A stretch of 64,000 bases of DNA, from positions 2,296,001 to 2,360,000 of the forward strand of contig NC_087251.1 of the NCBI RefSeq assembly GCF_037042905.1. Direction: 5' to 3'. This document shows, piece after piece, positions 1 through 64,000 of the stretch; the first letter of the stretch is position 1; each line of letters begins with the position of its first letter. Position numbers and translations under genes: made by a program. Source of the DNA: Lytechinus pictus (lineage: Eukaryota). The notes beneath the pieces are model-generated. The model was not told where the DNA came from and did no database searches. It worked only from the letters and a program-made list of their open reading frames with translations.

Positions 1-346
1 CGCTGCTGCTGGTTTGCGAAGCAAACCAGCCTAAAAGGGGCGAGCGAAGCGATCTTCAGCCACATTAGACCTAGTCTGCTATGCAGACTCGTTGAATCAG
101 CTGTGGTACACACACTGCAGATGTGGGACTACATTTGTAGACTAGAAAAGCCCCCTGCAATAGAAACGTCAGTATAATTCACACTTCATCAATGCAGTAC
201 AATTGGAATGATTGATTTTTTTTCATCCTTGTTACTTTTCCGACGAGAAATTAAACAAAAAATGTGGTTCCTTTGACCTTTTCAGGAGTTGTTTGTCAGA
301 ATTTTGAAAGGAAAACGTGTCATTTTGCTCCCCACCCCTACTTGCG

Positions 347-503
347 CCGGTGTTAATTTAACACCAGCCTGGTATCTATATCGGTCTACACCAGAGAGGT
401 GTTGAAACAACACCGGTTAGTTTTAAACCAATATCGGTGTTGCTTTAACGCTTCTCTGGTGTGGACCGATATAGATACCACGCTGGTGTTAAATGAACAC
501 CGG
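347..503. repeat. Near-palindromic fold-back / MITE
   Basis: ccggtgtt..acaccagc.tggtatctatatcggtc.acaccagaga mirrored by tctctggtgt.gaccgatatagatacca.gctggtgt..aacaccgg. Confidence 0.8.
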
Positions 504-549
504 TGTTTTTGCTGCATGGAGCTAGGGTGGTGTGGTGAATGCTTTAATG

Positions 550-815
550 CGCCGTGGTCTGATGGTTAAAACGTTTTCAATCTAAAAGACGTCGATTTGA
601 TTCCCAGCCATGGCGTATTTTCTTTCAGCAAGAACTTTACCAACATTGTGCTGCACTCAACCCAGGTGATGTAAATGGGTATAGGCAGCTAAGGAAGTAT
701 TTTAAAAAAAGCTGTGAGCACCGGAAGCGGTAGACTTGCTTAGCCGGGGTAATTATAGGAGAGCCTTGAGCATCTAACAAGTTGGATACCCGAGCTATAC
801 AAATCCTATATTATT
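550..815 (+). mobile_element. Degenerate tRNA-derived SINE with L2-like tail
   Basis: A-box-like gtggtctgatggtta, B-box-like gatttgattccc, core gcactcaacccaggtg..taaatgggta, tail gagccttgagc..gagctatacaaat. Confidence 0.6.
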
Positions 816-2779
816 TATCATTTATCAGGTGTGTACTTTTTTTTCCATTTCACTCTGTACTATATAATATGTAATATATAAAAAATAAATGTGTAATCCA
901 GGGTTGTGTGAACTTTGAAACAAACTCATAACATTTGACCTAGGTTCATATGAAACTGGTAATGGTTTATTTTCAAATTTTTATGTACATGTATTCCATT
1001 CATTTGAAACCAAAAACAATCATTCGGTGAGCAAAATATTTGAAAAATACATTTATATTCTACACTCAAGTAGAAAATAAAGGTCCAATGTTTTCGATAC
1101 TTTAATGTATCAGTTTTATGTTTCATAATGTTGTTAATCTCCTGTCATAATGAAAAACGACACACAGACATACCGATATCAATTCTTCCTTTACATTCCA
1201 CCACTTTACATGTTAAGTAGTCTAAATCTGATCCCACGTCCTTTCAAAGTTTAATTCACATCTAGGACATCTCCCCTAATCACTCTTCTTCTGTGACATT
1301 AAATACCTCAAATCCTCTTAACACGACCTTGTCATTAATCAGTTTTGATTAAAAGGTCTCGCTGCATGAAACCCTATTTAATACAGATCTGATTACTCTT
1401 ATTCAAATTTGTAATGTTTCTTTCCTTGGTACCTTCCTGTAATAATTTACTTTGTTGGAAATGGGTTTGCATGTTACATACATCTATTACAAAGCTTCAT
1501 ATTGGTAAAAACAATTATCCTTTAGATTAACAACACCATTTGGTTTCATGAGGGAATGACGTGAAGGGGGAGGGGACAATATATTATGATATTGATAGAG
1601 AGAGAGAGAGAAAGTGTTATAGAGAGGATGAGTGAGAGAATGGAGAGGGGGCAGAGAGGAGAGAGGACGAAATATCGGGATGCTCCATGCATTGCTTTTT
1701 TTATCGGATATAACTGAATTTTCAGACAGTTGATGATTTGAATGTCATTTCTTTGCCACTCTCACGCAATTCATATCAAGTTAACTTTAATGGACTTCTA
1801 GACTAACGCCATTTTTTTGTATAAAATCATGCTGTACTCTTATGGGCCTATATACCCATAAGGCCGCTTTCATACTCAGGGGATTCGCGCGACCCCCCCC
1901 CCCCCCTCTTTTGGAAAAGTAACCACATAAACACATGTGCCGATAGTTTTTTGTACGTAATATTTTTTTCTTTCTTATGGGGGCATTTTCAGATTTTGCA
2001 GGAGCCTCGATCTATTCTACCTCCGCGGTTTACCGTTTACTGTCCATATAATATTTTTTTTACAAAGTGATCACCATCTCCCTATTATCATGGACCTATT
2101 ACTATAAAGAGGTACTTTACTCTCGTCTAAAGCAAACTGTGCACTATACAATACTCATCCACTTGTGTCTTGTTCTGCATTAACTATGAAAACTATATGA
2201 TGATTCATAGGGGGACCGAGGGGAGAGAGAAATAAACAGAGGAAGGGAAGAAGAGACTAGAAATATAGAGAGGAGAGAAGAATACTTGCCCAAAAGGAAA
2301 ACTTTAAAGAGTAATCTTATCCGCTTGGATGTGGCATTCAACAGAGATGCACTATAATGATTATTAAATCTTATAATCAGTATCAGCCTTTCCATTTTAA
2401 ACACATGGCTTAAATTGACAAAGTAGTATAAAATCATTCATGCATATATTTAAACCACGTTTGAGTCCCTGGGTTCTGAATGCAATTCTAAAGTTGTATA
2501 GACTTGTAATCCAGATTTTTTTAATTTTACGTCAAAACTTTGAGTCAAATCTTTGGGTGCACGAACCGTTGACAAATCGAAAGATCATTTTCACAGTGAT
2601 AATTTTTCTAGACCATGTTCTTTATTCCGGCTTTACAAGGAGAGGACATGATGTGATGGGCTAAAAACAAGAGAGGTGACAAGAAATGCAGAGAAAGAAA
2701 AGAATAAAGAGAGAAAGAATTTGTGATGTGGACCTTCGGTATGTTGCCGTCCCGAACTGAAATCGTTTTAGTGCACACT

Positions 2780-2890
2780 TTATTTATTTATTTATTTATC
2801 TATTTATTTATTTATTTATTTATTAATGTATTTATTCATGTATTTATTATTCATTCATTTGTTTATTTAATTTATTCATTACGTATTATT
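2780..2890. repeat. (TTTA)n microsatellite
   Basis: Direct reading. Confidence 0.9.
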
Positions 2891-4889
2891 TAAACAGGGT
2901 AACCCCATCAGTACTCAAATAATGTTGTACCTGGGGCCCTTTATAACATAAAACAAAACAAAATACAAGCATATATACGATACAAATGGAAAATACAAAT
3001 CCTAAACATAAACAGATGGAAATTTCAGGTATAAATCTAATAACGGAAAATTGAGTACGAAATTAATTATTTCGTTTAATTATCTATTCATCTATTCATT
3101 CATTTACTTTGCTTTATTTGTTTTTTTACTGAAAGGTTAGCTTGCACTTTGAAACGTGGTCAGACCCTTAGACGCAAAGTGAATTTATCCAAGGAAATAG
3201 ATTTTCCAGGGAATACAGATTCAAACTACAAGATTTTTAGGACTATTCGATTTCATAATTCCTGAGAACCCAGGTAAAATACACATGAACAGTGGGGTAA
3301 AAGGCGGGGGAAGGGGGGCAGGCTGACCCCCCCCCCCCTCTCGCTGGCGGATTTCACCGGGGGAAAAATGTGAAAAGGAGAAAAGGGAGAAAGAAAGGGA
3401 AGGGATATGGAAAGTGAAAAGAAAACTAAGAACAAGGAAAACGGAAGAAATGCAGGAAAAGGAAGGTAAGCGGAAAAAGAAATAAAAGAACAAATGAGAA
3501 AGAACAAATCATCTGAAAATACTAATACATTAGCATGATAAGTAAGAAAGGGAAATAAATCAAAAGATGAAAAACTGGCGAACAAAAGCGGGAAATGTAG
3601 GTAGAATCGAATGAGCCAAAAGCTAACTTGGAAAATGAAGAAAAGCGAAGAGAAAAAAAGAACTTACAACACGTCCTGGCTGACGAGGATTGAAATTAAA
3701 GAACGGGAAAAAAGATGGATGAGCTATGACATTGTGCATGAAGTATATATATAAGATTGCTAAATTTTATGCTGTAGGCCTAACGGTCGATCGCAATTAG
3801 GACAAAAAGGTCCTAGCCAAATGCTGGACATGTCCCCCTAAAATATGTTCCTATGCAAGTAAATCTTTACACTGGCAAGAGTTAATGTAAAAGGCCTTTT
3901 TACTTTGGCGAGCTACCGGGGGATCTATACCCTGAACATGCTGAACCCCATGCATGCAGTAGAGGCAAGTTCATCTGTAACTTAAAAAAAGGCTCTATAT
4001 CGGGCCTCTTGTGCCTTTCCTGCATTAAGATTTACGTAGAAGCATGGCGTACAGGGGTGGGGGGGGGGGCTTGGTTCCACAGCCAAGGTATTATGTCAAA
4101 ATCTATCACAAAATTTGATTTATGTACTAAAAATGTTGAAATTTTGCCTGATACGCCATATGTAGCCCCTCAAATTTTTTGTCATATTACGCCACTGCCT
4201 GGATATGACCGGGAAATCGTTTGCTCTTGCCCCCCCCCCCCGGCCACCGACCCCTATTACGCCCCATACATTGAACTCAGCCAAGCTAAACGGACAAGGG
4301 CAACCGCGAGGTGATTTTAGAAATACATGTAGAATAAAAGACCAAAAAAAAATGATTCGATTTCGAATCAAAACTCCCTTCAATATACTAAAAATCATAT
4401 GCCACCATATCAAATGCATTAGTTTTCTATTGTAAAAATGTTGCTTTTTAACATGAAGCTAATTTACCTAAGGAAGATGTGCTTTTTAAAGTCCCCATCC
4501 ACTGCAATGTTTTATTTCATACTAATTTCAGTTTGTTATTGTGTGATAAAGTTTATTCTTTTAAGGAAATTAATTGTTAAATTATCTGTCTCTTTAAAAT
4601 AGGCCAACATTATCATCACAATTCAACTCTCACTGTCTTGCCCTCACATATCGTCATCATATAAAACCGTGAAATAGCAAAAACAACAACAAAAACATCT
4701 GCAAAGAACACCCCCCCCTCTCTCTCTTTCTCTTCCTTGAATAAAATGTTATCGGTATTCTTAGTAGGCCTTCATTTTCATGACCAAAATACTAATTCAT
4801 GTAAAGTTGCAGTGGAGAAAAGGATTTCAACAATAATCTACGGTGTGATGATACCATACTCTATGGATGATACCGGCGCATCTCTGTAA

Positions 4890-4905
4890 AGGTCAAGTAA
4901 GGTCA
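4890..4905 (+). promoter_or_regulatory. Perfect DR4 nuclear-receptor element upstream of the unc-79 ATG
   Basis: AGGTCA-agta-AGGTCA about 410 bp 5' of the start codon, outside recognisable repeats. Confidence 0.35.
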
Positions 4906-5313
4906 ATATGGATGCAGCCATTTCTGGTGCACGGAGACCGGAGTAGTGGAGGAGAGAAAGATGGTATAATCTGGAATTCAAGTTGCTTCATTTGATCTCA
5001 TCTATTGGACATTCTCAAGGGAAAGCTGTTCTGAGATCCATATTTTGGGTATTTGTTCCAATGTGGATATTTTGTAGGATTTGAAAATTTAATTCGCAAT
5101 AATAATTACGTCGATGTCGCATTGTTGATGTTCAACGCCTGCTTGAGGATTGCGCTGATGCACGCATACAACACACACAGTTTACTACAGTACAGTGTAG
5201 TTGATATATGGAGGCGCCTATGACTGTATGCGGTGATGCGATAACAGTCGATAGTGATTGAGCTCATGCAGAGAATTTAAATACAGCCGAATGGTATTTT
5301 TCTACAAGGCAAA

Positions 5314-5335
5314 ATGTCAACAAAAGTAGAGCAGT
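5314..5335 (+). CDS. unc79: unc-79 coding exon 1
   Basis: aaaATG, MSTKVEQ, donor gtaagt. Confidence 0.9.
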
Positions 5336-8300
5336 GTAAGTTCATGATTTCTTCTTCTGCGGGTGTCTATTTTACTTCCCATTACATCTTATTTTTAGTT
5401 ACAAATTTATTCCTCTTCAAAATTAAACCAATATTTTGTGCATGGCCATGAGCCATGATAAAAAGCGACTGATTTTGTTTTTGTTAGAAGCATTTTATAA
5501 CCAAGATTTGCTTTTGTTTTAGGGTCTAGGGATAGGTTATTATCAATGTAGTTTTACATCTCACTGCTGATGTAATGATCGACAAATATGTTCTTCTTTA
5601 TTATTATTTATTATTATTATTAGTATCATTACTATCATAATCATCATTTTTATTATTATCATTATTATTATTGTTATTATTATAGATCCGGGTCTGTTTC
5701 TGTAGAAATAGATTATTTATAGTGAGTGATTGTCGAACGCGCGCCTTATTTTATGAGAATATTGTGTTTAATATGATTGAATTCATGAAAAGTTTTGAAT
5801 ACAATCCACTACCATACTACCGGTACTATGATTAACATTATTGTTATCTTTATCTAGATCTATATATTTATCATTATTCCTGTTATTCTTTCTTTCTTCT
5901 CTCTTTCCCTTTCCAGTTGCTGCAAAGATCCGCAATGTAAAGGATTATCAGAACCGAATCCTCTATAATATAGCACCCCTTCCTACTGGCATAGATATAT
6001 CAAACACTCTCAAGTATTTTATTCATACACTGAGAAAGTAAGTAACAAGTACATAATTCTTGGATTAATTTTGATAAATGTTGTTTTGGACAAAACCTCG
6101 GCGGTCATCTGAACCGTCATATCACACATATAACAGTGCAACCCATTTGAGAGAAAATCAACTTCAAATTTTACAATAATTTCCACACTTTTTACTTCAG
6201 CCTTACAACATACCGGTATTCATTGATCACTATAAAATGGTTGGAAAGACCAAGACAATTGCTTGACATTTATTTTTACACCAAAACATGAATCAGAGAA
6301 AATATCACAAAAGACCTACATAAATTAAATTTTTATTTTTTATTGTAAATTTTGGTTTGAGCGGTTTAGATTTTCCCTGTACCAAAGCACCATAGGGGAT
6401 ACAACAACCCTTTCAATAAAGTCAATGCAGTGCAGATACGACAGTATGGCTGACCGACTGACTGCATTTGCATATTAAGTGCGCGCAGCTGTTTTTTTTT
6501 TGCTTTATACAATAAGACACATTTCAATTGGGATTTACGCATTTTATCAACAATTTCTATGGCATCGTCGTGAAAATCCCCACATATCTCAGAAAATAAA
6601 AATGAATTGCTGCCTAGAATTTAATTGTAAGAATGTGTACTTTCATTTTCTGAAAAAATCTCAAAATCAATATTTTTAAACCAAATTTGACTGATACGAC
6701 GGTTCAGATGAATGCGTACTGAATTCATTTAAGGCTGTCAATAACTAGTGCATTCATAAAACATTAATATGCCTTTGGGGTAGCATGGGATCCCATTAAA
6801 TATTGGTATGTTGCTTGCGACATGAAATTTCAATGTTATTGGCAAGTGGATAAATTTTTATTGAAATCTATATTTAGATTCAAATTTAGATTTTAATCTA
6901 GAATTACTGGCAAATAGAGAAATTTCGATATTAATCTAATTAAAGATGTTAACATGAAATCCTGTTAGTGCTGGTGTCAGCCCTCCTTTCCCAAAAAATT
7001 TTGTGCAAAGTTAGCACATGAGTGAGAAGAGAGGTGGCAAATTTCATGAAGAGGCCAAATCAATTATACCCCTTTCATAAACCCAATAAAACATATCCTC
7101 CAATTAGCCGCCTAAGAGTAATGCGGATAATTCAATAAAAATTGCGTTCACAAACTCCATAAATTATTTTTACGAGCGCCCGTCCTGAAAAAGGCGGATA
7201 ATCGTCATGACAACTGGACACGCCCCCTCCAATGCGGTTGTGTTGGAAAAGGGTGACCTTGTGACCGCACCATGGCAATTATCCGCATTATTTGGAAATA
7301 CGTTCATAAACTCAAAATCTTGTCCCGATGCCGCTATTATGCGGATAATAGCAGCATCAGAATAATGCGGATAACTCTTGTCCTCCTCTGATTTTACGAC
7401 CAAATTATGCTGCTATTAGCCGCATAATTGTGTTTTATTGGGTTTATGAAAGGGGTATTAGATTAAGTAAGAATCAAGAATATGGTCATTTTCCTGCAAC
7501 ATTGTTTATGTTTCTCAAATTAGAGCCATTTAATATCATCATCAGCTAAATAAATTTGTATACTGGTGAAGTAAGATAGAATTCATTTCAGTTGCCAAAA
7601 GCTTAATGTGGATTTGAAAAGCATGGGGGATATATTAGAAATTCAACAGATTCAAAGATGTAGCAAATGTGTGTTGTTGTTTTCATTCTCTGCAACCCTC
7701 CACAGAAATGCAATATGGATGCATCACCTCTAGCATTTGAGAAATTTAGACATGAAATTATGTATTCTTAAAAGTGAACATATGAGGACTTTGGTGCAAT
7801 AATACTCAAATGTGCACATCATACTTTATATATATCATTTTGAAACACCCACTGGTATATATTTTGTGAATAAGTTGCCAAATGAGGATTTGTTCTTGGC
7901 TTGACCAAATGTTACTTTCTTATATTGCCAAAGTATACTCAAAGAAGGCCCAGGAGATGTGGACATTCTTGTAGATGAACCCAAATTTGGAACAGCAAGA
8001 AAGCGGGTGAATCTTCGCATCCCTCACTACCCAAGCCTAGATTATCTTGGTTTGTATGAGACTCTGGTTGGCCTGGTTGATATCGTACCATTGGTGCAGT
8101 ATGGACAATTTGGTAAGAAATGAAGAGATCACTCAACTTGTTGATACAGTGTATGGGGTTCAACCATCAGTAGTGTTTACTAGGACTGTACATTGTGATA
8201 AATACTGAAATATTGTGACATTGAAAATTCAGTGAATATATTATATTAGTACATCACCTCTCATGATGAAAGTAAACAATGATGGATTTAATGTGTTCCA

Positions 8301-11300
8301 AACTAGAAATCTGCATTGAAATGCTGTAAAATCGTCACCCCAATTCAACTTACAAAATTCCCAGGGCAAGGATCAGAAGAACGACACCTTGGTTCCCATC
8401 TTATTTTGTTTTATTAGCCTTAGCTGAAAAAAGAGGGTTGTGAACATCTATTCACGTTGTTTGACAATTATTGTGCAGCCCTAGTCTATTTACCTCATAC
8501 CCTCTGAAGATGGTGGAGTTGAGGTAAATAAGAGGGATGAGACTGTTGGATAGCAATACACTATTTACAAAAGACAGTGACACCAAACCAACATAATATA
8601 GTTTCCATCTCACTTCTCATGTAGACTCATGCATGTGCATCTACAGAAGGTTATTGTCATTGGTTATGAATGTACATGTGATTTTTCTCTTCAGACTTTC
8701 CATTATCAAATGTTATTTTAAAAGAAATTTTCTCTAGAATTTACCCTAGAATTCACATGAGTGTAAATTATGATGATATGAAATTATGAACACACACTAA
8801 TCTATTAAAGAGTATAAATGAATATCGTTGATGACCATATCATGTACTTAATTTTCATTTTGATGTTTCAGCTTTTGGTCAAGCAATCTTACAATTATTT
8901 GGATGTATTCTATGGTTCTTGGAACCTGAAACTATTGACACCATCCCTCATACAGTGGCATCTACATTGGCAGTATTTCAATCATCACTGCAGAAAGAGA
9001 CAGTAGACCTTCTATGTACTACACTACTTCCAATATGTCTCAGTGAGTATCAAAAGAACCATCTTTAATTTGGTTAGTGCAACTCTACTTGTAGTACTTG
9101 AAGTCTTTAGCATTGTTTTGATATGATGCAACAAAGCTGAGCAATATTATTCATTATTACCTATACAAGGCATTTTAGCAGATAAATAAAAGTCATATTT
9201 CGCGAGACCAACGAGGGGAACATTTGCCATGTTGCCCTCCCTGGGCTTTGCCCATAGGAATCCTGTACAAAATAGAGGGCAATATTGGCCATATTTCTGC
9301 TAATGCGCTTGCACAGTAGGAGCCGATTTTGATCGCTAATTTCAGTATTTCAGAAATCTGGCTGGAACCAGTTTATGAAACAAAGTACAACGCATTGTAG
9401 ACAATGCGCGGCGCGGCCAGTGCATACACAAACGTAACCTAAGCGCAAGATTTCTACGCGTTGAGCGTATGTGCGCGCCGTACATGATGCGCGACTGCAA
9501 GGTAACAATTACGTCACAATGCTTATTAAAGATTACTTTGCTATTAAAGGTTGTGAATAACCTGAAATCAGAAGTAGTGATAAGCAAACAGGCATATAAA
9601 TTGTTCCGAATAGTAGCTTGAATTACATATTGTACAGCTTCAGGTAATAATAATAATATTGACTGGCTCTTTCTGGAAACATCAAATATGTCGCCCTAAA
9701 AAGAACCATATTGCCCTCGTCTAAAGACTCGGGCCAATATGATCCTGTTGCAGGCGACATATTTGATGTTTCCCTCAAGGCCCATCAATATTATATAAAT
9801 GTTCCTCAAATATGGTGAGACAAATCACATCACTTCTACTATTAGATACATTTATTTATTGTGGTAGAAAATGAGTCAAGAAGTAAAACAAGCTTTACAT
9901 CCTGTAAGGTTGATGGTTCTAATTTCATGCAATAACAATTCACTTGCCCACAGTTGCTTATACCTGTGTTGGTTTTTTGTCTTGCCTGCGTAGCGGAGCG
10001 AGACATAGGTATCACTATTTCCGGCGTCGTCGTCAACAATTGTGTTGTACACCCAATAACTTTCTATAGCTTCGAGGTGGGATCACCAAATTCATACCAG
10101 AGGTCCATCTCCTGATGGCACAGGTCAAGTTCGAATATGAGTCAAATTGGAATGAGGTCAAAGGTCAATGAACTTTCCATGACTGGCACTGTGCTGTGTT
10201 GTACACATAATAACTTTGTACACCCAATAACTTTCTATAGCTTCAAGGTGGGATCACCGAATTCATAACAGAGGTCCATCTCCTGAAGGCACAGGTCAAG
10301 TTTGAATATGAGTCAAATTGGAATAAGGTCAAAGGTCAATGAACTTTCCATGACTGGCACTGTGCTGTGTTGTACACATAATAACTTTCTATATCTTCGA
10401 GGTGGGATCACCAAATTCATACCAGAGGTCCATCTCCTGAAGGCACAGGTCAAGTTCGAATATGAGTCGAATTTGAATAAGGTCAAAGGTCAATGAACTT
10501 TCCATGACTGGCACTGTGCTGTGTTGTACACAAAATAACTTTCTATATCTTCGAGGTGGGATCACCAAATTCATACCAGAGGTCCATCTCCTGAAGGCAC
10601 AGGTCAAGTTCGAATATGAGTCGAATTTGAATAAGGTCAAAGGTCAATGAACTTTCCATGACTGGCACTGTGCTGTGTTGTACACACAAGAACTTTCTAT
10701 ATCTTCGAGGTGGGATCACCAAATTCATACCAGAGGTCCATCTCCTGAAGGCACAAGTTCGAATATGAGTCGAATTTTACTTTCTATAGCTTCAAAGGTC
10801 AAAGGTCAATGAACTTTCCATGACTGGCACTGCTGTGTTGTACACACAATAACTTTCTATAGCTTTGAGGTGGGATCGCCAAACTCGTAACAGAGGTCCA
10901 TCTAAGTCATATAGCATACATGTAGTTTTGACATGCAGTCTCTTCATGACTGCAATATGCGGGCGAGACAACGCTTGGCGTTTGCCTTGTTTACAGCTTA
11001 GTCAGATTTCAGTCTAGATTTCATTTTTTACAGCATTTTTTTAACCATTCCAGAAGTTTCTACATAAACGTCACAGGTCATTATTTGAAATTATATGACA
11101 CAAAGATAGATCCTTGTCATTCGATTGGCTGTTTGATATCGACCAGGCCATTTTACAATGGCGTCATCATCCGTGCAATTTTAGATCCATGTGATTTTGT
11201 CCGTTGCATGTGCGCAGAGACCACCGGCGCTACTCGTGTATTTGCAGTGCGCGTGTTGAATGTATGCGTCAGTCAACAGACCGCATTCAGACTGAATGCA

Positions 11301-14300
11301 CTTCTATTCATATTTGTAAATGTCTTGGCAAGGATCTATTTTTAGGTGTCATATTAAACAAATAATGAATGTAGATAAAGAGGCTTTAATAGGAGGTAAT
11401 AATAATTTGCGAACAAATTTTCGGCAAAACTCCTAGATGTGTATAAGATCACATGCTCGATCTGTAATGAAAATCATAAGTCAGAAAAAATTGGAACAAG
11501 GGTATTTATATTCCAGTTCATCGTGACTTAGCCGTGAACCAGAATAGCCTGGTGGTTGAGTCGCTACCAGGCAAGCAGTGGATGACACGTTCGAATCCCA
11601 CTGGTTCCAATTTTTTCTGACTTATGATTTTCATTACAGATCGAGCATGCGATCTTAAACACATAGGAGTAATGCCGAAAATTTGTTCACAAATAATCAA
11701 CGTTCTTTTCATTTGTGCAATGGATCATTCATTTCATATTTCATTTCATCTTTCACCTTATGAAGTATTCTGTCCAATGTACTGATAAACATTTATTATT
11801 TGTATACCATGCATTCTATAAAAATATTTGCTCACTGCCATTACTGGAGTTAAACTTTAATCACTCTCAACACGAAGAGCCAAGTGGCTTCCTGTGTAAA
11901 AGTCATGGATTCACTTAGGTTCTTGTCATTATGCTCTATTTTGAGATTTTACAAAGGTTTCAACTTGATAATTTTTTTGTTTTATTGATTGATAGTTTTT
12001 TTGTTTTATTTAAATAGCTGAAGTGATGGGTTGGGAAGGAGAGACCTATGCCACAATGTCTATGTCTGCTGTCATCATGCTTGTCCTACAACATTGTAAA
12101 AACAAAGGTAAGAAAATAACAAACATTTTTTAAACAGACTATTTTCATGCAAGTGTAAAATCTAAGATGCATCTCATCCATATAAGTGGTTGTAGAGTGC
12201 TGATCTGAAAACCAAGTCAATGCACTATTGTAATTTGTTATGTCATCCTCATTGAGAGTATAATATAGTCCTTCATAGGTGATATGAAATTATCAATTCT
12301 CTACTTTCTGTATTTGATTATTTACTTGTGGCCAACCATTTTAAGTCTTTAATATTAAAGCAAATAGCAAAGTAATGTTGTTACTGTACATCGTTTAAAG
12401 TCTTTAATAAAAAAGGGTAGTTTGATGGATATGTGTTTATATAATAAACAAATAATATGGAAACAAATTTAATAATGTGCTATTAGTCTCTCAGTTGTCA
12501 TCTTGGTTATTTCATTGTAGCACGCACCATGCCAACATGTTTTAATCTGGGTCCAGTAACAAAACTTAGAAGATGATTGAAGGGTTGATTTGTATACTTG
12601 ATTGCACACAATGATTAATGTAATCAAGCATTAAAATCAACCCATTAATCATGCGCTTAGCTTCGTATTACGGGGCCTGTTATGTTTCTTTTCCAATTTA
12701 GCTCACCATGCGTTACTGGTTGAATGCATTATGACATACAAGCCTGAAGTGTTTAAGGTTAGTAAAATTTATTAAATATTTGATAGACAGCCATTTTCAA
12801 ATACATGTAATATTATTGGTTCTATAATTCAATGGGGGTCAAACATTTGTCATCATTATGATTTTTCTCACGATTTATCCGTTTTCCTCATCAGCTATTT
12901 TCTTTAGTTCCTGGTGATTCTAATTCCTATTCTGTATTAGTCTGAACAGGCTTGTTGTTGCTAATGACTGAGCTTAATCTTGCATTGTGGCCAAAAAATA
13001 TATTTCCCTTATTTGAGAGAGTTGTGAGAAAGAGAAATGTTTTCAAAATAGCAGGCATTCAGCAAAATTGATAAATAAAGAGTTGCCAAAGCTAAGTATT
13101 GTTTCGAAAATAGACTGGAATTCAAAAGTATAAAAGGGATTTTAAATGTGTGAATTTGGGGCAAAAAGGGGAAAAGAAAACAGATAGAGTAAAGGGGGTA
13201 GATCAAGAGGAAAGATAAAATCAACTAGTAAGCCTTCTGCAAACCATGGCATCAGCATTGGATTTTAATCAGACACAGAAATTATTTTATTTCTGAAGTC
13301 CAAAGGTTTTAGATAAAGATATGAGCTATTTGATGTAATAATTTGAATTTAATGTTTAGACTTAGAACTTAATGTTGTTATAGATTACATCACATCTTGT
13401 ATACCAAAATATATGTGCTTTTGAACTGCAGGGGAGGGGTTGATATACCAGTAGTTGATTTTAAAAAAAATAGTTCACACAAAAATATTGGAGATACAGA
13501 ATACTAATTTGCTCTTCCAAAGTTTTTAAGTTCTGTAAATGATATATATATTCTATTGTCTTTTCGTAGGACATTTTATGTACTATTGCCTTTGGACCGT
13601 CAACAGCTAGAGGTGCAGCTGCTAATCTCCTCTTCCATTACTGGCCAGCATTGGTCCCTTCTAGTATGGATAACAGGGAGTTTACCTATGCATGTGAGTT
13701 GATTCATATTCAGTGAATTTGAATTTCCTTGCATATAGAGGGGTTGAAAAATAATTATAGCTGAGTTGAAACAGGCAGCCTAACAGTGACTGACCGATGC
13801 TGCTGTCATTGGTGTATTTCTTCCAGACAGATGGACTGCTAAAATAAGGAAATACATAAGAAATTCAGTGTCACAAAAGACTGAGAATATCAACCACTAT
13901 AAGACCTGTTTTTTTTTCCTAATTGAGATCTCTATATCAAGTCTTTAATACTACAATACCAAACTTTAATCAGCAAATTAGTACAGTAGAGTACAAGGCA
14001 AGATTTATCAATGAAACAAAATGAAGGATGAATCTTCTTAAAATATATAGACCTTACAGTGGTGTTCTTATAGTGATAAATTCTTGATGTCCCAATCAGA
14101 TTCAATGAAGATATTTCATAATTGTGTTGAATAACTTTTTAACCTTATAATATTGTAGTGTGAGCTTCATGTGATGGTAACATCTAGCATAATTATAATG
14201 TAACTCTGATTGATATCATTGTATGTTTAGGTTGGAAGCCAATCCTGTGTCAAAGATCTAACTGTTTGACACCAGTCAATAATGCTGCTGTAAAGGTATA

Positions 14301-17300
14301 TATATATTATCTCTATCGCATTTATTGTAACTTACCAATATTCACTTTTTGTCTCGCCCACCAGAGGTGAAGGCGAGACTTAGGGATCCAAATGTCGTCT
14401 GTCGTCCGTCCGTCACAAACCTGTAATGACACATAACTCCACAACCGCAAGTCGCTTTTCAACCAAACTTGGATGGTAGATGGACTTGGGGGTCTTGCAT
14501 GTTATGCTGCAGTCTGAGGTCATATGGTAAGGTCAAAGGTCATTTTCAGGTCAACGTTAAAGTTTACATGCAAGACTCTCTTATGACACCTAACTCCACA
14601 ACCGTAAGTCGATTTTCAACCAAACTTGGATGATAGATGGACTTGGGGGACCTGCATGTTATGCTGCAGTCTGGGTAGCGTTTCATGAAAGGATTTGTCG
14701 GACGTTTTATCCGACAAGAACCATTTTATCCGACAGTTACCATAGTAACATTGCCTCTCAGCCAATCAGAATCAAGGAAAGATGTCAGATCTGACAACTT
14801 GTCGAACGAAAATGTTGATGAAACGTTCCCCAGAGGTCATATGGTAAGGTCAAAGGTCATTTTCAGGTCAACGTTAAAGTTTACATGCAAGACTCTCTTA
14901 TGACACTTAACTCCGCAACCGTATGTCGCTTTTCAACCAAACTTGGATGGTAGATGGACTTGGGGGACGTGCATGTTATGCTGCAGTCAGAGGTCACATG
15001 GTAAGGTCAAAGGTCATTTTCAGGTCAACGTTAAAATAAACATGCAAGACTCTCTTATGACACCTAACTCCGCAACCGTAAGTCGCTTTTCAACCAAACT
15101 TGGATGGTAGATGGACTTGTGGGACCAACATGTTATGCTGCAGTCGGAGGTCACATGATAAGGTCAAAGGTCATTTTCAGGTCAACATTAAAATTTACAT
15201 GCAAGACTCTCTTATGATACCTAACTCCGCAACCGTAAGTCGCATTTCAACCAAACTTGGATGGTAGATGGACTTGGGGGACCTGCATGTTATGCTGCAG
15301 TCGGAGGTCACATGGTAAGGTCAAAGGTCATTTTCAGGTCAACATTAAAGTTTACATGCAAGACTCTTATGACACCTAACTCCGCAACCGCAAGTCGCTT
15401 TTCAACCAAACTTGGATGGTAGATGTACTTGGGGGACGTGCATGTTATGCTGCAGTCAGAGGTCACATGGTAAGGTCAAAGGTTATTTCAGGTCAACATT
15501 AAAGTTTACATGCAAGACTCTCTTATGACACCTAACTCCGCAACCGTAAGTCAATTTTCAACCAAACTTGGATGTTAGATAGACTTGGGGGACGTGCATG
15601 TTATGCTGCAGTCAGAGGTCACATGGTAAGGTCAAAGGTCATTTTTAGGTCAACATTAAAGTTTACATGCAAGAATCTTTTATGACACCTAACTCTGCAA
15701 CTGTAAGTCACTTTTCAACCAAACTTGGATGGTAGATGGACTTGGGGGACCTGCACGTTATGCTGCAGTCGGAGGTCACATGGTAAGGTCAAAGGTCATT
15801 TTCAGGTCAACATTAAAGTTTACATCCAAGGCTCTTATGACAAGTGTTATTCCATCCCAGTCATTTCACAATGAAGTTTCAATATAATTCTCTTGCGTGC
15901 CCTCGCAAATCACGATATTTCTGGAAATTTTCATAAGTGGGCGAGACACAAAATTGCTTTTGCCTTGTTGAAATGTACTAGTGAAATCTCCTTACGTAAA
16001 CTTGAAGATTTCCATAGTTTATTATTTGTGGAAGTGGCGTGGTGTTCTTGACTCTTATTTTGTAATCAGAGAGTTTTTAGTTTGAATCTTACTCCACAAT
16101 GTTCATTCCCTGCCGTGAATATCTAAATTGTGCTAAACTTGATCCCTATGAAATAAATTGATAGCTTGCATGTGATTGATAAAGCATTAATAAAGTTACC
16201 TTCGACTTTTAAAACTGAAAAATGACAACCAATTGAATTTGTAGATGTTGATTATTATTTCTTATAAAATACATTTTTTATTGCAAACTATCTCTTGACA
16301 CCTTAAAACTTTAAATAAAATTTAAAAAATTGTAGTTTAAAGATAAAACCTTCAGGTGATCAATAAAATGAGATATTCCAGCTTTTTGTAAATTTATGCA
16401 TAGCTTCAGAACTGTTCTATGAAATCATCCAAGATGGTACTTATTCCCTGAAATTGTATGATATTTATTCAATGATAACCTCATGCCAAATATCAGACTA
16501 GAGGCGATGATAAAGTCTCTTGGAATAGTATTAACCTCTACTATTTGTATGGTAATTAATCAAAGCATACCACCATCCATGTTTTATATTGAATACAGAT
16601 GTGTATGGATCCATCTATATCAGGTAAACATAGCAAGCAACCGCCTCCCCTTTATCTATGCTCAGTCTGCAGTGAGTATGTCAGCAGGTATGTACCCATT
16701 TTAGATCTTCTGTATCTCAATCCATTAGAGACTGATCTAGTATATCTACATGAAGAAGGATTTTCAATTAACTGGGAAATCAAAATGAAAATCTGTTTCG
16801 GTTCTTACTTTTTATGTGAAAATTCATTGAATTTACCTTTGCAAAACTAAATTTTTGATTTGCTAAGTACATTTTTTATGACAGAACAGAATGTCAATTT
16901 TAGATCAAGTTTGAAACAGGGTTACAGGGTTTAGAGACTGAAAGACCTTTTTTGAAATGGGATAAATGATATTGTACACTTTTTTTAATTTGAAATGTAC
17001 ACTCAGTATATCAGAGAAATTTGTCTGTAGCAAAGATTTCTGTTTGTTCAGTTTGATTATGATAGTTTTGTTTGTAATGTCTGTTCGTTATATTTTTTTT
17101 CCTTTAGAGAACTTACTAAGCCACTGCAGAATGTGCTTACACCCCTGGAAAATGTATCTAGAACTTGTGAAAACAAGGTAGGGCCTCAATCTATACTCAT
17201 GATATTACATTAAGTGTTGATAAGAAATTGGAAAATTTACAGGTAAAATAATTTGATCATTGATCAAATGTTGTATAGAACATATTGTGGTATCCACACA

Positions 17301-18100
17301 GTGAGCGTAAAAGAGCTGTTTTACAGATTGCTACATTAACCACATACAGGAACTTGGTACAAAAATGATAAAATGGCTGTTTTCGACTTTCCATACAGCC
17401 ATCGTTGGCGAAGTCTAAATGTGCCATTAACAATGGTTACTCATCATTTGCTAAATGGTAATGGCCAATCATGATCACTGTTTTCAAAACTTGACTAGGA
17501 ACCAATCAGAATTGTTCTCTCAGTCTATCACATAGTTTTTGTGTTACCGAACACATATTCAAAAAGCTATGTGTGATTCTAAAAAAAAATTCCATTTGAT
17601 ATCGTATTTATGATTACATTTTTATCTTCTTTTTGTTTTTTCAATGCAATATTTGTTTGTCATGAAATACACTTGATAAAACTGAGTGTTCAACTGAGGT
17701 TAAGAAATTAAAGTTGATTAAATTAAAATATTTTGAAAATTTCATATTTTCTTAATACACCCTGTAATCATTTGAATATTGCAGTAATGTTTTGATCTAT
17801 TGTATGTTCTTACAGAACTGTGCTTCACATGATAAGACTGCCCTCTATACCTGCTTTGCATCAGAATGTACAGGACAACATGGGAATAAACCTGTATGCT
17901 ACTGCTTATGTTGTCATCATGCTATACATCCTAGGGATAGTGAACATGTCATACAGGAGTTCCCTCATGATCCATGGTCATGTGATAAAGAAACACAGAT
18001 TGTACTGGTGGAAGCAATTATCAGGTTTGTGGTTGAGATGGTGGTAGTGATGGTGATAATGTGATGATGATGATGATGATGTGATGATGATGATGATCAT

Positions 18101-18131
<31 letters not shown>

Positions 18132-21100
18132 GGTGGTGGTGGTGGTGGTGGTGGTGGTGACGACGATGACTACGATGACGATGGTGGTGATGATGATGAT
18201 GATGATGATGATGATTATGGTAATTTACTTCTAATTGTACTAATTGTACTTATTAGGAAGTGGATATTTGCAAAAATATGATGGTGAATAAGCATATCAT
18301 GTCCAATTCTAAGAGGTAGAGAAGCCCTTTTAACCCATCACAATTTTGTGCATCCTTGAGTCATTGACTGCAGTTTGACACTGCTTTAACATCTCATGAC
18401 ATTTCATAATTGATTTTAGAAATTGTAATAAACGATGAGATAATAATGATTTGTTATCTTTGTTTTTCCTTTAGTCTTTTGAAGGAAGCCCATGTGATAG
18501 AGAAAGATCCTTTGATGGCTGCTGCTGAGGTTGATGAACCTGAGTCTGCTGATGAATTCTCACAGGTCAGCCTCCATTCCAGTCATATCGTTTATTTTAA
18601 CAATCATTTGACTGTCTATTGTAGTGTTACAATCAATGTTAATTTTAATAAATCTTGATTAAAGCCTTCAGTGCTCTAACTGTAATTATTTGTAATCCAA
18701 TATTGATCTGATTTTGAAAATTTGCTTGCTTACTTTCACTCTTGAATGTACTTAAGTTATATTTTATTCCTGTTGATATACATGTTAGAAATGGATGATT
18801 ATAATTTTTAATCACACAATTTTTTGTCTAAAGAGCTTTGGCAACCTACCAAACATCAGAGCAATGTCTTTCATGACGGAATCCTGCAATAGTCTTTTGA
18901 TTGTTAATCCTCACATGTCATCAAATACAGAACATTAAGTATTTTCAGAAAGCATCTTGCCTTTATATAGCGGAATTCCCGCTGAAGATGTGGCAGAGAA
19001 TTTGTTTTGGTGCCTTAGAGCATAATCACATTCGTTTGTTATCCTTGCCTTTGGACGAGGACTAGCAATTGGTACACTTCAATTAATTTTAATTGCTGTT
19101 TAAAAGTTTGAATGACTGATAATGCTATTAGTTTTCTAACTTTTGAATCAGGTTGTGGCTTACAATGCTGTGCTTTCATACTCATATTGAAATTCACTAA
19201 GATGTGTGATCCTTTCCTGACAGGCTCCTCGTGAGAATGATATGTCTGAACTAGAATCTACTGAGGAAGACTCTCGTTTGTTGAGTCGCTATGGCTTGTG
19301 GCTTCTAATAGAGAAATGTACACCGAATGATAGAACACCTTGTGAGATTGTTGGTAGATTACTGAGTATGTTGTTCCAATGGTATGGCTTTACAGCAACC
19401 CTCACACAGGGTAAGTATGCTGATGATTTCATTTTTATATCAATTTGATTTAATGTAAGCAAAGTCATGCAGATATTTACAGAATAAAAAGAAATACAAA
19501 AAAATAACGAGGTCTGAAGTTTAATGCTTACTCAAACATATCTGCATTAAGTGCAAGATCTGTTGAGATTCTTGGTGGTTACCCCAAATTCGTCTTTGTA
19601 ACTCAATTTTTTTGTTCAATTTCATATTTTGACAGAAGATATATAGAGGAGTAGTTGTTCTTTTCTGATAAGTCAATTTTATACAAATAAACAAGTTGTC
19701 AAAGTTACTCCTTGGAGATTTTTTTCCTTTTCTTTTGAGGGGGAAGGGTCATTTCTTTTGGATTCTAATCTGAAAAGATGCTGTGAATCACATTTATGAA
19801 AAAAAATGTTATTATTTTTCACGTCATATTTTTATATCTAATCTTTTTATTTTGTAATATTTCCTTTGTTTTCCAGAGAGTATTGTATTGGAAGGCTTAA
19901 AGAAAGATGTAAGTTTATCAAATTATTACATTTTTAATTATTCAGTGAATTCATATCACTTTTTATATTTTGCTTAGGTGTAAAAGGTATATGATAATTT
20001 TTGTACATGTAGAAAATATCAATATTTTTATTTCATCTATTTCTTGCTGAGTGATGGACCACATGACAGGAGTTGTCAGTGGCAGAAGGTAGGGTTAGCA
20101 AGAGGTTACTTATACAGAGCTGCCAACCATTACGTTGTTGCCGTAATCATTACGTTTTTTCATTCAAATTACGGCATTATGGTTTTTCTTTTGAAATTAC
20201 GTTTTTTGACAATTTTGATAATGTATGTGGAGTGCGTGTTGAGACATATACGTTAGTTGAATATGAGAGCGGCATGCATGGTACGAATCGCGATGTATAG
20301 TGACTGGTAAATACGTCTGTAAGGATGATGATGTCATCCAAGATGGCAACTTACGATGACAAACAAAAGGATCGAGGATGATTATGTTTTGATCATCATT
20401 TGAAAGGAAATAACAGTAACTGCGGTCTAAGGTACAATATTTCTGAATTTTATATATTTTATCTTAAATTTGCATGTAATTTCTTTCCTATAAAGTGATG
20501 TTTTATGTACAAAAAAACGATCCGAAAATCGGATTTCCGCCGAATGTTAGATCTAACGTTACTGCTAATACATTGTCTTTACGCACGGGCCAACACACTT
20601 CAGGTGAGTGGAGCCAACATTGTTCTTGCAGCGCAGAGCAAGGAGTACGAAGAATTGGGTAGGGTAATTCCCCAAATGTAGTAAGAGAAGAGTCCATTTG
20701 TAATGGAGGGGGATTTGGAGGTTTGAGGGAAATTATTATTCCATTTGCAAAATTTTACAAAAATACTCATCATATATATTAAAGATTGAATCATCAAAAG
20801 ATATTTTTCATATACTTTAAAATTAATTGTAGTGATAAAGAAATGAAATTTTGAGGCTATTTTCTTGAATTGATTAATATCAATTCCCTTTGGATAACGG
20901 TACTGTCTGGTTAATTTTCATCAACTCGTATCAAACAAATACAATGAATTCGGCTTTGAAAAGACCTGGAAAGCTCTTCATTGTCCCCTGAAGTAATAAT
21001 TCTGGGTGATATTCAACATTTATTGATAGTTTCACATGATTTATACTAGAGAGATGTCCTACTGCCTTTGGAATTCATTAAAAAAGTCGGCACTTTAGCA

Positions 21101-24100
21101 TTCAGTTTAGCAGGAATGGGAAGATTTCTTCCCCGGTTCTGGCGGCCTAGATGTCTGCTCTATAGTGCTGTCACTGCTGGGGATGATTGAGTGTGCGTGC
21201 AGTGTGATTGAGGCTGAGCTGTTTTAGATTAGATTGATTTATGAATAATTTTTCTATATTTGTGGAATGTTACATGTACACTTCCATTTTATGACACTTT
21301 AATTTTAAAGGGTACTGTTTGGCAAAAACAATCTTACTTGGGAAGAGAAGTCTGAATTGATGTCAATTTTTTTTTATTTCTCTTAGTCTACAATTTGGTA
21401 GTTTTGTCAGGAAACTCAACATAAAACAATGAATTATTTTAGAAGTGGAAAGGAAGCCCCAGAAAAATGGAGCCCTAAAAATGTTCACCAGAACTGATTT
21501 TGGTGCCCCTGAAAGAATTTTTTCTCGACAGATCTTCACTTTGATAAGTGCCGGAGTAGGTTGCACTACAAAATGAAAGGCCTACTTGTCATTTTTAGAA
21601 AAATTTGCCTAGGTGCCCATTTGACTAGAATAAAAGTGGCCTTCATGCCCTTTAGAATGGCCTTGATACCCCTTGAAATTTTGGGGCATCCAAGCCCACT
21701 TTGCCGGTTGCCCCAAGCTGAAAGTGCCCATTTAAAAATGGCCTTGCCCCTCTCAATTCTTAATTCAAGCCCTGCTACTGACTTAATTAAAGTTGGTAGA
21801 TTATATCAAACGGCCCAAGACTAAGGGTCCAATTTGTGACACTCCGTTACTTAGCCCAGACTAGGCCTAGAGATTAACTTTTTTTTAATTGTTCACTGCA
21901 TACATACTTTTTGCATTGGATGTTTGTCGCGTGTGGTTTTAAGGTTCGTTTTAACACATTCCTTTTTTTTGTTGGAAATTCCTTTTTTTGCTTGCACAAG
22001 GTTGGCAGCTCTGCTTATATACACCTCTTGTTTATTATTTACTACCCTGATCTCAAAAGAAAATCCATTGTAATTATGGATATTTGCCCATCACCCCACC
22101 TGGTCTCAGAATGATTACAAATGATCACATTTCATCTCCGTTATGCCACTGGCACAAGGCAAAATGACACAAGACTGACCATAACACCAATGACATACCA
22201 TCAGTTGGTTTGGAGTCATCATTGTTGATCTGACTGTATCACTTTGATTTCTTGACAGTATGTAACCAATTGGCTACTGAAGCTTCTTAACACCAACTTC
22301 AGTGTGTTTGTATCCTGTTTGATGCCAACCCCAGCAGATTATGCTAAAGTAGGAGGTCACTGGTAAGCAAATTATTCATCCTCTGATTGGTGTGGAGGAT
22401 TACCCTTGGTTTAACCCCACTGTGGCTAAGGTGATGTAACAAATGTTCATGTCCATCAGTTTATTACTGGCATTGCCTCTGAAGCATTGGCTTTCCTGAT
22501 CTGATTTGGTTTTGTCTTTACTGAAGTGGGAGGATTGTAAAAGGATAATATACTGAATTCCTGCTGTAAGTGGCAGTCATAAAGTCTCTGACCTTCGGCA
22601 TGGTACATAACGCTATGTCATGTCCATACCAAAATGTGAGCTGCTGGGAAGGATCCCTACTAATATGCAGGCTAAAGTGATTCTGATTTTGTAGATGTAC
22701 CTAATGCACCTCTGTGGCATTACTCAAGGAGTCGTATGTAGTCTAATATAATGTCATGTACAATTAATCTCATAATAATGAGGTTTAATTTCACTTAGCC
22801 ATTTATGATATCATCTTGTGTGCTGAGCACTCTTCCATAAACCTTGTCGGCATTGAAAAGTTTTCATATTTTTTTGCTTTTGTTCTCAGGGACACCTTAT
22901 GCAGTCGGATTACAGAACTCCATGATGGACTAAAGAACGTGTTTGCTCTTACACCGTACAACACAATCACCTTTGAGGTGAGATGACATTTTTACAATAC
23001 AGTAAAAATTAAGACAGACTGTTCTATGAACACTGAGGTTAAATAAGTAACATTCATTTTCTTTTCCCAGCTTTGCTTGGCGTCCTTCACAGTGAATTTC
23101 CAATCCCTCATTGTTTTGTCTATGCATAGGTGACAGGATAAGAATGAAAAATTAAAGTGTTGAAAGACAGACTTGACCAAAAGTAGCCAAGAGGTGTTTC
23201 ACAAAGACATAGGTCTGACTAAAGGTCAATGTTTTGTACCAATGTGCTCATAATATTCAATGCACAATCTCAATACTGACATCCCTAGAGTTTTTAGGAA
23301 ATTGACTCCCATTTATTAAAAAAAGAAAATTTGGGGAATCTTATTAAGCACAATATAGAGTTTCAAAGTCATTTGTAAACTTTTGCAGAACTTAAAAACA
23401 ACTTTTAGAAATGAAACCCTGTTTGTTTTGCCTCAACAACATCAGCTTTGGACACCTTACTTGAAACCACCCATGTTGTGTAGTCCCTGATAATATCTTA
23501 AACCTCTCAAATATTTGTAGGTATGGGATCACATCATGCCAGCATGGATGGAATCTATCTCTCAAGAGATCACAGAAGAAGACCTGCCACAGCTTCAGGA
23601 TATCCTCTGCAAGCTCTTTGACATTGACATGTGTCCCCTGCCATTCTCATCTGATAAGATGTTTCATTTCATTGCCATCAAGTTCAAGTCTTCACAGGCC
23701 AAGGAACAGGAGAAAGCATTGCTTTGGCTTCAGGTATGAACATAAAGAAATTAACCCCTATTAACTACCTATTCCACAGACATAATTAGGGGCTAACTCA
23801 ATCTACCAGCCAACAGGCTTATGAAAGCCAATCTATTATTTTATGTCACTTTCAACTTTTCTCAATTACATTACAACATCATTCTTCAAAGTGTCGTGAA
23901 GCCTCAGTAATTACCTTGGGAATCTACAATGACTGTATATTATGTTGCTGCATGCCAAGCCAGTTGGGAATGGAAAACCCAAAATTGGTGAATATAGAGA
24001 GGTTTTGTATGTCCGTAGAAATATTTTTGAAGAGAATCTCTAATTAGATTATGGGATATTCAAATAAATCAGTGTTATTAGATTTCTTATCTGAAGTTTC

Positions 24101-27100
24101 TTGATTAAACTTGAATTCATCCCCAGGTACTCTCTGAGATGGACATTGTCATTCCCATCAAGCTTCTGCTATCAATCTTCAATGAAGGCCTAGCCTCTAT
24201 CATGGACATCCAACGTGCTAAGGTAGCCATGTTTACCAACAAACAATCCCTCTCACCTGACAGTGCTGCTACTGTGGTAGTAGGACCAAACTTAGGATTA
24301 TCCAATGATAGTAGTAAGGTCAAGGAGAAAGAGGAAGGTGGAAGACCAACACAGGTCATCAAGTTCTTCTCAGATACCTTGATGCCATCATCTCCTATTA
24401 CTATGAACAAAGGAAATGGAGTCATGAAGGTAATTTTCATTCTTTTGCCTCTGTGATTTTCTTACTTTCAATAAAGACCCATACACACACTTGTTAAAGC
24501 CAATGTGAAGTATTGTGGTAAACATATATTATATTACAGTAATACCACTGCAAGTTTTCAACTGCGTATCTTACTGTCAGGTGATGTTCAGTTAAACCCA
24601 GGCCCTGAATGTTCTAATGGCCATTCATGTAACTCTGAATCTGATGTCAATTGTTCATTACAGGTATCAAATGATAACGCATCGGGCCGCATTTGTTATG
24701 ATGTTAATACTTTGTATCAGCTGAATACTCAGCTTCATCCTTTGTTACCTCAACATGTGTGGCATAGAGTGTGTGAGCTGGGTATCGGTCGTCGATGTCG
24801 AACTCATCGCGGACAAAGGCGCAAGATCTCCAGGTCGCAAAACTCTTTCCCACCATCCACTGGCCTTAGAGTTGGTCTATGGAACGCGCGATCCTTGACC
24901 AATAAAACACATGTAGTTACGGATCTTGTGATTGAGAATAACCTTGATGTCTTAGTAATCACTGAATCATGGCTTTCTGGTGATAGAAACAGGGATGGTC
25001 TCGTTCTTGCTGGTTTAAAGTTAAGCTTGCCAAATTATGACTTTATTCACCAACCCCGCATTTCCTCGAGGGGTGGTGGAATTTTTGTTCTATTTAGATC
25101 TACAACTCGTTGTAGTGTTAATCCTAATGGAGATTTCTCTTCCTTTGAATTATTTGATTTAACATTCAATCTCACACCGTCATCAGCAGTTAGGATGTTC
25201 TGTATATATCACCCTCCCTCTTCGAGTAATAGTGTCTTTCGAGAGGAGTTTGTAACCCTTCTTGAGGGTGCTGTTATCAGTGACCACTTTCCTCTACTTT
25301 TAGGGGATTTTAATGTTCATGTCGATGACCCTAATGATAATTTTGCTAAATCATTTATAAGTGCAGTAGAATCCCTTGGATTCAAGCAACATGTACATGA
25401 TTCCACTCATTGTGCAGGTCATACACTCGACCTTTTATTTACTAGGGATTCATGCGACATAGTTAATGTTAATGTTTTGTCTTCACTCCCATCTGACCGT
25501 TCTGCTATTGTTGCCACAATGAAGCTTCCTTCCCTGCAGAATCCAAAGAAGAGAGTTTCCTTCAGAAAATTTCGCAGCATCGACTTGGACATTTTCCGGA
25601 ATGACATCAGAGGCATGTTAAATTCACCTTCCGAACTGACATGTCCATCTGAGGCTTTGGATCATTACAACACCTGCCTGAGCTCTCTGATTGACAGGCA
25701 TGCCCCTCTTCAAGTAAAAACTGTCACTGTCAGACCAAAATCACCTTGGTTCACTGATGACATCATAGAAGCCAAGAGACGAAGGCGGCGGGCTGAACGC
25801 CGCATGATTAAGTCTGGACTTGGTGCTGACAGGGAACTGTATCGCCGAGAATGTGAGTCTTACTACGAGTGCATTTTCAATGCTCAGTCTACATACTTCA
25901 GAAATCTTATTGCAGAGTCGGACACGAAGCAGTTATTCAACATCGTCAGATCACTTTCATCAACAGATCATTCTTCAGTTCTCCCAGATCATTCATCTGC
26001 AGAGAACCTCTCCAACCGGTTTGCTGAGTTCTTCAGGGAGAAGGTCTCGAAACTAGTATCATCCTTCAATCCTGCTATCCCAGGTCCAACAACTTCACCT
26101 TCTACAGAACACAACTTCTCACAATTCCGTCTCATCAGTGATCTAGATATCCAGAAACTCATCAAGTCATTGCCATCTAAACACTGCAATCTAGATCCGA
26201 TTCCTACATGGCTTCTGAAGAACTCTCTCGAGGAACTTATCCCTGTCATCACAAAGTTTATTAATCTCTCTTTGTCATCCGGCATTGTTCCTGAAGCTCT
26301 GAAAACATCACTTCTACTTCCTCTCCTCAAAAAGTCGAGTCTTGATCCAAATAATCTCGGTAACTACAGGCCCATCGCGAATCTGCCCTTCATTGGTAAG
26401 GTCTTGGAGAGGGTTGTGACTTCGCAGTTAAAGGATCACCTTGAAGGATTTGGCATGCTTCCAGTCAATCAGTCAGCTTATCGGAATCACCATTCTACAG
26501 AGACTGCCCTGGTGAAAGTTTTCAATGATCTTCTCCTGGCTGTTGATAGGGGCGAGGAGGCAGTGCTCGTTCTGCTTGATTACACCGCTGCATTCGACAC
26601 CATCGACCACGAACTGTTACTGTATCGCCTGCAAAATGACTTTGGTATAACTGGGACTGTCCTTGATTGGCTCCGTTCTTACCTCCACAATCGAAGTCAA
26701 CAAGTTACCATCAACGGCACCCTATCGGCGAGATTCCCCTTGGTCTGCGGCGTTCCGCAGGGTTCAGTGGTTGGCCCGCTCCTCTTCATCTTGTACACAA
26801 GTCCTCTGTCAAGATTCATTGACTCTCACCGGGACATTCGACATGCCATGTATGCTGATGATACACAAATTTACATCACTTTGAAACCCACTGGTAAACA
26901 TGAAGCTGCACAGAAGCTCAATAGTTGCTTAGAGGACATCAAAGCCTGGTCACATGATAGCAAACTCTGTCTTAACGAAAGCAAGTCTGAAATGATCCAC
27001 ATCTCCTCCAAATTTAGAAACACAGAGTCCTTCCCAATGCTCTCAACCACAAGTAGCACTAGCGATAGTATTTTGATGTGTAATGAGTTGGTAAGGGATC

Positions 27101-29295
27101 TTGGGGTGACAATTGACAAGAATCTCACATTTCAACAGCATGTTAAGAATATTTGTAAGTCTGCCTCCTTTGGTATTTTTAAGATTGGAAAAATGAGGAG
27201 GCTACTCGACCAACCCACAACTGCTAAACTTACCCATGCTTTTGTATCTTCCCACATTGATTACTGCAATTCTGCTCTTTCTGGTATCCCACTGTCACAT
27301 TTACGCCCACTTCAAAGAATTCAAAATAGTGCTGCAAGGCTTGTTACTCTTTCAAGAAAATCTGAACATGTTACACCTATTCTGAAATCACTTCATTGGC
27401 TTCCAATACGCCAACGCATCATTTTCAAAGTTCTTCACATGACGTATAAAATAATCAATGGCCTAGCTCCTGAATACCTCTCTAATCTCATTTCTCTCCG
27501 CTCTTCTAGCTCACTCAGACCACTTCGTTCTTCAACAACCTTGCAGCTTACTTTAGGACCACGTACAAATACCAGTTATGGGGATCGAGCCTTTTCCGTT
27601 TTCGCTCCAATCCAGTGGAATAAATTACCATCTTACATCCATAATGCCAACTCCCTTGATCAATTTAAGACCTTGCTAAAGACCCACCTTTTTAATGTAT
27701 AGGTATCAGTTGTGGGTTGGTCTATATTGAGGTGCACATCTTAGTTGCATTTGTTTGTTTAAAATTTTGCTTTGAATATATCAAGTTTTTTTTTTTTTTT
27801 TTTTTTTTTCCCGGTAATTTAGTTGATAGGCAGAAAACTGAGCGCTTAGAAACACCTGTATTAAGCGCCCTACAAATGTTATAATTATTATTATTATTAT
27901 TAATAACACTTCATATCCACTTCCTCTCTGGAACAGTTTAATGGCCAGCTGGATAGGATACCACTGCACAATGGAAAAAGTTTTTTTTTTTAACTTGCAC
28001 AGGGAGCATTTTTACTTTATTCATGTACATCTGTAACTTCATTTTACCAAGGATCAACAATGTAGCATGGCATCCTATTTTTGTCTAGTACTACACAACA
28101 TTACAAAATGCTCCACCAAGAGGATGTACTACACCTGGAAGAAATAGAAGTAATTGTTTCATTATCATAGGTTTGAGACCACATTATGTAGGATCACAAG
28201 TGAATGTGTTATGTATGGAACCAAGGGTGTGTTCAATGTCGGTTTCCAAATTTGAACGGCAACATGGATCATGAATGACAACATGATTACAAAACGCAGA
28301 TATAATGAGAAACAAAGGGTGTCCACTATTCCTGGTCGTAAAAGTAAACGTCTTTCAAATCACAATTCGGAGGAAAATTTAAACGTCGAAAAAGATGTGT
28401 TTGTAAATGCAATCAACTCAAATTTAAGACCTTGAGCATCGCGAATGCAACATTGAACACAATTGCGTTTTGAAATGTCTTTAAGTTTTCTCTCACGGTG
28501 CAAGCCTACACAAACAGGTGCCAGAACTAACATTTCTTGTGCTTTGTCAAACTGAGCACTAAAGCTGCGCTAACGAAAGCGGGAAATCTAAAGACGATCG
28601 ACATATAAACGTCTTTATATTTTCGACACTGAGCGGTGCACCGCTGGTCGTGTTTGTGTTCAGTGTTTTGGAATTTATTTTTCAATCATGATTCATGTTG
28701 CTGTTTAAATTTGAAAATCAACATTGAACACACCCCAAGATGGAAATTAGTGGAAACCTTGTTTGTGTAAGAGGGGTTGACGTAACAGGCCAAAATATGT
28801 AAATATTGGAAATTGAGCAAGCTAGCATGAACTACTTAGCTTCTTCAGCAGTTCATGTCTTTTTCAATATTTTTTTTTAGTAATGATTTTCTTAATTGAT
28901 TGGTTTATCCTTTATCTACAGATTACAGAACCATTTAAGCCACCTGATGCTCTGAAACCTACAGAGATACCCAAACCCAATGAGACTCCTAAGAAAGTTG
29001 AGCCATTGAAGCCCAGTGTCCTTAGCACCCCTAAGACCCTACCCCTAGAGCTGCCCCCCAATGGGGGAGGGGGTACTCTACCAGCGGAACCTCCACATGT
29101 GACCATTGATCCTTCTCCTTTGAGTCCTGATCAGGATGAGAAGGCTAAGATGGAACAGACAGAGGAAGAGGTGCTACGATGTTTCGTGCTGATGCTGGAT
29201 CTTCTGATTATGCAGGTGAGATTCTATTCAGTGATTAGATGGTGTAATGATGGAAAGGATAATGATGATGATGATGATGGTGATGATGGTGATGG

Positions 29296-29329
<34 letters not shown>

Positions 29330-29330
29330 A

Positions 29331-29363
<33 letters not shown>

Positions 29364-32300
29364 GTGATGATGATGGTGGTGATGGTGTTGTTGATGATGA
29401 AAATAGTGATTTTTGGAAATTAGTACTTAGCATATTAATGAATGAGACTGTTCATGATGATGACAGCAATAATTATGCTGATGATGATTATGCCATTTTC
29501 AATGCAATTCTAAAGTTTAATTTTTTTGTGACTGGCTGAATTTTTCCTAAATTGTATATATGTGAAAGATCAATGTTCTTTTATAAGAAAATGTGATTTT
29601 CCTTTTTATATTTCAGTGCATGTTTGCAGTCGTTAGACAGTTGTTCATCAAGATGAAATGAGCACTCCTCTCCAATATGTGTCTTGTTCTGTCTTCTATA
29701 GTGGTATGCATGATGGTCTTGCATGGTTAATGTTTACTGCATGTATATTACACTTTTAATTTAATATTGTAAGACTTATGATCATATTTAGACAATTTAA
29801 TTTGAAGAGATCAGTCCATTTTTTTTTCTTTTTTGAAAGAAGTATTAAAGTGAGAACTATTGGTAACAAAAATAATGTTATAATACAACCAAGGATTGTT
29901 AAGCGATAATCGTTCAAACACAATAGAATTCTCGGACATGGCAAATGCTCACTTTTCTCTTGATTTAGTTTACATGAAGTCTTGTGACTTGTCACATAAT
30001 AAAATTCCCATGCAGTCTTTCTATTAAAACCCATGAGAATTCATTTTATGGTACATTTATAATTGAGATCATTGAGATACCTATAATTGTATTTTAATTG
30101 ATTATTTCGAAACTAGTCCAGTTTCCAAAAAAAAAAAAAAAAACATTACAACTATTTTTTATATAACATATTTCAATTTTTTGTGTCACCAGATTCCCAT
30201 TATAAAATAGAATCTTTAAAGGATACTTGTATTTGGTAGTACGATTCACAGTTCATTCTTCGTGTTTCGCTTGTAGAGTAGACTAGAATTACTTCTACTG
30301 AGTAATCTTTGAGTATTTGGGTTATGTTTTGATTCTGTTTTGATTTCTGTTTAAAAAAATTTGTTTTACTTTATCTCATCATTTGTGTAAAAAATGTTTG
30401 CACTGTTGTTTTTTTCATATATATTGCTCTCTACAAAAGTAGAAATTTGCACTTCAATCTTATATATAACCATTGCTGCACACTAGAGAAAAATGTTAAT
30501 ATTACACCTTTAATATGCTAAACTCAAAGTGAAAGTGAAAGTCATGAATGTGTGCTCTGTTCTTTGAATATATTTGCTTTGTGGTATGATATTTTGTATC
30601 AGCTCCTACTTCATTTGAATCAATTTGTTATTTGACTTTCACAGAGTGATCTTCAGTACCTACCATTCCATCAAGGTTTAGAACATAGCCAATCAAAAGA
30701 CTTTGTAGCTCTGTTAACCACCATGCTACAAACACCATGGGTAACAGAGAATATGTTTGAAACCAATTCAGCTGAAGGAAAGGAGAAGAAAGAGGAGAAG
30801 CAGAAAGCTGCAGAAGCCAAACATGAGTCAGATAGCGCCAATGCTGGAAAGTACAGGAAGAAGTCTATTGGTCATAAGTGTACAGCTAATTATGAAGTGA
30901 GAACTTGTAACATCATTATTTTATTAATTTGAGTTATATTGAGCTCTTCATTGTAAAAGCTTAATTTCATATTTTAATTGGACTTTATTTGAAAGTATAA
31001 TTTTTTTTCAGTAAGGTGAGTTCACATGTCACATCTTTTTTTTTAACCCACCACCCTGCGAGCAAAAAGATTATTGCGTATTATAAAAGCTACGTACAAG
31101 CAGGAGAGGAAGCACTTTATCCATAGGAACAATAAGAATTGATTATTATACAAGTAAAAAAGAGGGATAAAAAAGTAGGAATTGCATCGAATATATCAAA
31201 GTTTTATTGACCCTACCCGAAGCCCATTTTTGTTCATACCCCAAAATCTGATACAAGATGGTTTTATAGCTAATACAAATTATCAGTCTAATCACTACCA
31301 CATCACTTCATGAAACCGGTTCCCTTCTATTCCTATCACCAGGCAATGGGAACCAATGGTGTTAAGATGATGTCATGTAGTCTATGTGAGCTCTGGGCAC
31401 TGTGGTTTCAACTATCTCTCAAGCTCCTTGAAAGAATCGCTCCTGGTGGTGAGACTAAGGTCTGTGACATGCCTGATGTGTCGGAGTATCAGTTTGAAAA
31501 GAGTCTGGAGGAAGCCCTTACAATCTGTAAAACCAATGATGTCAAGAGCAAGAAGAACAAGAGTATAATGGATAGAGGGATGAGCAAACATAAGAGGATA
31601 ACTAAGGTGAGTGTTGGGTTGTATGCTTGTGATCGCAACTTTAAAAACTTTAAAGAATTCTGGAATTGTTTGTTAAAGCTTTTCTCTCTTTTGTGTGTCA
31701 TATTTTATATGTCCAAACTATTCTCTTTTGCCTAGGAGATCATTAGAATTTGGCACTGTCATTCTTTGTAGCTCAGTTCCAATAAAAAAAAACTTCAGAG
31801 GCATGTTGCAGAAAATATTAGTTTTAATCACAACTCAAAAAAAATTATCACAAGATTAAAAAATGTGTGCTTTTAATTTGGTAAGAATCAAGTTGTGTTT
31901 GATTTCAATGCTTTTTGTAATTGGCCCCTGACAAACATCAAATTTTATTTTTTAACATTATAATGTTTGAACATACTTTCTCAATCTAGCATCATTCATT
32001 GTTACTTAGCATTTGTCTCACACTTAGTGTTTTGTAACAGCTATAGATTAGAAAACATCAATTCAGGCCCATTATTGATTTGCCTTTCATCCAGCAGCAA
32101 AACAAAATCATAGAAAAAAGAATGGGAAAAAAGATATCACACTTTCCCAATTGGGCACTGAACCAATGCTCTACCAACTGAGCTATCCCGGCTCCTGTTA
32201 CGGCAGTATAGTATTTTATATATGCAAAAAAGAGCACATCAAGTCGCATTGATTCTATTTCATAGACTTGCAGATCCATACTATTTTTGTAGTTTTTGTT

Positions 32301-35300
32301 AATGTATGCAGCTAAAGAACATCTCAATTTTCCTTGGACTTCTATAATTAGTTCACTAGCTATAGATAAATTTGTTATTGATAATATACTGTTTTCATTA
32401 CTCTTCTTCCAGAGATACATTTGCCCGAATTCATAAAGGTGGTTTTTAAAACCATCGGTTAAACCCATGGTTTATTCAGATTTCCTGTATAAATTACGCT
32501 TATTTACCACGTATATGTTCAATGCTGATGCGCGCGTTTGTCACAGTGCGCCGAATCGACGCCTGTTGCCATGGTTAAGTATGCTATTTTATTCATGAGT
32601 CCACTGTTTGAAGAGTGGACTCATGAATAAGATAGCTTGGATAACCACGGCAACAGACGTCAATTTAGCGCACTGTGACAAAAGCGCGCATCAGCATTGG
32701 ACATTTTTTTATATACAGAGTAAATAAGCGTAATTTATACAGGAAATCTGGAAAACCATGGGTTTAACCAATGGTTTTAAAAACCACCTTTGTGATTTTG
32801 GACCATTAAGTTTGTAGATTTGAGTTACTTTATACTTCTTTCTTCATGATATACTGTAGTTTCTTTCAATCTATGTTACATCTAATCACGGTCATTTTTT
32901 AAATCTCATAGATGATTCTCTGTTAATTTCAACTTGATTAGTTTCTTTTTCACAAATCTCATCTTGCACTGTTTTTTTTTTCTGTTTCAGTTTCTGTTTT
33001 TCATGCTCACATTTTCTTTCACCTTTCCATGACTCTTTCCATTTGTTTTTATTTCTCTTCTGTGGGTTGGAATTTACAGGGGCTCACTGTCCCTGAGGTA
33101 AATATTTGTCATGCTACTAGTATATTAATCTTGACCTTTTTTTCTCTCTTTCTCTTTCTCTCTATTCCTGTCTCTCTTTCTCTTTCTCCCTTTTTCTATC
33201 TTACTTTCTCCATTTCATTTATGTCTCTTTTTTTCAAAGAATATTGACCCATGACCTTTGCTTTCACAACCAGCACTTCCTAGCACTTCATATAGTCTTA
33301 GTATTCAGACCACTATTTTGCACCATAGCTGACTGCTGGCCTGTAAGACAAGGAGGATGGAACCTAGATGACTGTTATCTTTGTCATATTGTTTGTTGAA
33401 AGTGTTTCTTGTTTGTATGATTCATGCTCTTGCTTTAGAGATGAAAAAGTTGTCTTAAATGTACCCTACTTTCATTTTATTATAGGAAGATTTAGACGTC
33501 ATTATCAAATTATTAATACCTTTTTGTGTGCCTTCCAAAATCATCTCTCAAAACTCACTTATTTCAGCAGATTTGTAATAATCAGCTTAATTCGATGAGC
33601 CTATGCCTATGAATGGTTTTTTTTTGGGGGGGAAGAGCAAATTATGAATCATTTGGATGGTTGATATGGGAGTTTGTTGTATTCTGTTTTTTTTTTTTCC
33701 AACTTTCAGAAGACAATTGAATTAAGTTCTCCCATAGAATGTATGAAAGCGATTAATATTATATTCACTACTTGGTGTAGTACGCAAGCATTCAACTAAT
33801 CATAAATGTTATCCCTAAAAATAAAGAAAACTAAAGTATCACTAATTATTATTTTATCCCTGTGAAACCTTTGAAATCACCCACAAGTGAGAATGGTGAT
33901 AATTGTTCTTTGTTTTATTGTCTATATGTAATGTCTAATTGTGTCCTGCAAGTCCCTTCAAATCCAAGTAGGCAGCATTTAACATAACAAACATATTATG
34001 TTCAGTGTTGGTCCAATGTACTTTACATTCTAACGAACAAATGAATTTGTTACCTTGATGTACAAATGTAGGCCTACCGCATCAAATTAATACCTTTGCC
34101 TTTGTACATTAGTGACTATACTCAGAAATTAAACTAAATGTATTTTATTTGTATGGAGGAATAGTGCTTGATTGTAGCGGTTAGAAACTTAATCATGTAG
34201 ATATTGTCAAGCATTATTGACAAATATCCCTTATCAAAGAAATCTGAAATGATTTTTGTTACAACTGTGGTGAAAAGCAACTTTTGTTGAAAAAAATTGA
34301 AATCATGAAGGAATGACAAAATGTTATTCTGCATGATCTTATTTGTATTTTGTTAATGGCTACACCCATGGTAACTGGTTGCTGTAAGCATTATACTGTA
34401 GGGTCATCCTTCTCATTCTTCTTCTCATGATTTGTGAAAAACTGTTTGAAAGATTCTTGGTCCAAAAATGCATTTAGGTGTGATGATGATCTGGTTAATT
34501 CTGGGGGTAGCTGGGTCAAATCTCAAAGCCCTCAAAAGTCCTATATTGAAATGTCTTGTTCTCATGAAAACCGAAGAACCATTTGAGGGAATGACTTCAA
34601 AGTTGTCTTATGTATGCATATGAGTATGCCAATCTGATTAGATTTTGGAGTCATTATTAGTGTCACAAGTCACAGATGTCATTATTTCAAAATGCTTAGA
34701 ACCTAAGTGGTTTCTAATATATAATTGATCTGTCAATGGCAGAGACTTAAATTTTGACTTCGCAGTCAAAAAAACATGTCTTGAATCATGACATCAAATT
34801 ATTTCAGTTGCACATTCAGATAAAGCTGAATTAAATATGTGAAAGGAAGTGAAATATTTCATGCATTTTGTCATTTTCACACATCTTGTACATACATGAT
34901 GTAGCAGAGTTCACATTCTTTTTATTGACTTTACTAATATTACAATCCTGACTAATCTGACATCACTCTTCCATAATCATTAAAGGTCAAGTCCACCTCA
35001 GAAAAATTTTGATTTGAATAAATAGAGAAAAATCAAACTAGCATAACTCTTATCTTAAAATTTCATCAAAATCGGATGTAAAATAAGAAAGTTATGGCAT
35101 TTTAAAGTTTCGCTTATTTTTAACAAAACAGTGATAAGCACAACTCAGTGACATGCAAATGAGTCAGTCGATGATGTCCATCACTCACTATTTCTTTTGT
35201 TTTTTATTGTTCGAATTATACGATAATTCATTTTTTACAAATTTGACGAACCAACTTGACTGAACCATATAATATTAAACAGTGTTCATTCCACGTGTTC

Positions 35301-38300
35301 AGGGAGGAATTAATTGTTGTTTCACTTGACAATGAGGAGAAAATTAGAATATTTCATATGATAAAATACAAAAGAAATAGTGAGTGGATGACGTCATCAG
35401 TCTCCTCATTTGCATATCGACCAGGATGTGCATATAACCGTTTTGTGAAATTAAACGAAACTTGAAAATGTCATAACTTTCTTATTTTACATCCAATTTT
35501 GATGAAATTTTCACTGTTATGCATGTTGGAATTTTTTTTTTCTATTCAAATCAATTTTTTGTTGGGGTGGACTTGTCCTATAAGCAAATTTTATCAATTA
35601 CAATATTTCCTTAATAAAGACAACTTTAAAGATGCAATGTATTGTCTAGATTTACCATTATCATCACCACCACCACCATAATTATCATCGCCATCATTAT
35701 CATCGCCATCATTATCGCCATCATCATTATCATCGTCAGATGTCATCATCATCACCATTATCATCATCATCACCACCATCATCATCACCATCATCTCCAC
35801 CATCACCATCATCTCCACCATCACCGTCATCATCACCATCATCATTGTCATCATCATCACCATCATCTTCACCATTATCATCATCATCATTACCATTATC
35901 ACCATCATCACCACCATCATCATTAACGTCATTCAATTCAATTCAATTCAAATAAACATTTATTTTCTTCCATTTCAAAACACTTTTCATAAACATTAGT
36001 TCATACAAAAATCAAATTGTTATGAGGAATATAAATATGTACATGTTTGGTATAAAGAAGAAGGCGTATACCCTAAAAGCCGAGGCTTGTGACGGGATAC
36101 GCCTATAGACAGAAATACAATACAAAAGAAAGGGCAGAGAAAAGGAGAGAAGGAAATGGAACGAGAGAGGGAGACGTGAGCGGGAGGCGGGCATGAATTA
36201 CTGTATAAAATAGAATGCTCAACAAATGTATCAGTGGGGGCAAAAATATAAATGCCGCAAGAACAATTGTCCATGGTTCATGTTAACTTAAAGTCAAAAG
36301 GAAACGTAAGTTGAAAAATATTCATATATAAAATGACAGAAGAAGTTTTTTCATTTTATACTTAAAGCTACATGACGATAGAGATTGTTTTATGTAATCC
36401 GGTATTTCGTTCCATATTTTGGGGCCAGTATAACGAATGTTGTGTTGAAAGATTATTTTTCTATGTTTGGGAATGAATATTTGATTATTTGAGCGGGTAT
36501 CAAAATTATGTATGTTGGAAACATGCGTAAACAAATCACGAAATTTGTGTGGAATTTGAGAATTTAAACACCTGTAGAGAAACTGACATCATCAGAGAAA
36601 CTGTCATCATCATTGCCATCACTATCGTCATCTTCACCATTGTCATCATCATCACCACCACCATCATCATCATTGCATTCATGCAACCTATAGTCTCATA
36701 TGAATCACTTAAGGATTTTTTTTTTACTTTAAGATAATACATGAAAATTGTTTCTATCAAAATCCAAATAAACCCATAGTATCTGTAGTCTAATTACATG
36801 TACTCTAAAATCTGATCTCATTCTCCCTTGATGAATCAGAATCAGTCCTTGTGTTTTATAATATAAAATGATTCAGAGTAGTTAGAGTATATAAACCAAC
36901 CAGACACAAATTTGAAGTGGCCATTGTTTCACACAAGTTATCAGCAATGACAATCTTCACAATATTTTTCAATGACATTCTTGTTTTGATTCAAGTTCAA
37001 GTTTATTTAAACCAATCAAAACAAGAGACATATTACACAGTTTAACAAAAAAATGAGCATACATGATAGGTTTGGGACCACATAGAAGCAGAGCTTGTGA
37101 GAGGGGCCCCTTATACAAAACATTACAGCAAGAATGAGACGAAAAATATATACAATAATAATCTAGAGAGTAAATAAAATACATACAAAAATACACACAC
37201 ATACGCACACGTATGGTTTATCAAGATTCAATTTAAGATATTTTGTAATCTTTCAAATAAATATTTTCGACATGAATTTTTAAATATGGGCAGTGTTGGA
37301 CTGGATCTAAAGCTTTGTGGTAACTTATTCCATTCTTTGATACAAACTATCACAAAAGAATTCAAAGCGGTATTTGTTCTTGCAAGTGGTTGGTGGATAA
37401 GATTTTTCTGCCGTGTATTGTACAAATGGACATTCGAGTTAACAACAAATGCATCTTTTAAAAATGAACAGTTTTGAGAGGATTGTGATTTGTACATAAA
37501 TATCAAACAGTTGAAGGAGACTAAATCATCAAGAGGCAAAATCTTCAATTGCAGAAATAAAGGAATACTTGGACATCTGTAATTCGAATATGTTATGAGC
37601 CTCATAACTTTCTTCTGAAGAATTAGCAGTTTGTTTAAATGGTTCCTATATGTATTTCCCCATGCAACATTACAATAATTTAAGTGTGGCATAATGATAG
37701 CATTGTAAAGAGTTACTAAGGTCTGCTGTGGTAGAGAGCAACATATCTTATAAATGACACCAACACACCTTGATACCTTAGTACAAACATAATTGAGGTG
37801 ATTTTTCCATGATAAGTGATCATCAACTACAACTCCCAAAAACCTTACATCTTGACTTCGATTGATCTGATGACCTCCTATTGATAATGTATCAATATCA
37901 TCAGGGATTCTTTTACCCCTTGTTCTAAAGACAACATATTGAGTTTTACTAGCATTTAATAAAAGCATGTTACTGCAAAACCATTAAAATATATTTCTAA
38001 TTTCATTGTTAGTTGAGAATATAAGAGTATGCATATCTTTGTGATGGGAAAGTTAGCAAGTATCATCTGCGAATAGTGAATAAGTAAACAATTTTGATGA
38101 ATTTATAATGTCATTAATATAAATCAAGAACAATAATGGACCCAGAAGCGTTATCACTGTGGTAGATATAAGTGATAAATATCATGTTAGTGATTATAGC
38201 CTTCATAAAATGATGACTTTATCATATTAACATGATATTTGAACATTATTTAGTTATAAAATGTTATGCCATTAATCCTCGTTTAGAACAAGACTGATTC

Positions 38301-40028
38301 TACAGCCCAGGGTCTATTAGCTGCTACTGAGGTTAGACATGAGGTATTGAAAGCTGAAACAGTTCAAGCCTTCTCAGCTGTATCTAATCTCAAAGCAGAG
38401 AAAGAGAGAGCAGCTAAGAAACCAGGAGGACTCAAACCACAAAAAGGTACAAAAGTAGTCGCACATTTTTGTCCTTTTATTTTCCCTTTTTCTTTCTTTG
38501 TCTTTTTTATTACTGTTTTTCTTTTTCTTTTGCACTTCTTTTGCTGTTATTATTCCTGGTCTTCTTCTGCTGCTTTTTTGTACTGATTCTTTTTCTTTGA
38601 CTTCTTCTTAAAATTTATTACTTCTTTTCTTGTTATACTCCTATTTTTTCTTCTCTCTCTTCTATTTCTTTTCCTCTGTATATCCTCTCCTCTTTTTATT
38701 CTGATCATTATTTTTCTTGTGTTTCTCATTTCTGTTCTGCATCATTTTAGCCATTTTTGTTTGTTTCATGAAAGCTTTCATATATTTCTTTCAGTTGTTA
38801 TTCAAAATCACTTATGTTTATTCAAAAAAAAATTCAAATGTGTAAAATCTTTATATCTTAATTTGAATTGTGTAAAGGAGACAAAGGAAAGCCTGGTAAG
38901 AAAGATCAAGATAAGTCTACATGGCATACAGGACATGGTGATTTTACCATCAAACTAGAAGAGCTTCCAAGATCACTTCAACTTCTCTTCATGTTACTCC
39001 AGGTAAATAAACCACCCAAACAGGTAGTCCAGATTAGATTACTCAAAACTAAATATTAGAGTGTTGTCTAACATAGCAACACTCTATTCATCCAAACTGG
39101 ATCCAAAAACCAAGCCTCATTGATAATATAAAACGTACAACTAGAAAACTTTGACTCTTGGTACTGAATCATTTAAAAAAAAGGAAAGTAAACATTCTTG
39201 TCATTAGATCCAAACATTGAATAAGATAGACACCAGATTGAAGAAATAACAATACCAATGTTGATAATGAGGAGGAACCATCTTAACAAAAAATGATTAG
39301 ACCTGTTTTCGATGTGTTATTCATTCATGGTGTCACAAAGTTATTGTCTCCCTTTGGCCCTGCTTAAAAAAAATTGAAAATTATAAATCAACGTGTGTGA
39401 CAAAAAATAACATACAGATATATTAAAACTTGATCAAATATTAATATTTTAGTAAAGGCAATTATTTTAAGAATGAAATGTGTCACTATGCATCCTTTTG
39501 GTTTTTGATATTTATCAAAGTGAATTTCTGATTAATTTTCAGGAGGTATCTAAGCATCCAGACCCTAATGTTTTGTTGAATCTGCTGAACTGTGTCAAAG
39601 TGCTGTGTTTGAATGCAGAATGCCTTAGACAAGCTGCTAAGGATCAAGTAGGATTCCTGGTCTATGCACAAGAGAATTTACTCATTCCAAGGTATTTACC
39701 AATTTAACTCTTTCATTTCCATTGTCTTTGATAATAAAGAGATCATTTACATGATTACATCATGAGATGACAGGAAGGTATTTGTTTCTTTTATTTCTTT
39801 TGAGATTGATGAATTCTCTTTGATAACCTGATAATATCTCCAATGTTATATTCTTTCTTTTCAACTCTTTAATTAGATCTGTGACATTTTCTGAGGTAAT
39901 TAAGCCTTGCAGTATTCTCAATTTCACTTTTGTCTCATAGCAGTGCTGCTACTAATGATAGGGATAATGAAATGACGATTATGATCATTAGAATGGTGGT
40001 GGTGGTGATGATGATGATGATTTTGATT

Positions 40029-40060
<32 letters not shown>

Positions 40061-40109
40061 GATGGTGATGATGAAGATGATGATGATTATGATGAAGATG
40101 AAGATGGTT

Positions 40110-40162
<53 letters not shown>

Positions 40163-43100
40163 CGTTGGGATGATAATAATTGTAATAATGAAAACATATC
40201 ATACCAATTTGATTTCAGTTTCTGGAACCTGTTAGAAGGAGAGTTATCTCATGTTGTTGAGCTCTTAGTGCCTCTGATCCTCCATTGTTTTGCCCTTCCT
40301 TGTGGAGCTGATGTGATGTGGAGATTAGTTGATAATGAGGTGGAAAGTGAAAGCTGGCAGACTAGATTCAGGGCAGGTAAGTGCCTCTATCATAATAAGG
40401 CAAGCATTTTTTCATCACTCGTTTCATTATTTTACAATGTTTTAAAGCTTCAATCAGTCACTGAACTACATACATTCATTGATATTTTGTTTATGCTCAC
40501 ATATATTAAGCTTTGTTTATTTATAGTATTTTTTAAATTGGTTAAAAGTTATAAGTGAACACTAGAAAGCCATTTATTATCTCTTGTTTTTGTTAAGGTG
40601 CTATGACAGACATAACAACCATAGAGACTAATACTTTATAATTGCATGATGCTTGCCCAAGGAGTTATCTTCAGTAAGGTTCTACAAAAACGAGAGACTT
40701 GTAACTTGAATTTTACTTAGGTGGAAATGAAATTTCCTTCAGAAGAAAATCTTAGATCGTTTCATCCAAGCATGATTATTTTTCAGTTCTAATGTGTATG
40801 ACATTGTTTTATTTGTCTTTGCTTGTTTGTATCGACAGCTGAGAGAGTGACAGTGATGCTGAGATGTGTAGAGAAGAAATCTCTTGGAAACAACACTGTT
40901 ATTATGGGATCTCTTGCCCATGCCTTCAGTTCATTAGTGGTTGCTACAGAAGATATCTGTCCTGCTGTATCAGCTAGGGCTATACTTATGCTTGAGAGTA
41001 TTCCAATGAAAGTCATCAAGGTAACCATCATATAGGATCATATTCTGAACTCAGGGTTTATGTCATTTCTGGTCTGAAGTTGTGGATCAACTTTGAAAAG
41101 CCAATTTTAACACAAATCTTTTTACAGTAAAGGTTCAGTTTATCAGATCATATGGCACCCATATCATTGATTACTGTCTGTGAATAATAAGTAAAACAGT
41201 TTATGTTATCCTTAAAGTATGGAAATAACACAGTTAGCATAAGAAGCATGTAATAAATCAAAAATTTTGACGGTTTCGGTATCTCATAATTTTAGTACTT
41301 TGGGATTTAACCAGCTGGTATTAAATAACTTTAAACTGTTCAAGCTGAGGTGATAATTAACAAAGATATGTGTTATTACAAATGCAGGAACTAGACCAAT
41401 AGTTGTCGTTCCTAGTAGACCTTTCCATAGAGGTGAAAGGTGGATGTGATCATTGATCATTAATAAAGCATGTAGTGGCAAAAGTGAATAGTTTGATGAA
41501 AAGAGAAATACTTCAGTAATTATGAAATCACTTTCCCTCACCAATCAATATTTCATAGTAAGATATATTCTTCCTTCATACCACTTATTGATGAACTCCT
41601 TTCTCTATATTTTAACTATGATCAGGTATTGGTAGGTTGTCTTGAGTTTCAATGGGACTCAGTCCTTGAGGATCGCGTGTTGATTCTATCTAAGCTACGT
41701 CTACTACATCACTTCATGCCAGTAGCTCCCGTACTCTCTTGGGAATTCTTTATGAATCGTCTTGATACTCTAGCTCTTGAAGCACAGGTGGACATGGAAC
41801 AAAACAAGGAGTTTCCATTCCCTATGGGTAAGTTGCTACTTAAGATTGCTACCTTTCAAACCCTTGACTACCTCTATCCTTTATTCACCCAGTCTTTATC
41901 TGCCCAATTCTCCTGTCATCTGTTTCTCCTGCAGTTCCCTATTTTCTTTACTTCTCTCTTAATACCCTTTATTGTTGTTGCCCTCTCTCTCACTTTCATC
42001 CCCTCCCCTCCCCATTTTCTCTCCACTTTTCTCCACTTTTCTTCTCTCTTTTTTCCTCTTATTCATTCTTTCCATTCCTTTTTTGTTAACATTGGTTGCT
42101 TTTCTCTCCTGAAGTATACATTTCAAAATCTTAAAATCAATCCTTTTTTAATGCATAACAACCTCAAAGACGTTCATTATTCTCTCAATCTAAATGCACA
42201 ATCTGTAGAAGATATCTCACAGGATGAGACATTTCATTTCCCAACAAATCCATGTTCATATTATCTTCCTGATGATTTTTGTAATAAATATAATAACTCT
42301 GACGATAGACTATCTCTATTACACTTAAATGCAAGGAGTCTCTGCTCAAATTTTAGTAAACTTGAGGAGTTACTGACTTCCCTTGATTTTTCGTTTTCTG
42401 TGATAGGAATATCAGAAACATGGCTGAATTCTTTCATGTTAACGTCTATTTATAATATATCTAATTACTCATTTGTTCACACATGTCGAGATTCCAAGAC
42501 TGGTGGGGGTGTTGCCTTGTATATTTCCGAAAACGTTGAATTCCTTGAAAGACCAGATCTGACTGTAAATAATTTATTTCTTCAAACTGTTTTTATTGAA
42601 ATTGTCAATGTTAACTCTAAGAATATAATTGTTGGGAATGTCTATAGACCTCCCAATACAGAAATTGACTTGTTTTTACATGATATGGATTCTCTGCTTT
42701 CTAAAATACACAATGAAAAAAAAATACTATACTTAATGGGAGATTACAATATCAATTTGTTAAATACTGATAGACACACTAAAAGCAAAGAGTTTGCTGA
42801 TAATATGTTCTCATACAATTTATTCCCAGTAATCACCAAGCCTACACGCATATCATATAAATCTGCTACTATAATAGATAATATTTTTACAAATGCAATC
42901 CAATTTGAATATGATAGTGGGCTACTATATTCTGACATTTCAGATCATTTCCCAATATTTTATGTTGCAAAAAAGTTTAATAATATTTCGATTTCAAGGG
43001 AACCCCGCCTGAAGAGAATGATAAATGATGATGGGATCGATTGCTTAAAAAAGAAATTGAGCTGTCTAGACTGGAAACCAATCTATGCATCCAACGATGT

Positions 43101-46100
43101 CAACCATGCCTATGATCTGTTTTACTCAATTTTTTATGATGCTTATAATGAATGTCTTCCTACTGTTAACAGTAAAAAAAAAAACACACGATTTCACAAA
43201 CCTTGGATTTCTTCTGGCATCTTGAAATCTATAAACAAAAAAAATATCCTATATAAAAATTTTCACAGATACTCTGGACCAGAAAAGATTAAAAAAAGGA
43301 AAGAAGAAAAATACAAAAGCTATAAAAACTGTTTGGTAAAAGTAATTCGGTTTGCAAAAAGAGAATATTATAATAAAAAATTTAACACCTTAAGAGGTAA
43401 CATGAAGAAAACATGGCAAGAAATTAATAACATATTGGGGAAAAAAGCTCAAATTTCTCTACCAACCAAAATGTTTTACAATAATGAATCTTTTGATACC
43501 AATCAAATGAAATCTAATTATTTCAACAGATATTTTGCAAATTTGGGCAAAAATCTTGCTCAAGTCATCCCTGACCCCCACACAGAGTTCATGTCTTTTT
43601 TAGGAGACAACAATATTCATTCAATGTTTTTTAAACCAACCAATATAAATGAAATACTAAAGATCTGCTCCTCCTTGAAATCAACGTTTTCCTGTGGCTC
43701 TGATGATATTATCCCATCTATTGTGAAAAAATGTATTTATCAATGTGTCCATCCACTGTGCCATATATATAATATGTCTCTTGAATATGGTGAAGTTCCT
43801 AATGCATTTAAAATAGCTAAAATTGTTCCAATTTTCAAAAAGGGTGATCGTAAAGACATTGTTAACTATAGACCAATTTCTGTTTTACCCATCTTTTCAA
43901 AGATACTAGAAAAAATTGTTTTTGAACGTTTGTACAGCTTTTTGAATCATAACAATATATTAATCTCACAACAATTTGGTTTTCGTAAAAGATATTCAAC
44001 ATACATGCCAATATTTCACATGTATGATCGTATAATGCAAGAAATAGATAAGGGTAATCTCACCATTGGTATATTTTTGGATCTCTCGAAAGCATTTGAC
44101 ACCGTTGACCATGACATACTTCTTAAAAAAATGAAACATTATGGGATAAGAGGTCTCGCTCTTGATTGGTTTGATAATTATTTATCAAATCGCATGCAGT
44201 ATGTTGTGGTCAACGGTGTCAAGTCAACTTTCAGTCATGTATCACACGGCGTTCCGCAAGGGTCTGTCCTCGGCCCCTTGCTTTTCCTTTTGTATATCAA
44301 TGACCTTGTAAATTGTTCCTCAATTCTTAATTTCATACTCTTTGCTGATGATACCAGTATTACTCTTTCTCAAAAAAATATTATTCCTCTCATTAACACC
44401 ATAAACATTGAACTTCGTGAAGTCGTTGTCTGGCTTCAATGCAATAAACTTTCACTGAACCTTGAAAAAACTAAATTTGTACTATTTAAAACACAAACTA
44501 AAAAAATTGGTAATGATTTTCCTCCAGTTATTATGGATGGCAAGATTATTTCCCAGGTATCAAATATAAATTTTTTAGGTATCAAGATCAATGAATTTCT
44601 ATCCTGGAAACCTCATATTGATGAATTATGCACTCGTTTATCAAAAAGTACTGGTGTCCTCCGCAAACTGAAGTTTATTTTACCCAGACATGTATTAATT
44701 TCACTTTATAATACTTTGGTTTTACCCCATCTCACTTATTGCTGTATGCTATGGGGGAATGGATTCAAAACACATTTACATAGATTATTTCTTATTCAAA
44801 AAAGGTTAATCAGAACAGTTTGTAATGCACATTTCAATAGTCACACAAACAAGTTATTTCTTGATTGTAAAATATTGAAAATTTCTGACTTGGTTCTTAT
44901 GTATACTTATATATTTATGTACAATTACCATTCAAATCTCTTGCCAAATATTTTTGATAATCTCTTCAACACAAATGCCTCTTTCCATTCATACTTTACG
45001 CGTCATTCAGCAGATCTTCACCAATATCTTCCAAAAACTAAAATTACCCAAAATTCTCTACGTTGTAGAGGAATTAAGCTGTGGAATGATTTAAATAATG
45101 ATATTAAACAAAGTAAAACCATAAATAAGTTTAAAATACTCTTGAAAGTTGAATTTTTTGCTCAGTATAAAAACTCCTGCCAATAGCACACTGTAGGTCA
45201 CTATTATTTATAATTATTACTTCTAGTTTGCTTGTTTGTTTATTTCCCCTATGTTAGCCCATTGTTTTTTGTTTTTTTTTTAATTGTATTTCAATGTTAT
45301 TTGTTGTTCACTCTTTATGTACATGTATGTATTATATTAATTTGTATTTGATTGTACCATGGTTGTGCCCCACTCACAAGTTTTTTTTAATGAAAACTTC
45401 TAGGGGCTCCCAATCCCATGTTTTTACCTAATTTGTATATACCTGTATTTTTATGATTGATTGATTGAAATAAATTTTGAATTGAATTGAATTTTTTTTT
45501 AATTTTAATTTTGATAAGTTTTTTTTATTCAAACAAAATAATTTGTAGCACACAAAAAAATTAACTTACCTCATATTTTTTCACATCCACTTGCTAGACA
45601 CGAGTCGTTCCAGTGCTGGCCTTGGTGACCGAACAGACATCTTCATGAACAAGCTGAACCGAGCTCGATTAGCTCGCTCCCAGTCTGAGCTTTCAGGAAC
45701 CCTGAAGCCTCGTCGTCTGTCTGCGGCTTTCAGTAAACAGGATAGCAAGGCTAGGAGCAAGTCTATGCCCACCGGTATCGGCTTTGCCCGCTTCAATTTC
45801 CCACCGTGTGAGTAAATAATAATGAAACACAATGGTGTATAATGCATTATACTTCACATCATATAATGTCCCTCTGATTCATTTAATTGAACAGAATGAA
45901 TTGAAGAAAATGTTACTTTTTAATGTAGTTACAAACTTCAAAATGATCTGATATATATTCTTGATATATTTTGGCGAGAGAAGTGGCTGCCTTTGTCTAT
46001 GAAAGTGGAGTCGTTGTATCACATTTGATTATTTTTATAATAATGATAATAATATGTCCATTTATATAGCACAGTAACTATGTGCATATACTCAACTGCG

Positions 46101-49100
46101 CTTTGATACTTAATATCATATTATTACCCCGGCTATAGATTGAATAGATAGAATGGGCATATGCTAATGTTCCCAAGGCAATGATGATTTCATACAAACA
46201 TCTGTAGACCTAATCATATTAAAAATAATAGTTACATTTATATAGTGCTTAATGCACTTTGTTTTGAAGTGTAGCTGTCATGTCCATGAAACCAACTCTT
46301 CCCTGCCCAGTATCGTCAATTCAAAACCAGGCACTACTTTTAATCCATATGTAGTCAGTCAGAAGGAAAAATATAAATTTCCTTCAGGTAGATAAAAAAA
46401 TAAATAAAAGGGACATAGTTCAATGACATGCTTAGTAAATTTTTTGCTTTAGAAATTTAATTCATCATTCTCTTTTCTCTTAGCTGATCGATCAACATAC
46501 AGCAGGCCAGCTAACTGCAGAGGAGATAATTTTCTGGTTGGAGATGGGTTGCTGGTGAATAGCTTGTTCCATGGTGAGTTGGGTATTTTGTACATTAATA
46601 TAAAATAATGAACTTGTTCCGGCTTTTTGACGAGTAGTAACATTAGCTTTAGTTGAAGCAATTATAATACAGCACTCGATTCTTCAAGGAATGAATCCTA
46701 CTAGGTACACCTGAGTCTGGTGTGGTATGTGTGGCTGTGATCAGACTTGAACCCCTGACTTTATGGTTCACACTCCAAGTCTTGTCCACAGATTCATAAT
46801 GCCTATATTCTTTTAAGCCATTGAGTCTATTGAATACTATGCCTAAGATATATCAAACTAGGGTTTGTGGAAAATGTGTACCATACTGAAATTAAATCAT
46901 GTTAAATATGTTAACCAAGAAGGAGATAAATTTTACACTTTTACACTTTGCCTGATATCATTAGTATCTATTACAAATGTTTCATCATACCAATATAAAT
47001 CATATCATTTCTTTCAGCCCTTTAAAAGAAATCTAGAATACCCTTCTATTGTAGGCGAATTGATCTCTACTACTTTTGTTTTGTAATGTAGTAGATGTCA
47101 TACAATATTATTATTTGTTAGAAATGAAAACTTAAATAATTTTTTTTTTCACAATTTATATTAAAATAGAGTGATGTTTTCATTCCATGATTATTCCAGG
47201 TAATGAATGATTGGAGTTTAACATCAAGCATGTTTATCATAATAATATATTTGATTGTTTTTGGTTTAGATGGTCACCTAAAAGGAATAAAAGAAGAGCT
47301 GAAAGAAGAGATACCAACTTTCAATATTGATCTGACTAATGCTGATAAACAGACTGTACATAAGCTTATTACACTCCTCATGATAGTGAGTATTAACATG
47401 TGTATCATCTTGAAATAATCAAAATCTATGTATTATATGAGTGTGAGAGTTCAGCTATTTAACTGATTTCAGCTATTTGGATTTTTCAGCTTTTAGTGTA
47501 CTTTGTCTGTATAACAATATATGAGCTTGAACAATTTTAGCTATTTTCATCTGTGCCTTTGTATGGTAATAAAATATTACAAGTGTAATCAATAGGTGTA
47601 AACAAAAATGATAATGATTTGGCCATAAGTAGTACCTTTTGACATGAGTGCTTGGATTTAGAACTGAATTTCTCTTGAAAAAGCCATGGAAAACATTTGA
47701 TAGTTTTCAATGCTATGGATTGGTGATATATAGAAGTAGATATAGTGGCTCATATTTTTAATAAGACAATATTTGTATGTTATATCTTCAGTTCATGACA
47801 GGGCCAACCAGTATGGATGATGATCAAGTTTCAGGAAGAGCTATGGTAAGTTGATGTCTGAATAAAAACTTGATTTTTCTATTCTCTACTCTCCTTGGTC
47901 ACCAGAAATATATAAAACATTGTTTGCTTATGCATCATATAAAAAGTCAGAATATTATATATGTACACTATCTATCTATAGCTTTGCTTTGAAAGATATC
48001 TTCATACATATATATGCAGTTTTGTTCTGAAGCTTAAGATTATCCCATTACCCTGAAGATGACCAAAGTAAATTAATTTCTTTGATGTTGCAGAATACTG
48101 TATTACGTCACCTGACAGTGTTGCTAGGTTACAACCAAGTTAGTAAGACCTTCAACCTTCCACCCCATCAACTGAGAGAATCAGCAGTCTTCTATGCATT
48201 CATGGCAGGATTACCAAAGGTTAGTATTGACAAGAAAAAAACAAGTGGAGAGGTGAATTGCCATTGATTGCAATTTCTCTCCCTCACCAAACTTTATTAT
48301 GCTTAAATATCATAAGATGCGAGAAGTATGAAGGAAAACAAAAAAAAAAGAACAATATTTAAACAATGTCTTACAAAACATAACAAAATATTATAACAAA
48401 TGTATGCATTTCAACCGGTAATTTATAAAGCTTACTTACAGTCACATGGCTACCATTTGTTGCATTCAGGAAAGAGCTAATGTAAAAAATACAACTAAAT
48501 GCATCAGACAGAAATTAAGCTTGACCAAGCTTGACCTACCCAAATGTTCTCACCTTCTGTAATATTAGTACTGCCACAGATACTACCTCCAGTATTTGTA
48601 CTATCCTTAGTGTTAAGTGTTATAGATGGCTGTGTATAACACTTCCATACTATAAAATGTGCTTCTTCATTTAACCTTGATTGGAAACCCATTTTTTATA
48701 CCAAGCATAATTAAATGGAATCCAATTATCAGGTGCTGTCCAGGCTTCTTTCATCATTGATTATAATATTCTCTCAACTCTCAGATGCTGGATCACAATG
48801 TAAAGGTTGGAAACATGGTATTACCTATGGTATTGAGTCTCCTACAGTACTGCCCTTCACCACAGAAATCATCTCAGGACTCACACCCTCCAGACTACAC
48901 TCTATGGTTCCTTGAACCTCACTGCAGACACTCCTGGTTTATGTCTCTACTCATTGTACTCTACAAGGTAAGTCTTTAGAAGAAACCTTAAAACTCACAC
49001 CCTATGGTTCCTTGAACCTCACTGCAGACACTCCTGGTTTATGTCTCTACTCATTGTACTCTACAAGGTAAGTCTTTAGAAGAAACCTTAAAACTCACAC

Positions 49101-52100
49101 CCTATGGTTCCTTGAACCTCACTGCAGACACTCCTGGTTTATGTCTCTACTTATTGTACTCTACAAGGTAAGTCTTTAGAAGAAACATTGAAACTCACAC
49201 CCTATGGTTCCTTGAACCTCACTGCAGACACTCCTGGTTTATGTCTCTACTCATTGTACTCTACAAGGTAAGTCTTTAGAAGAAACCTTAAAACTCACAT
49301 CCTATGGTTCCTTGAACCTCACTGCAGACACTCCTGGTTTATGTCTCTACTCATTGTACTCTACAAGGTAAGTCTTTAGAAGAAACCTTAAAACTCACAC
49401 CCTATGGTTCCTTGAACCTCACTGCAGACACTCCTGGTTTATGTCTCTACTCATTGTACTCTACAAGGTAAGTCTTTAGAAGAAACCTTAAAACTCACAC
49501 CCTATGGTTCCTTGAACCTCACTGCAGACACTCCTGGTTTATGTCTCTACTCATTGTACTCTACAAGGTAAGTCTTTAGAAGAAACCTTAAAACTCACAC
49601 CCTATGGTTTCTTGAACCTCACTGCAGACACTCCTGGTTTATGTCTCTACTCATTGTACTCTACAAGGTAAGTCTTTAGAAGAAACCTTAAAACTCACAC
49701 CCTATGGTTCCTTGAACCTCACTGCAGACACTCCTGGTTTATGTCTCTACTCATTGTACTCTACAAGGTAAGTCTTTAGAAGAAACCTTAAAACTCACAC
49801 CCTATGGTTCCCTGAACCTCACTGCAGACACTCCTGGTTTATGTCTCTACTCATTGTACTCTACAAGGTAAGTCTTTAGAAGAAACCTTAAAACTCACAC
49901 CCTATGGTTCCTTGAACCTCACTGCAGACACTCCTGGTTTATGTCTCTACTCATTGTACTCTACAAGGTAAGTCTTTAGAAGAAACATTGAAACTCACAC
50001 CCTATGGTTCCTTGAACCTCACTGCAGACACTCCTGGTTTATGTCTCTACTCATTGTACTCTACAAGGTAAGTCTTTAGAAGAAACATTGAAACTCACAC
50101 CCTATGGTTCCTTGAACCTCACTGCAGACACTCCTGGTTTATGTCTCTACTCATTGTACTCTACAAGGTAAGTCTTTAGAAGAAACCTTAAAACTCACAC
50201 CCTATGGTTCCCTGAACCTCACTGCAGACACTCCTGGTTTATGTCTCTACTCATTGTACTCTACAAGGTAAGTCTTTAGAAGAAACCTTAAAACTCACAC
50301 CATATGGTTCCCTGAACCTCACTGCAGACACTCCTGGTTTATGTCTCTACTCATTGTACTCTACAAGGTAAGTCTTTAGAAGAAACCTTAAAACTCACAC
50401 CATATGGTTCCCTGAACCTCACTGCAGACACTCCTGGTTTATGTCTCTACTCATTGTACTCTACAAGGTAAGTCTTTAGAAGAAACATTGAAACTCACAC
50501 CCTATGGTTCCTTGAACCTCACTGCAGACACTCCTGGTTTATGTCTCTACTCATTGTACTCTACAAGGTAAGTCTTTAGAAGAAACCTTAAAACTCACAC
50601 CCTATGGTTCCTTGAACCTCACTGCAGACACTCCTGGTTTATGTCTCTACTCATTGTACTCTACAAGGTAAGTCTTTAGAAGAAACCTTAAAACTCACAC
50701 CCTATGGTTCCTTGAACCTCACTGCAGACACTCCTGGTTTATGTCTCTACTCATTGTACTCTACAAGGTAAGTCTTTTGAAGAAACCTTAAAACTCACAC
50801 CATATGGTTCCCTGAACCTCACTGCAGACACTCCTGGTTTATGTCTCTACTCATTGTACTCTACAAGGTAAGTCTTTAGAAGAAACCTTAAAACTCACAC
50901 CATATGGTTCCCTGAACCTCACTGCAGACACTCCTGGTTTATGTCTCTACTCATTGTACTCTACAAGGTAAGTCTTTAGAAGAAACATTGAAACTCACAC
51001 CCTATGGTTCCTTGAACCTCACTGCAGACACTCCTGGTTTATGTCTCTACTCATTGTACTCTACAAGGTAAGTCTTTAGAAGAAACCTTAAAACTCACAC
51101 CCTATGGTTCCTTGAACCTCACTGCAGACACTCCTGGTTTATGTCTCTACTCATTGTACTCTACAAGGTAAGTCTTTAGAAGAAACATTGAAACTCACAC
51201 CCTATGGTTCCTTGAACCTCACTGCAGACACTCCTGGTTTATGTCTCTACTCATTGTACTCTACAAGGTAAGTCTTTAGAAGAAACATTGAAACTCACAC
51301 CCTATGGTTCCTTGAACCTCACTGCAGACACTCCTGGATTATGTCTCTACTCATTGTACTCTACAAGGTAAGTCTTTAGAAGAAACATTGAAACTCACAC
51401 CCTATGGTTCCTTGAACCTCACTGCAGACACTCCTGGTTTATGTCTCTACTCATTGTACTCTACAAGGTAAGTCTTTAGAAGAAACATTGAAACTCACAC
51501 CCTATGGTTCCTTGAACCTCACTGCAGATACTCCTGGTTTATGTCTCTACTTATTGTACTCTACAAGGTAAGTCTTTTGAAGAAACCTTGAAACTCACAC
51601 CCTATGGTTCCTTGAACCTCACTGCAGACACTCCTGGTTTATGTCTCTACTTATTGTACTCTACAAGGTAAGTCTTTAGAAGAAACCTTAAAACTCACAC
51701 CCTATGGTTCCTTGAACCTCACTGCAGACATTCCTGGTTTATGTCTCTACTTATTGTACTCTACAAGGTAGGTCTTTAGAAGAAACCTTAAAACTCACAC
51801 CCTATGGTTCCTTGAACCTCACTGCAGACACTCCTGGTTTATGTCTCTACTCATTGTACTCTACAAGGTAAGTCTTTAGAAGAAACATTGAAACTCACAC
51901 CCTATGGTTCCTTGAACCTCACTGCAGACACTCCTGGTTTATGTCTCTACTCATTGTACTCTACAAAGTAAGTCTTTAGAAGAAACCTTAAAACTCACAC
52001 CCTATGGTTCCTTGAACCTCACTGCAGACACTCCTGGTTTACATGTATGTCTCTACTTATTGTACTCTACAAGGTAAGTCTTTTGAAGAAACCTTAAAAC

Positions 52101-55100
52101 TCACACCCTATGGTTCCTTGAACCTCACTGCAGACACTCCTGGTTTATGTCTCTACTTATTGTACTCTACAAGGTAAGTCTTTAGAAGAAACCTTGAAAC
52201 CCACACCCTATGGTTCCTTGAACCTCACTGCAGACACTCCTGGTTTATGTCTCTACTTATTGTACTCTACAAGGTAAGTCTTTTGAAGAAACCTTAAAAC
52301 TCACACCCTATGGTTCCTTGAACCTCACTGCAGACACTCCTGGTTTACATGTATGTCTCTACTTATTGTACTCTACAAGGTAAGTCTTTAGAAGAAACCT
52401 TAAAACTCACACCCTATGGTTCCTTGAACCACACTGCAAACGCTCCTGGTTTATGTCTCTACTCATTGTACTCTACAAGGTAAGTCTTTAGAAGAAACCT
52501 TGAAACTCACACCCTATGGTTCCTTGAACCTCACTGCAGACACTCCTGGTTTATGTCTCTACTCATTGTACTCTACAAGGTAAGTCTTTAGAAGAAACCT
52601 TGAAACTCACACCCTATGGTTCCTTGAACCTCACTGCAGACACTCCTGGTTTATGTCTCTACTTATTGTACTCTACAAGGTAAGTCTTTAGAAGAAACCT
52701 TGAAACTCACACCCTATGGTTCCTTGAACCTCACTGCAGACACTCCTGGTTTATGTCTCTACTCATTGTACTCTACAAGGTAAGTCTTTAGAAGAAACCT
52801 TGAAACTCACACCCTATGGTTCCTTGAACCTCACTGCAGACACTCCTGGTTTATGTCTCTACTTATTGTACTCTACAAGGTAAGTCTTTAGAAGAAACCT
52901 TAAAACTCACACCCTATGGTTCCTTGAACCTCACTGCAGACACTCCTGGTTTATGTCTCTACTCATTGTACTCTACAAGGTAAGTCTTTTGAAGAAACCT
53001 TGAAACTCACACCCTATGGTTCCTTGAACCTCACTGCAGACACTCCTGGTTTATGTCTCTACTCATTGTACTCTACAAGGTAAGTCTTTAGAAGAAACCT
53101 TGAAACTCACACCCTATGGTTCCTTGAACCTCACTGCAGACACTCCTGGTTTATGTCTCTACTTATTGTACTCTACAAGGTAAGTCTTTTGAAGAAACCT
53201 TAAAACTCACATCCTATGGTTCCTTGAACCCCACTGCAGACACACTTGCACACCAGTATATAATTTTGATTACAATAAAAGATTTCATTATTGTGATATC
53301 TTTAGATGATCTCTCTATAAGCATGTTAAACTTATTTATTGGTATGGTATCGAAGTACTTAAGTAATCCTTGATCTGATATGGCAAGTAAGAATTTACAA
53401 TTAAGTAATACGGAGATCAAATAGTAGTATAACCTATTAATGATTCAAATCTTTAGAACTTGTATGAACTTATATAACCATTGGTTTTCCCTGCTTATTT
53501 TCTTAGTATTCCATAGACCAAGCTGAATTGAAGACCACACTGAAGGCTTTAGTGCGTATCACTATGAATGTATTAGAATCACAGCGTCATATCTGTAAAC
53601 CAAAGAGACCAGAACCACCACAACCAGAGGATATCTGGGGTGCTACCTTGCCCAACAAAAACAAATCAGGTATCAGATTGCCTATGATGATGGAATGAAA
53701 GAATGAAGTGTTGTCAGTAAAGTCATTCACATGGGATTACCTGTGAAGAAAATGTTGACCAATTCTTTGTGCAGCCACCAATAAAACTGTTAATACATTT
53801 CCCAATTTTTCTACACAGTCTATAATTCTCTGCAGTACAAGGTGACTTTTTTCATAAATCTGTAAAGAAAAATCTCAATTTTTTTAAAGAGAATTCTGGT
53901 TTAGCAAAATATATAATTTTGATGAATATTCTAACACACTTAGTAAACGTTTCTAGATTAAACTGATTTAGACTCAAGACTTTGCACTGAGTATTATGAA
54001 ATTTAAAGCTGGTGGGTGATTTTGGAAAGGTGATGTGGCAACCCATGAAATAATGGTAATTTCATGAATTATTGAAAAACAATGAAACAACACCTGCATA
54101 CATGTGTTAAAAATGTACTGTAAAGAAAAGAGCATGAGTAAAACTACATATATGAAGAATTTAGTTGCAAAAGGGGTTAGGTCCACTTTGGACCATTCCG
54201 AGAAAAACCATGTTTTTTTATTCTCAGTTATTGCAATATTCTTATGAGAAACTAAATTGTCATGATGTACTACCCTATCATGTGAACATAAAATTGGGTA
54301 TAAAAGAAATCTACCTGTCTTCAATTTTTTTTTCTATATATTCTTTTAAAAATTATTATTGTGGACCTAACCCCTTTTTGCAAGCAAACTGAAATGAATC
54401 CAATCTATTTTGATGAAAAATAAAGATTTTTCTTTGCCACTTTTATTAACGTTTTCATGTGAATTTCAAATTTTCTTTGTTTTCATCTGAGCGACTAAAA
54501 ATTTAGAGGTTTTGAGACAGAAAACAATAAAATTTATGAACAATGGACCTAACCCCTTTTGACAAATAAACACTTCAGAAGAGTTTGTTTGCAAAAGGGG
54601 TTAGGTCCACTCCAAGAAAATCATTTTTTTTCTTCCCATATTGCAATATTCTTATGCGAAACTAAATTTTCATGATATCCTACCATGAGAACATGAAATC
54701 GGGTATTAAAAAAATCTACCCGTCTTCATATTATTTAAAATATTCTTTTCCAAAAAAATTATGTGTGGACCTAACCCCTTTTGCAACCAAACTGAAAAGG
54801 ACCTAACCCCTTTTGAAAAAAAAAAGATATTTATTTGCCATTTTAGATCACTTTTTAATGGGAATTTCAACTTTTCTTTGGTATCATCTTATAGAGCTAC
54901 TAAAAATCTATACATTGAGAAAAAAAAATCAAATTTGATGAAAAATGGACCTAACCCCTTTTGCAAGTGAGCTCTTCATATCGTGCTTCATGCCATTCAT
55001 CAATACAAAGTAAGCCAGAGCCAGTAGTGGTGACAGTGATTGAACAGGGAAATGGTTAAAGGAGAATGAAACTCTTGGAGCAAGTTAGCTTTTGTGAAAG

Positions 55101-58100
55101 CAGAAAAATCAAAGAATAAGATCAACAAAAGTTTGAGTAAAATAGGACTAGCAATAGAAGAGTTATGAGCATTTGAATGTCGAGATCACTAATGCTATGG
55201 AGATCCTCCCATTGGCAATGTGACCAAGATCTATGATGTCACAGATGAACAACTCTCCCCTTTTGGACACTGAAAATATACCCCAAAACATCTCTTTTTG
55301 CTCATTCTAATCATATGACAAACGATTCATCCATGATATAATGTTGTGAAACCTCGGTACTTGTCCTCTCATAAAGAGAACACCTCACCTTGTGATAGAC
55401 TCTATAAAAGTGAGAATATATGTGAAATAAGTACTAAAGTAATGAGGAAGTTGTACGTGTGTGACATCACAGATCTTGGTCGCATTGCCAATCGGAGGAT
55501 CTACATGGCATTAGTGATCTCAATATTCAAATGCTCATAACTTTCTTATTATTCATTCAATCTTCCTCAGACTTTCAACAATATGTTTCTTTGATTTTTC
55601 TCTTTGATATGGATTCAGCTGGTTTCAAGGGTTTCATTCTCCTTTAATGTAGGGGCAAGATTACTAAGTTTATGTTTACATAACAGATTACGGTACCTAA
55701 AAGAAAGATCCTTGTAAAGTTGTATGGATTCTTCCTGCATTTATATATGAGCAAATTTTGATATAAATTACCTTTCAATTTTTCAGAGTCAAGCCTTCCT
55801 CGTGAGGATGATATCAGTGAGGAACTTGGTTCCATCTCATCAGTTGGTCCAAACACCCCTCTCCTTACCTCCACCACTACCACCACCACTGCTATCAAGA
55901 CCACTGAACCTAGCAGCCCACCAGGTGACACGCCCTCCTCTCCTACCCCTAGGGTGGAGTTTATTACCCCTGGTCAAGTTATTACTACTATCAGCAGTGG
56001 AGGTGGAGGTGGTAGAGGAACAGGTGGTGGAGTGGCTGTTCCCAAGGAGGATCCACGTGTACCCCAGCATCAGGAACTGGAGCTAGAGCCTGAGATGCTC
56101 TTTGTGTCAGAAGATGAGGTTATCAATCTACCTATCAACTCTTCAAGTAGGAACTTTGTTGCATCTACTATTCTTGAGGTAAGAACATCAAATTATGCAA
56201 TCAATCATGTTGAATACCTTTTTAAGCTTTCAACTGGGATATGGCATGCCAAATATATGTCTCAATATCAAGGTGAATTTGCAGATTTGTTGAACATATC
56301 AACTGAAAGAACACATTTTCAGGTCAAAGCATTTTTTTCCTTTATTTGAATTTAAATACAGTCATTGATTTCTTATTATTTCAAGAAATACTTTTTGCCT
56401 CATTTTTAGCTCATCCGGCCCGAAGGGCAAGATGAGCTTGTGGCGTGGCGTCCGTCGTCCGTCCACAATTTCAAAATGCTTCTTCTTCGCCATTTCAAGT
56501 CCGATTTCAATTCTGTTTGCATTATATGATAGCACTAGGTGGGGGATTCAAAACTTCTACACAGAATTTTGAAACTCATTAAATATGCTAATTTATGTGC
56601 ATTTTTCAAAATTCACAAAAAATGCTTCTTCTTTATTTGTTGACCGATTTTGAATTTTTTGCTTCCATCTAGTAGAGCTTCATTAGGTTCACCAAACTTC
56701 TACACAGGATTTTGAAATTTTGAGTATAACAATTTTTATGCTAATTTATGCGAAAATTAATTAATGCATATTTTTAAAAATTCACATAAAATGCTTCTTC
56801 TTCTGAATTTTTTGACCGATCTTGATTTTTTGTCTTCCAACTGGTAGAGCTTCATGAGGTTCACCAAACTTCTACACAGAATTTTGAGTAGAAAATTATT
56901 TATGCTAATTTATGCGAAATTCATAAATCACTGAAAATGCCTCTTTATTTGTTGACTGTATTTCAAAATGCTTCTTCTTCGTCATTTCAAGTCTGATTTC
57001 AATTCTGTTTGCTTTTTATGATAGCATTAGGTGGGGGATTCAAAACTTCTACATAAAATTTTGAAACTCATTAAATATGCTAATTTATGCGCATTTTTCA
57101 AAATTCACAAAAATGCTTCTTTATTTGTTGACCGATTTTGAATTTTTTGCTTCCATCTGGTAGAGCTTCATGAGGTTCACCAAAATTCTACACAGAATTT
57201 TGAAATTTTGAGTAGAACAATTTCTATGCTAATTTATGCGAAATTAATTTATGCATATTTTTAAAAATTCACATAAAATGCTTCTTCTGAATTTGTTGAC
57301 CGATTTTGATTTTTTTTCTTTCATCTGGTAGAGCGTCATGAGGTTCACCAAACTTCTACACAGAATTTTGAACTTTTGACTAGAAACTTTGTAATGCTAA
57401 TTTATGCGTATTTTTAAAAATTCATATAAAATGCTTCTTCTTTATTTGTTGACCATTTTTTTTTTTTTTTTCTTCCATCTGGTAGAGCTGCCTGGGGAAC
57501 ACCAAACTTGTACACAAAATTTTGAAATTTTGTCTAGAAAATTATTAATGCTAATTTATGCAAAATTTATTCATAAATCACAAAAAATGATTTTCTCCTT
57601 CATTTGTTGATCAGTTTCAATTTGTTTGCTTTATATGATAGCTCTAGGTGGTGATACAAAATTTCAACACAGAATTTTGAAACTCATTAATATGCTAATT
57701 TATTCATATATTTTCAAAACTCACAAAAAATACTTATTTATTTGTTTGATTGATTTTGATTATTTTTCTTCCATCTGAGAGCTACATGAGGTTCATCAAG
57801 GTTCTACACAAGAGTTAAGAAATTTTGACTAGAAAATTATTTATGCTGATTTATATGAAATTTATTCATGCTTCTATGTCATTTCTTCATCAATTTCAAT
57901 TCTATATCCTCAATCTATGTCACCAATATCATTCACTACAATGTCAACTGGGCTGAAATTAAAATTGTGTTAAATTTCGTTGCGAGATGCCGGATGAGCT
58001 CCACATCATTGATGTGCTAGTTGTTATGCTTAAATGATAATATTTCTGTTTTATGTAATTAACAGGAGCAAGTAACAATGCATAATGATATGATATTTTT

Positions 58101-61100
58101 TTTCAATGGAAATACAATTAAAACTTAAACAGCAACAAAATATGACTGGGGATTACCAAAAAGAAATTTCATATTAATATTTATCATATTAATGTTTAAA
58201 AAGTATCCCTATTCCAGTCATTTGTGAAGTCATGTATGACTTCAGTAACATTCAAATTCAATTCCACATTTATTTCCAAACGTAAAAGCATAAATACATT
58301 TATAAAACTTACAATACAATGTGATAAATGTACCATGACATATAGACAATAAGACATCTTTATAGAACACTTCAAACATATGTATTTATTTATTCATTTA
58401 TTCATTTGATTTAGGTTGAAGAAGAAGAAGAGCCTGAACCAGAGCTTGAGGTGGTAGAAGACTTTGAAATGATTCAACCTCTACAGACCTTAGACTCAGT
58501 AGTTGAACCTATCAAAGCTACTGCTACATTTGTAGCTGAGGAACCAATGAAAGCTACTCCTACCTTTGTAGCAGAGCAACCTGAGACTGTTACTCATACA
58601 GCAGCTCAGGTATATACTTTCTTCTAATAATCAATAGTGAAGTGGGATTTAATGATATCACATATGAACAGACATAGCAGGAGGAGGTTAATATCCTCTA
58701 AATTATATATCTTTAAAAGGTCTAAACATAACAAAACTAAAAAGATATACTAGTTCGTATTTCAATTTAGATAAGTTGCATGGTGTTTTGCCTTGTATAT
58801 TTCATAGAACATTATTCACTACTTTGCACTTTTATGCACAACATTTAAACCTATTCATATATGCAGAGATTTTCTGTGATAAGTACAAAGCTCAGACTAA
58901 TTATGAATGTATAGAAACCTATAAGTCCTTACAAGTTTTAAGATTTCAGTGTTGTACCTATTCTTAAATCTTTTACGACAGTTTGTAACTGAATTAGAGA
59001 CAGCTACTGTGCAGAGCCTGACTGTTGAACCTCAGGTCATTCAAGCTGCTACTGTCCAGACAGCTACCGTAGCAGAGACCAAACCTAAGACAATCCAACC
59101 AAAGTTCCGAACCAAGAAACGTCGAAAGATGGGTGTGGCCACCATCATGTCATCAAATCAGAGCAGTGGAGAGAACTCGCCAGCAGTAGGAGGGGGTGGG
59201 GATGGGGTGCAATTTGACCTTCCAGTAGATTCCCCTGGTGGTAGAGGAAAAGGAGGAGATAAGAATAAGAAGAGATCTCAAAAACTTAAAGAACAAGCAC
59301 AGAAATCACCAGAGAAGAGAAGCAGTGTCTACTCAGCAGTCAGACGATATCATGAAGATAAAAACTTTATGGCTCTTACCAAGTAAGTGTCAATCATCAC
59401 TTTTTCATCCAATGATTGATTGTAGACATCAAACCATGAAACACACACAAAGCAAACTTAATGTTAAACTGGAAATGAGTGTATGAAAAAATTCTGCGAA
59501 TTGGAGTCGCTACTCTGATCAAATTAAGGTTCCACTGGTTTTTTTGTCTCGCCTGCATAGCAGAGCGAGACTATAGGCGCCGCTTTTCCGGCGGCGGCGG
59601 CGTCAACATCAAATCTTAACCTAAATTTTTTAAATGACATCATAACTTAGAAAGTATATGGACCTAGTTCATGAAACTTGGACATAAGGTTAATCAAGTA
59701 TTACTGAACATCCTGCCTGAGTTTCAGGTCACATGACTAAGGTCAAAGGTCATTTAGGGTCAATGAACTTAGACCATGTTGGGAGAATTATTTTCAAAAT
59801 CTTAACCGAAGGTTAAGTTTTTGAAATGACATCATAACTTAGAAAGTATATGGACCTAGTTCATGAAACTTGGGCATAAGGTTAATCAAGTATTAGCGAA
59901 CATCCTGCTCGAGTTTCAGGTCACATGACCAAGGTCAAAGGTCATTTAGGGTCAATGAACTTTGGTCAAGTTGGGGGTATTTGTTGAATTACTATCATAA
60001 CTTTGAAAATTTATGGATCTAGTTCATGAAACTTGGACATAAGGTTAATCAAGTATTAGTGAACATCCTTCCTGAGTTTCAGGTCACATGACCAAGGTCA
60101 ATGGTCATTTAGGGTCAATGAACTTTGGCCAAGTTGGGGGTATTTGTTGAATTACCTTCATAACTTTGAAAATTTATGGATCTAGTTCATGAAACTTGGA
60201 CATTAGGTTAATCAAGTACCACTGAATATCCTGTGCGAGTTTCAGGTCACATGACCATGGTCAATGGTCATTTAAGGTCAATGAACTTTGGCCGTTTTGG
60301 GGGTCTTTGTTAAATTACCATCCTAACTCTGAAGGTTTATGGATCTACTTCATAAAACTTGGACATAAGAGTAATCGAGTATCACTGAACATCCTGTACG
60401 AGTTTCAGGTCACATGACCATGGTCAAAGGTCATTTAAGGTCAATGAACTTTGGCCGTGTTGGGGGTATATGTTGAATTACCATTCTAACTCTGAAGTTT
60501 ATGGATCTATTTCATAAAACTTAGGATATAAGAGTAATCAAGTATCACTGAACATCCCCTGTGAGTTTCAGGTCACAAAACCAAGGTCAAAGGTCAGTTA
60601 AGGTCAATAAACTTAGGTCATGTTGGGGTAATTGTTGAATTGCCATCATAACTTTGAAAGTTTATGGATAGAGTGAATGAAATGTGGACATGGGTGTAGT
60701 TGACAAGTCTTAAGTCACCGTTCAAATGTCATCTATGGTCAATGAACGTGGTATTATGTCATTATATGAATGGTGTTTTTGTGAATGATTATCTTACAGT
60801 AGTTTTCAAAGTTAGCACTGCTGCTATATTAAATCGCGTAATGCAGGCGAGACTGCCAGAGGCGTTCCACTTGTTTTGTGTGTGTGTGTGTTTATTGGTA
60901 TGTATGGGTTTGATTCTTAAATCTTTCGCATAGAGTTCATAACATATTCCAAATGCTTTGGGTAAATTGCTGTTGGATATACAATTATTCTTCACAGTTC
61001 TCATAGTTTTGGTAATTATGTAGACAGACACACAAAAAGTGAGTATTCCTCTTTGTGCAATGGTACGGTATCTTGCAATAGGTGAGAGACTCAATTAAAC

Positions 61101-62244
61101 AAATCTTTGCCTCCTTGGTTGAATAGAGCATATATTTCTTTTACCTCTTGTGAAATGTTGCTCAATCTTTCATTTGTATACTATTAAATTGTCTGCAGGT
61201 GCACTGATTGTGGTGCTTTACTGGAGGAGTATGATGATGATACTATCTCATTGGCTATAGTAGTCCTATCAACATTTGTACACCGTGATCCTGAGTTAGC
61301 TGCACCTCTCCTACTTGAGATGCTACAGGTTGTCGGCCGGTGAGTCTCTCCCCCTCCCCCCTCCCTTTCATTTGAAGGAGGAGGTTTACAAAGTTATTGG
61401 CATCATTTGACCCCAGCTCATTTTGCTCCTTAATAAGCTGTAGAATTGAAGACATTTTCATAGAAGGAGAAAGGAATTGCAACTATCCTGTCAAAATGAT
61501 CAATATTTTGTTCTGGAATTAAAATCTGTAATTGATTGAACATCATAGCATAGAAACTTATATCACTACATGAAAATCCAAAGAATATTCCATGTATTTA
61601 AAAATGTGTATTTCACTTTTCTTTGATATTTATCACACAGAGTTGCCTCAGCTACTTTCTATCCTTGGCAGAGTGAAAGGTAAGAATTAGTCTACCATTC
61701 AGTTATAAATAAAATGTAGTCTAAATGAGAAATATTTCATCAAACTAATGTTTTGGTTCCATACATGTATTTGCTTGATACATTGTATTAAATTGAATTT
61801 AATATTGTGTTTATTCAGTATTAGCTGCCAACCAAGAAAATTCAATACATAGATGTACAGTTGTGCTCAAAGATAGTGAACCCCACCACAAAATGCACTC
61901 GTTCTCGCTGAGCATTGGATGTAGACAACAAAACTGCAATGTTCTGCGAGCCCATAGAAACTTTATTGAATCTAATATTTTATCACCTGACTTCACAATT
62001 AAATATTGAAAAATAACAGAACTTCTACACTTTAAATATGGTTATTTTCTACTGGGGTTCACTAACTTTTGAGCACCACTGTGTATAATACATGTGATCT
62101 AATAGAATGTATTATTGTGTATCTTCAGTATTGGTTGCCCACCTGGACATTGTTGTACTGTGGCCAAACAGTTCTTACGCTGTACCCTTCATCAACTTGC
62201 ACCTAATGGGGTTTTCCCTCAACTCTTCCTCAGCAAGATTGAAG
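5314..62244 (+). CDS. unc79: Protein unc-79 homolog (NALCN channelosome subunit); 40 coding exons in window, 3' end beyond window
   Basis: Spliced translation begins MSTKVEQFAAKIRNVKDYQNRILYNIAPLPTGIDISNTLKYF. It contains recognisable UNC79 blocks (LFHYWP, PPPLYLC, FDIDMCPLPFS, LSWEFFMNRLDTLALEAQ, LWFLEPHCRHSW, CTDCGALLEEYD, AKQFLRCTLHQLAPNG). All introns are GT-AG and phases join without a frameshift (6226 nt). Confidence 0.95.
5598..5683. repeat. (ATT)n microsatellite
   Basis: Direct reading. Confidence 0.9.
5917..6037 (+). CDS. unc79: unc-79 exon 2
   Basis: ttccag acceptor; AAKIRNVKDYQNRILYN...YFIHTLR; gtaagt. Confidence 0.93.
6105..6711. mobile_element. MITE / non-autonomous DNA transposon
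   Basis: 20-bp inverted ends tcatctgaaccgtcatatca / tgatacgacggttcagatga with one mismatch. Confidence 0.7.
7067..7457. mobile_element. PIF/Harbinger-like MITE
   Basis: TIR tacccctttcataaacccaataaaa / ttttattgggtttatgaaaggggta; TTA on both flanks. Confidence 0.82.
7934..8112 (+). CDS. unc79: unc-79 exon 3
   Basis: ILKEGPG...YPSLDYLGLYETLVGLVDIVPLVQYGQF; gtaaga. Confidence 0.87.
8872..9042 (+). CDS. unc79: unc-79 exon 4
   Basis: FGQAILQLFGCILWFLEPETIDTIPHTVASTLAVF...LLPICL; gtgagt. Confidence 0.9.
9654..9792. repeat. Long imperfect hairpin, probably the end of a non-autonomous element starting near 9140
   Basis: ggaaacatcaaatatgtcgcc / ggcgacatatttgatgtttcc perfect 21-bp arms plus inner catattg/caatatg. 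Confidence 0.7.
9975..10991 (+). mobile_element. Non-autonomous Helentron/HINE-like element with ~154-bp internal tandem repeats
   Basis: T-rich flanks, 5' gtcttgcctgc..gcgagac, (GTC)n, ~6 units, 3' gcgggcgagac plus short hairpin. Confidence 0.78.
11081..11365. repeat. Fold-back element with imperfect inverted ends
   Basis: ttatttg..atatgacac..atagatccttg / caaggatctat..gtgtcatat..caaataa. Confidence 0.6.
11402..11697. mobile_element. Fold-back element with ~95-bp arms and a tRNA-like core
   Basis: Arms 11402-11497 and 11604-11697 are near-perfect reverse complements; core has A box, GTTCGAATCC and T6. Confidence 0.75.
12018..12107 (+). CDS. unc79: unc-79 exon 5
   Basis: EVMGWEGETYATMSMSAVIMLVLQHCKNK; gtaaga. 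Confidence 0.87.
12702..12757 (+). CDS. unc79: unc-79 exon 6
   Basis: HHALLVECIMTYKPEVFK; gttagt. Confidence 0.88.
13570..13693 (+). CDS. unc79: unc-79 exon 7
   Basis: DILCTIAFGPSTARGAAANLLFHYWPALVP; gtgagt. Confidence 0.92.
14231..14295 (+). CDS. unc79: unc-79 exon 8
   Basis: WKPILCQRSNCLTPVNNAAVK; gtatat. Confidence 0.87.
14347..15969 (+). mobile_element. HINE-like element with ~157-bp internal tandem repeats
   Basis: 5' tttgtctcgcccac..ggcgagac, (GTCC)-type microsatellite, ~8 units, 3' gtgggcgagac plus hairpin. Confidence 0.82.
14674..14830. mobile_element. 157-bp MITE nested in a HINE repeat unit
   Basis: TIR ggtagcgtttcat / atgaaacgttccc, CTG/CAG flanks; host period lengthened by 160 bp. 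Confidence 0.8.
16599..16687 (+). CDS. unc79: unc-79 exon 9
   Basis: MCMDPSISGKHSKQPPPLYLCSVCSEYVS; gtatgt. Confidence 0.92.
17108..17177 (+). CDS. unc79: unc-79 exon 10
   Basis: ELTKPLQNVLTPLENVSRTCENK; gtaggg. Confidence 0.87.
17816..18024 (+). CDS. unc79: unc-79 exon 11
   Basis: NCASHDKTALYTCFASEC...LVEAII; gtttgt. Confidence 0.9.
18038..18220. repeat. (GAT/GGT)n microsatellite
   Basis: Direct reading. Confidence 0.95.
18475..18565 (+). CDS. unc79: unc-79 exon 12
   Basis: LLKEAHVIEKDPLM...DEFSQ; gtcagc. Confidence 0.87.
19224..19410 (+). CDS. unc79: unc-79 exon 13
   Basis: SRLLSRYGLWLLIEKCTP...GRLLSMLFQWY; gtaagt. Confidence 0.92.
19877..19908 (+). CDS. unc79: unc-79 exon 14 (32 nt)
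   Basis: ttccag / SIVLEGLKKD / gtaagt; needed to restore phase between exons 13 and 15. Confidence 0.85.
20115..22013. mobile_element. 1.9-kb non-autonomous DNA transposon
   Basis: Perfect 14-bp TIR cagagctgccaacc / ggttggcagctctg flanked by cttata on both sides. Confidence 0.72.
22259..22362 (+). CDS. unc79: unc-79 exon 15
   Basis: YVTNWLLKLL...SCLMPTPADYAKVGGH; gtaagc. Confidence 0.9.
22890..22977 (+). CDS. unc79: unc-79 exon 16
   Basis: DTLCSRITELHDGLKNVFALTPYNTITFE; gtgaga. Confidence 0.9.
23521..23733 (+). CDS. unc79: unc-79 exon 17
   Basis: VWDHIMPAWMESI...FDIDMCPLPFS...ALLWLQ; gtatga. Confidence 0.93.
24127..24429 (+). CDS. unc79: unc-79 exon 18
   Basis: VLSEMDIVIPIKLLLSIFNEG...GVMK; donor gtaatt (3' boundary less certain). 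Confidence 0.82.
24475..27905 (+). mobile_element. L2-like non-LTR retrotransposon (probably 5'-truncated) in unc-79 intron 18
   Basis: Uninterrupted EN-RT ORF; 3' end with gcgctta...taagcgc stem followed by an (ATT)n tail, typical of L2-clade ends. Confidence 0.88.
24505..27702 (+). CDS. LINE ORF2: 2A-like peptide, APE endonuclease, reverse transcriptase
   Basis: LLSGDVQLNPGP; WNARSL, ITESWL, GDFN, GHTLD; NYRPIANL, QSAYR..HSTETAL, GVPQGSVVGP, YADD, LHWLP. Confidence 0.92.
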   Translation: MKYCGKHILYYSNTTASFQLRILLSGDVQLNPGPECSNGHSCNSESDVNCSLQVSNDNASGRICYDVNTLYQLNTQLHPLLPQHVWHRVCELGIGRRCRTHRGQRRKISRSQNSFPPSTGLRVGLWNARSLTNKTHVVTDLVIENNLDVLVITESWLSGDRNRDGLVLAGLKLSLPNYDFIHQPRISSRGGGIFVLFRSTTRCSVNPNGDFSSFELFDLTFNLTPSSAVRMFCIYHPPSSSNSVFREEFVTLLEGAVISDHFPLLLGDFNVHVDDPNDNFAKSFISAVESLGFKQHVHDSTHCAGHTLDLLFTRDSCDIVNVNVLSSLPSDRSAIVATMKLPSLQNPKKRVSFRKFRSIDLDIFRNDIRGMLNSPSELTCPSEALDHYNTCLSSLIDRHAPLQVKTVTVRPKSPWFTDDIIEAKRRRRRAERRMIKSGLGADRELYRRECESYYECIFNAQSTYFRNLIAESDTKQLFNIVRSLSSTDHSSVLPDHSSAENLSNRFAEFFREKVSKLVSSFNPAIPGPTTSPSTEHNFSQFRLISDLDIQKLIKSLPSKHCNLDPIPTWLLKNSLEELIPVITKFINLSLSSGIVPEALKTSLLLPLLKKSSLDPNNLGNYRPIANLPFIGKVLERVVTSQLKDHLEGFGMLPVNQSAYRNHHSTETALVKVFNDLLLAVDRGEEAVLVLLDYTAAFDTIDHELLLYRLQNDFGITGTVLDWLRSYLHNRSQQVTINGTLSARFPLVCGVPQGSVVGPLLFILYTSPLSRFIDSHRDIRHAMYADDTQIYITLKPTGKHEAAQKLNSCLEDIKAWSHDSKLCLNESKSEMIHISSKFRNTESFPMLSTTSSTSDSILMCNELVRDLGVTIDKNLTFQQHVKNICKSASFGIFKIGKMRRLLDQPTTAKLTHAFVSSHIDYCNSALSGIPLSHLRPLQRIQNSAARLVTLSRKSEHVTPILKSLHWLPIRQRIIFKVLHMTYKIINGLAPEYLSNLISLRSSSSLRPLRSSTTLQLTLGPRTNTSYGDRAFSVFAPIQWNKLPSYIHNANSLDQFKTLLKTHLFNV
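28225..28735. mobile_element. Harbinger-like MITE
   Basis: ~50-bp imperfect TIR gggtgtgttcaatgt.. / ..acattgaacacaccc; caa duplicated. Confidence 0.8.
28922..29215 (+). CDS. unc79: unc-79 exon 19
   Basis: Pro-rich ITEPFKPP...CFVLMLDLLIMQ; gtgaga. Confidence 0.88.
29258..29400. repeat. (GAT)n microsatellite
   Basis: Direct reading. Confidence 0.95.
30645..30896 (+). CDS. unc79: unc-79 exon 20
   Basis: SDLQYLPFHQG...MLQTPW...HKCTANYE; gtgaga. Confidence 0.85.
31343..31606 (+). CDS. unc79: unc-79 exon 21
   Basis: CSLCELWALWFQLSLKLLERIAP...RITK; gtgagt. Confidence 0.88.
32421..32806. mobile_element. Palindromic MITE
   Basis: Near-complete fold-back centred on ttcatgagtccact..agtggactcatgaa. 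Confidence 0.82.
33080..33097 (+). CDS. Candidate 18-nt microexon of unc-79 (GLTVPE)
   Basis: tttacag|GGGCTCACTGTCCCTGAG|gtaaat; phase 0/0 matches flanking exons 21 and 22; long upstream pyrimidine tract. Confidence 0.45.
34984..35579. mobile_element. Kolobok-like MITE
   Basis: TTAA-aggtcaagtccacc ... ggtggacttgtcct-ATAA, with long internal inverted arms. Confidence 0.72.
35655..35923. repeat. (CAT/CAC)n microsatellite, continuing at 36587-36675
   Basis: Direct reading. Confidence 0.95.
35930..36540 (-). mobile_element. 5'-truncated LINE 3' fragment inserted in a (CAT)n tract
   Basis: ORF end HNFDTRS...IRYTGPKIWNEIP resembles the C-terminus of the 42151 ORF; (TTGAA)n tail on the minus strand. 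Confidence 0.8.
36990..38148 (-). mobile_element. 5'-truncated, frameshifted LINE RT fragment
   Basis: Minus strand GPLLFLIYIND, LFADD, LNASKT, FLGV, YCNVAWG; AATAAA and (CTTGAA) tail. Confidence 0.87.
38287..38446 (+). CDS. unc79: unc-79 exon 22
   Basis: NKTDSTAQGLLAATE...GLKPQK; gtacaa; phase fits. Confidence 0.75.
38878..39002 (+). CDS. unc79: unc-79 exon 23
   Basis: WHTGHGDFTIKLEELPRSLQLLFMLLQ; gtaaat. Confidence 0.87.
39543..39691 (+). CDS. unc79: unc-79 exon 24
   Basis: EVSKHPDPNVLLNLLNCVKVLCLNAECL...ENLLIP. Confidence 0.9.
39993..40162. repeat. (GAT)n microsatellite
   Basis: Direct reading. Confidence 0.95.
40219..40376 (+). CDS. unc79: unc-79 exon 25
   Basis: FWNLLEGELSH...VPLILHCFALPCGAD...WQTRFRA; gtaagt. 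Confidence 0.92.
40839..41020 (+). CDS. unc79: unc-79 exon 26
   Basis: ERVTVMLR...SLAHAF...EDICPAVSARAILMLESI; gtaacc. Confidence 0.92.
41626..41827 (+). CDS. unc79: unc-79 exon 27
   Basis: CLEFQWDSVLEDRVLILSKL...LSWEFFMNRLDTLALEAQ...KEFPFP; gtaagt. Confidence 0.94.
41830..45491 (+). mobile_element. CR1/L2-group non-LTR retrotransposon with intact EN-RT ORF in unc-79 intron 27
   Basis: Pyrimidine-rich 5' region, intact ORF, then AATAAA and a (TTGAA)n tail at 45468-45491; 5' boundary approximate. Confidence 0.88.
42151..45186 (+). CDS. LINE ORF2: APE endonuclease plus reverse transcriptase
   Basis: HLNARSL, ISETWL, YRPP, GDYN, IDNIF, SDHFPI; NYRPISVLP, DLSKAFD, GVPQGSVLGPLLFLLYIND, FADD; first ATG after the exon 27 donor is at 42151. 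Confidence 0.9.
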   Translation: MHNNLKDVHYSLNLNAQSVEDISQDETFHFPTNPCSYYLPDDFCNKYNNSDDRLSLLHLNARSLCSNFSKLEELLTSLDFSFSVIGISETWLNSFMLTSIYNISNYSFVHTCRDSKTGGGVALYISENVEFLERPDLTVNNLFLQTVFIEIVNVNSKNIIVGNVYRPPNTEIDLFLHDMDSLLSKIHNEKKILYLMGDYNINLLNTDRHTKSKEFADNMFSYNLFPVITKPTRISYKSATIIDNIFTNAIQFEYDSGLLYSDISDHFPIFYVAKKFNNISISREPRLKRMINDDGIDCLKKKLSCLDWKPIYASNDVNHAYDLFYSIFYDAYNECLPTVNSKKKNTRFHKPWISSGILKSINKKNILYKNFHRYSGPEKIKKRKEEKYKSYKNCLVKVIRFAKREYYNKKFNTLRGNMKKTWQEINNILGKKAQISLPTKMFYNNESFDTNQMKSNYFNRYFANLGKNLAQVIPDPHTEFMSFLGDNNIHSMFFKPTNINEILKICSSLKSTFSCGSDDIIPSIVKKCIYQCVHPLCHIYNMSLEYGEVPNAFKIAKIVPIFKKGDRKDIVNYRPISVLPIFSKILEKIVFERLYSFLNHNNILISQQFGFRKRYSTYMPIFHMYDRIMQEIDKGNLTIGIFLDLSKAFDTVDHDILLKKMKHYGIRGLALDWFDNYLSNRMQYVVVNGVKSTFSHVSHGVPQGSVLGPLLFLLYINDLVNCSSILNFILFADDTSITLSQKNIIPLINTINIELREVVVWLQCNKLSLNLEKTKFVLFKTQTKKIGNDFPPVIMDGKIISQVSNINFLGIKINEFLSWKPHIDELCTRLSKSTGVLRKLKFILPRHVLISLYNTLVLPHLTYCCMLWGNGFKTHLHRLFLIQKRLIRTVCNAHFNSHTNKLFLDCKILKISDLVLMYTYIFMYNYHSNLLPNIFDNLFNTNASFHSYFTRHSADLHQYLPKTKITQNSLRCRGIKLWNDLNNDIKQSKTINKFKILLKVEFFAQYKNSCQ
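45598..45807 (+). CDS. unc79: unc-79 exon 28
   Basis: TSRSSAG...FMNKLNRARLARSQS...FNFPP; gtgagt. Confidence 0.88.
46484..46573 (+). CDS. unc79: unc-79 exon 29
   Basis: DRSTYSRPANCRGDNFLVGDGLLVNSLFH; strong acceptor and gtgagt. Confidence 0.78.
47270..47385 (+). CDS. unc79: unc-79 exon 30
   Basis: GHLKG...DLTNADKQTVHKLITLLMI; gtgagt. Confidence 0.87.
47792..47845 (+). CDS. unc79: unc-79 exon 31
   Basis: FMTGPTSMDDDQVSGRAM; gtaagt. Confidence 0.85.
48094..48219 (+). CDS. unc79: unc-79 exon 32
   Basis: NTVLRHLTVLLGY...PPHQLRESAVFYAFMAGLPK; gttagt. Confidence 0.92.
48785..48967 (+). CDS. unc79: unc-79 exon 33
   Basis: MLDHNVKVG...LLQYCPSPQ...YTLWFLEPHCRHSWFMSLLIVLYK; gtaagt. Confidence 0.93.
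48897..53243 (+). repeat. 100-bp tandem array (~43 copies) derived from the exon 33 3' end, its splice donor and the intron start
   Basis: Unit cctatggttccttgaacctcactgcagacactcctggtttatgtctctactcattgtactctacaag|gtaagtctttagaagaaaccttaaaactcacac; 43 donor copies counted from 48968 to 53180. Confidence 0.98.
53507..53669 (+). CDS. unc79: unc-79 exon 34
   Basis: YSIDQ...LVRITMNVLESQRHICKP; gtatca. Confidence 0.9.
54151..54980. mobile_element. TIR element with repeated aaaggggttaggtcca motifs in both orientations
   Basis: Ends tatgaaga..ttgcaaaaggggttaggtcca / tggacctaaccccttttgcaa..tcttcata; motif present 7 times. Confidence 0.72.
55060..55643. mobile_element. Kolobok-like MITE
   Basis: TTAA-aggagaatgaaac ... 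gtttcattctcct-TTAA. Confidence 0.82.
55787..56178 (+). CDS. unc79: unc-79 exon 35 (low-complexity region)
   Basis: tttcag acceptor, open S/T/P/G-rich frame, gtaaga donor, phase fits. Confidence 0.83.
56403..58022 (+). mobile_element. HINE-like element with 140-175-bp internal repeats
   Basis: 5' tttttagctcatccggc..gatgagct, cgtccgtc microsatellite, 3' gccggatgagct plus cacatcattgatgtg hairpin. Confidence 0.8.
58415..58609 (+). CDS. unc79: unc-79 exon 36
   Basis: VEEEEEPEPELEVVED...HTAAQ; gtatat. Confidence 0.8.
58982..59382 (+). CDS. unc79: unc-79 exon 37
   Basis: FVTELETA...KKRRKMG...RYHEDKNFMALT; gtaagt. Confidence 0.86.
59542..60875 (+). mobile_element. HINE-like element with ~163-bp internal repeats
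   Basis: 5' tttgtctcgcctgca..gcgagac, (GGC)n, ~6 units, 3' tgcaggcgagac. Confidence 0.82.
61199..61339 (+). CDS. unc79: unc-79 exon 38
   Basis: CTDCGALLEEYDDDTISLAIVVLSTFVHRDPELAAPLLLEMLQVVG; gtgagt. Confidence 0.94.
61641..61679 (+). CDS. unc79: unc-79 exon 39
   Basis: VASATFYPWQSE; gtaaga. Confidence 0.88.
61858..62081. mobile_element. Tc1/mariner-like MITE
   Basis: TA-cagttgtgctcaaa..tagtgaacccc / ggggttcacta..tttgagcaccactg. Confidence 0.78.
62129..62244 (+). CDS. unc79: unc-79 exon 40
   Basis: PPGHCCTVAKQFLRCTLHQLAPNGVFPQLFLSKIE; gttagt. Confidence 0.93.
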
Positions 62245-62389
62245 GTTAGTTCATCAGTCCACATCTCATGATGGTTTCATCAGTTTGGGTCATTATCAAC
62301 ATTTGGGACCTTTCGCAAACCTTAGGGTCCCCTAGCACAAAAGTTAACGCTTAATCATACACTTGATTTTTTTTAATTTTTTTTTTTTA

Positions 62390-63900
62390 ATTAATTTATT
62401 TCCAATTCATTAAAAATACAAGTTGACATCATGATCATGTACAAACAAAGAGACAATAAAAATTAAAACATATCATTGAAACATAAATAAATACAGACGA
62501 AAGTGATAATCAAAGTATTATTGCCAAATCATTGAAACAATATAAAAACAAGACGAGAGATAAATGAATGGGAAACAGGAGTGTACTAAAAAGCCAGGAG
62601 AAGGCTTGTTAAAACGCACACACCCAAAATAAATAAATTCTTAAAATAATTGTAATATATGGATGCGGCAAGTAGCAAAAGAACAAAAACAAATAAAACA
62701 AAAACATCAACATAAAAACATCAACAACAAGACATATAAAGCAAGTCTAATGGAAATTATAGTACGATGAGGATCTTAGTAACTTTGGATCAGTTTATTT
62801 TTATATTGCTTTTTAAAAATATTATGAAAGGTAATATTAAATTGTTCAAGATTCAGACTATTCCATATTGTGGGACCAGTGTGACGCAGTGAAAATTTAG
62901 ATAAGTCATTCTTGTAATTCCATCTGTGAAGTTTTCGTGAAGACCTTGTATAGTGATTATGTATATTACAATTGAAAGAAAACATATTCATTAATTGAGG
63001 AGAAAGGGTTCCAGTATGATACCGCTGCATTAAAGAAGCAATCTGTAGTTTATTAATATCTTGTAATTTAAGGGTTCTTAACAACTTAAATAGTTTCGAA
63101 GTAGGTGCTCTATAATCTGATCCCATACAAATACGTATAGCTTTTTTCTGTAATAAAAACAGTTTGTGTAGATGGCAAGAATATGTATTTCCCCATATTG
63201 AGTTACAATAGGTCAAATGTGATAAAATGAAAGCGTTAAAAAGAGTAAATAAAATGTTTTTTGGCAAGTCATATTTGAGTCGATTTAGAACTCCAATAAA
63301 ACGAGAAACCTTATTACAAATAAAATTAATGTGAACATCCCAACAGAGTGTGTTACTCAATATAACACCTAGAAATTGCACAGAGTCATAGAATTGGAGA
63401 CGGGTTCCGTCTATCTTTAAAACAATGTTGGAAGTATTATATTCACTTCGTGAATTGAAGTGTATCAGACTGAATTTTTTAGCCATCAAATTACCTACTA
63501 ATTCATTAAATTTTGAAGATAAATAGTATTTAGATGGTTCAGATGTATAGAGACCATCATCTTATTCGATATTTTCTAATATGTTGTCTTCAGAAATCGT
63601 AGATTTATGAACGTTTGTAATTTCATCTTGAGAGTGAAAGGTAGATAAAAACAAGGCCTCGAAATCAGTGTCGTCTAATTCGTAGAAGGGTAGAAAATGA
63701 GAAAAATTTGGTTCTTCGTTCGAATCTGAACAAGAGATATAGTTTAAGTCCTCAGTAGGAGTCAGATCAGTAATTACAGTGTTATTTTTTGACATTACGA
63801 ATACAACAAAAACAAAACAGGGCAAAACAAAAATCAAATTGAACAACAACAAAAAATCGAATCAAATATCAAATATTGTAAAATTGAAATGAGAATATGA
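62390..63900 (-). mobile_element. Internally deleted LINE lacking most of EN and the RT core
   Basis: EPSKYYL...FSLIHFNSRS (EN start) joined directly to post-RT FLGV...YCNSIWG...GPTIWN; AATAAA/A-rich tail; 5' boundary approximate. Confidence 0.8.
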
Positions 63901-64000
63901 GGGGAAAATCTTTCATTGGAATGCATCAGGAATGTCTAGTATTTATTGCACATCATACTAGTTTGCGTAGTTGTTCGAAGTGTTCATATACTTTCAAGGT

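Follow-up and report, generated by a model that had tools for sequence, protein, structure and literature searches.

The window analysed here is a stretch of 64,000 nucleotides from Lytechinus pictus that carries exons of the unc-79 gene. Intron 27 of this gene harbours a LINE copy in the sense orientation, and the features that bear on the relationship between the two are the following.

41626..41827, plus strand: unc-79 coding exon 27, encoding amino acids ~1267-1333 of RefSeq protein P0011; its acceptor AG ends at 41625
41798..42178, no strand assigned: 381-nt read-through contig of run X1, at depth 2 and with 0 differences
41828..41833, plus strand: donor of exon 27, GTAAGT, which follows the 5' splice site consensus and is in phase 1
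41828..42121, plus strand: 5' part of host intron 27, hereafter the linker (294 nt, or 98 codons)
42122..45494, plus strand: 5'-truncated LINE copy of 3373 nt (the element measures about 6.8 kb)
42207..42209, plus strand: of the 5 YAG sites ahead of the endonuclease, the only cryptic acceptor in frame (phase 1)
42283..42288, plus strand: first internal AATAAA, by motif position a candidate premature poly(A) site
42319..42954, plus strand: APE-type endonuclease domain (Pfam PF03372 and PF14529)
43846..44589, plus strand: reverse transcriptase domain (Pfam PF00078, E=6e-35)
45184..45186, plus strand: ORF2 stop codon, which closes the long frame
45469..45494, plus strand: AATAAA of the element, then a short 3' tail of (ATTGA)n type, with the same end in sister copies
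45495..45597, plus strand: 3' part of host intron 27 with acceptor AG and a stop in all three frames
45598..45807, plus strand: unc-79 coding exon 28; X1 contig 8 (depth 5.9) spans 45597-45807 only

An earlier note on this DNA had described exon 27 as reading in frame into a complete LINE endonuclease-reverse transcriptase (EN-RT) ORF, and most of the geometry it proposed is borne out. Positions 41626-45183 translate without a stop for 1186 codons, within a stop-to-stop frame that starts at 41500. The first 68 amino acids match human UNC79 structures (E=4e-19) and agree at 99% with a Lytechinus variegatus protein, and an exact-match walk of the RefSeq L. pictus protein P0011, in which exon 27 is spliced to exon 28, identifies this exon as coding exon 27. 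GTAAGT begins at 41828, where the donor had been placed. The catalytic motifs reported as intact are present: SDHFP lies at 42940 and FADD at 44341, in recognizable Pfam endonuclease and RVT_1 domains; the endonuclease motifs LHLNARSL, ISETW, VYRPP, GDYNIN and IDNIF were also found, and this domain could be aligned to human L1 ORF2p (8sxt, E=2e-17). The polyadenylation signal expected after the ORF was located at 45469, and T-rich host sequence directly follows the LINE tail. The hypothetical chimera, announced at ~2450 aa, has a computed length of 2452 aa. Two points needed amendment. The stretch separating exon and element, put at ~107 codons, comprises 98 codons of host sequence, as the codons just before Met 42151 already belong to the LINE and this methionine is internal to the native ORF2. 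Moreover, the LINE is not complete: sister copies extend ~3.4 kb further in the 5' direction.

The sequence missing relative to L033/L034 comprises a 5' region, a 278-aa ORF1, a repetitive inter-ORF spacer of ~1.8 kb in full copies, and the first 65 codons of ORF2, which are Cys-rich and begin at the sisters' own ORF2 start. Among other family copies, ten match from 42122 and one from 42121. Across 48 family matches, most end at query positions 3987-3997 and the starts are scattered. A search for target-site duplications revealed only a few T's at the flanks of the unc-79 copy, and the longest flank words in common in two full copies, at 6-7 nt, are not convincing as a duplication. The LINE ORF diverges by 0.36-0.42% from five sister copies, three of which are likewise stop-free, and the insertion itself is only ~0.2% diverged, with 7 private changes in 3373 nt. 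These comparisons establish the boundaries, youth and truncation of the copy, and it is this youth that accounts for the intactness of its ORF. The ORF has 4 private non-synonymous and 2 private synonymous changes (sites 2296:619), too few to show constraint, and at the sequence level no sign of selection on the copy is apparent. Stop-free frames are common in the family, being found over at least 979 aa in 25 of 46 genome matches to the ORF (45 of 18,722 candidates scored).

Judged by its APE endonuclease, (Y/F)ADD reverse transcriptase, shared 3' end and simple-repeat tail, the element is an APE-type non-LTR retrotransposon. By its motifs and architecture, it may belong to the CR1 group (L2/Crack/Daphne-type). 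Like the LINEs of this group, it combines an APE endonuclease and a reverse transcriptase in ORF2 and has dispersed 5'-truncated copies with a simple-repeat 3' tail. No clear target-site duplication is seen, and the ORF1 of full copies may, from Atlas leads, be coiled-coil/RRM-like. As differences, the full copies carry the long repetitive spacer and lack a Pfam ORF1 family. ORF1 matched no family in Pfam and gave only a weak hit to L1 ORF1p (E=2.5) in the PDB, and its Atlas leads were an 'L1 transposable element-related' entry (0.92) and a Transposase_22-bearing cluster (0.91). A type II, Transposase_22-like ORF1 is one of the described ORF1 types (PMC4120745), and Crack and Daphne are not monophyletic according to PMC13343379.

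The linker is single-copy in the genome (beyond its own full match, there is one weak 66-nt match at 78%), and its comparison against 30 loci yielded nothing beyond short words. This establishes it as single-copy host sequence. The possibility that it represents the LINE 5' end or an inverted LINE piece was ruled out, as the sisters share unrelated sequence at this position. With 78% C+T and 15% A, the linker is stop-free in the exon frame and holds 6 stops across the other two; its translation is strongly hydrophobic (19-aa Kyte-Doolittle maximum of 2.39) and has no match in Pfam. Retention of the whole ancestral intron in frame is ruled out by a stop at 45546 in the exon 28 frame. The cryptic acceptor at 42207..42209 has a weak pyrimidine tract (50%), and none of the 15 joints listed (out of 19) leads to it. 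No second haplotype of the locus turned up in the assembly; the sole match there was to an old repeat within intron 26.

The openness of the linker follows its A-poor, pyrimidine-rich composition: of 10000 dinucleotide shuffles, 892 leave it without a stop, and of 10000 mononucleotide shuffles, 1568 do so. Factoring in phase (1/3) and orientation (1/2) leads to about 1.5-3% for the insertion site. Among the 39 introns of unc-79, two are open for at least 97 codons, and 5.6% of the intron bases are reachable in an open frame. Exon 18 provides a control, with a second young, intact, sense LINE lying 44 nt behind the donor in the same frame and cut off by stops. From these 39 introns, we roughly estimate that, out of every 100 intronic insertions whose truncation point falls within the stop-free lead of an intact ORF2, ~1 may give an in-frame read-through. 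The in-frame geometry exceeds chance modestly, but the genome gives many trials. Of the available readings, the best supported is the caveat of the earlier note, namely an incidental fusion; what counts against it is that such a geometry is a 1-3% event for any single insertion.

Coverage was assessed in 4 of the 23 listed runs, and the transcript evidence comes from X1, a run with RNA-like coverage whose kind is not on record and whose contigs carry no strand. The X1 read-through contig covers the last 30 nt of exon 27, spans the linker completely and continues for 57 nt into the LINE, where it carries the private base 42148. Hence, the proposition that intron 27 is always spliced, which had been put forward as a refutation of the fusion, is not supported, since this contig crosses the donor unspliced. 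Its depth of 2, against about 6 on exons, could reflect a sizeable minority isoform rather than noise. Unique intronic coverage is restricted to the linker: bins 41120-41509 are at 0, and bin 45800-45994, at 0.24, corresponds exactly to the exon share. No X1 contig reaches the LINE stop or the 45469 signal from exon 27, and none carries the private letters 44419, 44517, 44518 or 45364, a weak negative because contigs drop rare variants. Raw RNA from X21 and X22 (~6/100 of each) has depth 0 on the exon bins (40730-40924, 41510-41899, 45605-45799 and 46385-46579), so these runs are uninformative on splicing. The LINE contains 5 A-rich tracts, as compared to 0 and 1 in control introns 26 and 28. 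Its first internal AATAAA, at 42283, lies ahead of the endonuclease and 105 nt past the end of the read-through contig, and further candidate premature poly(A) sites lie at 43372 and 44443.

Stops in the linker of orthologs had been named in the earlier note as a refutation of the fusion, and all three orthologous exon read-throughs end early, after 25, 30 and 37 residues, with no likeness to the linker; these three short proteins come from organisms more distant than organism B, which has the closest orthologous linker. In a DNA run of the latter (X9), the linker is covered at depth ~112, with 40 of 734 differences visible. Organism B probably lacks the insertion, as a contig at single-copy depth runs 365 letters upstream of 45526 without aligning to the LINE tail, an assessment based on the length of this one contig, with no empty-site joint among the 15 of 19 joints shown, a set from which those at the tail repeat had been removed. 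A search for a fused UNC-79-EN-RT protein found none among 8, 0 and 3 matches in the longer, near and shorter length classes, respectively.

We consider it likely that the locus reflects the chance in-frame insertion of a young LINE, together with some unspliced or prematurely ended unc-79 RNA. An active LINE family would recently have put a sense, 5'-truncated copy into intron 27, at that time a pyrimidine-rich intron of about 0.4 kb, presumably through target-primed reverse transcription that stopped prematurely, shortly after entering ORF2, as established LINE biology suggests. The A-poor intron would already have been stop-poor and the junction would have hit the exon phase by chance, making the long frame an accident. 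Most transcripts splice exon 27 to exon 28 and yield normal UNC-79, in keeping with the annotated protein and with a contig of spliced appearance whose depth is roughly threefold higher. The minority left unspliced at the donor would be either pre-mRNA that splices slowly, the intron having grown about ninefold, or RNA ended early inside the A-rich LINE; for the most part, it would be broken down or fail to yield a useful protein.

That the X1 contig stems from genomic DNA carry-over or antisense transcription, with the intron always spliced, fits a strandless run of unrecorded kind and a depth of 2, which is the floor; nonetheless, adjacent unique introns are uncovered and the start of the contig lies precisely 30 nt ahead of the donor, as a fork between spliced and unspliced forms in a 31-mer graph would produce, and we regard this explanation as highly improbable. 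An accidental but real last exon, in which the retained intron ends at the LINE poly(A) signal and encodes the 2452-aa protein with no selected role as yet, has in its favour the continuous frame, the intact catalytic motifs, the private base of the unc-79 LINE copy in the X1 contig and the terminal AATAAA at 45469 with T-rich sequence downstream; together, the signal and the T-rich host tract could create a functional terminal exon, which would spare the RNA from nonsense-mediated decay. Against it stand the end of the contig 57 nt into the LINE, an exon side of 30 letters that falls one below the bridging rule, the three earlier AATAAA sites, the four private letters absent from X1 contigs (weak evidence, as stated) and a membrane-like hydrophobic linker, which would probably disturb the folding or the targeting of the protein. 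This outcome seems unlikely to us, and a polyadenylated isoform extending to ~45490 and giving a stable 2452-aa UNC-79-linker-EN-RT with active enzymes seems very unlikely. The intron-retaining chimera of the earlier note is partly supported: the geometry permits it and the read-through contig enters the LINE, but neither a transcript reaching the LINE end nor a fused protein turned up.

It might also be argued that the unc-79 promoter rescues a truncated, promoterless LINE, allowing active EN-RT to copy itself or other RNAs in neurons. The endonuclease and reverse transcriptase domains and the 3' tail are intact and read-through RNA enters the element, but the copy is devoid of ORF1 and of the Cys-rich start of ORF2, no daughter copy in the assembly carries the linker (one full match) or, among the matches scored, exon 27, and family LINE RNA in X1, at a depth of about 20-90, comes from other copies, versus 2 at the unc-79 locus. 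The probability of such a rescue appears very small. The enzyme could in that case be made either as a fusion or from Met 42151. Finally, a domesticated fusion under selection, in which a useful isoform keeps the frame open, would be in keeping with the open frame, the read-through contig and the precedent of the host-ORF2 fusion BCNT p97 of ruminants, described in PMC12129022. The insertion is nonetheless barely diverged, organism B is probably without it, orthologous introns close early (at 25-37 aa in 3/3, at odds with the conservation across species that is a hallmark of domestication) and an annotated or predicted fusion was not found in the searches above; we give this scenario almost no credence.

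Known systems place the locus in perspective. Intron retention and cryptic polyadenylation upstream of tandem intronic L1s are documented in human genes, with retention in 22 of the 49 genes examined by Kaer et al. 2011 (PMC3192792). The unc-79 case is similar in that the LINE lies in sense within an intron and RNA from the exon before it continues unspliced into that intron, whereas the L1s in the figure of that article are full length, with the effect ascribed to transcriptional interference, and the unc-79 LINE has lost its 5' end; frame continuity into ORF2, present here, is not described in the one results section of that work considered here. In PMC12129022, BCNT p97 joins a ruminant host gene to an RTE-1 endonuclease domain, and Lyosin, an L1 ORF1p-MYL4 fusion, is expressed in four species and evolves under purifying selection. 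As in both, an N- or C-terminal host part is in frame with a LINE protein, but these are old lineage-wide genes or spliced isoforms, whereas the unc-79 LINE is very young, is joined only via a retained intron and includes the whole reverse transcriptase. In the passages of PMC12129022 considered, the sole case named involves an endonuclease domain, and fusions with ORF2 are called unresolved. Among titles and abstract openings, with subscription journals outside the scope, we found no report in which intron retention joins a host exon to a whole EN-RT, and none on unc-79, sea urchin and retrotransposon together.

If the chance reading is correct, this is an ordinary young intronic LINE, of modest value as chance raw material for host-transposon fusions. 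Were the chimera made, it would constitute a host fusion with a whole EN-RT, placing a reverse transcriptase and a nuclease under the promoter of a neuronal channel-complex gene, a whole-ORF2 fusion caught at birth. Lytechinus pictus is a genetically tractable urchin, and the locus would then allow a direct test of fusion tolerance and of lowered UNC-79 output.

The stop-free frame that an earlier note had traced from unc-79 exon 27 into a LINE is real: positions 41626-45186 translate into 1186 codons and a single terminal stop, within a stop-to-stop frame that opens at 41500. Solved structures of human UNC79 match its first 68 residues (E=4e-19), as do UNC-79 proteins of echinoderms and hemichordates (8 matches among 22 candidates, best 99%). 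An exact-match walk of P0011, the RefSeq Lytechinus pictus UNC-79 protein, locates 40 unc-79 exons in the window; that at 41626 is the 27th, its donor (GTAAGT from 41828) is in phase 1, and the annotated protein goes on in exon 28 at 45598. Pfam recognizes an endonuclease and RVT_1 in the long ORF, the catalytic motifs, SDHFP and FADD among them, are present, and human L1 ORF2p can be aligned to it (E=2e-17). The predicted fusion product would measure 2452 aa. What the locus holds is a young, truncated insertion, in sense and in the exon's phase, within a host intron poor in stops, and the open frame is most probably accidental, which supports the caveat that the fusion may be incidental.

The linker between donor and LINE (41828-42121) is host intron sequence. 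A genome search that skips simple sequence returned one full match, the linker itself, and one weak match of 66 nt; the linker is also covered, at a depth of ~112, in a DNA run of another organism (organism B). It is rich in T (46%) and C (32%), with 15% A; shuffled with the donor kept in place, it remains open in 892 of 10000 dinucleotide trials and in 1568 of 10000 mononucleotide trials. Two of 39 unc-79 introns are open for at least 97 codons, and 5.6% of intron bases can be reached by an open frame. With phase and orientation included, in-frame read-through is expected for ~0.9% of intronic insertions whose junction falls in the open stretch leading into an intact ORF2, roughly one in every 100, a rough figure from a single gene. 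In any predicted chimera the two halves would be separated by a hydrophobic, membrane-like segment (linker hydropathy 2.39). Long simple repeats of GAT/ATC type also occupy introns at 29240-29410, 35740-35940 and 39966-40197, and through the one after exon 19 the exon's reading frame runs on as poly-Asp, with 107 codons free of stops.

The description of the LINE as complete was not borne out once other family copies were aligned. Among 48 genome matches, ten start at window position 42122 and one at 42121; 5' of this point the sister copies carry another sequence, common among themselves, and two of the six copies fetched further upstream agree over ~3.4 kb. This part contains a 278-aa ORF1, a repetitive spacer of ~1.8 kb and the ORF2 start, which with its Cys-rich segment lies 65 codons before the break. 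Because the sisters extend this far, the full element measures ~6.8 kb, of which only the 3' half is present in the window; ORF1 and the first 65 ORF2 codons are missing. Atlas leads from ORF1 to L1-related clusters at 0.91-0.92; no Pfam family was found for it, and against L1 ORF1p in the PDB it gave a weak match (E=2.5). In the fuller copies (L031-L036) the spacer is internally repeated, non-coding sequence, ~80-90% alike between subfamilies, whereas ORF2 is 97-98% alike, so that the spacer diverges faster. The 3' end has AATAAA followed by an (ATTGA)n-type tail, to ~45494. The copy agrees with APE-type LINEs in every other tested feature, while of a target-site duplication its flanks show no more than a few T's. 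It resembles the CR1 group (compare PMC4120745 and PMC13343379) in motifs and architecture, a likeness rather than a placement by tree.

The LINE ORF differs by 0.36-0.42% from five sister copies, three of them open to the end and two broken, and the copy has seven private changes (four non-synonymous, two synonymous, one in the 3' UTR). Of 46 genome matches to the LINE protein, 25 are stop-free over at least 979 aa (45 of 18,722 candidates scored). Youth suffices to explain why the ORF is intact. The gene provides its own control for this case in a second young, intact LINE:

24473-27900, plus strand: intron 18 LINE of another family, 98-100% to five near-full-length sisters

This element, likewise cut at its 5' side, carries a 1075-codon open frame, in sense and in the frame of exon 18, and starts 44 nt behind that exon's donor, but stops intervene. 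Its N-terminal part includes GDVQLNPGP, with Q where E is usual, which resembles a 2A-like ribosome-skipping motif.

Coverage evidence comes from four of 23 listed runs. X1, a contig run, looks RNA-like, since exon depth is ~6-7, bins 41120-41509 are at zero and bin 45800-45994 contains the exon share alone. One of its contigs (depth 5.9) is confined to 45597-45807, as expected of a spliced exon; the joints listed, 15 of 19, include neither the one between exons 27 and 28 nor any to a cryptic acceptor at 42209. Another contig, of 381 nt and depth 2, covers 41798-42178 with no differences: it starts 30 nt before the donor, crosses the linker and stops 30 nt past the private base 42148, a shape that would suit a path forking at the donor and merging with LINE family RNA. 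By the criterion of the mapping tool it spans the junction of linker and LINE, and on the donor side it is one letter short, and it gives no strand, link to upstream exons or RNA extent beyond 42178. The insertion is therefore carried by whatever X1 derives from, possibly a relative of the assembled animal, and at the exon 27 donor part of the molecules remain unspliced; that intron 27 is always spliced is not supported. A spurious contig is unlikely. The private letters 44419, 44517, 44518 and 45364 occur in no X1 contig, which is weak evidence, as rare variants are lost from contigs. Within the LINE lie five A-rich tracts, which could capture pre-mRNA on oligo-dT, and, besides the terminal AATAAA, three earlier ones, the nearest 105 nt beyond the point where the contig stops. 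Two raw RNA runs (X21, X22) have zero reads on every unc-79 exon bin and so have no bearing on splicing. Their reads on 42095-45604 are nearly all first-mate-on-plus, with no host exon reads to calibrate strand; in most stranded libraries this orientation denotes antisense RNA.

In keeping with general LINE biology, reverse transcription would have ended early, truncating the 5' side. Normal splicing probably dominates, a minority of RNA being unspliced or ending early. A stop far upstream of later junctions elicits nonsense-mediated decay, so a transcript retaining the whole intron should be degraded; a transcript stopping at one of the internal AATAAA signals would not encode the enzymes, and the chimera could arise only from a transcript ending near 45490. 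The in-frame acceptor at 42209, a weak one, could bypass the linker. Of the proposed UNC-79-EN-RT chimera, the frame and some unspliced RNA stand, and no fusion appeared in the protein classes searched: none among 216 candidates of near length, and only UNC-79 domains in the eight matches of the longer class. The 1186-aa sequence itself is absent from the collection searched. That a chimeric mRNA and protein exist without selection is possible, at low probability; a stable, enzymatically active protein is unlikely. Host-driven LINE activity is likewise unlikely; no daughter copy with linker or exon 27 sequence occurs among the genome matches scored.

A domesticated fusion is unlikely, the open frame notwithstanding; the locus lacks the conservation seen in such fusions as Lyosin and BCNT p97 (PMC12129022, whose authors regard ORF2 fusions as unresolved). 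All three matches among 305 candidates, predicted proteins of other organisms, run from exon-27 sequence into the intron in the same phase and end after 25, 30 and 37 residues with no resemblance to the linker; we take these ends as stops, contig ends being possible instead. The LINE site is probably empty in organism B, because in a 1197-nt contig at single-copy depth the 365 letters before 45526 do not lie on the LINE tail; they approximate the length of an empty intron plus some exon, and no empty-site joint is among those listed. P0015, a predicted protein of 109 aa from another organism (5 Logan contigs), reads unc-79 exon 18 into its intron, and hence fragments of this kind occur at introns other than 27. 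Tandem L1s within introns provoke cryptic polyadenylation and the retention of introns (PMC3192792, with retention in 22 of 49 genes), and the insertion works in the same manner; the supplements of that paper give individual L1 cases, among which an in-frame one might be found. No literature joining unc-79, sea urchin and retrotransposon was found.

Elsewhere in the window, antisense stop-free frames at 37228-37983 and 62776-63561 (minus strand; 251 and 261 codons) look by eye like C-terminal fragments of LINE ORF2 and have no Pfam match. Intron 26 contains an old dispersed repeat (41039-41298, ~260 nt) found at 69-76% identity in at least 39 other places. A 100-nt tandem array at 48900-53250 (44 copies reported, mostly 96-100% alike) repeats the 3' end of exon 33 with its GTAAGT donor and ~30 nt of intron, the exon-end/donor word recurring in 41 exact copies. 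The RefSeq protein splices at the first (48968) of these ~41 identical donors; splicing three units further along would lengthen the exon by 300 nt, but a stop lies 9 nt after the first donor.

What the first reader, a model, noticed from the sequence alone, without database searches (positions are those of the whole stretch)
48897..53243. A 43-copy tandem array built from an unc-79 exon end plus its 5' splice site
Seen: the 100-bp unit is the last ~67 nt of coding exon 33 (LWFLEPHCRHSWFMSLLIVLYK), the donor AAG|GTAAGT and 33 nt of intron. The pre-mRNA therefore carries one real donor and 42 near-identical copies over 4.3 kb. The unit junction actcacaccct|atgg matches exon sequence actcacaccct(ccagactacactct)atgg, suggesting a microhomology-mediated origin. 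Variants (cctta/cattg/ccttg, ctcatt/cttatt, catatgg) occur in runs, as expected from unequal crossing-over. Inference: simple read-through to a later donor meets TAG just after the first donor, so the array could act as decoy U1 sites, an NMD-coupled dosage control or a copy-number-variable locus in a neuronal gene.
Basis: partly seen in the sequence, partly recalled or inferred. Interest (0 to 1): 0.85.

Follow-up and report, generated by a model that had tools for sequence, protein, structure and literature searches.

The report
Splice-donor minisatellite in urchin unc-79
The end of one exon of a sea-urchin nerve-channel gene, with its splice signal, is copied 42 more times into the next intron; the one transcript seen is spliced normally, so this is likely a harmless repeat of a kind already known from human and amphioxus genes.

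Summary
The array is as described: 43 full 100-nt units plus a 29-nt partial unit (48903-53243). It starts inside coding exon 33 of Lytechinus pictus unc-79 and gives 43 donors. The one spliced RNA contig laid (depth 4.4) joins the exon-33 end to exon 34; its length (30+183+163+96 = 472) fits use of the first donor. Two raw RNA runs had no reads, so rare isoforms are untested. The seed is therefore likely older than this expansion. The same donor is also repeated in a moth and in an unnamed animal (2 of 141 related proteins), with different unit lengths. This is the known exon-boundary minisatellite class (human F7, LMNB2 with a 100-bp unit, CBS; amphioxus 'mirages'). The scan noted it before at about eight other loci of this genome and in shark and annelid genomes. 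A decoy-U1 or NMD dosage role has no support here. One untested lead remains: 41 intronic copies hold a weak CAG acceptor that could define 40-nt frameshifting pseudo-exons.

The parts
5917..62243 (+). unc-79 gene, coding exons 2-40 (the gene continues past the last exon mapped; exon 1 not placed with confidence)
   Evidence: Spliced alignment: 2067 of 2067 aa identical to L. pictus XP_054759130.2. Pfam UNC-79 PF14776 at E 2.8e-15 on the exon at about 17.8 kb
48094..48219 (+). coding exon 32
48785..48967 (+). coding exon 33 (183 nt, 61 codons, phase 0); its last 65 nt are the first part of unit 1
48879..48889 (+). 11-nt exon stretch that reappears at every unit junction; likely start of the templated copy that seeded the repeat
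   Evidence: sequence; no other + strand copy in the window outside 48871-53250
48903..53243 (+). minisatellite: 43 full 100-nt units (two of 106 nt) plus a 29-nt partial unit; 43 donor sites
48965..48973 (+). authentic 5' splice site, ranked 2 of 38 donors of the gene (12.9 bits, leave-one-out)
   Evidence: use inferred from the RNA contig
48977..48979 (+). in-frame TAG met by any read-through to a later donor
49025..49067 (+). example in unit 2 of a weak CAG acceptor (49025-49027) and a 40-nt pseudo-exon (49028-49067) ending at a donor copy; CAG intact in 41 of 42 intronic copies
   Evidence: 3.4 bits; 5 of 38 true acceptors score as low; unit 36 has lost the AG; use not observed
52040..52047 (+). 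6-nt insertion giving TACATGTA in unit 32; the same insertion is in unit 35 at 52346-52353
53215..53243 (+). 29-nt partial unit: the seed direct repeat, also present in organism B
   Evidence: records 2 and 4 align without gaps through 53255
53244..53506 (+). unique remainder of intron 33 with the acceptor at 53506
53507..53669 (+). coding exon 34
   Evidence: spliced joint
55787..56178 (+). coding exon 35
   Evidence: the loose end of the RNA contig is its first letters

Best explanation
This is an exon-boundary minisatellite that likely has no function: 43.3 copies of the exon-33 end plus its donor fill intron 33, and the spliceosome likely takes the first donor and removes the whole array. 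Shown: the array, the gene structure, one canonical exon 33-34-35 contig, and a 1.3-copy allele with the same junction in a related organism. Inferred step 1: a copy of about 39 nt of exon 33 (starting at 48879 and skipping 14 nt between two near-identical 7-mers) was inserted about 25 nt into the intron, likely by a template-switch or repair event, and left a 29-35 nt direct repeat spaced exactly 100 nt. Inferred step 2: misalignment between these repeats gave a 2.3-copy allele before organisms A and B parted. Inferred step 3: unequal exchange then expanded and homogenised the array in the window's lineage, with older variants kept towards the 3' end. Inferred step 4: exon definition from the exon-33 acceptor favours the nearest donor, and any rare use of a later donor or of one or two 40-nt pseudo-exons makes a premature stop and is likely cleared by NMD.
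For: RNA contig X1 (organism A) joins the exon-33 end to 53507 and exon 34 to exon 35. Its 472 letters equal 30 of exon 32 + 183 + 163 + 96, and it is unbroken where array-derived words would branch; the left 147 letters were not displayed, so first-donor use rests on this sum. Annotated L. pictus, L. variegatus and S. purpuratus proteins and one Logan product all read straight from exon 33 into exon 34 (6 of the 7 proteins examined; the seventh, 109 aa, lacks this region). Organism B DNA (X6) gives record 3 leading to record 4 (110 nt) or record 2 (210 nt), then to record 5. The two middle records end at the same base and differ by exactly 100 nt, and summed depth over the unit is 42-98 against 44-105 on the covered flank. 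Record 2 shows no difference from unit 43 at unit positions 50 and 76, the two variants enriched in the 3' part of the window's array (p = 0.006 and 0.023, uncorrected, six variants tested). Copies are not under coding constraint: 5 of 10 distinct substitutions in the exon part change the amino acid, and the unit is not a multiple of three. The same donor is repeated with other unit lengths in Plutella xylostella (7 x 40 aa) and in an unnamed ENA-contig organism (4 x 14 aa), and the moth protein has a second repeat elsewhere, as expected of a general mutational process. Precedent: PMC1557585 (abstract, Introduction and Discussion read) and PMC3087553 (passages read).
Against: The RNA evidence is one contig at depth 4.4 from an individual whose copy number is unknown; contigs drop rare variants. 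IFI6 (6-16) and CBS do use a second and third donor (PMC1557585, Introduction). The donor is near-optimal (rank 2 of 38), and in F7 perfect-consensus pseudo-sites could compete (Discussion). The internal CAG scores within the range of real acceptors of this gene, and the gene has real exons of 32 and 39 nt. Five of 10 exon-part substitutions are synonymous against 20 of 65 possible transitions, a slight excess that I did not test statistically. Contig depths in organism B do not add up along the path (64, then 19+23, then 40, then 36+36, then 44), and the left 68 letters of record 2 were not shown.
Confidence: 0.8

Rival explanations
1. Leaky array that lowers unc-79 output: later donors, or the 40-nt pseudo-exons defined by the internal CAG and each donor copy, are used at a rate that rises with copy number, and the products go to NMD (three pseudo-exons together would restore the frame). 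Copy number would then act as a splicing or expression QTL.
For: 41 of 42 intronic copies keep the CAG; its score of 3.4 bits is matched or undercut by 5 of 38 real acceptors; the donor ranks 2 of 38. One or two pseudo-exons give stops at codons 81 and 91 of the joined exons, three give none. CBS and IFI6 use extra donors (PMC1557585, Introduction). The ABCA7 VNTR affects splicing (PMC5954066, title and abstract start only).
Against: No back-going joint or branch in the one RNA contig. The CAG is only at the 85th percentile of 2,090 intronic decoy AGs. The amphioxus authors report that mirages do not disturb splicing (PMC3087553, passages). NMD would hide these products, so the negative result is weak.
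Confidence: 0.13
2. The short seed repeat is real, but the 43-copy length is inflated or made by the assembler.
For: No DNA run of organism A was listed. Organism B shows only 1.3 and (inferred) 2.3 copies. RNA contig X1 had no depth over the intronic part of the unit.
Against: There are 23 distinct unit types with clustered, polarised variants (p = 0.001; distance from unit 1 rises with position, rho 0.38, p = 0.012). A shared 6-nt insertion sits in two non-adjacent units, and two variants match the relative's second unit. Only one three-unit block of mixed types recurs, so the array is not a pasted duplicate of a read.
Confidence: 0.05
3. Selected regulatory device: a bank of U1-binding decoys kept to control unc-79 splicing, premature polyadenylation or neuronal dosage.
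For: 41 of 43 donors are unchanged, and the same donor is repeated in two other organisms.
Against: The whole unit is 98.4% uniform, so intact donors reflect youth and not selection. The relative lacks the long array. Unit length and frame differ among the three organisms (100 nt with a stop, 120 nt open, 42 nt open). The scan's notes report the same layout in unrelated housekeeping genes of this genome (unchecked).
Confidence: 0.02

Closest known systems
Human exon-boundary minisatellites: F7 IVS7 (37 bp, 5-9 copies), LMNB2 (100 bp, 10-15 copies), PDGF intron 4 (81 bp, 16-18), CBS IVS13 (15-20), IFI6/6-16 (25 pseudo-sites). Borensztajn et al. 2006, PMC1557585; abstract, Introduction and Discussion read. 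The other four genes are known to me only from that Introduction.
   Same: The first monomer spans the exon-intron boundary, so the donor is reiterated. Copy number varies. The most upstream donor is used in F7, LMNB2 and PDGF. LMNB2 has the same 100-bp unit size.
   Different: More copies (43) and a 65-nt exon part (F7 has 4 nt). The host is a sea urchin. Function of the pseudo-sites is not tested here, and within-species length polymorphism is not shown.
Amphioxus 'mirages' (Adh3; globins BflGb6, BflGb9). PMC3087553; the 5 passages holding the word 'mirage' read, supplements not opened. PMC3902484 seen as a search listing only.
   Same: Minisatellite-like tandem duplication of an exon-intron boundary in an invertebrate deuterostome. 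Haplotypes differ in copy number (6 against 3), interior units are homogenised while boundary units diverge, and splicing is reported as normal.
   Different: Echinoderm host and a much longer array. The seed state (1.3 copies) is visible in a relative. Somatic instability is not tested.
ABCA7 intron-18 VNTR (PMC5954066; search listing and abstract start only)
   Same: Intronic VNTR whose length is reported to affect splicing; the model for the leaky rival.
   Different: No effect on splicing is shown for the urchin array.

Membership tests
Exon-boundary minisatellite / mirage | Head-to-tail repeat whose first unit spans an exon-intron boundary | tested here: met
   unit 1 = 48903-49002 spans the exon-33 donor at 48968
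Exon-boundary minisatellite / mirage | Splice site reiterated in the intron in near-identical form | tested here: met
   41 of 43 donors identical, 2 with one change
Exon-boundary minisatellite / mirage | Variable copy number | tested here: inconclusive
   43.3 here against 1.3 (shown) and 2.3 (inferred) in organism B; not tested within the window's species
Exon-boundary minisatellite / mirage | Turnover by unequal exchange: clustered variants, divergent boundary units | tested here: met
   neighbour similarity p = 0.001, polarity p = 0.012
Exon-boundary minisatellite / mirage | Normal mRNA made from the most upstream donor | tested here: inconclusive
   one contig at depth 4.4 is canonical by its joints and its length sum; two raw RNA runs gave no reads
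Tandem duplicated (mutually exclusive or cassette) coding exons | Each copy has a full acceptor and donor and keeps the reading frame | tested here: not met
   the real exon-33 acceptor is not in the unit; the unit is 100 nt with an in-frame TAG; the pseudo-exon is 40 nt
Recursive splice sites (ratchet points) | Strong acceptor directly followed by a donor (AG|GT) | tested here: not met
   the AAG before each donor scores -1.1 bits, below all 38 real acceptors
Poison-exon / NMD-coupled regulation | Stop-introducing isoform is produced and is stabilised by NMD block | not testable with these tools
   stops predicted; no NMD-blocked data
Poison-exon / NMD-coupled regulation | Element conserved across species | tested here: not met
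   no long array in the one organism-B individual laid

The most novel reading that the evidence does not exclude
The array is a copy-number dial: 41 repeated weak-acceptor/strong-donor pairs form a bank of 40-nt poison pseudo-exons, so longer alleles send more unc-79 mRNA to NMD and lower NALCN-channel activity. The same donor is prone to such amplification across animals (three cases: urchin, moth, one unnamed organism; arrays with a stop or out of frame, like this one, would be invisible in the protein search).
Probability: 0.08. Interest if true: 0.65.

Novelty: new member of a known kind. Interest (0 to 1): 0.24.

Why it matters
As one locus it is ordinary. Its modest value is that three stages of minisatellite birth are visible at one site: a 1.3-copy seed, an inferred 2.3-copy allele and a 43.3-copy expansion. 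It also offers a natural test of first-donor selection outside mammals, with 42 competing donors. Such arrays mislead gene prediction: the moth protein model runs through to the seventh donor. If the pseudo-exons are used in proportion to copy number, the locus would be a tunable splicing QTL in a neuronal excitability gene of a tractable laboratory urchin.

Tried and rejected
No whole genome is held for this window, so no genome-wide count was possible. The run search listed no holder on record as RNA and no DNA run of organism A. Two raw RNA runs, X22 and X23 (about 6 in 100 of each read), laid 0 reads on 53114-54103, which is no test. Only 4 of the 24 listed runs were laid, on a stretch holding the last unit and exon 34, not the whole array. 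The word-indexed protein search with exon 33 found nothing at E <= 0.001. A metagenome scan for the junction motif found 0 matches. The earlier-findings look-ups for look-alike stretches and for nearby notes were empty. Three multi-stretch protein hits (P0002, P0121, P0134) are unrelated repeats on inspection and were dropped. Rejected: recursive splice site (acceptor score below all real ones); duplicated coding exons (no acceptor, frame broken); a coding repeat on either strand (all six frames of three joined units contain stops). A hotspot specific to this donor is not claimed: 2 of 141 related proteins show it, there was no matched control exon, and the moth protein and P0147 carry period-44 and period-40 repeats elsewhere. 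Only exon 33 of the 39 exons tested in this gene has edge copies. Literature searches that gave nothing usable: TACATGTA as a transposon footprint (top 15 of 425 listings), other VNTR-splicing loci that I recalled, templated insertion seeding minisatellites, partial-exon repeats, the L. pictus assembly, the CBS VNTR primary papers, and passages of PMC10078293. No sea-urchin description of this class turned up; subscription papers are not covered.
Full report
Observation. Tandem Repeats Finder reports 48897-53243, period 100, 43.3 copies. Parsing gives 43 full units from 48903 and a 29-nt partial unit ending at 53243. Two units carry a 6-nt insertion; 10 of 43 units, unit 1 included, are identical to unit 1; mean identity is 98.4%; there are 23 unit types. 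Each unit is the last 65 nt of an exon, the donor, and 35 nt in all after the cut. Of 43 donors, 41 are unchanged. Neighbouring units are more alike than in shuffles (2.02 against 2.47 differences, p = 0.001), and distance from unit 1 rises along the array (rho 0.38, p = 0.012).

Gene. The exon matches human UNC79 in solved structures (E 3e-11). A spliced alignment maps exons 2-40; the translation equals L. pictus XP_054759130.2 at 2067 of 2067 residues, against 11 differences plus 2 gaps to L. variegatus. The window is therefore L. pictus unc-79. The exon is number 33 if one upstream exon, which I could not place, is counted. Exon 34 starts at 53507, only 263 nt after the array. Intron 33 is 4539 nt, the second longest of the 38 introns mapped; with one unit and the partial unit it would be 327 nt. 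No other of the 39 exons tested has copies of its edge in the neighbouring introns.

Splicing. I laid 4 of the 24 listed runs on 53114-54103 (last unit, unique intron, exon 34). The two raw RNA runs gave no reads, which is no test. One contig of organism A (99% alike, so probably the window's species; depth 4.4) joins the exon-33 end to 53507 and exon 34 to exon 35. Its 472 letters equal 30 from exon 32, all 183 of exon 33, all 163 of exon 34 and 96 of exon 35. Its left 147 letters ran beyond the stretch and were not displayed, so first-donor use is inferred from this sum. It has one unlisted difference from unit 43, as expected if it carries the exon's base at unit position 50. It is not broken at the unit start or the donor, so that run's contigs show no array-derived form, but depth is low and the individual's copy number is unknown. 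Annotated proteins of three urchin species read straight through this junction. Any later donor reached by read-through meets TAG at 48977.

Each unit has a CAG 40 nt before its donor. On a matrix built from this gene's own 38 acceptors it scores 3.4 bits; 5 of 38 real acceptors score as low, but so do about 15 in 100 intronic decoy AGs or higher. It is intact in 41 of 42 intronic copies. One or two such pseudo-exons give a premature stop, three restore the frame. Use was not observed. The AG directly before each donor scores below all real acceptors, so these are not ratchet points.

Origin. DNA contigs of organism B (about 90-97% alike) cover the unit, the partial unit, the unique intron and exon 34 at flat depth, with no high-depth unit contig. 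Record 4 aligns without gaps from unit position 32 through the partial unit into unique intron: a 1.3-copy allele. Record 2 ends at the same base, is exactly 100 nt longer, and overhangs the left end by 68 letters, which is what a path starting at position 32 of a previous unit requires. I infer a 2.3-copy allele on the other haplotype; the overhang was not displayed, and depths along the path do not add up neatly. Record 2 shows no difference from unit 43 at positions 50 and 76, the variants enriched in the 3' part of the window's array. The seed and likely the second copy are thus older than the split, and the 43-copy, exon-like expansion is younger. The last 10 letters of each unit plus the first of the next match exon 48879-48889 exactly. 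The simplest reading (inference) is that about 39 nt of exon 33 were copied into the intron with a 14-nt skip between near-identical 7-mers, leaving direct repeats 100 nt apart on which unequal exchange acted. A tandem duplication of 114 nt followed by two deletions gives the same result, and I cannot tell these apart.

Recurrence. An exhaustive protein search with exon 33 listed 150 of 159 hits; 141 of the 150 carry the exon-end motif, and 85 of those continue with V, the read-through of a GT donor, so this intron position is widespread. Two of the 141 repeat the exon end: a Plutella xylostella gene model (CAG9132700.1; 7 copies, 40 aa, open frame) and an unnamed ENA-contig protein (4 copies, 14 aa, diverged). 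These are protein-level observations; their DNA was not seen. Unit lengths and frames differ, so I take them as independent events. Arrays with stops would be invisible to this search. The moth protein has another repeat elsewhere, and I had no control exon, so a hotspot is not shown.

Comparison with what is known. PMC1557585 (abstract, Introduction and Discussion read) describes minisatellites whose first monomer spans an exon-intron boundary. In F7, LMNB2 (100-bp unit, 10-15 copies) and PDGF only the first donor is used; CBS and IFI6 use two more. For F7 it shows that pseudo-sites are functional but outcompeted by the most upstream one. PMC3087553 (five passages read; supplements not opened) describes amphioxus 'mirages' with haplotype length differences, concerted evolution and normal splicing. 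The urchin array meets the structural criteria; within-species polymorphism and exclusive first-donor use are only partly tested. The scan's own unchecked notes list the same layout at about eight other places in this genome and in shark and annelid genomes; one of them gave me the amphioxus lead.

Verdict. A real, young, large example of a known class, most likely neutral (0.8). A copy-number-dependent leak through later donors or 40-nt pseudo-exons is possible and untested (0.13). An inflated assembly (0.05) and a selected decoy device (0.02) are unlikely. Interest 0.24.

Noticed in passing
P0003 (Plutella xylostella CAG9132700.1), residues about 95-360 and 567-650: The predicted unc-79 protein contains 7 tandem copies of the orthologous exon end plus 14 read-through residues (40-aa period), probably a gene-model error over an in-frame exon-boundary array; a second repeat of period 44 lies further on.
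   Followed up: partly
P0008 (unnamed, ENA contigs), residues 58-109: Four diverged 14-aa copies of the same exon end plus donor read-through; a third likely independent array at this donor.
   Followed up: partly
window 52040-52047 and 52346-52353: The 6-nt insertion in units 32 and 35 makes TACATGTA, which I recall as a Tc1/mariner excision footprint (recalled; one search gave no source). The 8-mer occurs 11 times in the window against 2.3 expected from base composition.
   Followed up: partly
window 41500-45186 (+): A 1228-codon stop-free frame runs from before unc-79 exon 27 through its donor into an endonuclease/reverse-transcriptase-like retroelement ORF in intron 27 (domain names by eye, not scanned). 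Read-through would fuse UNC79 to the element; may be chance.
   Followed up: no
window 24475-27702 (-): Uninterrupted 1075-codon ORF that looks like a LINE-type endonuclease/reverse transcriptase in intron 18, on the strand opposite the gene (by eye). A shorter similar fragment lies at 37228-37983 (-).
   Followed up: no
window 10054-10903, 14426-15842, 56468-57854, 59830-60691: Four intronic arrays of 154-168-bp units, 4-6.5 copies each, older and more diverged than the exon-33 array.
   Followed up: no
window 54153-54966 and 55056-55647: A 79%-identical direct duplication of about 400 nt with internal inverted matches, and a 200-nt inverted pair, in intron 34; transposon-end-like.
   Followed up: no
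window 53282-53491, organism B contigs: The two haplotypes of organism B differ from each other in this intron stretch about as much (16 or more listed substitutions plus insertions in 210 nt) as each differs from the window.
   Followed up: no
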